Source: Cystobasidiomycetes sp. EMM_F5
Taxonomy: Eukaryota
NCBI GenBank assembly: GCA_051047955.1
Contig: JBPGPT010000007.1
Coordinates: 248,001-312,000 of the forward strand
Reading direction: 5' to 3'
Length of the DNA stretch: 64,000 bases
Translations under genes and position numbers: made by a program
The notes under the pieces: model-generated
What the model was told of the DNA's origin: nothing
Seen by the model: only the letters and a program-made list of their open reading frames with translations
The model's database searches: none
In this document: positions 1 to 64,000 of the stretch, in pieces
Position numbering within the stretch: position 1 is the stretch's first letter
Layout of the letters: every line of letters begins with the position of its first letter

Positions 1-586
1 CTCGCAATTCGAAAGTGAGGGCAAACCCAGTCAGAGTGTGTATTACGAGCAATGGACGCCGACAGCCAAGGCGAGACGCGCTAGGAGTTCGACCTCATCC
101 TCGGATGCGGGCAAAGTGCATCACTCCTACTTCGATGGCAACGGAACGCGGCTCGAATGCATAGACGAGTTGGAATCGTTGCGAAAGACTGGTGTCTCAG
201 CCATAACATCGCCAAGCCTGTCCAATGGGCTTGACGATGCATCGGATGCAGCTAGCTGCTTCTCAGACCTGTCTTTATCCACCGATAAGCGGTCGGAGGG
301 TTCAAGCTCCGTAGTGTCACCCAGCCCACCCTCATCCGCAGAATCCACTGCTTCCTCCATTGCTAAGCGGCCCCGAAATCCAGACGGTGCAGAAAAGAAA
401 ATGGGCATGCTGAGCAGGTCGCGTAGTGCCGATGCCACTTTTGCAGAGCAGCGAGGCCGGCTGGAAACTCGGCACATAACATACACCTCGTCAAACGACT
501 GCGGTAGTCTCAGTCCAGAGCGCAGTACGTCAAGTGGCAGTTGGTCAAAGTGGTTAGGTGGTTTCGGGAGCGGAATGGGAGTCTGA
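1..586 (+). CDS. 3' end of a Ser-rich hypothetical protein (partial, 5' end outside window)
   Basis: Open frame from the window edge to TGA at 584-586; low-complexity Ser-rich translation with no recognisable domain. Confidence 0.6.
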   Translation, partial: SQFESEGKPSQSVYYEQWTPTAKARRARSSTSSSDAGKVHHSYFDGNGTRLECIDELESLRKTGVSAITSPSLSNGLDDASDAASCFSDLSLSTDKRSEGSSSVVSPSPPSSAESTASSIAKRPRNPDGAEKKMGMLSRSRSADATFAEQRGRLETRHITYTSSNDCGSLSPERSTSSGSWSKWLGGFGSGMGV

Positions 587-854
587 CAGCATGACGGAAT
601 GAACAGGATGTAGCCGTATCAATGTGCTATCTTTCAGGTCTTTGTAGCAAGTATAAATTTGTGTAGCTTACAATAATGCTCGTTCGAGTCGATACACCCG
701 CGTATGTGTTGCAGAATCTCGGCTGTTCTGAACCGCGAATGTCCGTTCAGCATTTACGGAATATGCTCGGCAGCTAACCAAGTCAAGGTCTCCACCATAT
801 GTACCACGCTGTGACATGTGCTGATCCATTCAACTTGAATCTACCTTTGATGCC

Positions 855-2003
855 ATGGATAGGGCGGTTGAGTTGCTGGCAGACCGTGTCATCGAGCTGT
901 ACCACAAAAGGTGAGTACTTTGCATGACTGCGCGCATCATAAACATCAACCTTATATATCCGCAGAACCAGCCAGGATAGCAGGATCATCGTCGGTATAG
1001 CTGGGTGAGTTTTACGGATTGAGGTGGAGACGCATCATGCCACTCCAGTCCGCGGCAGAGTCATCGGATCCGATGCACGCACTGACATTCACGCTATAGT
1101 ATCCCGGGCTCTGGCAAGTCGACGCTGGCTTTTCCGCTGACCGAGCTCATCAACGAAAAGCTCGGCGTCCATCTACAAGGACATGTCCAAGTGGATGCAA
1201 AACAAGCGCTCGCTCAGCATGCACCATCTGAGCCGAATCAAATTGCTATAGACGTATCCCTCGACGGCTGGCATACTTCCCGAGCCGATCTGGCCAAGTT
1301 TCCAGTACGTCCGCATTCCTTTACTGGCCTGATGCCTGCTTGACTGAAGAGCTACAGGATCCAGAGGAAGCACGCAGACGGAGAGTGAGCCTTCAACGTC
1401 TGCGCCACTGCTGAGGAAACCTCGGCATCAATACAATACTGACTGGATTTTATGCAGGGCGCAGCATTTACGTTCGATGCACTGGACTGGGTAGACTTTG
1501 TGACTTCTCTTCGTCAAAACCCACCGCCGACAGGCGGAATTGCATTCCGTACCTTCTCACATTCGAAGAAGGATCCAGAGACAGGCCCGTTCCTGATTAC
1601 AGGACATCACCAAATCATAGTGCTGGAGGGCCTCTACGTTCTCAATACGGAACCACCTTGGGACAAAGCAACGGAACAGTTGGATGAGCGAGTATGGGTA
1701 GATTGTCCTCCAGATGTCGCACGTGCACGTCTTATTGAACGACATTTGGCAACGGGCGTGGAGAATACGCGTGAAGCAGCGGAAAAGCGAAGTGAGTCGG
1801 TATTGAGCTACAATCTAAGCCCGTGTGCCATCTGGCTGACATTGAACATGGGAATCTGTTTGACAGTCGATGGCAGTGATCTTCGCAATGCTGAATATAT
1901 CGTGGATAACCTGGCAAAGCCAACAATCACGATCGAGTCCATCATAGACCTGACCTATGCTCGCGCAATCGAGCAACGGGTGCAGGATACGCATGGGCAA
2001 TAA
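855..2003 (+). CDS. P-loop kinase of the uridine kinase/PRK/pantothenate kinase superfamily (YFH7-like), multi-exon
   Basis: Spliced product MDRAVELLADRVIELYHKR...RIIVGIAGIPGSGKSTLA (Walker A), then SLDGWH, RRRGAAFTFDA and IIVLEGLY; first intron 911-965 is GT-AG. Confidence 0.85.
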
Positions 2004-2264
2004 TCTTAGGATGATTGTCTCCATGCACGCGGGTACTCATCGTGGAGACTGCAAGCTGCCGGCTTTCAGTGGTTATCGACACGGCACTTAGCATCTCGCG
2101 GACCATACCCCTGTTGTTGTACAGAATCAAGGCAGTCTTGTCGTTGGTCGCAGCGTTCAGCCAGTTCGATCATTGATATTCGGATGACGATGTACCTTTT
2201 GACGTATCCGGACCGTTCTGTTGGGCTCTAGTCCGCATCAACTGCTTGACTCATAGACTACAAC

Positions 2265-3301
2265 ATGTCGAGCGCATTTCCTGATTACTATGGCATACTC
2301 AAGATATCGCAGACTGCGACTGAGACTGAAATCCGACAAGCGTACAAGGTACGCCACGTCGGCATATGCAATGGATGGATAGCTACAGCCAGCTCGCATT
2401 TGAACTGACAATCAATCATCCCGTAATGACCGTGTGCAGAAACAGAGCCTGCTCAGCCATCCCGACCGGCAAAAGAATGCTAATGACGCACAGCGGCGGA
2501 AAGCGACAGAGCAGTTTCAGATAATTGCTGATGCATGTGGGCGAAGCATGGTGTGCGCAGGGCTAATCAGTATTCTGACTCAAACATGCTATTTAAGACT
2601 ACGTTCTGTCCGACCCCGCTAGGAGACGCGCCTACGACAATCAACGCGCTTCCCGACAGACGTTCCCTGGCGGATTTACTGCCGATAACTCGGACCACTC
2701 GAGCTCCAGCTTCTTCAATTCCTTCTTTGGGAAAGGTGGACCCGGAGCTGCGTATGCGGATGAGGATGCATCTTCAGCATCTGGCAGTGAAGATGCCAAG
2801 AGCGCTCGGCCTGATGCAGAATACGTCTTTACGGATGTCTTTGAGGATCTGCTGACTCCGGAGGTAGAAAGAGTGGTTCCATTCTGGAGATGGCTGGGAG
2901 CTGGTGCTGGTGCAGTCATGGGGTTAGTTCCGTCTCAGCATTGGCGATGCCAAATGCGTCAGCTTACAATTCTCATGTTACTTTCCGCAGCTTCATAGTA
3001 GGCAACCTACCTGGTGCCGTAAATATAGCCTGCTTACACGAGACGGTCAATGTCTGTACTAAATTTGCACATCAATCAGGCAATTGGAGCGTATGGTGGG
3101 GGCAAAGTAGGAGCAATCAGAGACGCAAAGGGCAAAGCCGTAGCGACAGTATTCAAAGAAATGGGTGGAGACCAGAAGGCAGCCATCTTACAGGCTCTTT
3201 TATCGAAAGGTACGCTTTTCCTGTGGTCAGTATAAGCAGCCTACTCACACACTGAGCCTGAACCGGCAGTTATGGGATCAGTTACTGGCGCTGCTGCGTA
3301 G
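2265..3301 (+). CDS. DnaJ (J-domain) protein, multi-exon
   Basis: MSSAFPDYYGILKISQTATETEIRQAYK|KQSLLSHPDR with the HPD motif, then FQIIADAYYVLSDPARRRAYD and a Gly-rich hydrophobic C-terminus; stop TAG 3299-3301. Confidence 0.9.
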
Positions 3302-3547
3302 AAGTAGTTGACACAATTGGTGATACGCCTTGTACTGTACAATGACGACGAACGTATTTCATTTGAAGGAAGAAACAAAAATCGACCGTTCATAAGTGTT
3401 CCAACGTCGTTCGGTAGTCGCGCAGCCAAGTCAACATATATGCTCAGGGCTCTCTCATAGCAAATAGCCATCTTAGCCCACTATATTTTCGCCGACAGAC
3501 GGAGGCGCCGCCGCTTACAAGAGCATCTGTCACGATCTTTACAGGGG

Positions 3548-4305
3548 TCATTTCTTAGCTGAGGCATAAGTATTCCCTGTCAGGAATCCGGTCGGATTGA
3601 TCAGCACTACCGCTGCGCTGACCGCAGCAATGGCCGTGCTATTCCATTCCAAATTCGCGCCTGTGGTCCGACAATGGATGATAGAACGATTATATGGCCC
3701 AATGTGGCCTAAAGTACCAACACCTAGCGCATGCGTCACGAGCCTTGTCGAAGTACCACGCTGCGCGTATTCATACTCGGCTAGAGCGGGACCAGCGACC
3801 AGGCAGTACGGCAAGAATAGGATACCGGAGGTGAGGAGGCCGCTGTCATACTCGAAGCCGTGCAAGATAGACCCATAAAGTGCACGATGAGATTGACAGC
3901 CATCAATCCGACGGTATTGACCGCTACAGCAGGACGTTGCTCTGCTAGTAGAATCGCGAAGAGTCCCCCTCCCCAGACGCCGCCGATATGGACACCCGCT
4001 ATGACGAATTGAGTAGCTCCGCAGAGTGTAGGAGCTTGACCAGACTACATGAGCCATATGGCGATACACGTTTGGTGCTGCACAAGCAGAGCTTAGTTGG
4101 ATATTGCTGATCCGGGGAGAAAACCAGCAAGCGGCCAATTACGCCAGGCCACAGATTCTGCTGCTATTGTAGACATTCTGAGAGCCTCGACGCCGCCTCT
4201 TCGAAGTTTTAGAAGAAGCAGTACGTATCGCCGAGTGCCGTCCGTGTTTGATTCGCCACATATTCAGGGTTGCAGAAGAGCGGGGCTGATCCCTATGCAG
4301 GCCAT
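3548..4305 (-). pseudogene. Probable degenerate HXXEE-family membrane protein gene
   Basis: FVIAGVHIGGVW...GLMAVNLIVH in one frame continues as GSILHGFEYDSGLLTSGILFLPY in another (frameshift near 3871-3880). Upstream '*NFEE' (4197-4211) sits where HXXEE is expected. The 5' boundary is approximate. Confidence 0.45.
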
Positions 4306-4373
4306 CACGATGTACTATACTCCTTAGCGTTGGACGAGCTGATGACTCTTCGTCCTCTATGTTGTTCGTATGG

Positions 4374-7077
4374 CTACAGGTCGACATCAATGTCATTTGC
4401 AAAGTCCTCCAGTACTCGTTGCCGCTGCTGGCTGGCACGCTTGACCTTCTCCCATCGAGGGTCCTCAAGGTTGAATGCGTGAATACTATCAATCGGCGTA
4501 GCTGTCCCTGAAGTTCCTGTCCTGCTCATGCCCAGAACAGCAGTGGTTCTAGTTGCAGTGGGTGCCCTCTCGGCTTTTGGATTGCTAGCACGGATAGCAT
4601 CGACTGACGCCCTGCGGTCTTTGTCACGACTCTCCTCGTGCTCTGCAACATTGGACAGCTGAGCTGTGAGATGTTGCAGCGGACCACTGTCGAGACCACT
4701 TGGCGCGAGTGGAAGTAAGCTCAGACTCGTGCCATTTCGAGATAGAGTAGTGCTAGATAGTGAGGACGGTCGGGCTGATGAATTTGGCGGCTGACCTGCC
4801 GTGTTCGGAGTAGCTAGACTATGAAAATACGGACCGCCGTTCCATTGCGACTGAGCAATACCCAATCCTGGGCTGAGAAGCGGAGTAACGTGCCTCGGAG
4901 TGGTAAGCGTACTGCTTTGAGACGAGATTGTCGGAAGCGTATGTACACTGCCAAGCTCTGGCACGCTCGAAATATCAGAAGATCGTCTAACTGCGTCCCT
5001 GTAGGCTGTTCGGAAGGTCTGAGACGTGCCTACCGCTCTTTGAGCGAAAGCCGAGCTAAGTGGGCGTGTCGGTCGGTCAGAGGAAGCCATAGAGATAGCG
5101 CTTGAGTAATTGGCATCATCAGACGAGGCCATCGAGGAGCGCCTGCGTATGCGCGTGTAATTGGCTCTTGCATATGGTCTTAGCATTGCGTCGTTGTGAA
5201 GTGCTGAGGTAAACCCCGTGACTGTTGATCCACTTCGAGGGTTGTGATCGCTAGCACTGCCTTCATCATTTGGCGGCGTTGTCAAGGCGGCTGCACCACC
5301 ATCAGGACGCGGAAGCAGTTGCATTGAGTCGGAGAGAACTTCCATATCATCTTCGTCATCGTCGTCGTCCAAAGCGGAGCCAATGCTGGGACTCAGGGCG
5401 TCGGTACTGTCTACAGTACTCTCGCGGAATGCACGTCGTGTCCGATCTGCCTCATCGGCAGGTGAAACGGTACTTCCACGTCTAGAAATAATCAGAGTCG
5501 CATCGTACTCGGCTGAATCCGTTTGCTTGCTGCTGCGGCCGAAACCAGGAAAGCTGGGTAATTTTATAGTCTTGACTTTTGGCCACACAAGGTTCTCGGA
5601 TATCCACGCTCGTACGCGACCGAGTATCAGCTGTTCCACTTTCGGTATATTCTGCAATTTGGCTCGGGACCCGATGATCGATGTGATGGCTAATTCCAAG
5701 ATGAAGTCTGGATGCAAAGACAGGGAAAGCGCTGATTCTCCAGCTTTTGTTTTCGGCACCTCCGGCATGGATAATGGACTGTCCGGTGCTCGGGCATTTA
5801 GGATGGAAGGTTCCGTGGAAGCGGGCGGAATCTCCAAGGTGAGCTGTCGGGAAATATCTCAATGGGTGAAGCCGCGTTTATCATGTGTATCGGCATGTAC
5901 TGACCGTTGCGGAGAAGCGAGCTAAGGCCACGGCCAAGCTGATTGGGATTATTGCAAATTTGGGTTTTGGGAAGTTGATGAATACCTTAGTCTCGATGCT
6001 GAGACCGACATGATCAGAATAGTCTATATCGACTTCGATTCTCTGTCGGCGGGGGTTGTTTAGCCGAAGAGCTTGAAACCCAAACTGTGCAACGTGAGAC
6101 TTACAACCTTGCCAGTCTCATTACTTGGTCTTACTCGAGCATTGCTGACGACGGGATAATCTTGTCCAAAGTCACAGTCCGTTACGGTGATGTAGTCGAG
6201 GGTAACCATACTGGAGGCTTTCTCATTCTTGCCGCGAACTGAATTGAGTTCCTTTTCGACGTAGCGTTTCGTCCTGCTGCCATTGCTTGCATCCCAGCCA
6301 TCCTCGTCCAAGTCATCTGCATCAGGCTCGTTACCTCCTGTTGTAGAGTTGGCAGTAGACGCGGTCGGAGCTAGAAGCATATTACGATATGCAGATACGG
6401 CTTGCGCGACGAGGACATTGAGCCAATCTGCCGACTCGGCGCCATGGGCAGACAAGTCGTAGCCTAGCTTTGACAAGAGAATCGCGTCGCTCTGAGGTAG
6501 TATCGCCGAAAATAAGCCTTGACCGGACGATGCCTTGTTTCGGCTCGTTATCGAAGGTCGCCGTTGGCGCTTGAGGGCGGTATTTCGCATGCGCTGTACG
6601 AGTAACAGGACAATAGGAGTAGCAGAGTAAGAGCAGCGTAAGCCTGCATTGGCCCGAGTGGAGGAAGCAACTCTGCAACATACCTTCTTTCTGCGCTTTC
6701 CGGCTTCACGCAAAGCGACTTTTGGATCCTCAAAGACGACATAGCGTAGAAAGAGGACTGCCACGAGGATGCTGGAGAGTTGTAAGGGCATTCGTATTGA
6801 CCGTTTGCGAGTATTATCGGTTTATGGCAGCGGGATATCGTCGGAAATTGGCGCAGCGTCAGGCAATATGGGAATCTAGAGATGAGTCCCGAGTCTGCCT
6901 GCCATCTCAGCGACAGCACAACACTCACAGACTGGCTTGTCCGCAGAGGAAACCAGCGCTAAAGGTCAGTATCCGGTATCGCGTTGGCAGCGGTGGAATC
7001 GCAACAGCCAGGTAGCCAGCGCCGAATCTGCCAGCGGCTGCAGCTGCGTCGTTGGTGCCAGGCGATGAGTCCGACAT
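4374..7077 (-). CDS. MMM1: ERMES complex subunit Mmm1 (SMP lipid-transfer domain) with long low-complexity C-terminal tail
   Basis: TM segment SILVAVLFLRYVVFED; SMP motifs AESADWLNVLVAQ, LDYITVTDCDFGQDYP, INFPKPKFAIIPISL and SIIGSRAKLQNIPKVEQLI; ATG at 7077. Confidence 0.9.
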
Positions 7078-7343
7078 TGTTATGGCAGTGATTGTCACCG
7101 TCGGGCAGGGTTTGTGATTGGAGACATGTTGTCAAATGGCAAGCAGCCGTAGATTGATGGGCAAGAACAGCAAATGTTCACATACAAGAGCAAAGCGATG
7201 GGAAAACGCATCCAACGTACTGCGTAACCAAGTAGATTACAAGCGACACGCGCCGAGTCCTCCGCTCTGCTAGATTGGTACAGCATAATCTAGTTCAGAC
7301 AGTGACAGGTCGTCGTTCACCGTCTCCGCCCCATTCAGCCTCC

Positions 7344-8264
7344 CTACGCATCGTGAGAGAACTGGAAGGTGACAGTCTTGCCCGTCAGCTTGTTGTAGAT
7401 AGCCTGGGAAGCGTTGACAGTCACAGTTAGTAGAAAATCTCGGCACTAATCCAAGATACCCGACACCTACCGAGAATGAGTCGAGCTTGTACTCCATAGC
7501 GGTAGCATCTTTTGGGTCGAGGAAGACCTTGATGGTCTTGTTGCCGTCGGTAGATTGGCGTGTTCGCTTTCCGGTAATCTCGGTGGGGTAGACGAGATCT
7601 TCGAGCGTCTTTTCGTGAACCTCCTTCAGAGTGCGGGAGCGCGGTCGTGGTTGCTTGAGGCGCGAGTTTCGCCCTGGCTTGCTCTGCATTCTCCGTTGGC
7701 CGATAAAGACGACATGTCGGTCTGAAAACTTCTTTTCCAGTTCGCGGGTGAGTCTAGAGTTTGGGCGATAGCAGAGAGAGAGAGAAAGAAGAATATGTCT
7801 GAGCATTTAACAGAACAGTATTCTCTTATGCGGGTACATCCACACACCGCCCTTGAATCTTGTGGAAGGCCTTGAGCTGGGGAATGGGGACGAAGCTGGA
7901 CGCGATGTCAGCCTTCCGATGATAGAATTGCACACCCTGCTCCCTTACATGGCGAGCGCCTTGCGGCCACCCTTGACCTCGACCTCCTTTACGCTGCTGA
8001 TGGCCAGCGGCGCCAGGTCAGACTTGAGGTCGGCTACCGAGACTTGGAGGTCCAGGATTGCTGTATAATCGAACAGGACAGGTGCATGGCGCATGTCAGA
8101 AAGTGTCCTCCTTCTCCGCGCGTTCTATAAATGTTGCTGGCTCCTTCTCGCCGTGCCATCACTTGTCCGTCGCAAAACGTACCCTGGGCGACTTCAGTCT
8201 CGACGGCATCTGGTGCAGTCCTGGGCGCAGAGGCCGTTCTCTGAATCTTTGATATCGCAGACAT
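7344..8264 (-). CDS. RPS7: 40S ribosomal protein S7 (eS7), multi-exon
   Basis: [29 protein letters not shown] and [13 protein letters not shown]; final exon [15 protein letters not shown]; stop at 7344-7346. Confidence 0.97.
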
Positions 8265-8647
8265 GGTGGTGTGCAGGGGATGCTTGCTGTTGTTTTAGAC
8301 GTAGCCTAGAATTTCGGTGTCGCGAATTTGCAATTTTTCAAAGTGATCGAAACTTCGCAGGGGAAGAAAGAAAGAAAGAAAAGAGTCTCCGCTTTTGCGA
8401 AGGAACGAGTTTGAAAGCGCTGCAGTGTGACTAGTATGTAAGCAAAAGGATCATTGGGACAGAAAAGCTGGGTATGGCTTGAGAGACAGACAACTGATCA
8501 CCACGGCTGCGGCTACTTACAAAGACTAACAAGCTACAACCTCGTCACTGAAGACTGACAGACACGTGTATACTGCATAATGCTGCTGGCAGAACGGTCA
8601 ACTCACCTCCTCCCTGGTATTCACATCACTCACACTCCTCCTTCCGC

Positions 8648-11600
8648 TCACTCTCGATAATCCTCATCATCCGGCTCTTCGAATTCCTCGTCATCATCGT
8701 TCCTCATCGCTGAATCCCCTGCATTCCGCTCGTCTTGCATCCTGGCGTCCCGCCCGCGCCTTGCTGCATTTCTGCTGTACGAAGTACTCGACCGCTCTGC
8801 TGTTGCCGCTCCAGCCTTCGAGCCCTTCCTAGTACTGCTAGCAGCTGCTCTCCGACGAGAACCAGTACCGAGAGCACCCGACAAGAGCGAGTTGTGCTTC
8901 TTTGCAGGGCTCGTAGGAGTTCGTCCGTGGGATGACATCACTCCCGCTGCAGACATGCCGCTTTCCAACGATGTATCAAACACAGAAGGGTGGGGCCCGC
9001 TAGAGGGGACACTTCGCATGTTTGAAACTTCGCTCCGACTGACATCCGACCCGGATGGTGGCTGCATCGATGCCAAGTACTCTGCATGCTGATGTTGCTG
9101 CTGGAATTGCTGTTGCTGCTGGTATCGATGCTGTTGTTGTAGCTGATGCTGATGCTGTGCTTGCAGCGCATATTCGTATCTCTCTTGACTGTTCTGATGG
9201 ACTAGACTGCCTGGAATTGCATGGTAGCTTGCAAGCGGGTGACCATAACCTGCAGCCATGCCATGAGGGCGTGCAATGATAGCTTCGGCTGGGATAGGAG
9301 AAGGCAAACTGCTAATCAGGTGACGCAAACTAGCAGAAGGTGCGGGCTGAGTCTGTGCAGCAGCAGCGTGATGTGCGTCTTTTTGATATCCGTGTTGTGC
9401 ATACCCATGCCGAAATTGGCCGGAAGTCTCCCTTGGACTTTCCTCCGGTTGAGCAGAACCGTGCATCGTAGAAGGAGTATGACTGAGATCAGGCGTCTCC
9501 ACTGGCGCAGAGATCGATCGTCCATGCGATTCTGCATGAGATGTTGGGTGTAGACTACCGCTCGCGGCAGTTGGCATACCGGCATATGCTGGATGTGCTC
9601 CTAAACCCAGTCCGACGTTGCCAGACTGGAGGGCATAAGTCTGGCCATCTCCCTGCGTCTTACCAGGATAGCTTGTTGAAGCATGCCGATTGTCTGAGCT
9701 TAAAGAGCGATTCAATGCTGCTGAAGAAGCGAATTGACCAGAATTACCGAAGCCATGCATTCGCGGCTCGGGCGCGCGATCTCCGTAGAGTGTGACACTA
9801 CTCGCAGCGCTGGCTGGCGTTTGAGGTTGTGCAGGAGACCCTGGATCTCCCGGAAGGCCTGCCGACCCTGGACTTCCCACTCCACCACCGTGACCGCCGT
9901 AAGCGGCGCCTGGCACAGGCAGCCTGTTCTTCAATGATGACAAGGTAGGTAGACTATAGGGCGTGTACCGAGGAGAAGGTAAGCCTAGAGGTACAGCACC
10001 CGTTGGCGAAAGTCCAGCGGAAAGCGGGAGACCAGGCACTCCGACGATGCCCGGCGACGGAATACTGCCTGAGCCAGTTGCATCAGAAAGCAAAATGGGT
10101 TTACCCCCTGTTGCAGCGATTGTGTCCTCGTAGTGCTGTTGTCGGACACGGCGCTTCTGTCGTTGCAACGACGTATTGAAGTGGTTCTTGATTGCATTGT
10201 CTCTGTCAAGTTCGTGAGTATATCAGCTTGTGCAAACCAGCAAGGCGCTCTTGAGAAAGGCTTACGGCCGACCGGGGAGATGCTTGGCAATCTCCGCCCA
10301 CTTTGAGCCTAACTGGCTATACAAGTGAAAGATGATCTCGTCTTCATCTGGAGTGAAAGGACCTTTCTTGACTGTCACAAAGGTCGCATAGTCAGTCATT
10401 TCCGTATATCAGTATCATGAAAGTAAGGCCTACTGTTGGGATCGAGGTGGTTATGCCATCGTTCTCTGCACTGTTTGCCGGTCCTTGTTACCATCTTGCT
10501 AGCAATAATGACCCATTTCTCCGGTCCGAATTCTTCAGTAAGTTCGAATAGATGAGCGTCTTCCTCCGGTGTCCACGGTCCTTTATGTCCCTTGGGTTTC
10601 GACAGCAGCTTCCATCGCTCGATGCACTCATCCTTGGTATGGGTTCCGTCGGGGAATGCTCGCTTTGAGATTTCCGGCCACGAACGGCCAAGAGTACCAT
10701 GCATGACTTCTCGTAAAGCCGCATCTTCCTCCTCTGTCCAAGGATGTGCGGAACCTGCATGGGTTGCTTCTGCAGGCTCGGCAGGAGCGGAAAGATCTGC
10801 TTCATCGTCAAGAGGGTCTGCACTTTCCTCGGCTTCTACAGCACCTCCGTTAGATGAGGTCGAAGAGCCCGAACGTCCGCCAGCGCCACCCTTCTTGGAC
10901 CCTGTGCGCGATGCAGCAGCGCCCGCGGCAGCTACGGCTGCTGCAGCTTCGCGAGCAGCTCGAACGTTCGCAATTATGCCTATGCCGCTGGCAGATCCGG
11001 GTGCGGCACTATATGCTCCACCAACAGGTGGCAGAGCGCCAGCGACAGGAGGGCGCGCTGCTCCGGTATGCGGATGTGCTGAGTAACCGTAGTGCCCAGC
11101 GTACCCTTGACCATACGCGTAGTGGAAGGCAGATTGAGGGGGGACAGCAGTAGCAGGAGGAGATGGACCATGCGGGCCTGCACTTGTAATACCAGACGAA
11201 GAACTCGAAGATGATGCCGTAGCTTTCAGAGTGGGGGGTGTCGGGTGTCCATGACCATACATTTGATAGGCGTACGGATGCTGTGCTGGATGCGCATAAT
11301 GCGGCGACATTTGCGCATGATAATGTGGGTACGCGTGTGGATGCGCTATATGTCCATGCACGGATGCATAGACGGGTGAAGCGGCGTATCCGGCCGTGCC
11401 TGCTGCGATATAATCTGCATATCCACTGGTGCTGATTGTAGCAGATGCTCCAGTGCCTGAAGTCCCGCCTAATCCGCTCGGATTGCCATAGCCAGGATGT
11501 ACAGGTTGTGCATACGCACCTGCCACTCCAGCGGAGTATGTCGCATACGGCTCGGCCTGTGTCTGTGAGTGCTCTTGAGTACGCGAGAAGTAGGATGATC

Positions 11601-11784
11601 CAGCAGAGGGATCCTCAGTATCAGCAGCGACGTTGTTGCCAGATTCCACACTGGTCGGACCGCCAGGTTGTGCTGGAGAAGAAGGTAGAGATACGGGAGC
11701 AGGCGCCGATGGCGAAGCTGTCGGCGAGACTTCTACAATCTGTGCAGAGGGGACAGCCAACGTGGCCGAGGATGGTGCAGCCAT
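8648..11784 (-). CDS. Myb transcription factor with three tandem Myb repeats
   Basis: R1 WTEEEDAAL...W...CIERW, R2 KGPWTPEED...W...[16 protein letters not shown] and R3 [10 protein letters not shown]...[23 protein letters not shown], joined across two introns; low-complexity and poly-Q flanks. Confidence 0.92.
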
Positions 11785-13154
11785 GTAGTATATGCGGGTT
11801 CAGATGTAGATTGCCAGCACTGAATACTCTTTGTAAACAACTCCAAGATATCGTTGACCGACGGACGATGCTTTGAACGTATGTCTGACGTTTACCTGAA
11901 ACGGTCTGTGCGGGATGCAAGCACGAAAAGCGCAGAGATTAGCGGATACAGCTGTGTTGGGGGTTTTATCGTCAACGAGCTGACTCACTGATGCGGCCTC
12001 TCTTTCAGCTACACTCGGGAAGCGCTGCACTGCCACCGCTGGCAGATGCACGCTCGGTTATCTTGACAGCTCTCCGTTGACGACAGTCTTCGGGAGTAGG
12101 CGTCGCCAATGTTCTGACCACGCTGCAACGTCGTCGACCACTCTTGACAGCAGTTGCAACTGGAGCGGGACGCCGTCAACAGACTCGAGGACTTGTGCGC
12201 AGATGACAGTGGAACGGATCCCCCTCGCCTCTGCTACGACGGGGTCGTTTAAGTGTCGGGATCCAGCAGCAACAACAAAAGTCGTTGGGGTCTGCCCAGT
12301 CGGTTGCGAGTGTCCAAGGTCGTTGCCAGAATGCGGTGCTCGCGCTTTGCCAGAAACGGGAAACGGGATCAGACGACGAGCGCACAGTTTTGCGACTTCA
12401 TCGAAATCCGGTCAACGTTGCGAGACGGAGAGTCATGGTGGTCGTGAACCTTCGAATTGCGCTGCAACGGTGTACTTGGATCAGTCTATCAGCCATGTCT
12501 GCACCTTGTGCAGGCCTGTTCTGCCAGGAATGCTCGTTTGCACGTCAGCTCGTCAGTCTCTGGAATGCGGTCAATGCATCCATTCAATCAGCGACAGAAG
12601 CCGAGCTTCGAGCTTTAATCTTTCTCATTGTCATTGTTGCTGAGCCTCAATAGCGCAGTATCAGCTATTCCTTTGCCTGTCCAAGTAGTTTCCCTTTGAC
12701 GTCTTGACTTTCGAAGCAACAATGGCAGAACAGCCTTTCAGCCAGTCGGCAGCGCACGGGCCTCCCAGATCAAACATGTCCACGGTATTCCCGACCCAGT
12801 GCAGCTGTGGTCGTTGAGCATGGCTTGCTACTCGCTGAGACTGTCAGTCGGAGTAGGTCTGGGTGAGAGCGCGTCCGTGTCCAGCTCCTACGGACGGCCG
12901 GCTGATCAGGCTTGGCTTCGACAGAGAAGGGCAACCATTTGCAAACACCATCTATACAACGAAAAAGACACTGTGGTCAAGAAGGAAGCGACTCAACCCT
13001 CTACAAACAGAGGCTTTTTCACAGATGCTTGCATGACATCACAACATCACGGGATGAAGCACACGTGTGACCGAGGTGCTGGGGTACTTACGGCGAGCGC
13101 ATGGGTACCGGTTCGCCAACTTCTGATTCCGTCCACGAGCCCCGATACTCAATA

Positions 13155-14489
13155 CTACCACTCCATCTTTTCCCCTTTCCACACATTGTCACATGTAGGC
13201 CCTACTTCACAGGCCAATCCAGGAGACCTCCCTCAACGCTCACTTCGTTCTTTGAGCTTCTTGGCGGTTGCCTTAACAACTTGCACTTCCATGTACTCAA
13301 TTAATGCCTCGTGATAGTAATGCCATTCCTTTGCCTGCAAACGATGTCAGCGGTGGATTCGCGAGTATCGACAGTGGAGATCATCGACCTTGGCGAGAAT
13401 GGCTCCGATGTAGTTCTCCGAGGTCTGCTTCTGTTGCTTGGGCAAAGTCGCTCCTACAGACTCCATCATGTCCCCTAAATCCCGCCAGTTTGGTGGATCT
13501 CCAAAAGATTGGTGAATGGCCTTTTCGTCGGTAGTGTGAAAGTATTGGGGCGAGATTGCAGTCTGTCCTTTGCGGGTCGTCTTTGTCGGTGGTTGCGGCA
13601 GAGGGCACTCACGAGGAATTGACGGCTCGAATTCGTCTCCACCTGGCAGATGAGAGACGTCCATTCCTGCTAGGTGATAACAATGTATAGCAATGTGGTC
13701 AAAATACTCGTTGCCCGTCAAGCCTGTGTTGAAATGCCCGACCAGGAAGACTTTGGCTTCGGCAGAAAGCTTGTCGTCAGCCAGGATGGTCTCGGAATCA
13801 TAGATGATGAGGTCGCTGAAGGCCTGAAGAAAGAGAAACTTCTTAATCATAGCTCAGAATTGCATACAAGCGCGTGCGGGCTCACCTCCTTAGGCTCAGC
13901 TGGCGGCATAGGAGCTATCGGATGCGCAAGTCGTTCCTTCTTGACGGTGGGAATGAAAATGATGTCACTGTCGTCTTCTACGGGCTCTGCCTTAGCTTGA
14001 GCTATGGTGACTGGTACATCCTGAATGAAAGCGGGTCTCAGCCTGTCGGTTCTTTGTCTGTCCTTCGGGTGGTAATCAAGTCCGACGTTGGGGACTGACA
14101 CGTTGAGCGACAGTAGCAAACGTCCTTTGCCTAGATGGTCCAGCTTCCGTCGCAGTGTCCGGGATTTTCCGTTTCGCGTTGGTTACGGTCGCATCGGCGC
14201 TACTTAGCGGGGCGTCGCGTTGAATAGGTGCTGACTTTGCCTGACCAAGATAGAACGATATCAGAACACACATCTATCCGAAGACAACAAACTGGCAGCT
14301 CACTACCAGTCTTTCCAGCTTCAAGCTGTCCTCTTCCAGTTCTCTCAGTTTTGCGAGCATGCCGCCGCTCAAGACATCGTACACGTCCAGATCTGCTGCG
14401 TTTGTCAAGCTTCGACTAGCCGTACGGACAGCTGCTTTGGCTGCTGACAGGAGGCCAGAGAGAGTCTTTGAATCGTATTGCCTGTCCAT
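13155..14489 (-). CDS. Orphan hypothetical protein, multi-exon
   Basis: Consecutive minus-strand ORFs join via GT-AG introns (e.g. PKE|gtgagc...cag|AFSDLIIY and ILAK|...|AKEWHYYHEAL); no recognised domain; exact junctions are uncertain. Confidence 0.55.
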
Positions 14490-15364
14490 CGTTCACGAGT
14501 TGCAGTCTGAAGGCCTCGATAAGCTCAAGCCTGGACGGTTAGGGGATATCTGTTGGTCGATATTATGCGTGCCGAAGCAGAGTCAAGCCGTTATAACGGT
14601 CGCTGGAGGGCAGAAGTTATGCTAGTTTTAATATCAAGCCGCAGTGCTCCTCAGCTTGTTGATTGAAGTGAAGTTGCAGCGACCTGGACGTTCGTGTTTC
14701 AGGGGCTTGTCGGTGCCTGCCTGGTGCTCTTGCAAGATTGCGCAACTGCCTGCCTTCCATTCATTTGGCACATATATAGAGACTTACTGCGTGCCCCGAG
14801 AGCGTATACTCTGTGGTCTGCACTTTCGGCCAACATTCGAGCAAGAAGGCTTCTTTCATGCCCACGAAAAGCAAGCGGATCAGTGTAATTCAGTAGAGCC
14901 AATGACAAGGCCAGATGAATCGGTAGTCATTCAGCAGCTGCAGCTTTCACTTTCGCTTTCGTTCTTCCATGATGCAGAGCGGGATCCAGCGGAGAGCCAG
15001 CTGGGTCGTACATACCGTTTCCTTTGCTCGGATGGCCAGCCTGGGTCTGCCTGCAGATCAAATCAAGCTTCTCGACATGAGAACATGTCGCGGATAGGGC
15101 GATAACGTAAGCATACTGCAGCTGCGTTTCCTATCATCTGATCCGCAACATGCAATACGCGAAGCGTAACCGAAAAATTAAAGCGGGGACAACACTAGCA
15201 AGCCCTTTTATGATTTGCGCCCAATGAGGCTGTTTTGTACATTGCTCAATTTCTATGCGCACTTCATTAGAGTGTCCATTGTTTTCTTCGCTTTCAAACA
15301 TGCCTATTTCCAGGCTTTCCTACGTCGACCACTCCTGCCTTGGCGTTGTCCCACAACTCTTTTC

Positions 15365-16330
15365 TCAGGGTGCCCTCGTCGAAGCCAGTGTCGGAGTCAC
15401 AAACGTGATTGTGGTGGTTCGACTGACTGGGGAAGCTGATGCGATACTCGAGGATGTAGACCTGGTACTAGAACTAGAGGACGAGCTTGAGCTGGAACTC
15501 GAGCTGGAAGTGGTGGAAGTAGTTGACGACAGGCCAGACGAGGAACTAGCGACTTGAGAGTACAGGTTGAATAAGCCAACACTCCCATTGATGGCTGTGG
15601 ATATGGACACGGGAAAGACTGTAACGGGTTGACGTGATCCAGTGTATGTTGTCGTGTCAAAGAAGGAGATGGACCCGTTTGTCACTTCTTGCCCTTCTCG
15701 GCAGATGCCGATAGTGCCGTTGATTGCACAATCATTTTCGACTGTTGAGAAAGGAGTGAAGATGTCAGCAAACTACTTAAATGGGAGAGCGAGTCTACAT
15801 ACGGTGGACTACGACACCAGCGCTATTTACGGCGTATGCATCCTGGACCACCCGGGTGGAAGCGTATACGTCTTGCTCTGGACGCAGCAGTCAGAACGAA
15901 GATAAGCCTGTCAGTAAGGCTCATGCAGGATTGCTGAAGAATCCCCACCTCCGACGGTATAGGTTGCCGTTTTCGTACCGTTAAAGACGTAGGTGATTGT
16001 CTGAGTGTAGAACACGGCGAGGGTGGTATTTGACGCTCCTGGACTGAATGCGGCACCAGTGAATGGCAGATACTGCTTGACTGTGGGCGTGGAAGTGACT
16101 ATAGCTGTGGTCGGGATTGCTGGTTGCCACAAGCTGAGAACGGTTGCCCCGGATGCCAGAGTGCCCGAAGAGGAGGAAGAAGACGACGACGACGACGACG
16201 ACGAAGCGGAGCTGCTGCTACTTCTTGACGTCGTCGAAGAAGAGGTGACGGCCTGTCTCTTCTCGACTGGAGACCCGACTGCCGCAGCAATTGCCGTAAA
16301 AGCGAGGACCAGGCAGTGTCCGCACTTCAT
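15365..16330 (-). CDS. Secreted Ser/Thr-rich protein with signal peptide and KR site
   Basis: MKCGHCLVLAFTAIAAAVGSPVEKR signal/propeptide, two poly-Ser tracts, and a central region with a Cys pair (NDCAINGTIGICREG); spliced. Confidence 0.75.
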
Positions 16331-17416
16331 GCTGGAGCGAAGGGGACCAAGGGAGAAAGAAGACCAGAATTGCTGCTCAGAGTGCAGCCAGTTGCCAGAC
16401 TGCAGACCTATCAACCTGCACTCAACCTGTGGGCTTCGTCTTAAAAAGCTCTCGGCATCCCGGGCTCGACTTTGCAATTGCTTCCCGAAGTGACCCATGG
16501 CTCGAACGTTGCCCGGTCTTTCGGAGAAGCTCCAACAATTTTACGATATATATGAGGTAGTCTACACTGCCGTCATGGCTTGCTGAGACCCATGCTCTCC
16601 CTATAAAGCACCTCGGCTTTCTTCTCGCCACTTGCACTTTACGCGTGCCTTGGAAATGGATTGCAAATGCAAGCAGCTTTTATGGAATACAGCGCGGTGT
16701 ATGTGGATGTGCGAGCAGATGGACGCACTTCCGTCCAAGATATCGTGCATTCTATCACTTGGCTCGTACGCTTCCTGTCTCGGAGCTCCAACGGCTCGAG
16801 AATGGGCAGGCTGGCAATCACTCATAAACCAGCCATCTCAAAACATAAACATGGAGCCATGTTTGGGGCTGAACATGACAACAGCAACATGAGAGAGGCG
16901 GGGCAGGACTGAGGGAAGTGGAAGTGAGAGGCAGTATCTTATGGCTGCTCTTGAGCCTGCGACCAGAAAACGGGAATTGCGTTCACCATCCAGGACACCG
17001 TCTGCAATGACATCCAAGGACTGGGCAAGCAACTTTTGGATAACTCTAGTAGATGAGAACGGAGAGAGTGGGTAGCGTCCTCGCTTTGTCGGTATGGTGC
17101 TTGGCCTGATGTACCCCGTTTACTTTCGATAAACAACAGGCTTCTACGCAAATCCAGCAACAGGCGAACGTGAGCAGAAGAGATGACATAATCATTTCCA
17201 TGATGCTCACAAGTCACTGTTAATCTACAGGACGATGGGAACTCGAGCCTGGTAGATTGGTACTGCCGGCCTCTGCAGACGGCCAATGGTACGAGGTATG
17301 GAGTGACGAGCACAATCTGCCATACTACTTTCATACAAAGACGCAAGAGACGCGGTGGTATCGTCCTGAAGGGTTTATAGTGCCCCTCAAGGCTGTTCAG
17401 GCAGGTCCCACATGCC

Positions 17417-20371
17417 ATGTCGCATATTGAGAACAAGGCTTATCAGTCATTTATTCGTACTTACAGCGCTTCTCTGCTGGCAAGCGTTTCTCACTGTCGC
17501 TAGACTCTGGACGGCCCGTAACTCCCATCGAACCCGAGTCTGCACCCAGCGATGAAGATATCCAAGCTTCTGCCGTAGAGGACAGCAGAGATCAAGACAA
17601 ACCGCTACCAGGACTGCCTGCATCGGACAGCTTTGAGCTACTCGCACGTAGCTTGGACAATAGTGGCTTGTCCGACAGAGACGCAGTCGATGCTGCTCTT
17701 CTGCAATGCATGGAATTGCACCTCTCGATACCCGCCTCGGCCAAAAAGCGCAAGAAGCCATCTTCCCCCATACGCCGGAATGATGCAGATCGTCTGCCCA
17801 GCGAATCTTCCTTCTATACTGCCATTGACACGTCTAGCAAGATGCATTCTCCGACACACTCGTCAGCAAAAGTGGGCAAACAGGGTGTTCGGGCATCCTT
17901 CTCTTCTGGAGTCATGCTAGCCAGGCTTTCTGACAGTAGCGATGAGTACATTCCACAATCTGCCACGACTACAGACTCGTCAATGCAGCCATCTTCTCCA
18001 GCTTCACAATGGGCTGACGATTGGCATACCATCGCTGTACCGGGACTGGCAGAGCCATTCGTCCAGGATCTACCTTCTCCAACTCTGTCACACCGCCGAC
18101 GTTCAAAGCCTTTGTCCGGTCTATGTGGTTCAGACGAAGCTTTTGCTTCTAGCCCGAATCTCGCCGGTATCGCTTATCAGGAACCGCTATCCCCTAGATC
18201 GACGACAACGCCTCATCGTGCCAAGTTGACCAAGACACCACCCTCAAAGTCGCCAAAGACAAAGACTCATTCTCCCATTGGTCGTATTCTGGCATTCGCG
18301 AACCCTCATTCGAATGCAGCCAAGAAACGCAATATAGGATTTCCTATCCAACAGGATCCTGGTCATCAACAGTCTTTACCGTCTTCTCCGGTTGTCGGAT
18401 CGCCAAAGTTAGGCAGTATGCCACGAAGACGTGTCGCGTCGTATGGAACATCTCGATACGCCCGTGATGTCACCGCAGCGACCGATGCGTCCGAAGATCA
18501 TACGCTTGATCATTATGCACAGCAGCATTTCGCGACGAGACCACGTTCGAAATTTCTAGTCATGGCTGGAATGACGCAACATCCTCTTCGTTGGCAATTT
18601 GTAAGTCACCTACACCCCTACCATCAACTTGATGACACTGATGGGCAAGCTGTACAGGAGGATCTGAATGACCCGATTTTAACCATCCCCAAGCAGCTGC
18701 GATGGGATGCATTACAATGTTTCACGCACATCCAGCACATTATGGGCGACAAGCGACGGGATGCCAGTGCTCTGCGACTATCATCCGAGACCATCTCCGC
18801 CCCTTCAGCTTGGGATACCACCACAATCGAAGAAGCACGAAAACTCCTGGCCATTGGACTGGGTCTGCCGGAGTTGCGCGACGAAGTCTACATTCAACTC
18901 ATGTGTCAAGTCACCGACAATCCGTCTGTCATTTCGGCATACAGAGGCTGGCAGCTCTTGCAAGTTCTGCTTATTACCGTTCCTCCTTCCCCGCTTCTTG
19001 AACCTGTCTTGCGGCAGTTCCTGATTGGCAAACTGGCACATTCGTCAAAGAGTCGCCTTGGTATTATTGCAAGATTTGCACTTACGAAGTTGAATGCCAT
19101 CATTGCAAAAGGCCCGAGAGGCAAAGTTCCAGGCGCCTTCGAGGTAGCTGCTAGCTCCGAAGCGGCGTTCCAACCGACCGTCTTTGGCGAAACACTGCAG
19201 CGTATCATGTCGCTTCAAGCTACAGCGTACCCGGATGTCAAAGTGCCAATCATTTTGCCGTTCCTAGCGGATGTGCGTCATTGTCTCATCAATGTGTAAG
19301 CCACATGGCAAGACTGACTCTACCCTTCTTTTAAGGGCATAATCGCACTCGGCGGTCTGAAGAAGTTTGGCCTCTTCAGGCATGCTGCCGACAGCGAGCG
19401 TGTCAATGAATTGCGACTCACCATTGATCAGGGAAAGTATAGCTTCATAGGATTTGAAGACGCACATGTTGCAGCTTCGCTCTTCAAGCTTTGGCTGCGC
19501 GAGCTCGCTACGCCCCTCATACCGCCTGAATTTTATGATGACTGTTTGGCAGCTGGGAATGATAGTGCAACGTGAGTGTTTCAACTTGTTGCACCAGCTG
19601 GCTGTGGTATCTGACTCGTCGTCTGTGTAGGGCAATCACCATCGTTCAATCACTGCCAACACTCAATCGGCGGATCGTTTCCTTCATCATCAGCTTGTAG
19701 GCGGCCTCATTTCTAAACACAATTGAATGCCGCGAGCAGCTGACCTGTCACTTAGCGTCCAACTGTTCCTTCAGAAAGAAGTTTCTCTTCAGACAATGGT
19801 CAGCTCTGAATCGCTAGCCATGATCTTCGCCCCGAGCATCCTCCGATGTCCAGCACTAAGTGAAGGACCCGCATATGAGGTGATTGTCAACAATACGCGG
19901 CGCGAACAGCAATTTGTGCATTGCTTGCTGCACCATCTGGAAGTGCGGCAGCTGAATGATGACGAAGACTGGGTGCCTACTCATGGCAAGAGCCTGAGTG
20001 CCTCTACAGCATCCTCGTCGACGTTCTCTGACCCGTCGCGAAGCAGTCTATCTGACTCTGTCGGATCAGGTGGGACTGCGGATACATCTGGAGCTGCTAT
20101 CGTTGAGCAAGAGGAGAAGCGGTCCTCTTCGGAATCATCTTTGTCCTCGCAGACGGTGTCTGTTCGCTCGGCGACGACCTCGCCGCAGAAAGATGGCCCG
20201 GCGGCTATGTCAGCAGGCAACAGCACTTGTGCTGAAACTTTTCCAACGTCGCCGGTGTCCTCCCACTCCGACCGGGACCCTACGTTGATGGATACGTCGG
20301 GTGATTTCTTGGAGGGTGATGTGCCTACGCTCCTCACAAATCCCAAGATTGTCATTATCGAGGTGGATTAA
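17417..20371 (+). CDS. MyTH4 + RhoGAP domain protein (ARHGAP39-like architecture)
   Basis: MyTH4 motif ELRDEVYIQLMCQVTDNPS...RGWQLL; RhoGAP motifs VFGETL, VPIIL, GLFR (arginine finger), ASLFKLWLRELATPLIP and LAMIFAPSILR; first exon MSHIENKAYQSFI splices in frame. Confidence 0.88.
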
Positions 20372-20942
20372 AGTATGTTCTCCGCATATTCGCACTTTCT
20401 GTTTCACCTCGTTCACGACGGACATTATGCTCACGAGTAAATCACGAACCAACGTTGTTATCCTACCATGCATGTCATCAAGACTATGCCTTCTTAGCTT
20501 TATGCTTGAGTTGTTTGATTTTGCGTCACCGTCGGCGTGCCTGACACGCGCAAAGCTGGGGAAGGATATTCAACAGACCATTGCAATACAGCAACAAAGA
20601 GGAGGAAGTCTGTTGAAGATGATCATTTATCGTGAGGCGTACTGAGTCACGTCTCTGTCTGTCTTTCTCGAGCTGCAGCATGCATTGTGTGAATGCCTTC
20701 AATCTGATCATGAATCAATCCCCGTCAACATGTTTGAATATATGTTAGTTAACCGTTGCGCCTCGTGTCATTCTGACAAACGTGGCCAGCTTGTCTGACC
20801 GTTGCAACGGCTTGTCGTCTGTCACTTGCCACCCATTTGCGCAATCATCCGGTCATCTCGTTGGCAAACTCCGAGAATTCAGGCGTGAACTCAGGGTTGC
20901 GACAGAACACACCGCGACAGAACCTCTGAGCACAGCGCAGCC

Positions 20943-22455
20943 ATGTCGGCTCAAATAGCAGAGCAGACTACAGACAGCCCGCAGTCGCTCTCGACGAGCA
21001 CTTCGAGCAGCTCCAGCCGCGACAGCAACAGCACCACAAACTCGGTCCCTCGACTAAACAAGCGCAAACTTGCGTGGATACCCGACGCTCCATCCGACTT
21101 GGGCTATGCAGACGCACAAGAGGAGCAGCGAGCTCGCTTGCCCAGATACCTGCACATTTCCCTGTACGCTTCTGATGTTGCGCTGCTGCCTACCCCTTCT
21201 TTCGTTGCGAGTCGATCTCAGCCGAAAGCAGCAACACATTCGTTTCGATGGACTAGCACGCCAGTCGACGTTGGCAGTGTCGCGGCACTCTCAGCTTCCG
21301 ACCTTCTCGCTGGAATCCCTCTCCAAAATACTCGCTGCCTCAGTGGAAGTCGCTTAGCGTTGGCAAGAATAGCAAGAGGTCGCGTCACTGCCGCTGCAGC
21401 TTTGTCTTCAGCAGCCAACAGTCAGCAAATGCCACCAGAATCTCCTTCTTCCTGGGTTCCGCATCCTGTGGCTCTTCCTGCCAGGGGTACAGGCAGCAGA
21501 GGCGGTAGAGGGCGTGGAAGGGGAAGGGGACGTGTTGACCACACTCGGGAATACCATTCAGCTGCGCAGGCTGGCACGTCAACGTTACCTCGAGCACCTG
21601 GTCTGGCCCGAACGTCAAGTGCTACTTCTCTAGCCAATAAGCGCACTGCTCTGCAAAGGCAAGATAGTGCTGAAACGCTTGGCCTGCCCAGCCCCACGAA
21701 ACGGAATGGCCGCGCCGTGTCACCTAGACCCGGTATACCTGTAGCACCACTTCCGCCCTCCCTGACTGTGAACGGCCCGTCGTCTCCTGGAGAAGACGAT
21801 AGTCCAGATGACGATACGTACGTACCAGGCAAACCTCGGCTCAAACCTTCAGCTCATTCGCCTCCGGCATCTGGACCTTCCAGAGGACATGGCGTGAACC
21901 GCAGAGGTAGAGGTGGACGAGCTGTGTCTCACGCTTCTGGCTTGATGCCCGTGCCTGGGGCAACAGCGTCCGGAGCGGTCAGTGGAAGCGAGTATGATTC
22001 CGATGCGTCTGCGGCATCTGTGCGATCAACGCCTGGAAAGCGAGCTAGAGGATCTCGCAAACGCAAGGTGTCCAACGATACGAGTCGCATTGCGAGCGAT
22101 GCATCTAATGACCCGGCGGCCGATGTCGATGCTGCCGGAACTGAGGGAGATGAGGGTTCCGATGCGCCTCTTCTGAAGAGGATGAAATCTTTACCTGCTC
22201 TATCAGTAGCGGCAAGGAATCTCAAAACTACCGCGCCGAAGTTGCATAGCCCTTTGAGCAATTCTTTCACTGGTCCGCTATCCGCGACCAGGATACCGTC
22301 CGTCCTCGGCAGCGAGTCTTCCCTCGTAGCGAGTCCAATCAACACTGTCCATCAGACAACGACGTAAGTCTGTCTGTGCAAAGCTGTCAATGCGCACGCA
22401 AGTGCTGAATGTTTTTGTCGTCAGCTTGCCACAGGATGTGTCTGCTCGGTCTTAG
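20943..22455 (+). CDS. Hypothetical low-complexity protein (RG-rich, basic clusters)
   Basis: 474-codon ORF plus a short final exon after the gtaagt donor near 22363; RGGRGRGRG tracts and KRARGSRKRK basic patch. Confidence 0.7.
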
Positions 22456-22755
22456 ATGATATATGATCTCTATTTAGAGCGACGTATGCTGCACCAGTCT
22501 CTTCTGTACTTTGCCTCTGCTGTGACTAAGGAGATGTTCACTCGCTGTATAGCTAAATAGAGCATGATTTGTTGCGTCACTAATATTAAAAGATTGACCA
22601 GTAGGGAGATCTTGCATGGACGCTGATTCACGCGGGTGCGCCGCGTCGTTCAGTCTCAACCTATGTTGAATCTTTGGTGTATATGTGGCAGAGACACCTA
22701 AAGACTTGTGGACATTCGTGGCCGTTTGTTTCAGCCGTTGCTGCACTCGAGATTC

Positions 22756-23525
22756 CTACCAGAAATCAGCTTGCACTGCTGAGTTGGATTGCCCCAATGG
22801 TTGCCACTTCGTGCCTGTAGTGTATATTCCGCCAGCCTACACAAGCTCGAGTCAGTCATATGACATCGGCTGTATACCGTTTTCTCGTCTCACCCAGAGT
22901 ATAATGTCCCCAAAATTCCAAACGCAGACGAGACCCATGAATAATCCGAAGTAAACAAGGAAGTTGATTATCAGGAGGCCTTCGAGCATTTCATGATCGG
23001 CCTGGTTTTTGAAAAACCCCGAGTATACTGCTATTACGAGTACGATGAATGTTAAAAGAAATGTGTTGAGAACGAGTTTCGGGACTGCCAGCTGGTAATT
23101 TTGTCTGGAACGTACGTCCGCAAGGCTCGTGAGCCAACACCTGTCTGGTCTAGCTCAGATCAATGGAACGACGTACGCGTAGAATTGATCCGCTGCGACT
23201 ATCCATCCAAATAGGCTAGCCATAAAGACGTTGATCTGGTGCCTTTGATTTTCGCAGGATTGCTCCGTAGCGAAATCCCTCCTGCGAAAAACTGATATTC
23301 CAGTCAGCTTTATCCGATAGCTGTCTCAGGGCTCGGAAGCCACTGCACCATACCGAGTGCTTCATACAATGTCGCATTACCTTCATCGCCTGTCTGTTTG
23401 GCGATAGCCATTGCCATTGTCAAAGGAATGAAGCCAATCAAGAGGAAGAATGCTAGCATTCTCCTGAACTTTATGAACGACATCCAGATCGGGCGGAACA
23501 TAGGTTGGGTAGAACTGCGTTTCAT
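22756..23525 (-). CDS. TM2-domain membrane protein, array copy A (frameshifted last exon)
   Basis: QINVFMASLFGWIVAADQFYA|QNYQLAVPKL...WNFGDIILW; same three introns as copy B; +1 nt near 22809 shifts the conserved C-terminus. The start codon is uncertain. Confidence 0.7.
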
Positions 23526-24027
23526 CGATGTTTCTGCTTTGTAGTTCGATCTCCCCGCTGACTGGTCAGTGAGCGAGACAGGCGTGGAGATAGAGGGGTG
23601 TATGTGATGGAGAGAAGGTAGCAAAGAGCCTCTAGCAGGACATTCACATCTACTGCGCCACAGACGAACTATCCGTATCGCAGCGAGCTTGTCTCGTAGC
23701 AAGCAGGAGGGTGTGCGTGGCTCGCACTGCATGACGGTCCCACCGACTTTCTGGACGCCTTTTTTGTGGTAGCCGTCGAACGCTGGATCAGGGGGATTGA
23801 CACTATAAACAGGTCAGTCATTCTTGTTAGCACGCTCGGCGCGAGTCAGATTCAGTAAAAGATAGGTTTTAGTTGAGGGAAACACTATCCTTGACAAGCC
23901 GACTAGTCCTCGCAACAACAGCAGGGCCTTCCTTTGCCTGAGCCCCTGCAGCCAGCTTTATCTCGTCTGATCTGGTTAAATGCTGCAGAGGCCTTCTACT
24001 CGGCGATATCTGCGGCAACTTGCAAAC

Positions 24028-24880
24028 TCAGGATTCCGACCAAGGAATCAGCTTGCACTGTTGTCCCGGATTGCCCCAATGATTTCCATTGGTACCGGTA
24101 GTATAGACGCCAACAGCCTGCAGATACGTCCTTCAGTATTCACTCCCCGACTACGATGATCTTATTCGCTCGTACCCAAAGTATAACGTCGATGAGATTC
24201 CAAGTGAAGGCTAGGCTCAGTAAGATGCCACAGCAGAATGTGGAGCAGAAGAGTCCAACTATTGCAAGAACATCATCATCATCATCGTCCCTTTCGAATA
24301 CGCCAATGTACGAAAGTATGGACAGGATGATTGACGGCAAGGGTATGAGGTTGATGAGCAGCTTTGGGATCGCCAACTGGTAATTCTGTCTGTACCCTCG
24401 GAATTTGCAAAACACGATGGGATGATCAATGTCCCGCTTTGCCCTATTCTGCGAGAGTTCACTCACGCATAGAATTGATCCGCAGCAAACATCCATCCAA
24501 ATAGACTAGCGAAGAAGACGTTGATTTGGCGCCTTCGGTTCTCGCAAGGCTGTCCCTGAGGTAAATCCCGTTTTCGAAGGTCTGATGTGTTACACAAAGT
24601 CAATTTGCAGTCTCCATTAGCACAGGAGGGTTTTGCACGTACCGAACGATTCATAAAACGAACCATCGTCGTTCTCGCCCGTCTGTTTACCTATTGCTAC
24701 CATCATCGAGACGAAACCAATCAGGAAGATGAAGACCAACATCCACATAAACATCATGTGCGACATCCAGCGCGGGCGAATCCTGCGGCGAACGAAGCTA
24801 TCTTTCGTAGCCGCTTCTGCATCGTCATCGGCCTGCACGGCCGACCTGTCCTCGAGTGAAACAGTCGTCATGTGAGGCAT
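24028..24880 (-). CDS. TM2-domain membrane protein, array copy B (apparently intact)
   Basis: QINVFFASLFGWMFAADQFYA|QNYQLAIPKLL...WNLIDVILW|AVGVYTTGTNGNHWGNPGQQCKLIPW; open after splicing three introns. Confidence 0.78.
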
Positions 24881-25311
24881 GCGAGCTGAAAGTGCGCAAC
24901 GACCGGCTGCGTCGGCGCTCATTGCGTGTGAGGTAATTTGCGACGAGAGCTGACGTGAAGCTGTGTGATGGTAATAGCTGGGACGTAGCAATATGTTACA
25001 GCTAGATTGAAGCGGTCGGTAAGAGCTAGTCGTCAAAGCTGGTCTTCCAGCTATGTTGAGATGATGCACACGGTGGCGACACAGCCTTGATGGTTTCGCG
25101 GCAGGCCGTTCGACGTTGTACGGAGACGTGTCCATGAGAGTGAAGCGGCTGTCGCACACATGTTCAGACCATATGTCGAACGGTAGAATGATCATGCACA
25201 TCAGCGCTCGGAGCGAATTCGCTTTGGTAAATGTCAGCTGTAGATAGACATCGTCAAAGTTGGTTCGCAAACTTCTCTAATTCAAAACAGGCGGCTCTTG
25301 CAATACATACG

Positions 25312-25889
25312 ATGATCCCCGATACACGTGGTCAGCTGCTCCTCGGTCCTTTCGTAGTGACTGGAGTCGTTCTTTTCGGTCTGGCGATATTTGGAGGACT
25401 CAGCCGCGGACAGCAGTATGTAGATACGTGTATGGATGGAGAGAGACTTCGTCAGATACGTGTATTCATGTTATCCGTGTTCGGAGGTTGGTGCGGATTG
25501 GACCAATTCTACGCGTAAGTCGAGCACTCTTAACAGGCGACTTTGCTAAAGTGTCTATATTGCAGTGGAAATTTTCAGCTGGCTCTACCAAAGTTGATCT
25601 TGTCCTTGTGCCCACCTTTATGCTTGTTTCGTCTTAGTCTGGTCGATGAAGGCGCGTAGGCCCGCAAACCATTGGATCAATGTTGGCTTTCTTCTACTCG
25701 CTTGTATTGGTGGCTTCCTGGTGGCTTACCGATGTTGCTCTGTGGTAAGCATTCCGTCAATATGACAGCCCTAAATCCTGTTGACACGCATTGCTTACGC
25801 TACGAAGGGCAATACCAATCTATACGACCGGGACGAACGGCGTACACTTTGGCGATCCCACACGCCAATGTGCTGTAGTTGGATGGTAG
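25312..25889 (+). pseudogene. TM2-domain gene, array copy C (frameshift and premature stop)
   Basis: QIRVFMLSVFGGWCGLDQFYA|GNFQLALPKLI reaches TAG at 25657-25659; the conserved WWLTDVALW and YTTGTNGVHFGDPTRQC segments lie in a shifted frame. Confidence 0.7.
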
Positions 25890-26412
25890 AGCATGATCAT
25901 CGTCCCTAGATCCTCAAATCGCTTGACAGCATTGTTACAATCGCGCTGAGGAATATCGGAATTACATTGACCCTGACAAGAACATAGGAATCTTCAGCGT
26001 CATTGTAACCAGTGCTGCCTGCGCTGTAGCCTAAAATATGGTTATGCCTGTCCCACTTGAGTCGAGACGGCAGTGTAGCCAGTGCCTTGTTTCCAGAGAC
26101 GATGTGGGCAGATGATGTTGGATGCCTGACTACGAAAAGCGAGTCTATGCTATTTCCGCACACGAGCCGGTCAGCATGGAGCCAGTAATCCAAACAGGAC
26201 TGTTGCCGCATGATCCATTAGGTGACCAGCTGTTCTGCCGATATATGGCGTCATCAACAGTCCAGCAGTACATTCCCAGTAGAACCGATGCGAGTCACTT
26301 GAAGTTGCAGATACTCGCGCGTGGGTGTATGAAAGTTGAAATCGCGAGCAAAAATAGCTGCTGTATAAATAATCTGATTCGCCAGTAGCTTGCTTTACGA
26401 TAACGAGCGGAG

Positions 26413-26840
26413 ATGCCGCAGGAGGGGGAATCTCTCTGCTGCAGCCTGGCATTAGCAGTCAGTCTAATCGCCTGCCTGGTCACAATCTCTCGACATCCAC
26501 CCGGTGTGAATAATGTCATCAACAGTCCTGACAGACTGCAGATGATACATGTTTTCATGTTGTTGGGGTACGCTGTGTGGTCAGGACTAGACCATTTCCT
26601 GCAGTAGATACTAGTCCTAAACTTACAATCGTGAGCAAAGCTGAAAGATACATTCAGCACAAACCGCAAGGGAAAAAGCTCCTGCAATGCTCTACTCACC
26701 TACTCTATTCTGGCGCTACTGCGTGCGGCCTCTTCAGAATGCACAGCTCTCGTACCCAGAGCGCTAATGGCCGGCCTCAATCTCATTATATCGATGGTGC
26801 TCATTGCTTCCTGCTGGATGGCCGATACTGCATTATGGTC
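26413..26840 (+). pseudogene. TM2-domain gene, array copy D (degenerate)
   Basis: MIHVFMLLGYAVWSGLDHF and later ASCWMADTALW|gtcagt match the family; weak donor, frame break and no recognisable last exon. Confidence 0.55.
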
Positions 26841-27816
26841 AGTCAGAACTTACTACTCACAGCTGAACACACTGACATTACACTCTATCTGACAGATGTT
26901 GGGTGTTTCGAACAGGGTGGTGTGATAAGCCAATCCAGGCATAAACGAGACCATGGTTAGCGTCGAAGCAGGTAGTGGAGATGGCAACGGAAGATACTGG
27001 CTCGCAAGCTCTGAAGTCTATCACATGTGGCGATGCAGCAAGTTAGCTGCGCATTAGACAAGCTTTGATTTGTATACCACACTAAAGTCACGCCACCACA
27101 AGCGGGACGTACTAGCTGAGGCCGAGGCGCTGTCAGACACAACTCCCAAGGGCTTGAATCCTTCCGTACATCAAGATTGCCTTTCCAGTAAGTCAGCTCA
27201 ATCTCCGCATAGAGCGCTCCTCCGTCATCGGTTCAAACTGTATAGTCCTGTCAGTGCAATCAGCTCGCAGAGAACGCCTGTCAGATATCCTGGATGCAGT
27301 CAGTGTAGATCAGATCACGTCAGTCCTGCTGCAGAGTGCAGTCGATATGTGCTCATTGTCGCAGGGAATTTGCTGGTCGTCCCCGATTGCCGAGCTGGGT
27401 TGGCAGCTGGACAACCGACATGTCTGCACACAATGCTGTTGAATGATGTCCGGACCTTCTCCAACACATTTGTATCAGTACTCAGCTGCTCCACGGCGCT
27501 TTCAATTGGCCTGATGCTCCGACCAACTTCAGCTTTGGCCTGTCTCAGACGCGTTCCCGACCAGCAGCCAAAATGATCACCGCACCCCGACCATGACCGC
27601 GCCGTCGACGCGCCGTAGAGGTTTGGCCGCAATTGTCTCGCAGTTTGAATCAGCCGTTGACCCGCTTAGACCCGATTGCGCTGCGCTTGGAGTTTTGTGA
27701 AATATTTCAAAGTCCTCGTTCCTCTTTCTGTTTCCCTCCTTCTGTTTCAGAACACACCTCCATCCACAAGTCGGTAAGTGGGACTGAGCGAGATTTGTAT
27801 TGGACATTGAGTGACT

Positions 27817-28352
27817 CTTTGTATTTGTCATGAGTGATTGCAGTCGTCTGTTGTCACCCTCCTCCGACTGACCACGTAGCCTGAGCACAGATCTCCACTC
27901 CCCATCCACACATTCTGTCGCATTGTCGTTTGCACTGACAGCTCATATCCACAACCATCAGCGTCTGCATTCCCGCACTGTCCTCCCTCCGAAGCCCACT
28001 CTACACCTCTTGACAAGCTTGCTTGCCGGGGTAAACATTTCTCAAACAACGCTTTGTCCCATCGACCTCAAACACCTCTTCCCTCTTCCTCTCTTACCTG
28101 CACAGATATAAAAGAGCATTCATTGTCAAGCTTGTCTCTTTCCTTTCCTCCATCCTGAGCATTCGACACCGCTCCTTGTCGACAAGCTGGACATTCATTC
28201 GGGGGGAAAACATAGCAGCAATCAGAAGACTGACCAGGTGCGTACTCGGATGATCATTAGTCTTGCACGACACTCTCCAACGCTTGCGCACATTGTACTT
28301 TGTTTGTTTTCCCCTCCACCGTCTGTCAGCGTTTGTGTGACACTTCGTGACA
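27817..28352 (+). promoter_or_regulatory. Putative mei2 promoter/5' leader: TATA box plus clustered CWTTGT and TGACA motifs
   Basis: TATAAAAG at 28107-28114, six CWTTGT and eight TGACA/TGTCA occurrences within about 540 bp. Confidence 0.45.
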
Positions 28353-28392
28353 ACTGGGCAGACTTTCCCTCATTCAGTCCGTCTTCCGCACA

Positions 28393-31300
28393 ATGGATGT
28401 GTCAAATACAGCCAAAAAGCTGGTGAGTCAGTGATTGCATCTTGTCGAAATGTTCTGAATCTGTCACTTCTCGCTCCCACTTGCAGAATGCACTGACACC
28501 ACCTGCTCCACCCAACGACAAATCCAACCTGCCCTTTACCGGACTTTCCGAGTCAGTGCTGTACAAGGCGACAGAGTCAGGTAACTGACATGCTCCCAGT
28601 CCCGCCACTACTTCCAACAGTGCACCGTTCTTATACGCAGCAGTAGCTCGTCGTGGATCCCTTTCTACGCACGCTCACGTATCGACTACCCCTTCCACCG
28701 CTGACAATCTCGAATTGAGCTTCTCGTCTTCGACTTCTGCTCAAAATACACTGCCTCCTACGCCCGTACAGGACCAGCGAAAGGCTAGTCAATCTAGGTA
28801 TCCATTCTCCAAGCTTCCAGGAAAGCACTCCAACACAGACTCAGAGTCTTTCAATCTATATCCACCCTCTCCACCTACTACGAATCCTCGTGACCAGTTG
28901 AAATCTCTGTTCTCCCGTCCTGTTATGTCTCCTCTTTATCGCGGTCATCTCGACCAGAGCTTCGCTTCGTCGTCCGTTAGCCCTGTATCCTTACCTCCAC
29001 CTGCACGGCTTCAGTACTGCATCGGGGACAATGACAGTCCATCGTCGCTCCGTCAGCATAGCGGCAGAGGCGTGCACTTTGGTATGCCTTATGACTCGCC
29101 AATTCCTCCTCGCGCAAGAAGCGCGAGTTCACTCTCCTCCATTTCATCTGCTCACTATGACGTGAATGCAAAGCCCTCACCGACAGCATCTGTCTTTGCG
29201 GCTGATACACAATCGCAGTATCAGGAGGCAATACGGCAAACTGCATCTGCAGGAATGGACGATGATCTACATGGTAGAATGGGTCTCAGTGCTCGCTCTC
29301 CTACGTCCTCCACACATGTATCTCCTGCTACATCTACTCGTGCTGCTTCTTCCTCTTCGGCGGTGTCTTCACACTCGATGTCAAGACCTTCCTCAAAGCA
29401 ACAACAAGATCTTCATGTTGTTGCTGCTCGCCCTGAACCGACTGCAAGCAATTCACAGCAAGAAAGCGCTGGCGACACTTTGCTTCAATCAATGCTGTCG
29501 AAGCTTGACCTTGATGGACATTCGGCAAAGGACGAAGCGGATCTCTGTGCTAGGGAGAACCGAGCTGAAAAGCCCGTCAGTGCCAAAAATGAGCCGACCG
29601 TTACACATGACGCGCGCGATGACAAGCTGAGCGTGGCTTTCAAGCACTCTGATTCTTACAAGACAAACATATCTCAGCCGCCCTTGAGCAGTCTCTCGCA
29701 GGACAAAATCACCCCTCTTTTCGACCCCTCCAAAGCCAATCAGGCAGGAACCGAGACTCGTTATGTCTTCGTATCGGGCTTGCCATCTATGCCTGATTTT
29801 GACGTTGTTGAGATGGTTGAGGCTTTCAAGGCGAGTTTCCGCTCATCTATGCTGTCTTCCGCTGTCTGACTCACATCCTTACCTCATATTCAGAAGTATG
29901 CACCGCTCAGAGGCGTATTTGGCCGCGCATTGTATCTGCATGGCATCGTCGTCCTTTCTTACTTTGACACAAGATGTGCAGCACGCGCCCTTCGAGCCAT
30001 CCATCTGGACTCCAATCCTGCTTTCCACTATAGGAATCTGCAAGGTACCTTCATTACCCGACAGCAGTTCCTTCAGGTAAGTCATTGAATGCAGCACGCT
30101 TGCAGGTTTGATCCGATCACATCTGATATCGAATGTCCTAGATTGCGGACGGCTGGTTTGCAAACAAGCTTCTTTCTATCGGAGAAGGCAAGCTGCTTGT
30201 TCGAGCTGAAATTTTCAACCCGACAACATTGGAGGTCTGTCTGCCATTCAACAAGCACTTGCTGGTCCGTCAGGTTGATGAGACTTGCTGTTTACACAGG
30301 ATTACTTCCGCACCTTTGGCGACATAAAATCTTTGACTTTATCTGCCACGGAGCCGGGCCTCTATCATTTAGAGTATTTCGACGATAGTATCGCTTGCAG
30401 TGCCTTTACGAGAATCACTGAGCGAGCAGTGAGTACCATTTTCGCGGTATATTGCAGCAGCATGCTAAGTCGACGACTTCAGATTGCAGGACTTGATATC
30501 GGATGGGAAGACATTCAGACCCTTGTAAGCCGACCGACATACCTCCTCATTCCGGAATCGGCACTGACTGATATGCGCTACTCAGAACGATCATGTCCGC
30601 TCACAGACCCACTCGAGTGATCTTCCGTTCGAGAAGGTCATCTCTGCTCCGCGTAATACCCCGATCTATCGGACAGCATCCCCACCTTTGCAGGCACTGC
30701 CTGTTCCTCGATTGCATCAGCGATTCCCAGATAGCTCGCAAGATACATCCCTCGGAACTCCAAACACTTCTGGAACATCCGACTCAAGCTATCCCTCTTT
30801 CCTCACAAGCCCTTATCAGCCGTCCCCGAGTACCTCGGCTTCTGTATCCGCTTCAGCGTATGAGAGAGAACGTCAGCGAGAAGAGCCAAAGCTACCATCT
30901 GGCTTTGCGTCAGCTCTGAACAAGCCTGTCACCAGACCTCTTCCTCCCATTCCTGGTTTGGAAGGTCAGTATGTTCCCAATGATCCCAAGTCGCCATACG
31001 GCAGCAACGGAAATAACTGGGGTCTATTGCGAGACGAGTGAGTCCGCTTGTACTCTACTGACTTCAGTCATGCTGATCGACCACTTCTGCTAAACAGTCC
31101 TATCCCCGCCAACAATGTCATTCACTTTGACAGAATCTTCAGTGGCCAAGAGACGCGCACTTCATGCATCCTTCGTAACCTTCCAAACCGAATGACTCAG
31201 CTCGAATTGATGGAAGTGAGTCAGAGTTCCTCCAGCAACACGCCCTCGCACTCTAACGATGCCGTGAAGGATCTCGACCAAGTCGTTCCAAAAGAGTACG

Positions 31301-31873
31301 ACTTCATCTACCTTCGCTTCGACTTCCAATCTGGCTCGAATTGCGGATTTGGCTTTGTCAACTTTATCAACATGGCCGCTCTCGTCAAATTCTGGAATGC
31401 TCGACTGGGCAAGATGTGGGACTCGGCCAACTCTCGCAAGATTGTCATGGGCGGATTTGCAAATATCCAGGTGCGTTGATCTTCGTTAAGCCTACATCAA
31501 TCGAGCTGAATCAAGTCCCTCCGACAGGGCAAAGCCGCGTTGATTGAGCGATTCCGCAATTCATCGGTGATGGATCAGCATCCAGAGTACGTCATCACTG
31601 AGGTGCATGATCTGACAGCTGACATGGATCTGTCGTTTCTTCAGCTATCGACCGAAAGTCTTCTGGTCGGATGGACCAAACAAGGGTCTGCCCGAGCCTT
31701 TCCCGGTCTCCAACAATTCGCTCCGCAAGGCCAGATCGACGTATGCCACTGGCATGTATGGTCGTAAGTCTTGTTGCGTCTCCTGAAGAAGAGCAAAGTC
31801 TGACACGCTATGCAATCTAGTCTACGGCAGCAGACCCAAAGGCGGCTTCCGACCAGTCCCTGTCCATCACTAG
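28393..31873 (+). CDS. mei2: Mei2-like RNA-binding protein (N-terminal RRMs plus Mei2-type C-terminal RRM)
   Basis: ETRTSCILRNLPNRMT...YDFIYLRFDFQSGSNCGFGFVNF...FANIQGKAALIERFRNSSVM...YRPKVF is the Mei2 RRM3 signature; earlier RRM segments TRYVFVSGLP and YFRTFGDIKS; many exons. Confidence 0.88.
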
Positions 31874-32587
31874 GAGCGTCGGCGGATGCTACACTGCATA
31901 CAGCTGCCAAATATCTCCGCACTCAGGCTTCATCGAGCACAATAAGATGAACTCTCATTCAATCTCTCGCAAGGTCGTGCGGTCCAGCTCCGTATACATT
32001 TTTTCAGAACTCAGCAAATGGACGTCACGCTTTTGATGCGGAGGGTACCTTTGCGCAACTTTCGTTCTTCGCGACTACAATTCCCATGATATGACTACTC
32101 CACGCTCTTACGCTCACGTCACAGACGACATACACGACTGCAACGACTGCCAAAACTCGCAATCAATCACGAAAAACATGATAACAACAAAAAACAAAAA
32201 CAAATCGATGAGAAGAGTACCCGCTGACGTAGATCAAAGATCAGCACGGATAGTACATCATTGCCATGTAGACCAGGATAGCAAATGGCTATTGCGATTA
32301 CCAAAGATCACCGTTATCTCCGTGAAAACACCCTCGTTGTCATGGTGAGATGATGCAATACAAGCACACGTCAACAGAATGCAATCTTTTATTACCATGC
32401 AAAGCTCAGCCAAGCTAAAAAGCCATTGAACGGCCGATGTGTGCGATGGTGCAGGTTGCATAAAGATTAATTACGTGTTTGCTATTAGGAGGGTGATGCG
32501 AGCTCTACGAGTGTGAGACTATACAAGGTAAGGGAGAGCTACATGATATAAGCGACAAGATGCGGACGATACATTAGCGTTCCAACA

Positions 32588-35358
32588 TTATACGGGAGGA
32601 ACGCGTTGTTCTGTTGGCTGGGTCGATTGGGTTGTGGCAGAAGTGACTGGCTGGGCAGCGCCAACTTCGTCAATCAAGCTAGGTGATCTCTGCTTGTTGA
32701 GAGAAGCCAAGTTGGGAATAACACACTCGTAGCTGGCGAACTGACGCCCCTTCTCTTCCTTACGCTGTATGGTAGATAGTCAGTATACCGAAATGAAAGC
32801 GAGTATATGAAAATTATAAAAAATGTTACGCACCCTGCTCTCAAGCCACATCCTGATACGAAGCCCGCTGACCTGCTCGGCACTTTCGTTGCCCTTGTCC
32901 TCGACTTTGCCCGTCTGCAGTTGTTTTCCCTTCTTGTGGATTAACTTGCTTCGTCTATGATGGCAGAAAATACCGTGCGAATGCTCATGAACAGGCTTGC
33001 CCGCTACTCCTGTTCCGGTCGGAGAGCTTGTAGGTCCTAGAGTACTGGGGTAGCCCTTCTTCTTGTCGAATGCATAATTTTCACGATGCCAGTTCAGGTC
33101 GCGCAGCGTATCCTTGTCTCCATTCTTGCTGCGGCCGGGAAGATGGGGATGATGATGTCCGGAAGTTTCATCGTCTGCATGTACATGACCGTTACGATCC
33201 TCACTACCGCGTAGCACATTGCGTGTACTCTTGTCGGCGCCTGCGTAGCCACCGGGTGTATCGCCACCAACTTCTTCGAAGTAGGTCCAGTTACTGCAGC
33301 GCAGAGTCAGCATGAGGAAAACGATAACATAGCTTTAGGGTAGAACGTACCGATTCGGCATAACTTTACGATGTCTAACATGTTTGCCCTGTTCTGGTCT
33401 CCTCTCAAACATTTCGACGAGCGACTCGTCTGTACTCTTGATAGGATGCCAATTATTGCCAATGTAGTGGTAGCCTATGCAAGCATTTGCAGACGGCGCT
33501 TGATTGACGATTGCCGACGAAATGACTTGGTACATGAGACGATGATCCGTTTCGGGTTTCAGGTTGAACGCTTTGCGGGTATCGGTGTCTGAGCGGAACA
33601 TTGCAAATGCAGCACAGTGTACGTCTCCAGAGAGAAAAGTGACTCGAATACTCTTCTTCTCGGCGAATTGCTGTAAGCGCGATAGGATCGAATTGCGCTC
33701 GTCTATATGTGAATCGTGACACCATTCGTCGAGAAGGCTGAGCACTTATCGAATTAGCTGTCGCGTTTCTAACTGTAAGAGAGACGGGTCCTTACTCGTC
33801 ATAAAACTCTGGTAGATCGAATATAGAATTCATACTCTTGATGAACGGCAGCTTGCGTACCCACGGGTTGGAGTTTACAAGGACATTAAAGATCTTCTCT
33901 GCTGGCCTTACTCTGATAAAGCTGAATGGGACTGCAAAGGCGACAATGAGATGCTGAGTCGTCGATAGTAATTGAGTATCGAGTCTTTCGAAAATCATCT
34001 CCATCGATCCCTTCTCGTGCACTTGGAGATGATTTCTCTCTGATCTGCCATCTGGAAGCACAATCGCCACTCGCGGTCCGAGCTGTGCGATCAGATTCTG
34101 TGCTTGTACACCGAAATAGCCATGTTCTCGCCATAGGGTCTCGTTCGTATGGTTCTGGAAGAGAAGGCGCATCTTGTGAGCGCTACGGAACAGGCCGAGC
34201 ATGACGGGCGAATCGTGCAATTCTGGCGGATAACTGCCAGCGCCGTCAAACAAGTCGTGATCGTCTGCAGAGAAGATTTAGCAACGAGGACTGGGTCGAA
34301 AACAGAGTTCCACTCACCCCATACCATCAAAGCAGGAATAGTTTGTAGTGCTGTCCGGACTTCTTTTCTCTCCCATGTTTCATGATATGTATTAAAGTAA
34401 TATTGCGCGACGTAGTTGCTCGTCTCTTCTGAAAACTCGTGCGTCCACTTGAGATCCCAGTCAAACTTGAGCCAACGCTTGAGGAATGGAATGTCTGCAA
34501 ATATAAAGTCGGAGTAGATCTGGTCTCCTCCCCATATGCTAAAGTGCATTGGAGCTTCATCGTGTACTGAATTGAGGTGCTTCCACACATTGTCAAAGCC
34601 TAGCAGCTCCACAGTCTCTTGCGGCACAGTCTCGTCAAAGCCGTTGCACGAAAAGAAGCATCCCCGAACTTTTTGCTCCCATCGGGGGATATTGAATACG
34701 TTTGCTTGCTTCTGCTGGCCGTTGTGGTGCATGCTCCACTCTATCCGCTCGTCACCTAGCCCTTCGGGTATGGGCATGGAAATGTCGAATCGTAATGCGA
34801 CCATTCCAAATATGTCGTTGTACAGGACGGTGGGAGATTGGCGGACATCGTATTTGAACGAAAGGGTGGGGGCGGGAGTGTCTGCGAGTGCAGTGTCAGT
34901 ATATACAGAGTAGCTTGCCACTCGATGCCGAGTGCATTCTCACCCCGCTTGTGTATAATCAGAGCACTGCCATGCCATCTCTTGTCGCTGGTGGTAGTTC
35001 TAAAGTGAAAGTATGGTCCTATCACGTCCGTCGGCCCTTTGCTGGATGGTTGGCAATTATCAGCGTGACATCACATGGCGGAGTTCGAGTCTCCAACCCA
35101 CGGCGGTCGATTTACTCCTGGACTCTGCGTCTTTGCGGGTTTGCTCTCTGCGGGCGCTGCGTCCGTCACGCTGTCTGCCCTCCTCACTCCTGCGACAGGT
35201 TCTGCCATGGGATGCGATGTATTTCTCGGCTGCAACAATGTCACATCGGCAGTTGCTTCCATTCCTTCTTCTTTGCGGACGGCGGTGTTCTTGTCGGCGT
35301 TGTTGCCATCCACGGGAATGAGGTTGCGCTCATTGTCATTGCTGCCATTGCTTGCCAT
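32588..35358 (-). CDS. PhoD-like phosphatase domain protein (fungal type)
   Basis: FFSCNGF, IWGGDQIYSD, MVW|DDHDLFDGAGSYP, LSGDVHCAA and YQVISSAIVN; last exon RQFASYECVIPNL ends at TAA 32588-32590. Confidence 0.85.
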
Positions 35359-35435
35359 TGTATTCGATATGCTCGTAGTTAAGTCAACAGGGTGCGAGTG
35401 GCGAGTGATAGATCGGGGCAAATTGACCGAGACAT

Positions 35436-35507
35436 GGAATTGACCGAGTCTCTCTTTGCCAAGTCACCGAGACTTGCCTTCTAAGGCAGCTTACCTCGGT
35501 CAATTCC
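35436..35507. repeat. Perfect 13-bp inverted repeat with internal hairpins in the PhoD/RPL3 divergent promoter
   Basis: GGAATTGACCGAG (35436-35448) and CTCGGTCAATTCC (35495-35507); an extra direct copy AATTGACCGAG at 35421-35431. Confidence 0.8.
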
Positions 35508-35751
35508 TCTTTGCAATTTTTCCAGAGGAAGATTCGATTGCAGGAGAGGGAGAGAGGGGAGAATTTGCAGAGTTGCGACAGAGTGGACACCCATAAAGCA
35601 GCGAGGTGAGCAGGATAAAATACTCTTACATTAGCACACGCTGACACTGTGCACAGTCTCCTCAGGTATGCACGCTCACTCGTTACCCGGGGGCAATGGC
35701 GTTTTAGGCTTACTAGAATGCAATCCCCCGTGATGTGATGGAAACACAGAC

Positions 35752-37135
35752 ATGTCGCACAGAAAGTTTGAGCATGTGAGTGCGACTTTATGCTGTGACG
35801 AGAGAGTGAGGCTGATGGTCTACGACAGCCCCGACATGGCTCCCTGGGCTTCCTCCCGAGAAAGAGGGCGGCCCGTCACAGAGGCAAAGTAAAGTCGTTC
35901 CCAGTCGACGACCCAAAGAAGCCTGTACACCTCACCGCCTTCCTCGGGTACAAGGCCGGCATGACGCACATTGTCCGAGAGCTCGAGAGGGTAAACTCGA
36001 GTGAGTGGGGTCGACTTGGAGGAAATTACAACCAGCTCACCGTCTGTTCCACGCGTTCCCAGAAATGCACAAGAAGGAGATTGTAGAGGCATGCACAGTC
36101 ATCGAGACACCCCCAATGGTCGTCGTCGGTGTAGTCGGCTACGTCGAGACTCCCCGTGGTCTGCGATCACTGACTACCGTGTGGGCCGAGCACCTGTCCG
36201 ACGAGGTCAAGCGGAGATTCTACAAGAACTGGTACCGCTCAAAGAAGAAGGCTTTCACAAAGTACGCCGCTCGTCACGCAGAGTCGTCTGGCAAGTCGGT
36301 ACAGCGTGAGCTAGAACGAATCCGCAAGTACTGCACCGTCGTCCGTGTACTCGCCCACACCCAGATTCGAAAGACCGGTCTCAGCCAAAAGAAGGCTCAC
36401 CTGATGGAGATTCAAGTGAATGGCGGTTCCGTTGCCGACAAGGTCGAATTTGCCAAGTCGCACTTTGAAAAGACGGTCGACGTGTCGTCGGTCTTTGAGC
36501 AGGACGAAAACATTGATGTCATTGGCGTCACAAAGGGTCACGGATTCGAAGGTGTGGTAGCGAGATGGGGCGTAAAGAAGCTGCCACGAAAGACGCACAA
36601 GGGTCTCCGAAAGGTCGCTTGTATCGGCGCTTGGCATCCAAGCAAGGTCATGTTCTCAGTCGCTCGTGCAGGTCAACGCGGTTACGGTCATCGTACAGCG
36701 ACAAACCTCAAGGTGTACCGTATCGGAAAGGGCGAAGATAATGCAAACGGTTCTACCGACTTTGACATCGTCAAGAAGGACATCAACCCGCTCGGTGGTT
36801 TCGTACGATACGGTCTCGTCAAGAATGACTTTGTACTCCTCAAGGGTTCCACACCAGGCGTCAAGAAGCGTGTCCTCACCCTCCGAAAATCTCTTCAGAC
36901 TCATACCTCAAGGAAGGCACTCGAACAGATCAGCCTCAAGTGGATTTCCACTGCTTCACAGTACGTTGTGTTACTCTTTGGTGGATGTGGGGCTCTTTTG
37001 GGCCCGCACGCCACCGAAATGATCTTCAACAATACTGAATATACTTGCTTCTAATCACTTAGGTTTGGGCATGGACGTGCACAAACGAAGGAAGAGAAGG
37101 AGCAATTTTTGGGACAGCGGAAAATCCGGGCTTAG
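35752..37135 (+). CDS. RPL3: 60S ribosomal protein L3 (uL3), multi-exon
   Basis: [52 protein letters not shown] and final exon FGHGRAQT; stop TAG 37133-37135. Confidence 0.98.
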
Positions 37136-37576
37136 ACATTTTTCATTTTGTTTGTCTTCGTTTGTCCTGGTGGCGAAGTGTGAGTGTTGCAAAAACGCTG
37201 CATTACAATCCTTGAGTGTGACTGCGACTGTAGCTGGTCACTCCTTCACCATCAGCGACTGATCTCCTCCCTGTTTGCCCTCCTTGACTACTTATATCCC
37301 TCCTACCTCGGGCGCACGGTCCCATAAACCGTTGCGACCGCTCACTAATTTTCAATCGAAACTCCGTCACTCCCTGGGTATAAATCTAGCATTGTTTGTT
37401 GTTTTCTGGTTTGATTCCTTTCCAAAACACCCAGTTCTGAAATTAACATCACCCCTGGCCCTCAAACAGCAAGTATCTTTGCGCTGACATTCTATCTGAC
37501 ACTAGCAACTGCGACTGACGCCCATCTAACCTGAATGTTGCATGCGCTCTTATACTCACAATCACACAGCATTGCT

Positions 37577-39188
37577 ATGGCACGATGCAAAGATGTCGAA
37601 TGCAACAAGCAGTGTCCCAAAGGAGTCCCTTGGTGTGCTCCTCATCGCGAGGGTAAAATTCTCACGTCGGCGCAGCAAGCTGCACTTGATCAGGTCAGGG
37701 CAGACTTACCAGCGGTGAGCTATACTGATGCGATTGACAGTCTCGCAAATACCACGCCGAGAAGGCTTCAGCTCGCGTCAAAGCCGGCAAGTGCCAACAA
37801 GGCTGCGGGCGAGACGTTGTCACTGGCAGACGGTGCAGGGAATGCAATGACAAAGTATGTTAACCTCATTCCCGCTCTCATAGATGCTGACACTCCTCCG
37901 CAGTCGAATGAGTACCGTAACGAGTTCCGCAGCGACCGTAGAGAAGACGGTGTATGTCGCGAAGGTCCTTGCGGCAAACCAGTCCACCCCAATTCACCCT
38001 TCTGCACTGAACATCGTGCTGCCGAGCTGGTCCGGACAAACGCACGGTATGAGTTATACAAGCAAGCTCAGTTGTGCATTACGCCTGGATGCAGCAAGCC
38101 TTTGGAGGATGACGAGACAGCAGTAAGGTGCTCGGACTGCCGTCAGCATCGCCGCGAGGTGAGCAAGCTCAGCCTTCTTTAGCTGCATCTGCTGACTAGG
38201 TCACAGTCTGAAGCAGTCAATCCCGAGGCCAGAGTAGCCGCCAAGGAACTGCCTTTGTCGTCACTGTCGCTCCTCGAAGCAATCGATCTGAAGCACGACT
38301 ACCTCAAGCTGCGATTGGCCAAGGTCAACCTCCCAGACGCATCGGCCGAGTACTGTTACGTTGACAGCGAGATTGACACTCGCAAGGCGGATGTCAATAC
38401 TGCGGAAAACGTCAATGAATTCACGTGTCTTGATTTTGACAATGACGGAAAAGTAAGCTTGTTCGTACACGATTTGCATCAATCAAACTAAGCCATTCGC
38501 ATTCCAGCCCATCTTCATCTACTTTCAAGCAGCTGGAAATAGGCCAAGCGAGGATGAATTGGCAGAGTTGGCTGCCGTGTTGGCCGAGAAGCTCAAGAGT
38601 CGTAACATGGTCCTCTACGGTGTCAGTCTGTGCGACTTGCATCGTTACGCCGACATCATCAAGAAGGCTTCAAACTTCCGCTACAAAGACGTTGCTCCGA
38701 AGACGTTTGAGCCTCAAAACCAATTGTTTGCTGCCAAATTCGGCATCTTCAGTAACGATCCTGCCGATGAATTCCGTTCTGACCGACCAATCTACGTACC
38801 GTATCAGGGCCTGTCCGCTCTCTTTGATTGGATGGGGAAAAAGCCTTCCAACGGCCCAGTCGTGTATGCTGACTGGGTCAACAAGGCCTTCTACAAGAAC
38901 AAACCGTCTGGCAAGTCTGCCGATGACTGTATCAAACTCTTCGCGCTTCTGCGCGTTCTGCGCGATGTCAAGGCTGGCGTACGCTTCTCTGCCAAATACC
39001 GCCAGAACACCTTTGCATCCTTCTTCAAAGCACCTGCACCGGCTTCTTCTGCATCTGCATCTACTTCCTTCAATTCGCAGCTGCATCCACTTCATTCGCA
39101 ATTGCATCCACCTCTACAGCCTCCACCTCAGGCAAGAGAAAGCGTGATGATTGATTCATCATTAGCAGTAATATCAGTAAAGAAATAA
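37577..39188 (+). CDS. Orphan protein with three Cys/His zinc-finger-like repeats and a probable DEDD-like exonuclease domain
   Basis: Two C-x4-C-x10-C-x2-H repeats and one C-x4-C-x12-C-x2-C; introns near 38159-38206 and 38453-38507 keep the frame; YVDSE, VLYGVSLCDL and SADDC motifs. Confidence 0.65.
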
Positions 39189-39645
39189 AGTCCAGCAGTA
39201 GCAGCAACATCACTTCAAAAACGACGTAAACGAATTAGACTTTAGTCCCAATCAGTTGATCTAGAAACAAGCCAGTGCCTCAGTCCATGACATTCCAGCG
39301 TTGTATGCATTCAAAGCCATGCGCATTACCATCACTGCGACCATTGCTAGCATTCTGCCGTATCTACGGGGTCAACAATGAAAGAATGACGTGCGTTTTT
39401 GCCACTGCATCGGAAGCAATTCAAGGGATTGCATCTTGAGCAACCAAGACACCTTCTCCAGGACGGAGTGTGCACACCTGATCTGCTACAACGCTGCTCG
39501 AAGACTCAGTCTTGGAGGAATCACTTCGGAGTGACTCAAACGAGCGCCGCGCGAAACTCCGACTCTGACGAGGACGTGTAAAGGAGGCCAACTCCGAAAA
39601 CAACAGTAAACAGGCCAGCCATAACACTCTTATCTGTCACACACA

Positions 39646-40438
39646 ATGTCCTTCTTCCACAACGACCGGAATCGCACGATAACATCTCCCTTGCGAAAGA
39701 TTAGTCGAAAGAAGCCGCCTACTGTGGACGGGCATAACGATGCGAGCGGGGGAAGGAGCGGACAAAGCAGCAACAACACGAGCAACGAGCATGTGGACAA
39801 CAACAACGGGCACGCCAATGGTTCTAGCGTAGATCAGGATGAATCGAGAAGACAGTCGCAGTATTCGATGGACGAAAGTACACTCTCATCACCGGATAAC
39901 ACGACTGCTCCAGCATCGAGAAAACAGTCAACCTCCTCGTCCAACCATATGCAATCTCATACTCACGATTCCAGAAAACACTCGATAGCTTCCATACCCG
40001 AAGATGCTACCCCGGTTGACACGGGTCGCGAGCACGAGGTGAAAGAGAACCCAGGCTTCAATCCGTGAGGCTATTAGTTGACAGGTGAAGATGGCTCATG
40101 CTGCTGATATCTGCGATACTTCGACATTGCTTGAAATGCAGCTCACCTCGTGAAGTAGGAAACGGTACAGGAATATTTGAAAAGGGAGATGCATCGCACG
40201 AGATTAGCAGTAAAGAAGATTATGAACTGTGTAAAGAGCAAGTGACGAGCGATAGTGCGGTGGACAAGGTAACGGATCATTTCAAGCTGGTAAGCGTGAA
40301 ATCGAGTCGATGAGAGCGGAGATGGAGGACTGACAAAATAGCGACTGCCAGGTGCGAGATCTGAAGCCTTTGGATGCTACAGCTGGAATGGATGCCGATC
40401 TGGACAAGAGTAGGCGTGATGTGGAGAACATAACCTAG
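39646..40438 (+). CDS. Small hydrophilic hypothetical protein, multi-exon
   Basis: MSFFHNDRNR... ORF joined by GT-AG introns to PREVGNG...DHFKL|VRDLKPLD...ENIT*. Confidence 0.7.
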
Positions 40439-40968
40439 CGGTCAGATGTGCTAATATGCTTGGTTTCAGGGGCAAAGCAAGAAGACGAGCAGAGATGACT
40501 GCTCTCCCGCTGCGCACTACATATCACACACCAATTACCGCAGTACTACAAGTCAGACATGCTCAGTATATATTCTTCGTCGGGTCACGCCAAACCGACG
40601 CAGCCTTCGGAGCCCGAATCCCGGACGTCTTCAGCCGACAACAATGTAACCAATTCTTGCAAATGCAAATGCAAATGTAGAATAGGCTGGGACGACAGCA
40701 CAACAAAGCGTAAATATTCTTTTGATTGTAGAGCCTGACTTTGCGCGACAGACTTGTATGCTAGACTTGATCCAGGCTTTTGCCAATTTGGACTTTGGTT
40801 TTAGGCAGTGTAACCTTGAACGGCTGCCATTACCGTACAGCGACTGTGAATCTCGATGGAAGCCTGCACACGACGAGCAACAGCAGCAGCGACGACGGAG
40901 ACACTCTGTGCGGATTGCTAGCAGATGACTGCGTTGATGCATATCGACATTCTGAAATCACCGTCAAC

Positions 40969-43900
40969 ATGAACACCAACACCAATGGCTATGCGATCCA
41001 GCACCAGCAACAGCAGCAGCAGACGCCGCAGACGCCCTACATGAGTACAGGGATGCTCACGCCAGCCATATCGCAGCAGCAGATGCAGCTCCATCAGCAT
41101 CTGATGCTCCAGCAACAGCAGCAGCAAACGCATCATCAAACGACTCCGCCCCAGTCGACGAGCGCGAGTACCTCCCATCCAGGCATGCAGAACCACCAGT
41201 CGCACTCGCAATCAACCACAGAAATCAACAACAGCCTCGACAACGACGACAACGACGATAGCCAGTCGGCAGTCAATGGGAGCACCTCGTCGGGCCACCC
41301 GCAAAAGTTCTCGAGGAGCAAAGGTGTACGTGGACTGCGAGCTCGTGGATGCAATGGCCTCGAGCTGCTGCTTCAGGTCATATTGCAAAACGTGCATTGC
41401 TGCAGAATGCTGAAACTCTGTCGATCTCACTGTGCGCATGAAAACTGTCCGCAAATACGAAACTACCTCGTCTTATTCTGGCGTATGGTCTCCTCCCCCA
41501 CGCCTGGAATGACCCAACCATGCCGCAGGCCTGTCAGCAGTGCAGGGCCGTAAAGCAACGATGCTCTGGCGCAGCAAAGCACCCTTGCGAAAGATGCCAA
41601 CTGTGAGTGCTCGTCTCCATACGTTCCTGACCTAATCGACCTGTCAGAGATCTGGAGTCCCGCCTTGGGCGCCCACGGGAGAGCACGACGAGCAATCGCT
41701 GACTCGCCCTTTTTCGCACTCGCGCTGCCCGCAGGTACAAGCTCGACTGCGTCTTCTCAAAGGACCCTCCTCCCCAGAGCCAAGCTCCCCGCCAGCCTAA
41801 AAAGTCGCAGCCCAAACCGGCTTCTTCCGACCCGGAAACGAGCGCAGCAGTGCTACAGAGGTATGTTGTCGCCTAGCAATCACAGCACCCGCGTGCGATG
41901 CGCATGGCTCGTTTGCTACCCTTTTCTTGTAATCTGACGTGTTTTTACGGGTTGCCCTCGGTGGCGTCTATCCAGCCTGCGCGTCATCACTGAGCGATTA
42001 CGAGCGATTGAAGAGAAGCTAGCTGCAGGCCCAAGGCAAGTGTCGGCTACACCCTCCCAGGCTTCCTTTGGAGGTGGCTTCGATAACGATGTCAAGATTC
42101 CAACGTACGAGTCGGTGTCTGGCGATGTCGGAGATCCCGTCAGTATGGTCACGTCGGCCATCAAAGGCCTCGAATCAGCTATGAATGCTCCCAGTCCATT
42201 CTCCACACACTCTCCCGCTGGTTCCAGCAGTCCGAACGGTACTCAGCGCGACTCGGCGTCTCACGATCAGGATGTTCCAGATGCCATCTCTAGGGGGTTT
42301 GTGAGCGCGGAGGAAGCGCAGCAACTGTTTGACTTGTATGTTATTCATCGGGACAAGACGACTTGCTTGAAATCACTGATTGCCCTTGTCGGGTTGCTTT
42401 CAGCTACTTTCAACGATGCGTCAACTGGACACCGCCGCTGGATGCTGAGTACGATCGCAACATGCATGTCGTGCGTCGGAGGTCCACCTTCTTATTCCAT
42501 GCCATTCTTTCCGTCGCATCCTACTTTTGCTACGTTCCACAAGGAGAAAATGGCTTGCGAAAATACTACGCCATTGTCACTACTCTTGTCGAATCGCTCG
42601 CTCCGCTGGTTGTTTCGCCCAACCCAGCAGAACTCACCATAGATCTACTCATGGGGCTCCTCATCTGCATAGACTGGAAACCCGTCCGCTGCGGCAGTCA
42701 GATGCAGCTTGGTCCAGCAGGGTTTGCACAGTTGCAAGCCCAATCGAAATTGAATCCTTCTTCCGGCTACGTTCTTGGTGGCTTGGCCCTTCGAATATCG
42801 CAATTGCTCAACCTTAGCAGGAGAGCAGCAAATCCGTCGCCAAATGACAAGAAGTCTGTCAATGCTTGCAGATTATGGTTGTGGATCTGTCTGGTCGATA
42901 GTCAGAATGCACTAGCTGAGGGCAAGAACCCAGCACTCGATCCTGCAGACGCCCTGCGCGTCACGAGATTGTTTGCCAGCATCAGAGCAAGACCTTGCGA
43001 CGTCCGACTTGCCGCGATGGTTGAATTATAGTAAGCTTATCTAGCTTCAAATTATTTTTGAGCTGGAAGAGCTGATAGTATCCTCCATCTTTTCAGCGCT
43101 GCCGTCGTTCCTATCGCTGCGGCGCACTATGGTGCTGAGCGCACAGATTTCAGGGCTCTGTATCGCGCCAACATGGCGATCGACCGCATTGCAAAGTACT
43201 GGACCGGGCCCATTGAACAAGCCTTTGTCAGCGGCGATCCGTTGGCCTGCACGTTCCTCAATATGTTCCTCCCATTCGTGCGGGTCGTACTCAATGGCGA
43301 TGTCTTTAGAACCTGGCTTATACGTCAAAAGTCAGAGCTTAATGGACGGGAAATGGATTTAGAGAACACGAGATTCACCCTCACTGCCGAGGAGGCGCAC
43401 TGCATCGGCTTTGCCGTTAGTGCCGCCGAGGAAATGCTCTATGCGCTAAGCACTGCAAGCAAGTCAAAGGGTGCGCAAAGAACGTGTAATTGGGCACCCA
43501 GGGACATGCAGACGGGTCATAGACCGCCGTTGAAGCTTGATGCCGACGTAGCTAGGCGTTTGGCGAGTTCAACAGATCAAGTATTGCTGGTAGTGTATGC
43601 CTTTCCTCCGCTATTTCTAGCCCAGCTCCGGGCAGCCAATATTCTTAATTGCGACCTCGACATGGCACCCGAAATCACTGGCGATCTCATCAATGTCGGA
43701 TTTCCTGCACGATCGCTACTGCCAGCCTCGAAGTTTATGCGACTTCTAGAGTTGTCGGCCGAATTCTATGAAGTCGCCTCGCCCAACAACGACTTTCCGG
43801 CCATACCTCAAGCGCAACTGCTGCGATCAATGGCGTGCTTGTCTGTCCCGACGAGCGGATCGAGCATCATGAGCTATCCTTCAGGAACCGACATATCGAC

Positions 43901-44453
43901 ACTGCAGAACGGTATGCCAGACAGTTGCGCCTATCCCGGTATGCTCAATACACCTTCCAGCATCTTTGGTTCGTCTGCTAGTGCCAAGGCTCACGAATCG
44001 CAGATGCAGCAGGTCGCGGCGAGCATTCCGCCGACGAATCCCAACCTTCCCTTCCCCTACAATTCGATGATTTTCTCAAACGACGGCGGCGAGCGGCTGG
44101 TCGACATTATGGCTACCGCAGTCCCTGATCCGACCAGCTCAAATTCATTACTGGGCTCATTTGCCAAAATCGATGCCGACTGGAATGCCTACTTTCACTC
44201 GGCACCGTCCCTTTCGGTGTACGATAGCATGGCAGCTGCTACCATTCCGTCTACGCTGAATGGTATGGGTTCATCCGGGTTAACGCCAATCAGTAATATG
44301 AATGGCTCTACAGTACCAAAATATGGCGGGCAATCCCCCGATTCTGCCGCAAGTCTTCTCAGCACAACCGCTCCGTCGCCTGGCAGCTATTACGCGCAAA
44401 GTCTTTCAGGCGTTGCTTCTCACCAGCCTCCCCCTCGGCGAACTTATAGCTAG
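40969..44453 (+). CDS. Zn(II)2Cys6 fungal transcription factor
   Basis: Spliced RSKG|ACQQCRAVKQRCSGAAKHPCERCQL|YKLDC binuclear cluster; poly-Q N-terminus; middle region STFLFHAIL...RLWLWICLVD. Confidence 0.9.
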
Positions 44454-44867
44454 AAGTATCCTCAGCTCATTTCGCTCCTACCTTCGGCCATTCGTCGCTG
44501 CCTGGGCGTCGTAGGTTTCGCCCTCTACACTTGAGTCATGTTTTTGCATCGGTGGATACGTACACGATTGTTGACACATACACACTGCAAATAGTGACAT
44601 TTCATATATAGCTTAATAAACACAGTCTTTAGCATCAGCAAGGGTGTAAATAATTCATTGGCTAGGGCGACTGATTCAATAGTCTACTACAATATCGAGT
44701 GTAGTGCTGTTCAGATGGTTCTGCTTGGGTCCGGCTTGACGAGTCCTGATGTTTACGCGCGATCTCGGCTTCATTCGCCTCGGACATTCTCAACGCGTCA
44801 TAGAGGTCCGGCGTACTTACGGCGCCAACAACATCGGGCAAAGTGGATCGCAGTATGGTTTCCGCCA

Positions 44868-45915
44868 ATGCAGAGACTGGTTTCTGGCAGGAAACATCAC
44901 TTCTTGTATGCAGCAGCCTTCTCTGGCGGGGCGGCCATTCTGACCTGGCGGTACCTTTCAAGCAGCTCCACTTTGCACGCCAGCACTGGCATTAACGCGA
45001 TGAGCACTTCAGTCCGGCAAAGAGCTGGAGGTTTCGCAAGCAGCTGGCCCTACAAGCCGCATCAGCTAATGAAAATGGATGATTCCGATGATAAGGATTT
45101 CTACCTTACGCCGCGTTTCGTAACCCACAGTAGGCTGCTATACCATCTTGCAACATAACAACCGGCTTTTCCACTGATGGGCACCTACGATCTCTAGTCG
45201 ACGATAGATGCATTGACAATCTGTCCCGTCAGTCCGTTATGCTAATGTAACGTGTCAATCTAACGCAAATCAGATCTGCACAGAGTACTATGGAAAGCAT
45301 CTGCCGAATGCGAATCAGGATAGCGCAGCTAGACCGAAGATCCTCGACATTGCATCAAGCTGGATATCACATCTTCCAGAGAATTGGTCGCCCGCAAATT
45401 ACAATGTAGTTGGAGTAGGTATGAATCAAGCGGAACTCTCCAAGAACCGCGCCCTGTCGAAGCATCTCGTCGTGGATCTAAATCGCGATCCTCGAGGCCT
45501 GTCGCGCTTATTATCAAAGGAAGAAGGGACATACGATGCAGCGATATGCAGCGTGTCGATCGACTACATGACGCAGCCTCGCGAATTGTTGGGAGACCTG
45601 CACAAGCTGCTGAAAACGGGCGCGACAGTGCATTGCGCTTTCTCAAATCGATGCTTTCCTACAAAGGTCAGTGTATGTCGTTTAGCGTAACGCTCAGCTA
45701 GGTTAACTCCCACATGACAGGTCGTCAGTCTCTGGCTAGATTTGTCAGAAGATGAGAGATGCGATTTGGTAGCGGACTATTTCCATTTCGCGGGGACGAA
45801 CACGGACGATGCAGTTAGGGCCGGTCAATTGTACGAGGATATCGAAATCGAAACTATCCTGGCTCGCTCACGGCAGGGCGACCCGCTGTACGTAGTCAGG
45901 GGCAGGACGAGGTGA
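44868..45915 (+). CDS. Class I SAM-dependent methyltransferase-like protein
   Basis: DDKDFYLTPRFVTH|IDD, ILDIASSWISHLP, VVGVGMNQAELSKN, YDAAICSVSIDYMTQP and FSNRCFPTK motifs. Confidence 0.85.
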
Positions 45916-46027
45916 ATTGTGACAGAACGGTCGTTACACAATTCGAAATAAAAATCGTTTCCATGCGAAAGCGACTGATACTGTAGCCGAGTCTCGTACA
46001 AACAAACCACGTGCGTAATGATATACC

Positions 46028-47437
46028 CTAACCAAACATCTTTGATGCACCGCTCCGAACTGTAATTGTGCTATTTTAACGGCAAATTCCAGAAGAGTTT
46101 CGGTCTTGACTCACGTAAACCGCTGACGATGGTACCGCCAACTCCGCCAAACTGTCCAAGAACGCTGCTGGCCGCCATGCCAGATGCCCATTTCCGTTTC
46201 TGTGGAACAAATGCATCAGGAGACATTTATTACGTAACGATAATAGGAAAGTTGCGAAACGTACCGCGTCTCGATCTGCGTAAGTGAATCCGATGGTATT
46301 TGTGCAATTGAATATCAAGGCCAACAGCACTATGGGCAGAAAGGATATGTTACTGGTGGAGACACTCTTTAGCCATGCCTGCAGGAAAGTTGTATCATGT
46401 CTACGGACAATTTGAGGATTCCGCTGCAGGGAAGCATAGCATCGTCGGCAATGCACATTTTCATGATTAGCATCTTTGTCTGCAGAAATTCATTGGACTG
46501 GACGTACACAAACAGCAAGGCGATCCAAGCTGTGGGAAATGTATACATTGCCAACCAGAACATCTTGGCATCTACGGCATTGGCGGGTTGCGAAGGCTGA
46601 TAATTAGTACATTTCGAATATCAGCCAAATGTTGCGCCGACTGTATACTAGTCATTGTACGGACATCACGGCTTTCAAAGACCCAATAGCTAATGATACG
46701 ACATGCCGTCAATCCTGGGTTGTGCTGCCTCCGTACGTAAGCAACCGAGCGTACCTGGTCCCATCATCATCAACTTGATTCCAGAACCGAAGGCCAACAA
46801 GGACGCGTCCGGACACGTTCTGAAGCAGCGTCTACATCAGCACCTCTTAAACAATGTACGTCGAAAATCGAAAGTACTCTGATAGTCCAGAAATCCATAG
46901 AAAGAAGCACGACCACGAGGACAGTCTGACATGCTCGGAAAAATCAGTTCAGTTCTTGTACCCATGATACTCGGCATGGTTTGACTGACGGAGAAAACGT
47001 CTTCAAGCAGGGATACAGAAAAGACGCGAGGTTGTTTGTTTCCGTTGTCAGCGTATCGTGTGTCTTCGACACGAGAAACAAAGCTTACAGGAGTTGCTAA
47101 AGAATCCACAGAGTAGATACGTCACAATAGCCATCGTTCTGAAGAAGAACAGAAAGAAAAGTGCGACTGGATGTCTGATGGATCCAGCATTGACTTGAGT
47201 CCGCCAATATCGCAACATTCCAAACGACACAGGCGAAGCTCACGCTGATTGTTCCCAAATGCTCTGCTCTTTCTGCGCAGCTGACATCTGCCCGCCAGCT
47301 GCAGATGTTGCGTTGTTTGCATTTTGCTTTGAGTCCGTATTGACAGCTCTGCCGCTTTCCAGGTCTGGCTCAACATCAGCAGCAATCTGTCCAGATAGCA
47401 GATTGGTCTGCGAGCCCGTCGCAAAGTGCGTAGACAT
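46028..47437 (-). CDS. TVP23: Golgi membrane protein Tvp23, many short exons
   Basis: [49 protein letters not shown] and FTYADRDA; includes an 11-nt micro-exon at 46990-47000. Confidence 0.92.
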
Positions 47438-47690
47438 GATGCTGATGGCGACGTTGGCAAGCGAAGTAAAGGGCTTGCTGCTCGTTACGTTGGTCGACGA
47501 TTAGACGCCGAACGCGGTCTTGATGAACGAGAGCACTCAAATGCTGGCTACATTGGACATTGCTATGCTGACAATGATGGGAAATAGGCTAGATGCGCAA
47601 AGAAAGTGTATGCTACGATAGTCGAATCGAGATTGATCTGCGGGATCCTTGCAGGCGATGCATTGGCACTTCAGGATGAGCAATTAACAC

Positions 47691-50600
47691 TTATGGGTCT
47701 GCTTCACTTTGCGAACCTTCAGTGGTAGCGTCCTCCCAGCCACGAAGTCCAAGCCAACCACTCTCCCCGATCAAAAACCGATGCTGTTTGAGCTGTAATG
47801 CTGAAGGACGGTTGCGTGAATGCACTTGAAGACATTGATAGGTTAGGTCAACCGCATCTCCAGCAGTGGGGCGGTATGTATTGTTAGTGTGCCTCTCGAG
47901 ATAGGTGGGGAATACTTGATCGACGTCGTCTGCTTTCGCCAGAAGAGCCTGATTCGCGCGTGACTCTGGCGACAGGCCAGCAAGAGATTCCTCAGACGAC
48001 CAGAATGGGCATTCACCGCAGAGGATGACGTATGCTAGCACCCCTAATGCCCAGATGTCGGTTTCCTTGCCGCCATATCGTTCGCCGCGCAACACCTCTG
48101 GAGAAGCAAAACTAGGCAGGGGAGTTAGCGATCCTACATACTGCCGCTCACTATTGGCTTACTCTAGAGTTCCGGAAAATGTGTCGAAATACGGCTTTCC
48201 TTCTTTGACGTAGGCTGCAGAACCGAAGTCTATAAGCTGTACGCCGCCGTGACCGTCCAGTATAATGTTTTCGTCTTTGATGTCACGATGAACGATTCCG
48301 TGGGCATGCAGGAATGCAACGGCGTCTACGATCTGCCTTAAGATGTTTCGAGATTCTGCAAGACTCAGGCCGGTTGGAGCAGCATCAACATAGTCGAACA
48401 AGTCTTGCCCAGTACCGAAGCAAGGCATGACGAGATAGTAGTTCTCTGCATCCTCGAAGAAATCTAGCATTCCGCATAAGTTGGGATGCCCAACAATGAA
48501 CGATGCCGCTTTTCCGATTGAAGAATTTAGCTCGTCAAGCGGGCTCTTGAGAGTTGGCGGACGATACACTTTCCGTATATGATCTAACACATGGATCTCC
48601 ATAGGAATAGCGCCAAGCACCTTATGTCGCTTGTAAGCGTCCGCAAGTATGCGTTGCTTGACAATGTATTTGAGCATGAGGTCCGCTCCAATGGCATGGC
48701 CGCTTTCATCTATCTCGCGTACTTTGCGGACGAGGCCATATGCACCCTTGCCAGCCTCACGCTCTACTGTAAAAGAGTGAATATTGCGAGCCCCGGTAAT
48801 GGCGGAGTATGCGTGCGCGTCGACCGGACCGAAGGAATCAAGCGGAATAGCGGGCATCTGGGACACGACACCCTTTTTGGGAAGAGAAGCGGTTGACGGT
48901 GTGTGACCTCCACCATCGATGTCGCTTGAAATCTGTTTTGATTGCCGTCGCTGATGTACAGATTCAGGAGATGTGATGGAGGATAGCGCAGAGGCACTAG
49001 ATGAAATTGAGTGCCGAGCTCCGCCAGATGTTACTGACCCGCGTGAGAGGGTTGGAATGACTACAGACCCTCGTGCGGACCGCTGAGAGATGTGCGGCTG
49101 GGCATTGTCACTCTCGTCGTCACCAGCGTCGGAAGATTCATCCGACTGCAGTTCTGATATTCTCATGCGGTTGGCACGTGGATGTGTAAAGCTGTCTTTG
49201 CTGTTGTTCGCATGTTGTACAGACTGTGATGGTGGAATAGCTCCATAGAATTTGTTGACGGACGATATACTACTTGTACGAATGCTTTTAGGTCGCCATT
49301 CTATTTCGGCATCATTGTGCTGTTCGTCCTCGCCGGCACTGCGTACGCTTGACGTGTCTGTTTCGCTACCGCTAGCGTTATCAGCCAATTCGCTATCCAA
49401 ACCGAGTTGCCGCCACTCCTCGACAGATGGTGTCATCACGACTTCGCTCATACCTCTGAGAGCCTGTATTCTGGCTGTCTCGAAGTATGTACCTGGACCA
49501 GTATTGAGCTGAGCCATGCTGAGCGGACGCAGTGGAAAGGCGGCAGAACTGACGCCTGCCGCTGTATTATGACGACTTCGCGCTCTGCGTGCGAGGGGTG
49601 CTTCCCACGGTTTCGTTGGGGCTACAGAGGAATGCGGGGAGACTGATTCGGTAGGGGGATCGGAGGCTTTTACCATCGTAGGAGAGGTAACTTCGGAAGT
49701 GTCATGGGGGTCTGAGGAATATGCAGGGATTGCAACGGCAGCGTGAAAGGGAGCCGAAGCCTGGCGTCGCTTCTGACGAAGAATCGCCTTGAGGTCGACA
49801 TGTGATGGTGTTCTCGAGCGCGGCAAGCGGGCACTTTGGAAAGACTCGTCTGCATTGGTCGCTGAAGAGGATAATGACGCGGCAGATGTACTTGCCGGAA
49901 TAGCAGAAGTATGATTGTCAGCATCCCGGCTTGTGGAATGCCGCGATCGACGAGGTTTCGCAGAAAAGGAGCGCATAATTTGGGTAAGATCTCCAGTAGA
50001 ATCGGAAGGTTGTATTTGACTGTTACTTCTAGACATGTCACTATGTCGCGATGACCTACGCGAGTAGGCAGGACGTGGCGATGAGTTGCCTGTACTACCA
50101 GTAATGGGTGATCCCTTAGGAGACGTAGAAGTTTCGCGTTGCTGCGCACCGCGTGATGAGCTCGGCTCTTCCCACCGTTCAGACTGCCAAGCATATCCGT
50201 CAAAGTCTGTCGTCCGAGGCAATGGAGACACTTGTGGCCGGAAGCTAGGGGAGAGCGCCTTGCTGGGACCTTCGCCTTGACTAAGCGGAGAGAGTGGGGA
50301 CATGGAGAATTGCCAATCGCGATCACCCATGCTGCTTCGAGAGTGCTTTCGACGTGGCTCTCGTGTTTGGGAAGCTACATCGACGTTCGCAGCACTACTG
50401 ACTTCCGAAGGTCCTGCTACGGGTTGCGACCTTGTGCTGGACGAAACACTTCTTGGCACCTGCGGGCTTCTCGCTATTGACGCCGGATGCCCCAACGACA
50501 GCCCTGGACGCGAAGATCTTGCTAAAGATAAGGACTCAAAATCGCCTGATGGCAATGTTGGCGACGTCGTCCCTGGATATGTTTGCAGTAAGTGCAAAGC

Positions 50601-51980
50601 GGCTGACATGTCCATCGCACTTCCGGGCTTTGGCTGAAGAACAATCTCCGGAAATGCTTCTGTTGGACTAATGACATTCTCTCCTGCTTCTGAGCCTTCT
50701 CCTTCCTGATGGAAACGCTGCAGCTCTTCATCGTTGGTATCATCCAGGCTTAGACGTGCGGCTCGGGGGCTCCTCGACGAGCGGGTACTTTGAGAGCGAC
50801 TGATCTGAGGCGTGGTTGAGCCTCCCTTTCCTATGACTGTAACACCGCTGATTGCAGAGATACTTCGCCGCATCGTACCGTGCAAGCCGGGTGAGGGCTG
50901 TTCATCTGGTGCGAAAAGCGTCCGAGCTTCTTTACTGAGCAGCGTAGGATCTGAATCTGCGCGAATATGTCCCAATTGTTGAAAGGTTCTGCCGATAGAC
51001 TTGGGCGGCGACGACGAGGTTCTCGCTGCGATCTGAGCAGACGGCCCACGCGGTTTCGCTCGTTCCTCTTCCTCTCCCTCTGAGGAGGATAGAGCGAAAA
51101 GTCGCTGCTTTCTCGATAGTGCCTTCTTTGGCAGAGGTGTAGCCTCTGCTGTCGGACTTGCGGAAGGTGACTTCTTTGTGACGGAAGAAACGGAAGAGGT
51201 GGGGGTTGTGGATGGCAGATTGGACGGTAAGCTAGCTGGAGCAGCGTTGGCGGGTTGCGGCGATGTTCGTCCGCTCGCAATTGTTCTTCTGGATGTTCCC
51301 GGCGATGTCGCTGGTGTGAGCAGTAATTGCTCGAGTACGCCACTGGGAAGAACAGCGCTGCTTTTCGCTTTCGGCGAGTGCACGGTACTTGAGCTCTGGC
51401 TGTGCGAGGCGGACGCAGCTGCTTCCTTTGCCATTGCTTCGAGCTGTTCCTTGTCGCTGTCGGCATCGTACCCTGTGGCTAGAGATAGACCAAGAGAGGA
51501 TCCTGAATAGTACGGCAATGCAGATGGCAGAGTGGTGCTGCTTGAGGGTGTAATATGCGAGGGCGATGAAGAGGACGACGAAGACGTATAAGTCGCAGCG
51601 ATGGAAGAACCCGAAGACGATGCGGAGTGATTCGAGGGATTGGTCGAGACGAGCGTCGTGTAGGTAGACGACGGCGAGCCAGAAGGTGATACGTGTCGAT
51701 GGAGCAGCGTCGCCGGCAGCGATGATGGTGGGGCTAGCCATGTCGCAGCCTGAGTTGATTGCGTTGGCGCATACTGCGAGCCCAGCGAGGGAACCGACAG
51801 AGAGCCTTGAGAGGGTACAGAGGACGCTTCCGCAGCGCCTAAGCCATGCTCGATGGACCCAACATTGTGAGCGATGTTATTGCTGCTGCTGCTGTTTGGA
51901 AGCGGCGAAGCGGGAATCGGACTGGGCGACGGTGCTTGCGAGTGACTACCTGGTGAGCGCAGTGGTCTCGCGAATGGCAT
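47691..51980 (-). CDS. Ser/Thr protein kinase, PASK/PIM-like catalytic domain with about 1000-aa disordered N-terminus
   Basis: GKGAYGLV, IPMEIHVL, HRDIKDENIIL, DFGSA and FSGTL|..ASPEVLRG..DIWALG; one intron near 48109-48161. Confidence 0.9.
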
Positions 51981-53265
51981 GTCCTCGCAGACCCGGGTGC
52001 TGCGTTTTTGCCGTCGTGGAAGAGATCAGATGTGTTCAGAGTCGGCAATGGAGACCAAGGCAAAAAGTAATCATTCATACATTGAAACAACGACTAGCGC
52101 GACTGCGACAGCTTTTACAGAGGTCTGCTACAGTCAGCCCATCCTTCTCAGCCCTTCTTTAGCGTTCAACAGCCCAATTATCGGCTATCGAAGTTGTGAA
52201 ACGGATTCCTTTGCGTCAAGTCTTGTTCTTAAAGCAGTGTGATGGTCGTCAATGCGAGTAGGGCTCGACAGTGACTAACAGGTCGAGTTCACCAACCACA
52301 GTCCAGCTCCAAACGGGTTTGCATGGCGAATCCAACGCTTGACGAGTATGGTCTCAGCGCATTCAGCAGAAGTAGCGAGTCGAGCAAGGCGGCATCAGCT
52401 TTGACGTCGTAATGTACTGTGGTTGGGGAATGTCGTCACCACTCGTCTCAGGCAGAGGAATCAATCTCTTTCATATCCTTCGAATTCGAGATCCCTATCA
52501 GGGGAGCTCGAGGAGCTGATGGAAACTTTGGGTTAGTCGATGGCTGCCGGTTGCGTTGTGGTCTTCTCGGAGTCATCAGTTGGGCAGTAACATCAGTTCC
52601 GCAGTGCCGAGTAGAGGGTATACGACCCGTTCGTGCCCTGCAGTCGCAGTTTCTGTGCGTGTCGGCAGCCTCGACTCGGACCTCGCATTCGCTGGCCAGG
52701 ACACCATCGAGCAGTCGTCCGCATCTACACTTTGTCTCAGCAGTGGAACGGCGCTGCTGTGTACTTTGTCCGAGCTGGTCATCAATGTCCTACAGCGGAC
52801 TCTTGATTCGCAATGCCGTGCGTTTCCATTCTTCGTCGCGTTTGCAATGTCGCGCTGACTTGAACGCACCATCCTTTCGCATATATTCCCTGTCATTGTC
52901 TGGTCAAACACGCAAATTGCGCACGGACAATCTGGCTTTGACGACCGTATGCTCCCCGCTGGACCCGTTATCTCCGACGCGTATATCTCCATTGTTTACG
53001 TCCGTGCCGTGCGGCTACGGCTTACGCGACGCTGACGGCTGCGACATCCCCGCTCCTTCCTCCATCTATCCTCATGCTTCTTGACTTGCCCGCTACACGA
53101 ACCCCGCTCCCATTCTGTTCACTTCGACTGATGATGATATCCATCCATGACCTGCCGGCACCAACTCGGCCATTACAATATGTCTTGACACGATGCGCTA
53201 TTGCTGGCTGATTGCTGGCTGTCATGATACTCTGGTTGACGTCCGGCTGCTGGCAGTACACACAG

Positions 53266-55188
53266 CCCTAATGCTGGAATCGTAGCAATCTCCTCAAAGC
53301 TGGTTCCAGCAACCAGCAACCTATGTGGTCTGCCGGACAGGCCAGAAATCAAGTTATGTCTGCCTCTTCTAGATACTGATCTTAACGGAGACACAGAAGA
53401 GCATCGCGCATTGGGTGTGCCCTGCGCATACATTGGCAGCAAACCAATCATATTTGGCAGTTTTGACAACGACGCATTATCAACCGACTATCCGTCGTCG
53501 CAAGTGCTGTCAACGATTTCCGGGTTGACGTCTTCCGGAGAGGCTTCAGTGACAAGCGAGAAGAAGAAGTTTAGCGACGGTGAAATAAAAAGTGTCAACC
53601 GAGGAGGTAGCAGGCTGGAAAGCAATCACAGCATTCAATCGTCGGATGCCTGCAGCATTGACGACGATGGATGTATGGTGTGTGTTGCGACGGGCGCACG
53701 TTGGATGGAACATGATGGGAGAAGCCTTCCATTGTTATCGCCGACGTCATCGGTATCGGTTGGCCTAGTGTCACGTACGCTTCCACAACAAGATCATGAC
53801 AGCTGCAATCTTCCGGAGCGTGCCGAGAATTTGCTTCAAGATGAACAGGCTGTAGACTTCGGATACAGACGTAAAGGCAGAGGATGCTTGCAGAAAGTCG
53901 ATTTGGAAGCGTCTTCAAAGCGAGAAGACAAGCTCAAAATTTGCAAATCGGACGCCATCTCAAATGCTAGACAACTCTCCCTAAACGCCGATACGAGTAG
54001 CACCAGCATTTTTCCGCCAATTAGAAAGCTTCCATCTGCAGGCGACTGCGGACCTGACCCCGGAAAGAACCTTCCGTTGAGCCCCTTGAGCGCGCATCTC
54101 TCCGCTTCCTCGCGTAAGCAATCGGGGACGGGAAAGCCTTCTTGCCCAGAACCAGATTTAGCGGAACAACCGAGGACACCTTTACGCGATTTTTGCAGCA
54201 CTGGCTGTCCGTCTGCATTTCTTCCATATCATCGCGGCGATTGGCGTGCGAGTGCTTTTTGCCTTTCGAAAGAGCAGGCGCATTCTGGTTCAGTCAGTTG
54301 CAGTGACACAGTTGCAAAGTAAGTGAAGGAGATGCAGGCGTATGAGAGCTTCTATTCAAAATCTCGACAGGTCATACCCACCCCTCGGCCCGGTCGACTC
54401 GCCACATAAACTTTCGGAAGACTCACAAGGACCACGACAGGCAGACAATCAACCCTCGATACGTCACGAGTACACCGGCAACAGTATCTCCCTCTCAGAC
54501 GGCAACACCTGTGCAGTAGGAGACGACTCTGCAGTCAAATCCGACGCGTTTGTATCGGATCTTCCCGTTAGTGCGGTACTCGACTGCGCTAGTATAAACC
54601 TCGCGCACGGGCCCTGCGGCCGTTGTGTCAGCCGCAAAACAGAAGCCACAGACAATTTGGGCATTGGAAACCATCGCTCTTCGTTACAGTACATCGACCG
54701 GTCTCTTCCGAGCCTTTCGCCTCCAACCTGCATTTCGAGCAGTGGAGGTTCCGACTTTGAAGTCAGCTATCAGCAGAAAAGTAACGAAAACAAGGGATCG
54801 TTGATCCCGAAATTAAGCTCTGTTAAGAGCGTCGACGCTGTCAGTCCTGCCCGTTGCCGCGTCCGCCATAATCAGTATCCTTTAGGTAATCAGTCGAGGA
54901 GCCATTGACAGCTTACATTACTGACGGTGCTTTAGTAGACGGTGATTTCGCTGCCTCCTCGTTCAAATCAAATCAATCTCCCGCTTGGCTGGGTTCAGAG
55001 TCAGCTTCGCCGAAACACGCGCTCACCCCGGAAAAGCACAAAATTTTTCGACGGACTATTCGAAGTCATCGAATCGCACATCAAAGCAATCTTGGTCGCG
55101 AGCCTTCGGATACCGAATCCGACGAGCCCGTCAAGTTCAATCCGTGGGCCACTTCCCCCTCGAATAATCTTGACACGAGCATCTATCC
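53266..55188 (+). CDS. Spliced low-complexity coding exons; either a separate gene or an N-terminal extension of the cold-shock protein
   Basis: ORFs 53411-54322, 54342-54908 and 54905-55240 join in frame via introns 54319-54370 and 54886-54938; start not located. Confidence 0.45.
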
Positions 55189-55280
55189 GTCCGCTGCAGC
55201 TGTAGTCCAGCACCTGCTTGCTATTGAAAAGGTCTTTTGATCTTTCTAACAGCACGAACTCGCTCGCCTCCAGTCAGGAT

Positions 55281-56919
55281 ATGGGAGACTTCATGAACGC
55301 GCAGCACATGTCGACCGCAGGGCCTCAGCACCCTCATGCAGCGATGCACCCCCAACTCCAACTACAGCAATTGCAGCTGCCTGCTGCGGTGCCGCCGCAT
55401 CTTCATTACCAGCAACGTCCGCAAATGTCATCCCCGTCGCTGTTTGATGCCTTTGCTCCGCTAGGCGGAAAACCGTCAAATGGGTCGTCTGCTGCAACTT
55501 CTGCCATGAATCACCCAAACCGTGGGATTCCCCTTTCCACCCTAGCAGCAGCATCAGTTCAAGCTGCTGCTGCCGCCCAGCCAGGCCAGCCGTATGATGA
55601 AAAGGCTGCTCTGGACAGCTTGACTGCCCAGCTTGCCGGAACCTCGCTCAAAAGCCAGGGACAGCAGAATGTTGGCGCATCCATGTGGCCAAGGCGATCC
55701 GGCATTGTGAAATTCTTTAATAGCACAAAAGGTATGTTTCCTTATGATGGCGAGTTGCTGTTGCTGTATGTCAGGAGACTGACACGATCGGCTTGGCAGG
55801 TTTCGGCTTCATCTGGGACAACGCCTCGAGCGAGATCGGCGACGTTGACATCTTTGTGCACTGGACAACCATTCAAGGTGACACATCTTTTAAAAGCCTG
55901 GGCGAGGGCGAACTAGTCGAATATGAACTGGCCAGGGGACCTAAAGTAAGTGTATCTGGTTCACTGGTCAATACCAATGGTCTGACAACGGTGATCAATG
56001 GAGGGTTTCCAAGCTATAAATGTGTCAGGCCCTAGCGGTGGTAATGTACATGGCGATCCCCTAGCAAGAATGCCTCTCGCCATCAGCAGGTCAGCTCGAG
56101 TCTTTCCGTAACATAGACCTGTGCTGATAATAAAGCACAGCCGCAGTCGCATGATGCCTGGTAGTCGCTATGGTCCGATGGGTATACCGATCCGTGCGTT
56201 GATGGAATGTTGCACCTGAATATGCAATTGCCTGGCTGACATGTACGCTTAACATGCCTGATTGTATCTCTATTTCAGTGCAACCGCTGGTATTGGCTGG
56301 CTATCCACCCCAGGCTGCCCACGTTGATCCAGGCTACGCCGCATATTTGCAGCAGAGTGGACGATATGTGCCACAAGCTGCAGGGCCATATTACCCTATA
56401 CCTGCGGGTCATGCCCCATCGCCAGCACCAGCAAGCTATCCTCAAGTCCAGGCTGCAGTGCTGCCTCAGCCCGCCGCCACGCCAGTCACGTCCGCGCCTC
56501 CCAATGCAAGTACTCAGGACGCCGTTCAAGCGCCTGCTGCGGCCCCTCTGCCATCTACAGCCCCGAACGGGGCTGGTCAACTCGGCGCAGGCTCAGCTTA
56601 TGCCCAATACTTGGCAGCAGCACAGGCCCAACGTCAACCAACTTCGACCAATGGCTCGTCTTACAAGTCGCATTCACCATTCGATGTACCAAGCGTTGCT
56701 AAGCAACCATTGAGCCCTTCCGCTGCAGCGGGCCGCCCTATTTTTGGTAGCATTGGTGGACCCGGATCTGCCTTCGCCAACTCGTCTTCCACGCTATCTT
56801 CGAGCAATACTCGACAATTTGAAGCCAGTGGCCGCGATTCAGGTGCAAACAATAAGTCGCCACTCGATGCGGGAGACATATTTGCGTCCAGCACATGGCG
56901 CTCCGAGACATCCCGATAA
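55281..56919 (+). CDS. Cold-shock domain (CSD) protein with Gln/Pro/Ala-rich flanks
   Basis: Spliced GIVKFFNSTK|GFGFI (RNP1)...DIFVHWTTIQGDTSFKSLGEGELVEYE...GPK|GFQAINVSGP. Confidence 0.88.
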
Positions 56920-57495
56920 TGCGTCCACGCGTTGCGCAATCGTTGAAAAATGCACCACAAGGCAACATTATCCATTCTACATAACTCAAGACCTTGTGTT
57001 TCTAGGCTATTTGGCCTGAAGAAATTTCCCGATTATTTCCAGACGTGCTTACGGGCATGCGTTCACTCCGTCAAAACACAACGTTCCTGTAGTTGGACTT
57101 GAAATCAGTTGGAGCTCAACTTCGACTTCTGGCAATTCAATACATGCAGTTTTCTCCCTACCTCCGTTTTTCATACACAGCATCAAGAAGTACAAGCGCA
57201 TATGTCATATCAAACCGTTCTCGCATCGTAGCTATGGAAGACCCGAATACCACTCAGTTTTGTGGGTCGAAGCAACAGTTGTCCGCGATACATGGCGGCT
57301 TCGGCAGTTGGAAGAAAGCATGAGGCATTGGAAGTGATACGACTGCACAAAATCAGTTCATTGTTCCCCATTTGTGACGGTGTACAGGTTGCTTGGGCAA
57401 GGTGTAGTTTCTCCATACGGTCCCGTTGTGAGTGCTGTGTAACAATTGTGCGATCTTTGCTTCGCTACTGTCGTCTTGAGCGCGCAGCATCTACC

Positions 57496-57529
57496 AATCC
57501 ATCTGCCGTTCAAATCCATCTGCCGTTCA
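57496..57529 (+). repeat. Perfect 17-bp tandem duplication
   Basis: AATCCATCTGCCGTTCA occurs twice in tandem in intergenic DNA. Confidence 0.85.
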
Positions 57530-57789
57530 AAACTTCGGCTGACCAGAGAGTGGAGCCCACTTCGACAGGTGCCAAGTCTTGCGCTTCAAGTTGAGCAGTG
57601 CATGAGTATATGCAGAGCATCAGCTACTTCGACCAACAAAGGGACAAACCTGGCGATGAAGACCTGCGAGTCGAGGCACCGCACGGTACTGCAGCGAGGG
57701 CCACACTGCAGATGACGGAAAGTCCGGGTATCTACAGATGGTCCCCGAGAATAAGACATACACCTCCAAGTTGCTGAGTCGGAGGCAGC

Positions 57790-60046
57790 ATGGTCATGAC
57801 CACAAATCTACGAGATGATACAAATACTCAACGCTTGTTGACAGCCGGACTCTGCTGTGGGGGTGCCAACAATCCGCAAGCCTCAAGTGCGGCCTTGGAC
57901 GACGAGGTAAAACTCGCATCCTTTCGCAAAATTTCTGCCCGAAAGCTCCAGACACCTCACGCGCTAGCTGATGCCGTGCGCACAACTGATCACTCGACGA
58001 ACATCTCAGTACAGCCATCAGCGGCATTTGCGGTGACTCTGCAGGAGTCCTCCGATGGTCCAGTATTATTACACAAACTCTACGATGGTGGGGCTAGCCT
58101 GACACTCACTCTGGACCGTATTCTACATTACCATGCAGCCGCTTCGACTGTTTCTGCGTCGACATACACATGCGCAATGCCTGCTGGCCTTCCCTTGCGT
58201 CATCATGATTGTCATGCCATTCCAAGAGCGCTTCTGTCCTTCAACATACACTTGAAGGCCGGGCGAATATCCCGTAGAAATGTCGAGGCGATGCCTTCGG
58301 AAGAAGTCCGAACAAATTTCGAATTTTTGGCGTTTACGTTTCGCTTCATTAGTCAGAAGCCTCCCTGGCAGTATGGATCACGAGCGAATGCAGCCGACGC
58401 TCGCTCGACAGCGAGTAAATCGCCCTTTGTGCGGGGCTTCGTGGCAACAGATCTTGCTGGATCTGGCTTCTTACAGACTTTTGGTCCGTCATTATACGCG
58501 GGCTTACGTGAAGCCGAGCTTTCGACCAAGGTCCTGGTTCTTGGCTCCTCAGCCGAAAACTGCGACTATAGGAGTTTTGAGTGGGGCCTTTCGCGGTTGC
58601 ACAAGCCTGTGGATTACGCAGCCGACAAAATTGCAGCTCGAAGTGCTAGCGACAGATCACCAAAAGAACCCTCATCACCTTTGCAGCCTGCTCGCGTGAC
58701 AGATCAGTCTACCGGAGCGCTGCATCCGGGTGAAAATCCGTCGCTGTCGTCGTCTGTTGACACCCCAGCCTATGGTACCTCTGGCATCAGGGTGATGATC
58801 AAGCGAGAAGTTTTTGACGAGGCCTCCTGGCAACCGAGTTGTATTCCCTTTACGATAATGCTGGAAGTTCCTCCAATGGCAAGTTGCGTAATGGCTGACA
58901 TAGAACTCGATGCAAGTGTGATCAAGCAAAGCAAAGTTATACCTCCTTTCGCATTTCCGCCGCGCTCGTCACACAGGCACACTCACTCAGACCCTTCGCA
59001 ACTTAGCTCTCGCATAACGAGAGAGGCCTCAAGGTTAACCGGAATATTTTCGCGACGGCGGAATGCCAGCTTGGAGCTCGACCCGACAGCAGGTGAGAAT
59101 TGGCGAACGACTGCACCGCGCGCACTAAACCCTTCGGGGCAAAATCATTCTGTCTGTATATATCCGCGTTTGAGCCCAATTTCCGCAGTGGTCACCGCTG
59201 GAGGTTCTGTGCAAGACCTATTATACTCACATTCCTCATCCACGGGCAGACCCCTATCGCAGTCAGGGCTGCCGGTTATGACTAAATCGGTAAATTCACA
59301 GATTGCGACAAACGGTGGACATGGACGCCTTTCATCTCGTCGAGCTCTATATCAGCAATCAGCAGAAATTGAAACAAGGCGAGACATGGTTGTCGCGAGC
59401 GCATCGGCTGCTGGAGAAATTTCCTTTGTGCGAAAGCCGACGTTTGTAGCGGCTCCAGTATCTCCGCAAACGTCACCTCCTGCACTGCGTCCACAGCCTT
59501 TCAGCTCGCCTGCCAGGAAGCCTACATATATGGTCTGTGCAGATATCCTCTTCGAAACGGTGGGAAGAGCGAGCTCGACAGATTCTCGCTACCCGTGCCA
59601 TACATTGCCTTCTGCGGCTCCGAGACACAGAGAAGACTCCTTGCATACGAGAGCGACTCAAGTTGCGGATGAGGTCAGGTATACAGACAGTACGACTGCT
59701 GGATCTACAAATTTTGTCAGAGAACATCTCGGTATAGCGGAAACGGAGGACAATGTGTACAACGCGCCCCGAGCCGACCTGCTGTTGCGCCAGCTGAGCA
59801 CGTCTTCTGCCGCGTCGCTTCACTTGCAAGACAAGCAGACTGACGACGGCTATTCATCAGACTCGGACTTTTCAGTAAGTGTGCGGAATATGGTACATCT
59901 CCGGCTGAACACAATCATTACAGGATGATGTTAGTGTGGAGAATATCGATGACTTGCTGGAGTCTGTGACGGCGGACTGGACGGCAGCGATAGCACCCGA
60001 ACCCGAAGGCTGCGAGGAGATTGTTTTCGAGCAATTCAGCGGATGA
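57790..60046 (+). CDS. Large hypothetical protein
   Basis: 712-codon ORF with a gtaagt donor near 59875 joining an acidic last exon (DDVSVENIDDLL...EQFSG*); no domain recognised. Confidence 0.7.
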
Positions 60047-60295
60047 TGCTTGACACCTCCGATGAAGGCCAGCCGATGTCATCCGTAAGGGATACAAGAA
60101 GACGAGGCTTGTTGGACAACCTCGTCTTCTTGGACAATTGCGCGTTGTTCAGGTACAGCAGTCAGCTAGTTCAAAATAAGGCCAGCCAAGCATATGAGAA
60201 CTCTTGTCTCGGCTTTTTGAGGATTTGCGCGACAATGGTCAATTTGACGATACCGTGCAGATTTATCATTGCAGTTATATCAATTTGCGCTTTTA

Positions 60296-62107
60296 CTATG
60301 CTTTCAGCGACCAGCTCAGCCTCGTCAAAGTGCCAGTCAGGCTGAAGACGCCGAGTAGAGCCGCTGCGACTGCTATCGGTTTCCGCATGAGCTTGAGCGT
60401 GGAATAGTCGTAGCCGATGACAATATCGACTGCATGCTTGTCGCTGCAGCCTGTCTTTCGAAGTATTACAGTCGGGCGACCGACGGTATCGAGGTAAGAG
60501 TAAGTCGTCGAGTACTCGAGGCTGTCGATGGGAAACGGCGTTGCCACTGTGATACCACTTGCGCCCTCGGGCAAGACTACCCGCAGGGTTGCGTCGTTTA
60601 TGGCAGCGTCCTTGAGCGGTATCAGGAACGGCACGCTCAGCGAATGCCTGCTTGATTTCTTGGGATCACGGCGCAGTACCATGGAAAGTGGCTGCTTGTA
60701 TCCGTATGAGAAGGTGTAGTTCCACCCGCCCATCAGCGGGTAGCGCGGAATAAGTTCCAAAACACTTGCGCCCCCGCTCAAACTTGTTGTTCCGGCTCCC
60801 TTGGGTGCACTCGGTCGGAAGCGAGAAGTTGAGACGTTACCGACTTCGTCAATGAAGAAGGGTGAGTGCACGTTTGGCGGGAGGAGAAGTGTGATGGAAT
60901 TGACTGTATGCGGAACGACCTGTCCTTGCCTTCTCATGTATGCGATAGCCTGATGTGTCAAGCGCGAAAAGAATCCCTTCAGCCTGGAGTAGGGAGACAA
61001 TAGGTCAGTTAGTAGTCGGATGATACATCACTCGATATATCACCAGACCCACTTTGGTCCGTTGTTGACCAGCTCGACATCGTCTTGTACTGCTAAATGG
61101 TTACCCCAATGACTGACGAACGCCGTTCGCTCTAGCCTTCGGTATGATACAACAGGTTCAGGTTGTTCGTAGTGGACGCCGGCCAAGGTGTCGATTTGCG
61201 AAGCTGCCCCGGTGCTAGTCAGAGTTGGTTCATAGAACAGCGCGGTGCTTGACGTGAAGGTAATGGTGGATGATCCGGTAGGATGCGAGGAAGTAAAGGA
61301 GGATGGCGTGACTTCTGCAGTCGAACGGGGCGAGGGGGATCTAAGCAGAGAGATACTTGACATTAGTCGCAAAGCGGAAGGAGACTGATAAGAGAGGACA
61401 GCGTACTTTACGCGCGCTTTGACGTCTCCTGATGCCAGTTGTTCTCCATCCCGCAGAGAACGAAGGGCGCCTCCAAGCAGGTCGCCTTGCCAGTACATGC
61501 CCTGTATTCTAGCATCCTGAGCGATTGTTGCTGGCATGGGTCTCGAAGCGTGGGTATACACGGTCGACACGGTTATTGTGATTTGCTCTGAGCCAGTCGA
61601 GGCAGTAGAAGGGATGTTGGCTGCATAAAAGTATGCGTGACTGCGTGTACATAATCATCAAGTTTGTGCGCGTCGAGAGTAGGTGAAGAAAGATTATCAG
61701 CGCAACAAACAACGGCAAGCACTTGTAGCTTTCGACACTCACCGTCCCCTGTCATATCCGAGACCTCTGACTGCGAGCTTCCTCTTGGACGCGCTCGTCT
61801 TGCCCGAGGATGCTTCGAGCCAGCTCAGTCGTCCGCCATTAATGTCGGCGTCGTCGAGCGAGAACACAAAGTCATTCAGAGCTCCACCGCTCCCGTCCAG
61901 CGTATAGACGAGCTGAGCTCTGGCTACAGCCCCGCCGAGCTCGAGGGTCCGCGACAGGCTGGCTATCCGAAAGCTGGACGGGGGAGCTGCTGCGTGCGAG
62001 TATGGCTCCGACAAAGTGAGCGCATGCTGCTCGTGCTGAGGCTGCTGGGCACAGACTGCAGTCGCAAAAAGCGGAACAGCCGCATTCAACAGAGCCCGCA
62101 GTCGCAT
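60296..62107 (-). CDS. OST1: Oligosaccharyltransferase subunit 1 (ribophorin I)
   Basis: Signal peptide MRLRALLNAAVPLFATAVCA; VSHWGNHL, DEVGNVSTSRFR, PRYPLMGGWNYTF, YLDTVGRP and a C-terminal TM segment. Confidence 0.93.
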
Positions 62108-62238
62108 GGTCAGGTTGGGTGTGGTTGAAAGAAACACGAAATAAACGACAAGGACAAGGATATTCGACAATTGATGGTGACAACATGGGATCGATGACTC
62201 GACAGCAACGGGATAGATTGTATGGCAAGAGTGACATA

Positions 62239-62816
62239 TCAACCCGGGCCAATCTCGAGACGAAAAGAAGCAAATGTCAGCGTGGAAGACCAATACGCAT
62301 TGGTCGGCGAGACCCACCCTTGGAAGATCGTGATGCTCCGACAAGGCTTCGAGCTTTGCATTGAACTCGGACACGCGGTCCTTGTGGCTCTTGCGCGCTT
62401 CCTTGCGGACCTTGTCCTTTAGACGCTGCCTTCGAACCTCGTCATAACGTCGTTCAGACTCGGTCATGCCGGCCGCGCTCGACGATTTATCGGCTGGTCT
62501 GCTAGACTTGTCGGTGCTGTCCGATTCCATTTTCTTGCTAATTGACCGGTCATCGCCGTTGTTGTCGTCTTCCTTGCCAGCTTCGAGCGAGTCACTGCGT
62601 TCCCGTTCTTGCTCGCTGGCCCGACTACTGCTACCCGCTTCCTCTCTCACACGCTCTGTAGTGCTAGACTTGCTCTTCTTCTTCTTTCTACATTTGTTTA
62701 GAGCGTTTGTGAGCCCATACGTCTGAACTGAGTGTCGGCGTCAAGGCTCACTTTTTATCGTCGGCGCCCTTGAACTTGAGGGACCCGCCAGGACGGTGGT
62801 CATACTCGGTGCCCAT
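62239..62816 (-). CDS. FAM32A/DUF1754-family small nuclear protein
   Basis: GGSLKFKG...KKKKK...MTESERRYDEVRRQR...KSHKDRVSEFNAKLEALSEHHDLPR|IGPG*. Confidence 0.88.
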
Positions 62817-63021
62817 GGATGGCACCCTAGGTAGGATTATGGCCTTGTTGTTGAATGGCCAGACATTTGTCGCAGAGTCAAGAGACAACGCTGCAAGAGA
62901 TGGCGAAGTCATTCAAACATAGCACGCGAATTTGCAGCTCAAATGGCTAGTATACAACGACATCAGTACGACACAGTATGCTTGAAGCGCGACTATCCAA
63001 GTTTTATTCAGTGTATGCCAA

Positions 63022-63583
63022 TCACCCGCTGACCTTTTTGCTACGATTGAGACGCTTCTTGTATCGCTGGAGCTTCTTGGCCGACATCTGTGCATGGTTG
63101 GAAGGTCGTAGTTAGTGCATAGTCAACGCATACTGTTCTGAGAGATAGTCAAATCACCTTGGCAGCCAGATCTGCTAACCGTTTCTTCTCCTCTAGTGCT
63201 TCCTTGCGCTGCTTGGTGACCTCTTTCCGGCGGTCGATATCAGCTTGCTTCTCGCTAATCATTTCTCTGCTCGGAGACAGTACATAACGAGTTGTGACGA
63301 TGAATAGTAAGTATCGCCAATGTAAGCAATTCTGCAAAAATCCGACCAACCTTTCCAATTGCTTGACGGCTTCGTCTCGCTTCCGCTCTGAAGTACGCTG
63401 TTCCCAATTCTTGCTGAGTTTCTTGCTCTTTTGTGTGGTTGACGTGCTGGAGTTTCGGGTTGCTTTCCATGGTCTATGCCTGTTGGCGCCTGTTTCCGTA
63501 GAAAGCGTCGGTGCGGCTGCTGTTGCAGGCGTGGACGTTGAAGCCACAGGTTCTTCTGGTAATGCAGTGGTTGCCTCGTCCAT
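63022..63583 (-). CDS. CGR1: rRNA-processing protein Cgr1
   Basis: RPWK...KNWEQR...KQLER|EMISEK...KEALEEKKR..LAAK|MSAKKLQRYKKR coiled-coil basic protein. Confidence 0.85.
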
Positions 63584-63686
63584 AATTGCTTGTGCGTCGA
63601 AAGTAAACCTGCAAACCAGTCGCATGCATCCTTGAAACGAAATATCGATCATCCTTTGGCTCTGGCCGACACGACACAAACGAGAA

Positions 63687-64000
63687 AGTATGCCAGCCAT
63701 CCCTCTGCACGATGCTTCAGCACTGAGCTGACTTGGTTTACCATTTCTTTCCGCCAACTCCAGTGACCTCGGCGACGTCGTGCGTCTTTACAAGCTTCAT
63801 TCTGAAATTTGGATGCCACATCTGACAACGTCTCGCTTACACCTCCGTACACGATCCTACAGCCATATACTCTTCGATGATCTCTTTACGGTAGCAACTG
63901 TCGACCGGGATGGCAGGAAATTCGACAGAGGTACAACTAATGACCCTCTCCAATGTCTATGAAAGCGTTTGACGCAAGTTACATTATCGCCAGTGTCCCG
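63687..64000 (+). CDS. RPB8: RNA polymerase I/II/III shared subunit Rpb8 (5' part, runs off window)
   Basis: Exon starting at 63863 reads HILFDDLFTVATVDRDGRKFDR; upstream exons supply MTSATS. Confidence 0.88.

Follow-up and report, generated by a model that had tools for sequence, protein, structure and literature searches.

The exonucleases of the arenavirus nucleoprotein and of coronavirus nsp14 both carry zinc sites, and nsp14 has a Glu at the ExoII position. For the DEDD superfamily, the available text of PMC12129344 defines the DEDDh and DEDDy classes by the His or the Tyr of the ExoIII motif, respectively, and describes that members with non-canonical centres can remain active. The same text gives the architecture of Rex3/REXO1 as a KIX domain, followed by a CHORD zinc domain and a C-terminal DEDDh domain. 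Here, we analyzed a gene on the forward strand of a 64-kb window (the whole stretch of DNA under study), which spans positions 37577–39188 and consists of three exons that encode a 502-aa product. All features described below are located on this strand. Our preferred explanation is that the product combines three zinc knuckles with a very divergent DEDD 3'-5' exonuclease domain, and taken as a whole, the data tip modestly in favor of it.

Zinc Knuckles and Their Relation to Known Zinc-Associated Exonucleases

All three zinc knuckles are encoded by exon 1 (37577–38158, 194 aa). Knuckle 1 (37586–37645; C4, C9, (C13), C20, and H23) and knuckle 2 (37955–38014; C127, C132, C143, and H146) are of the C3H type with the spacing Cx4C-x10-Cx2H, and knuckle 3 (38075–38149; C167, C172, C185, and C188) is of the C4 type with the spacing Cx4C-x12-Cx2C and a trailing His (H191). 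Exon 1 encodes 11 cysteines, and each of them belongs to one of these three clusters. On the translation, the three metal-binding repeats turned out to have exactly the spacings that the initial annotation of the sequence had given. Knuckle 3 is positioned directly N-terminal of a domain of ~230 residues, and its counterpart in P0008, one of five distant relatives of the protein, has the form Cx2C-x10-Cx2C and is likewise found immediately ahead of the domain. Searches with exon 1 yielded a sub-threshold IBR match and nothing else in Pfam, and no match among PDB sequences.

Compared by description, the arrangement is reminiscent of Rex3/REXO1 as presented in the available text of PMC12129344, since Cys/His motifs of the C3H kind are located just upstream of a C-terminal DEDD-type domain. 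The ExoI motif reads D-S-E-[IM] here, compared to “DCEM” in that text (PMC12129344), and the ExoII motif of the window protein reads D-L. However, the knuckles are three separate units, and the exonuclease part of the window protein is better fitted by a DEDDy-type profile. Knuckles 1 and 2 are separated by a linker of 103 residues with zero cysteines and thus do not form one CHORD of ~70 residues, whereas the adjacent knuckles 2 and 3 pair a C3H with a C4 unit, which places them outside the CHORD definition. Neither a CHORD nor a KIX domain was found by Pfam in the window protein at E values up to 10.

A likeness to the viral zinc-associated exonucleases came from language-model features of the relative P0006. 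Its nearest named clusters were the arenavirus nucleoprotein exonuclease (second-nearest, 0.87), RNase_H_2, and DNA_pol_A_exo1/B_exo, with scores of 0.84–0.87 that are under the 0.9 line of the tool, and we take these clusters as a lead only. When exon 3 was submitted on its own, Atlas gave no match (0.75). In contrast to the viral enzymes, to which no sequence or fold match was obtained, the window gene is cellular, contains introns, and resides among housekeeping genes.

Protein Family and Conservation of the DEDD-Like Motifs

Judged from sequence comparison, the window gene and its five relatives constitute a tiny, unnamed family of conserved proteins. Four distant relatives came from 1.84 billion cluster representatives that were searched exhaustively; exon 3 as a query retrieved P0004 (E value 2.5e-24), P0005 and P0006 (both ~3e-6), and P0007 (7e-4), and the fifth, P0008, was identified by a word-index search. 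P0006 and P0008 share 70% identity, and the other pairs of the family share 21–33%. The term “orphan” from the initial annotation is too strong in view of these relatives, although all five of them are without a name and without a Pfam domain. A word-index search with exon 3 among proteins of 397–2000 aa gave no match, the same type of search with P0004 returned solely P0004 itself, and metagenomes that were scanned with either alignment A3 or P0007 yielded no relative.

The ExoI-like motif YCYVDSE (38351–38371) contains D247 (38363) and E249 (38369), which fall on the respective D and E columns of both the PF00929 and the PF01612 profile. Both residues are conserved in all three sequences that cover this region (window, P0006, and P0008). 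The ExoII-like motif MVLYGVSLCDLHRY (38607–38648) contains the invariant R322 as well as D319 (38634), which in both DEDD profiles corresponds to the Asp of ExoII; the six sequences have D, E, E, D, E, and D here, so that the position is always acidic and an Asp in 3/6. Further downstream follow a family-specific invariant P-I-Y-x-P motif (38787–38801, with Y372) and an invariant Trp, W399 (38874–38876). The ExoIII-like segment, G-K-S-A-D-D plus a helix (38910–38957), comprises D415 (38922) and D416 (38925), of which D416 is present in the window protein and all five relatives and occupies the ExoIII Asp column of both profiles. G411 takes the DEDDh His position, where the six sequences read G, G, G, Y, G, and H, and K412 takes the DEDDy Tyr position, where all six have Lys; the pair K412-S413 is invariant in the six sequences. 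Regarding membership in the DEDD superfamily, the acids of ExoI, ExoII, and ExoIII are therefore all in place, but the His or Tyr of ExoIII is not. Each acidic residue lies at the coordinate given by the initial annotation, which had also correctly noted the missing His/Tyr, and the conservation of the acids among homologues, which had been set beforehand as a test that could refute the reading, was borne out.

For an unsupervised comparison, the six-sequence family was aligned by hhalign with 23 PF01612 domains from proteobacterial genomes. The alignment obtained a score of 19.35 with a P value of 0.036 and an hhalign probability of 1.4%. It was colinear over the catalytic columns: all four template columns with at least 90% acidic residues paired with conserved acidic columns of the family, and further pairs were formed by W (20/23), which precedes ExoIII in PF01612, with W399 (6/6), Y (23/23) with Lys (6/6), A with S (6/6), and D (23/23) with D (6/6). 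As the Trp and the K-S-x-x-D of the family coincide with the W and the Y-A-x-x-D of PF01612, the invariant Lys is found at the catalytic Tyr position. The score was matched by 1/154 column shuffles and 3/172 block shuffles (empirical P ~0.01–0.02), and the pairing of all four acids by 0/154 and 4/172, respectively. Because five templates were tried, the P value of 0.036 fails a multiple-test correction; PF01612 gave the best score of the five, with the others ranging from 10.5 to 13.9. A second DEDD template, made of 34 bacterial PF00929 domains, also paired with the family at four of four acids, which was matched by none of 264 column shuffles and none of 186 block shuffles, whereas its score of 12.9 is noise (reached by 18/90 shuffles; P 0.35, probability 0.1–0.2%). 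The residue assignments from the two DEDD profiles were identical. Control families that were treated by the same procedure paired at 2/7 (RNase H), 0/4 (RuvC), and 2/5 (response regulator) acids. In its global mode, hhalign produced no alignment.

A PF00929-derived HMM recognized P0007, the one member with a His-x4-Asp, weakly and in the ExoII register (7.5 bits, reached by 0/300 shuffles). Scores of the PF00929- and PF01612-derived HMMs against the window protein, P0006, and P0008 lay within the shuffle distributions. Pfam searches with every family member at E values up to 10 reported zero DEDD families, and searches against PDB profiles, PHROGs, and NCBIfam gave no relevant match. Similarity to curated DEDD models is below every standard threshold. 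Thus, the proposal of a DEDD exonuclease that had been made for this gene stands insofar as conserved acids coincide with the catalytic positions of PF00929 and PF01612, but no sequence method reaches it at a standard threshold.

On the basis of these alignments, the domain is probably closer to the PF01612 type (RNase D/polymerase-A exonuclease, DEDDy) than to the PF00929 type (DEDDh). Its D-[TS]-E, ExoII acid, (D)W motif, and x-[AS]-x-x-D-[VA]-x-x-L helix follow one another in the same order and with the same spacing as in PF01612, and it differs from PF01612 by the invariant Lys in place of the template Tyr, by the additional invariant elements P-I-Y-x-P, E364, and R322, and by the fusion to zinc knuckles. 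The likeness to PF00929, which includes polymerase III epsilon, RNase T, TREX1, and QIP, consists of the four aligned acids, the His-x4-Asp of P0007, and the fact that one of the models described below has its best structural matches here, albeit weak ones. The differences are the Gly at the His position in the window protein, the noise-level profile score, and ~17 extra residues ahead of ExoIII in the family, which match the W-containing segment of PF01612.

Predicted Fold, Putative Catalysis, and Alternative Explanations

The AlphaFold models are poor, with a pLDDT of 42–43. Model 1, at this low pLDDT, has the order strand-strand-strand-helix-strand-helix-strand-helix, in which strand 1 ends with the D-x-E and helices begin at the acids of ExoII and ExoIII. 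Its best Foldseek match in the PDB was a DnaQ domain with an E value of 6.4e-3, which is weak and within the stated noise. Among the Foldseek matches listed, 37 of 44 are RNase H-fold nucleases or transposases, as judged by the entry titles, and 11 of those 37 are stand-alone DEDD exonuclease domains. A fold search of BFVD led to RNase H-fold nucleases again. For model 2, the top Foldseek match was a TRAPP subunit, and DEDD domains appeared at ranks 20–21 of a wide search, which is noise. The fold matches of these models are thus weak and reproducible in part only, and the AlphaFold and Foldseek check that had been suggested for the domain gave a weak DnaQ match for model 1, which model 2 did not reproduce. 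Since the two models and the profile tests all derive from one shallow alignment of 6–7 sequences, they are not independent lines of evidence.

What we infer beyond these data concerns the fold, metal binding, catalysis, an RNA or DNA substrate, and the cellular location. We regard it as moderately probable that the C-terminal domain adopts a DEDD (DnaQ-like, RNase H) fold, and if it does so, the protein is fairly likely to be an active nuclease. In such an enzyme, two divalent metal ions would be held by D247 and E249, with which strand 1 ends, by D319, where the helix following strand 4 starts, and by D416 in the last helix. The ions would activate a water molecule, whereupon nucleotides would be removed from the 3' end. 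K412, four residues ahead of D416, would stand in for the usual Tyr in orienting or deprotonating the water, and the knuckles may recruit nucleic acid or a partner protein. A nuclear location is hinted at by the basic tails of the relatives. One might go further and suggest a third catalytic flavor, “DEDD-K,” in which K412 replaces the Tyr/His and which the gene would represent as a knuckle-targeted, active, nuclear, and taxonomically restricted 3'-end trimmer that is missed by curated models; in this full form we consider the idea tentative and rather unlikely. Our literature search found nothing relevant on an ExoIII motif with Lys in this place and no matching fungal zinc-finger DEDD family. 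That the protein acts in RNA surveillance or defence, as brought up by the initial annotation, could be imagined as pure conjecture.

It might also be that the domain retains a DEDD-like fold, and with it the shape for binding metal or nucleic acid, but that, with the His/Tyr missing, it no longer catalyzes efficiently and functions as a zinc-knuckle-guided binding or scaffolding module. This would be in agreement with the Gly that four of the six sequences carry at the His position and the Lys that all of them have at the Tyr position, with the Glu at ExoII in three of six, and with the fact that the T-T-G-type residues that follow the D-x-E in the PF00929 set are missing here. However, the retention of the four acids at 21–33% identity (P0006/P0008 aside) is hard to explain without metal binding, and the invariant K412-S413-x-x-D416 suggests that there is selection on the active-site helix. 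Moreover, non-canonical DEDDh centres are described as inherently active in the available text of PMC12129344. Overall, we hold an inactive DEDD-like domain to be unlikely.

More radically, the domain could be neither DEDD- nor RNase H-like but have a new or another alpha/beta fold, in which case the colinearity of D-x-E...D...D would be due to coincidence and flexible alignment. All sequence and profile scores are under the accepted thresholds, the fold matches do not exceed the stated noise and were not reproduced by model 2, four of 172 block shuffles reach all four acids on PF01612, and the P value for PF01612 is lost after correction for five templates, all of which would fit such a coincidence. 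On the other hand, the match is not confined to the acids but extends to the Trp, to the K/Y-S/A-x-x-D-V/A-x-x-L helix, and to the secondary-structure position of each acid. Furthermore, the two DEDD profiles agree on the residue assignments, whereas the three control families do not, and the language-model search and model 1 independently indicate the same clan. We thus judge a fold outside the DEDD and RNase H group as decidedly unlikely.

Gene Structure, Genomic Context, and Implications

The gene is located 440 bp from RPL3, on its downstream side, as had been proposed; the identity of this upstream neighbor is given by a match to fungal uL3 chains with an E value of 2e-158. Exon 1 is followed by intron 1 (38159–38206), which has 48 nt, the borders GTGAGC...CAG, a CTGAC upstream, and an in-frame TAG inside. 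Exon 2 (38207–38452, 82 aa) codes for a helical lead-in and then for strands 1–3 of the putative exonuclease domain, which was assigned by alignment to P0006 and P0008 and by the secondary structure of the AlphaFold models. Intron 2 (38453–38507) has 55 nt and the borders GTAAGC...CAG, and exon 3 (38508–39188, 226 aa plus stop) encodes the remainder of the domain and a low-complexity tail. Both introns fall between codons. Of the two introns that had been called frame-preserving, only intron 1 keeps the genomic frame, since the frame shifts at intron 2 due to its length of 55 nt. Position 37577 is a provisional start, because there is an alternative in-frame ATG at 37535 that would add 14 N-terminal residues. 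Candidate introns within exon 1 (26 or 49 nt) were rejected as too short or frame-breaking.

The C-terminal tail region (39047–39154) contains three copies of a 21-nt unit with a spacing of 26 and then 21 nt. In another reading frame, the Ala/Ser/Thr repeat carries on and ends with GKRKRDD and a stop at 39152–39154, and the C-termini of the relatives are Lys/Arg-rich tails. A third intron that would reach this alternative frame was also rejected, as the sole GT...CAG pair deletes the conserved G-V-R-F-S-x-K-Y and leaves the frame unchanged. The tail of the window protein is thus not in phase with the 21-nt repeat that it contains and is without the basic end of the relatives, and no annotated product of this locus was found in the protein libraries, which could mean that the locus is non-functional, i.e., decaying or mis-modelled. 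However, the frames are open, the splice sites are canonical, the proposed frame has the best codon-usage log-odds in all three exons, and the conserved motifs are intact, with alignments to P0006 and P0008 that are continuous through both exon junctions. A non-functional locus therefore appears very improbable, and from its sequence features the locus is a genuine chromosomal gene of a filamentous-type fungus that is present as a single copy within the window. An origin from a transposable element, which had been considered initially, or from a virus is not supported, given the lack of terminal repeats within 35500–41500 and of a second gene copy within the 64-kb window, a G+C of 0.50–0.52 like that of the surroundings, the introns, neighbors (RPL3, a PhoD-like gene, and further genes of an ordinary kind) that show no transposase or viral hallmark, and a viral-contig scan that revealed no relative.

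Should the reading as a DEDD exonuclease be wrong, the locus would still be among the handful of members of an unnamed conserved family, which is of modest interest. If it is true, the family would represent a DEDD-type exonuclease clade that escapes all curated models (Pfam, NCBIfam, and PHROGs), and it would add a further case of zinc modules that are placed just ahead of a DEDD domain, comparable to Rex3/REXO1. The four acids together with K412 would offer a simple testable case. An invariant Lys at the position whose His or Tyr defines the superfamily would then mean that the chemistry of this well-studied fold is broader.

Gene model and genomic setting

The window has the character of nuclear DNA of fungal type, with a G+C content of about 52% and short GT...AG introns. 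The zinc-knuckle gene (37577–39188, + strand) starts about 440 bp downstream of an ORF (36005–37054) encoding the ribosomal protein uL3 (RPL3; E 2e-158 against fungal uL3 chains), an adjacency that is probably incidental. Intron 1 (48 nt, GTGAGC...CAG) and intron 2 (55 nt, GTAAGC...CAG) separate its three exons (37577–38158, 38207–38452, and 38508–39188, all + strand), which together encode 502 residues. In all three exons, the proposed frame had positive codon-usage log-odds, referenced to the other long ORFs of the window, and these exceeded those of the other frames; protein alignment to two relatives continued uninterrupted through both exon junctions. Checking of the sequence confirmed all coordinates and motif spacings of the initial annotation, whereas its statement that both introns preserve the frame has to be corrected, since the 55-nt intron 2 shifts the genomic frame. 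A further in-frame ATG at 37535, 42 nt upstream (37535–37576), could add 14 residues; the start context is better at ATG 37577 (G at -3 and +4) than at ATG 37535. In the tail region (39047–39154), a 21-nt unit occurs in three copies, spaced by 26 and then 21 nt. From the 26-nt spacing onward, the annotated frame loses register with this repeat, and another frame carries on the Ala/Ser/Thr heptad up to a GKRKRDD end (stop at 39152–39154), which resembles the C-termini of the five relatives, all of them Lys/Arg-rich. The register break could be a real frameshift or an assembly error.

It had been suggested that the gene was possibly domesticated from a mobile element. This origin is unsupported: no terminal direct or inverted repeats were found around the gene and no second copy within the 64-kb window, its composition is ordinary, and so is its chromosomal neighborhood, with genes for MMM1, a Myb protein, a MyTH4 protein, a PhoD-like phosphatase, uL3, and a kinase. 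For MMM1, two neighboring ORFs at 4374–6818 (- strand) match separate parts of the profile (positions 168–237 and 4–39), which fits a predicted single, intron-split gene. The next downstream gene (39647–41606, +) has a Ser/Asn-rich opening and polyglutamine runs near 41000–41130; a Cys-rich motif in the ORF 41442–41606 (+) resembles a fungal Zn2Cys6 DNA-binding domain. Five long ORFs of the window (426–716 aa; 8648–10219, -; 20889–22364, 28589–29866, 43062–44450, and 57778–59925, all +) gave no Pfam match at E 1e-5.

Zinc knuckles and relatives of the gene product

All 11 cysteines of exon 1 fall within three clusters. Knuckles 1 (C4/C9/C20/H23) and 2 (C127/C132/C143/H146) are of the C3H type with the same spacing (Cx4C-x10-Cx2H) and are connected by a cysteine-free linker of 103 residues, while knuckle 3 (C167/C172/C185/C188, followed by H191) is of the C4 type (Cx4C-x12-Cx2C). 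Pfam returned only a sub-threshold IBR match on knuckle 3 (E 0.0099; 16.4 bits at a cut-off of 24.3), and a PDB sequence search gave no match for the zinc region.

A HMMER search with exon 3 against one representative per 50% cluster (1.84 billion proteins) led to the identification of four proteins, P0004 (E 2.5e-24, 36% identity, 231 aa), P0005 (E 2.6e-06, 30%, 218 aa), P0006 (E 2.8e-06, 27%, 292 aa), and P0007 (E 7.1e-04, 26%, 211 aa). P0008 (315 aa; 70% identity to P0006) was added by a profile search of a word-indexed library. No further relatives were found among longer proteins, metagenome contigs, or viral contigs. All five, which derive from contigs of 2.4–4 kb, are unnamed and lack precomputed Pfam domains. 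Thus, the gene belongs to a very small unnamed family; it is not an orphan in the strict sense, as initially proposed, but nearly so. Since P0008 begins with a Cx2C-x10-Cx2C knuckle immediately preceding the C-terminal domain, a knuckle ahead of this domain is a common feature, observed in the window protein and in this one relative. Among alignment columns in which no more than one of the six sequences lacks a residue, 14 are invariant, including R322, E364, P370-I371-Y372, P374, W399, K412, S413, D416, G433, and F436.

Putative DEDD motifs in the C-terminal domain

Neither Pfam, at E values of up to 10, nor PHROGs, NCBIfam, or a profile search of the PDB recognized the C-terminal domain. Because these curated libraries miss it, we built our own family profiles, using 34 PF00929 (DEDDh) and 23 PF01612 (DEDDy) domains from bacterial genomes as templates and 27 RNase H, 30 RuvC, and 30 response-regulator domains, also from bacterial genomes, as controls. 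The six-sequence family was aligned to each template by hhalign and the best local alignment was extended greedily, whereby an acid match required a template column of at least 90% Asp/Glu on a wholly Asp/Glu family column, with no hand-picked residues. Both DEDD templates matched in 4/4 acid columns (scores 12.9 for PF00929 and 19.35 for PF01612), compared to 2/7 for RNase H (12.7), 0/4 for RuvC (13.9), and 2/5 for response regulators (10.5). The columns matched in the DEDD templates coincide exactly with the D, E, D, and D of Exo I–III, and both templates assign them identically to D247, E249, D319, and D416. For PF00929, none of 264 column shuffles and none of 186 block-of-ten shuffles attained 4/4; for PF01612, 0/154 column and 4/172 block shuffles did so, and its score was attained by 1/154 and 3/172, respectively. 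In the PF01612 alignment, the T of D-T-E (21/23) pairs with the S of D-S-E (3/3), W (20/23) with W399 (6/6), Y (23/23) with K412 (6/6), and A (21/23) with S413 (6/6), and the V and L columns thereafter meet similar residues. The hhalign statistics are weak, with P 0.036 (probability 1.4%) for PF01612, which is lost on correction for the five templates tried, and P ~0.35 for PF00929, whose score was attained by 18/90 shuffles.

The observation that the usual ExoIII His/Tyr is not visible holds: the Tyr position is an invariant Lys, and the His position is Gly in the window protein (Gly in 4/6 family sequences, Tyr and His in one each). When single sequences were scored with HMMs, the window protein, P0006, and P0008 stayed inside shuffle noise. 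The exception is P0007, the sole member with His-x4-Asp in ExoIII, which reached 7.5 bits in the ExoII register against a PF00929-derived HMM (attained by 0/300 shuffles). P0007 may be nearest to an ancestral DEDDh-like state. Within the family, its H-S-N-x-x-C-D stretch comes closest to the ExoII motif as found in the PF00929 set, and its C-terminus has an Asp/Glu run of about 40 residues before a basic end.

Predicted fold and possible function

Two AlphaFold2 runs on a seven-row alignment gave mean pLDDT values of 42.2 (P0008 as target) and 43.2 (P0006). The former model has the order strand-strand-strand-helix-strand-helix-strand-helix; D-x-E lies where strand 1 ends, and the acids of ExoII and ExoIII sit at helix N-termini. 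Its top Foldseek PDB matches were to a DnaQ domain (8h18, E 6.4e-3). Judged by entry titles, 37 of the 44 matches listed are RNase H-fold nucleases, integrases, or transposases, 11 of these 37 being stand-alone DEDD exonuclease domains. Matches in BFVD were terminase nucleases, RuvC, and RNase H-like proteins. The predicted model suggests an RNase H-like/DnaQ-like fold. A language-model feature search with P0006 named clusters including the arenavirus nucleoprotein exonuclease, RNase_H_2, and DNA_pol_A_exo1/B_exo at 0.84–0.87; these belong to the same clan, lie under the tool's 0.9 line, and serve as a lead only. Overall, the DEDD evidence is convergent but sub-threshold: the earlier reading as a probable DEDD-type exonuclease is partly supported by acids on the DEDD catalytic columns; every sequence and profile score stays under standard thresholds.

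With moderate confidence, we consider it most likely that the domain is a two-metal, DnaQ-like 3'-5' exonuclease belonging to the RNase D/polymerase-A type. It would retain all four metal ligands, the Tyr would be replaced by the invariant Lys, and the DEDDh His position would be free to vary. According to a paper on Rex1/Rex3 (PMC12129344), the DEDD family is defined by four acids plus His or Tyr, and members with a non-canonical center can still be active. In the same paper, Rex3/REXO1 is described as having a CHORD domain, which binds zinc through two C3H motifs, immediately ahead of its C-terminal DEDDh domain, a likeness to the window protein with its zinc motifs before a DEDD-like domain; the window protein differs in that it has no Pfam CHORD match. 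The knuckles might bind nucleic acid or a partner, and a nuclear location is suggested because the relatives end Lys/Arg-rich. No description of a Lys-type ExoIII or of such a family was found in the open-access literature searched. The gene product is best described as a member of a divergent, unnamed DEDD-like family that combines N-terminal zinc knuckles with an ExoIII motif containing Lys.
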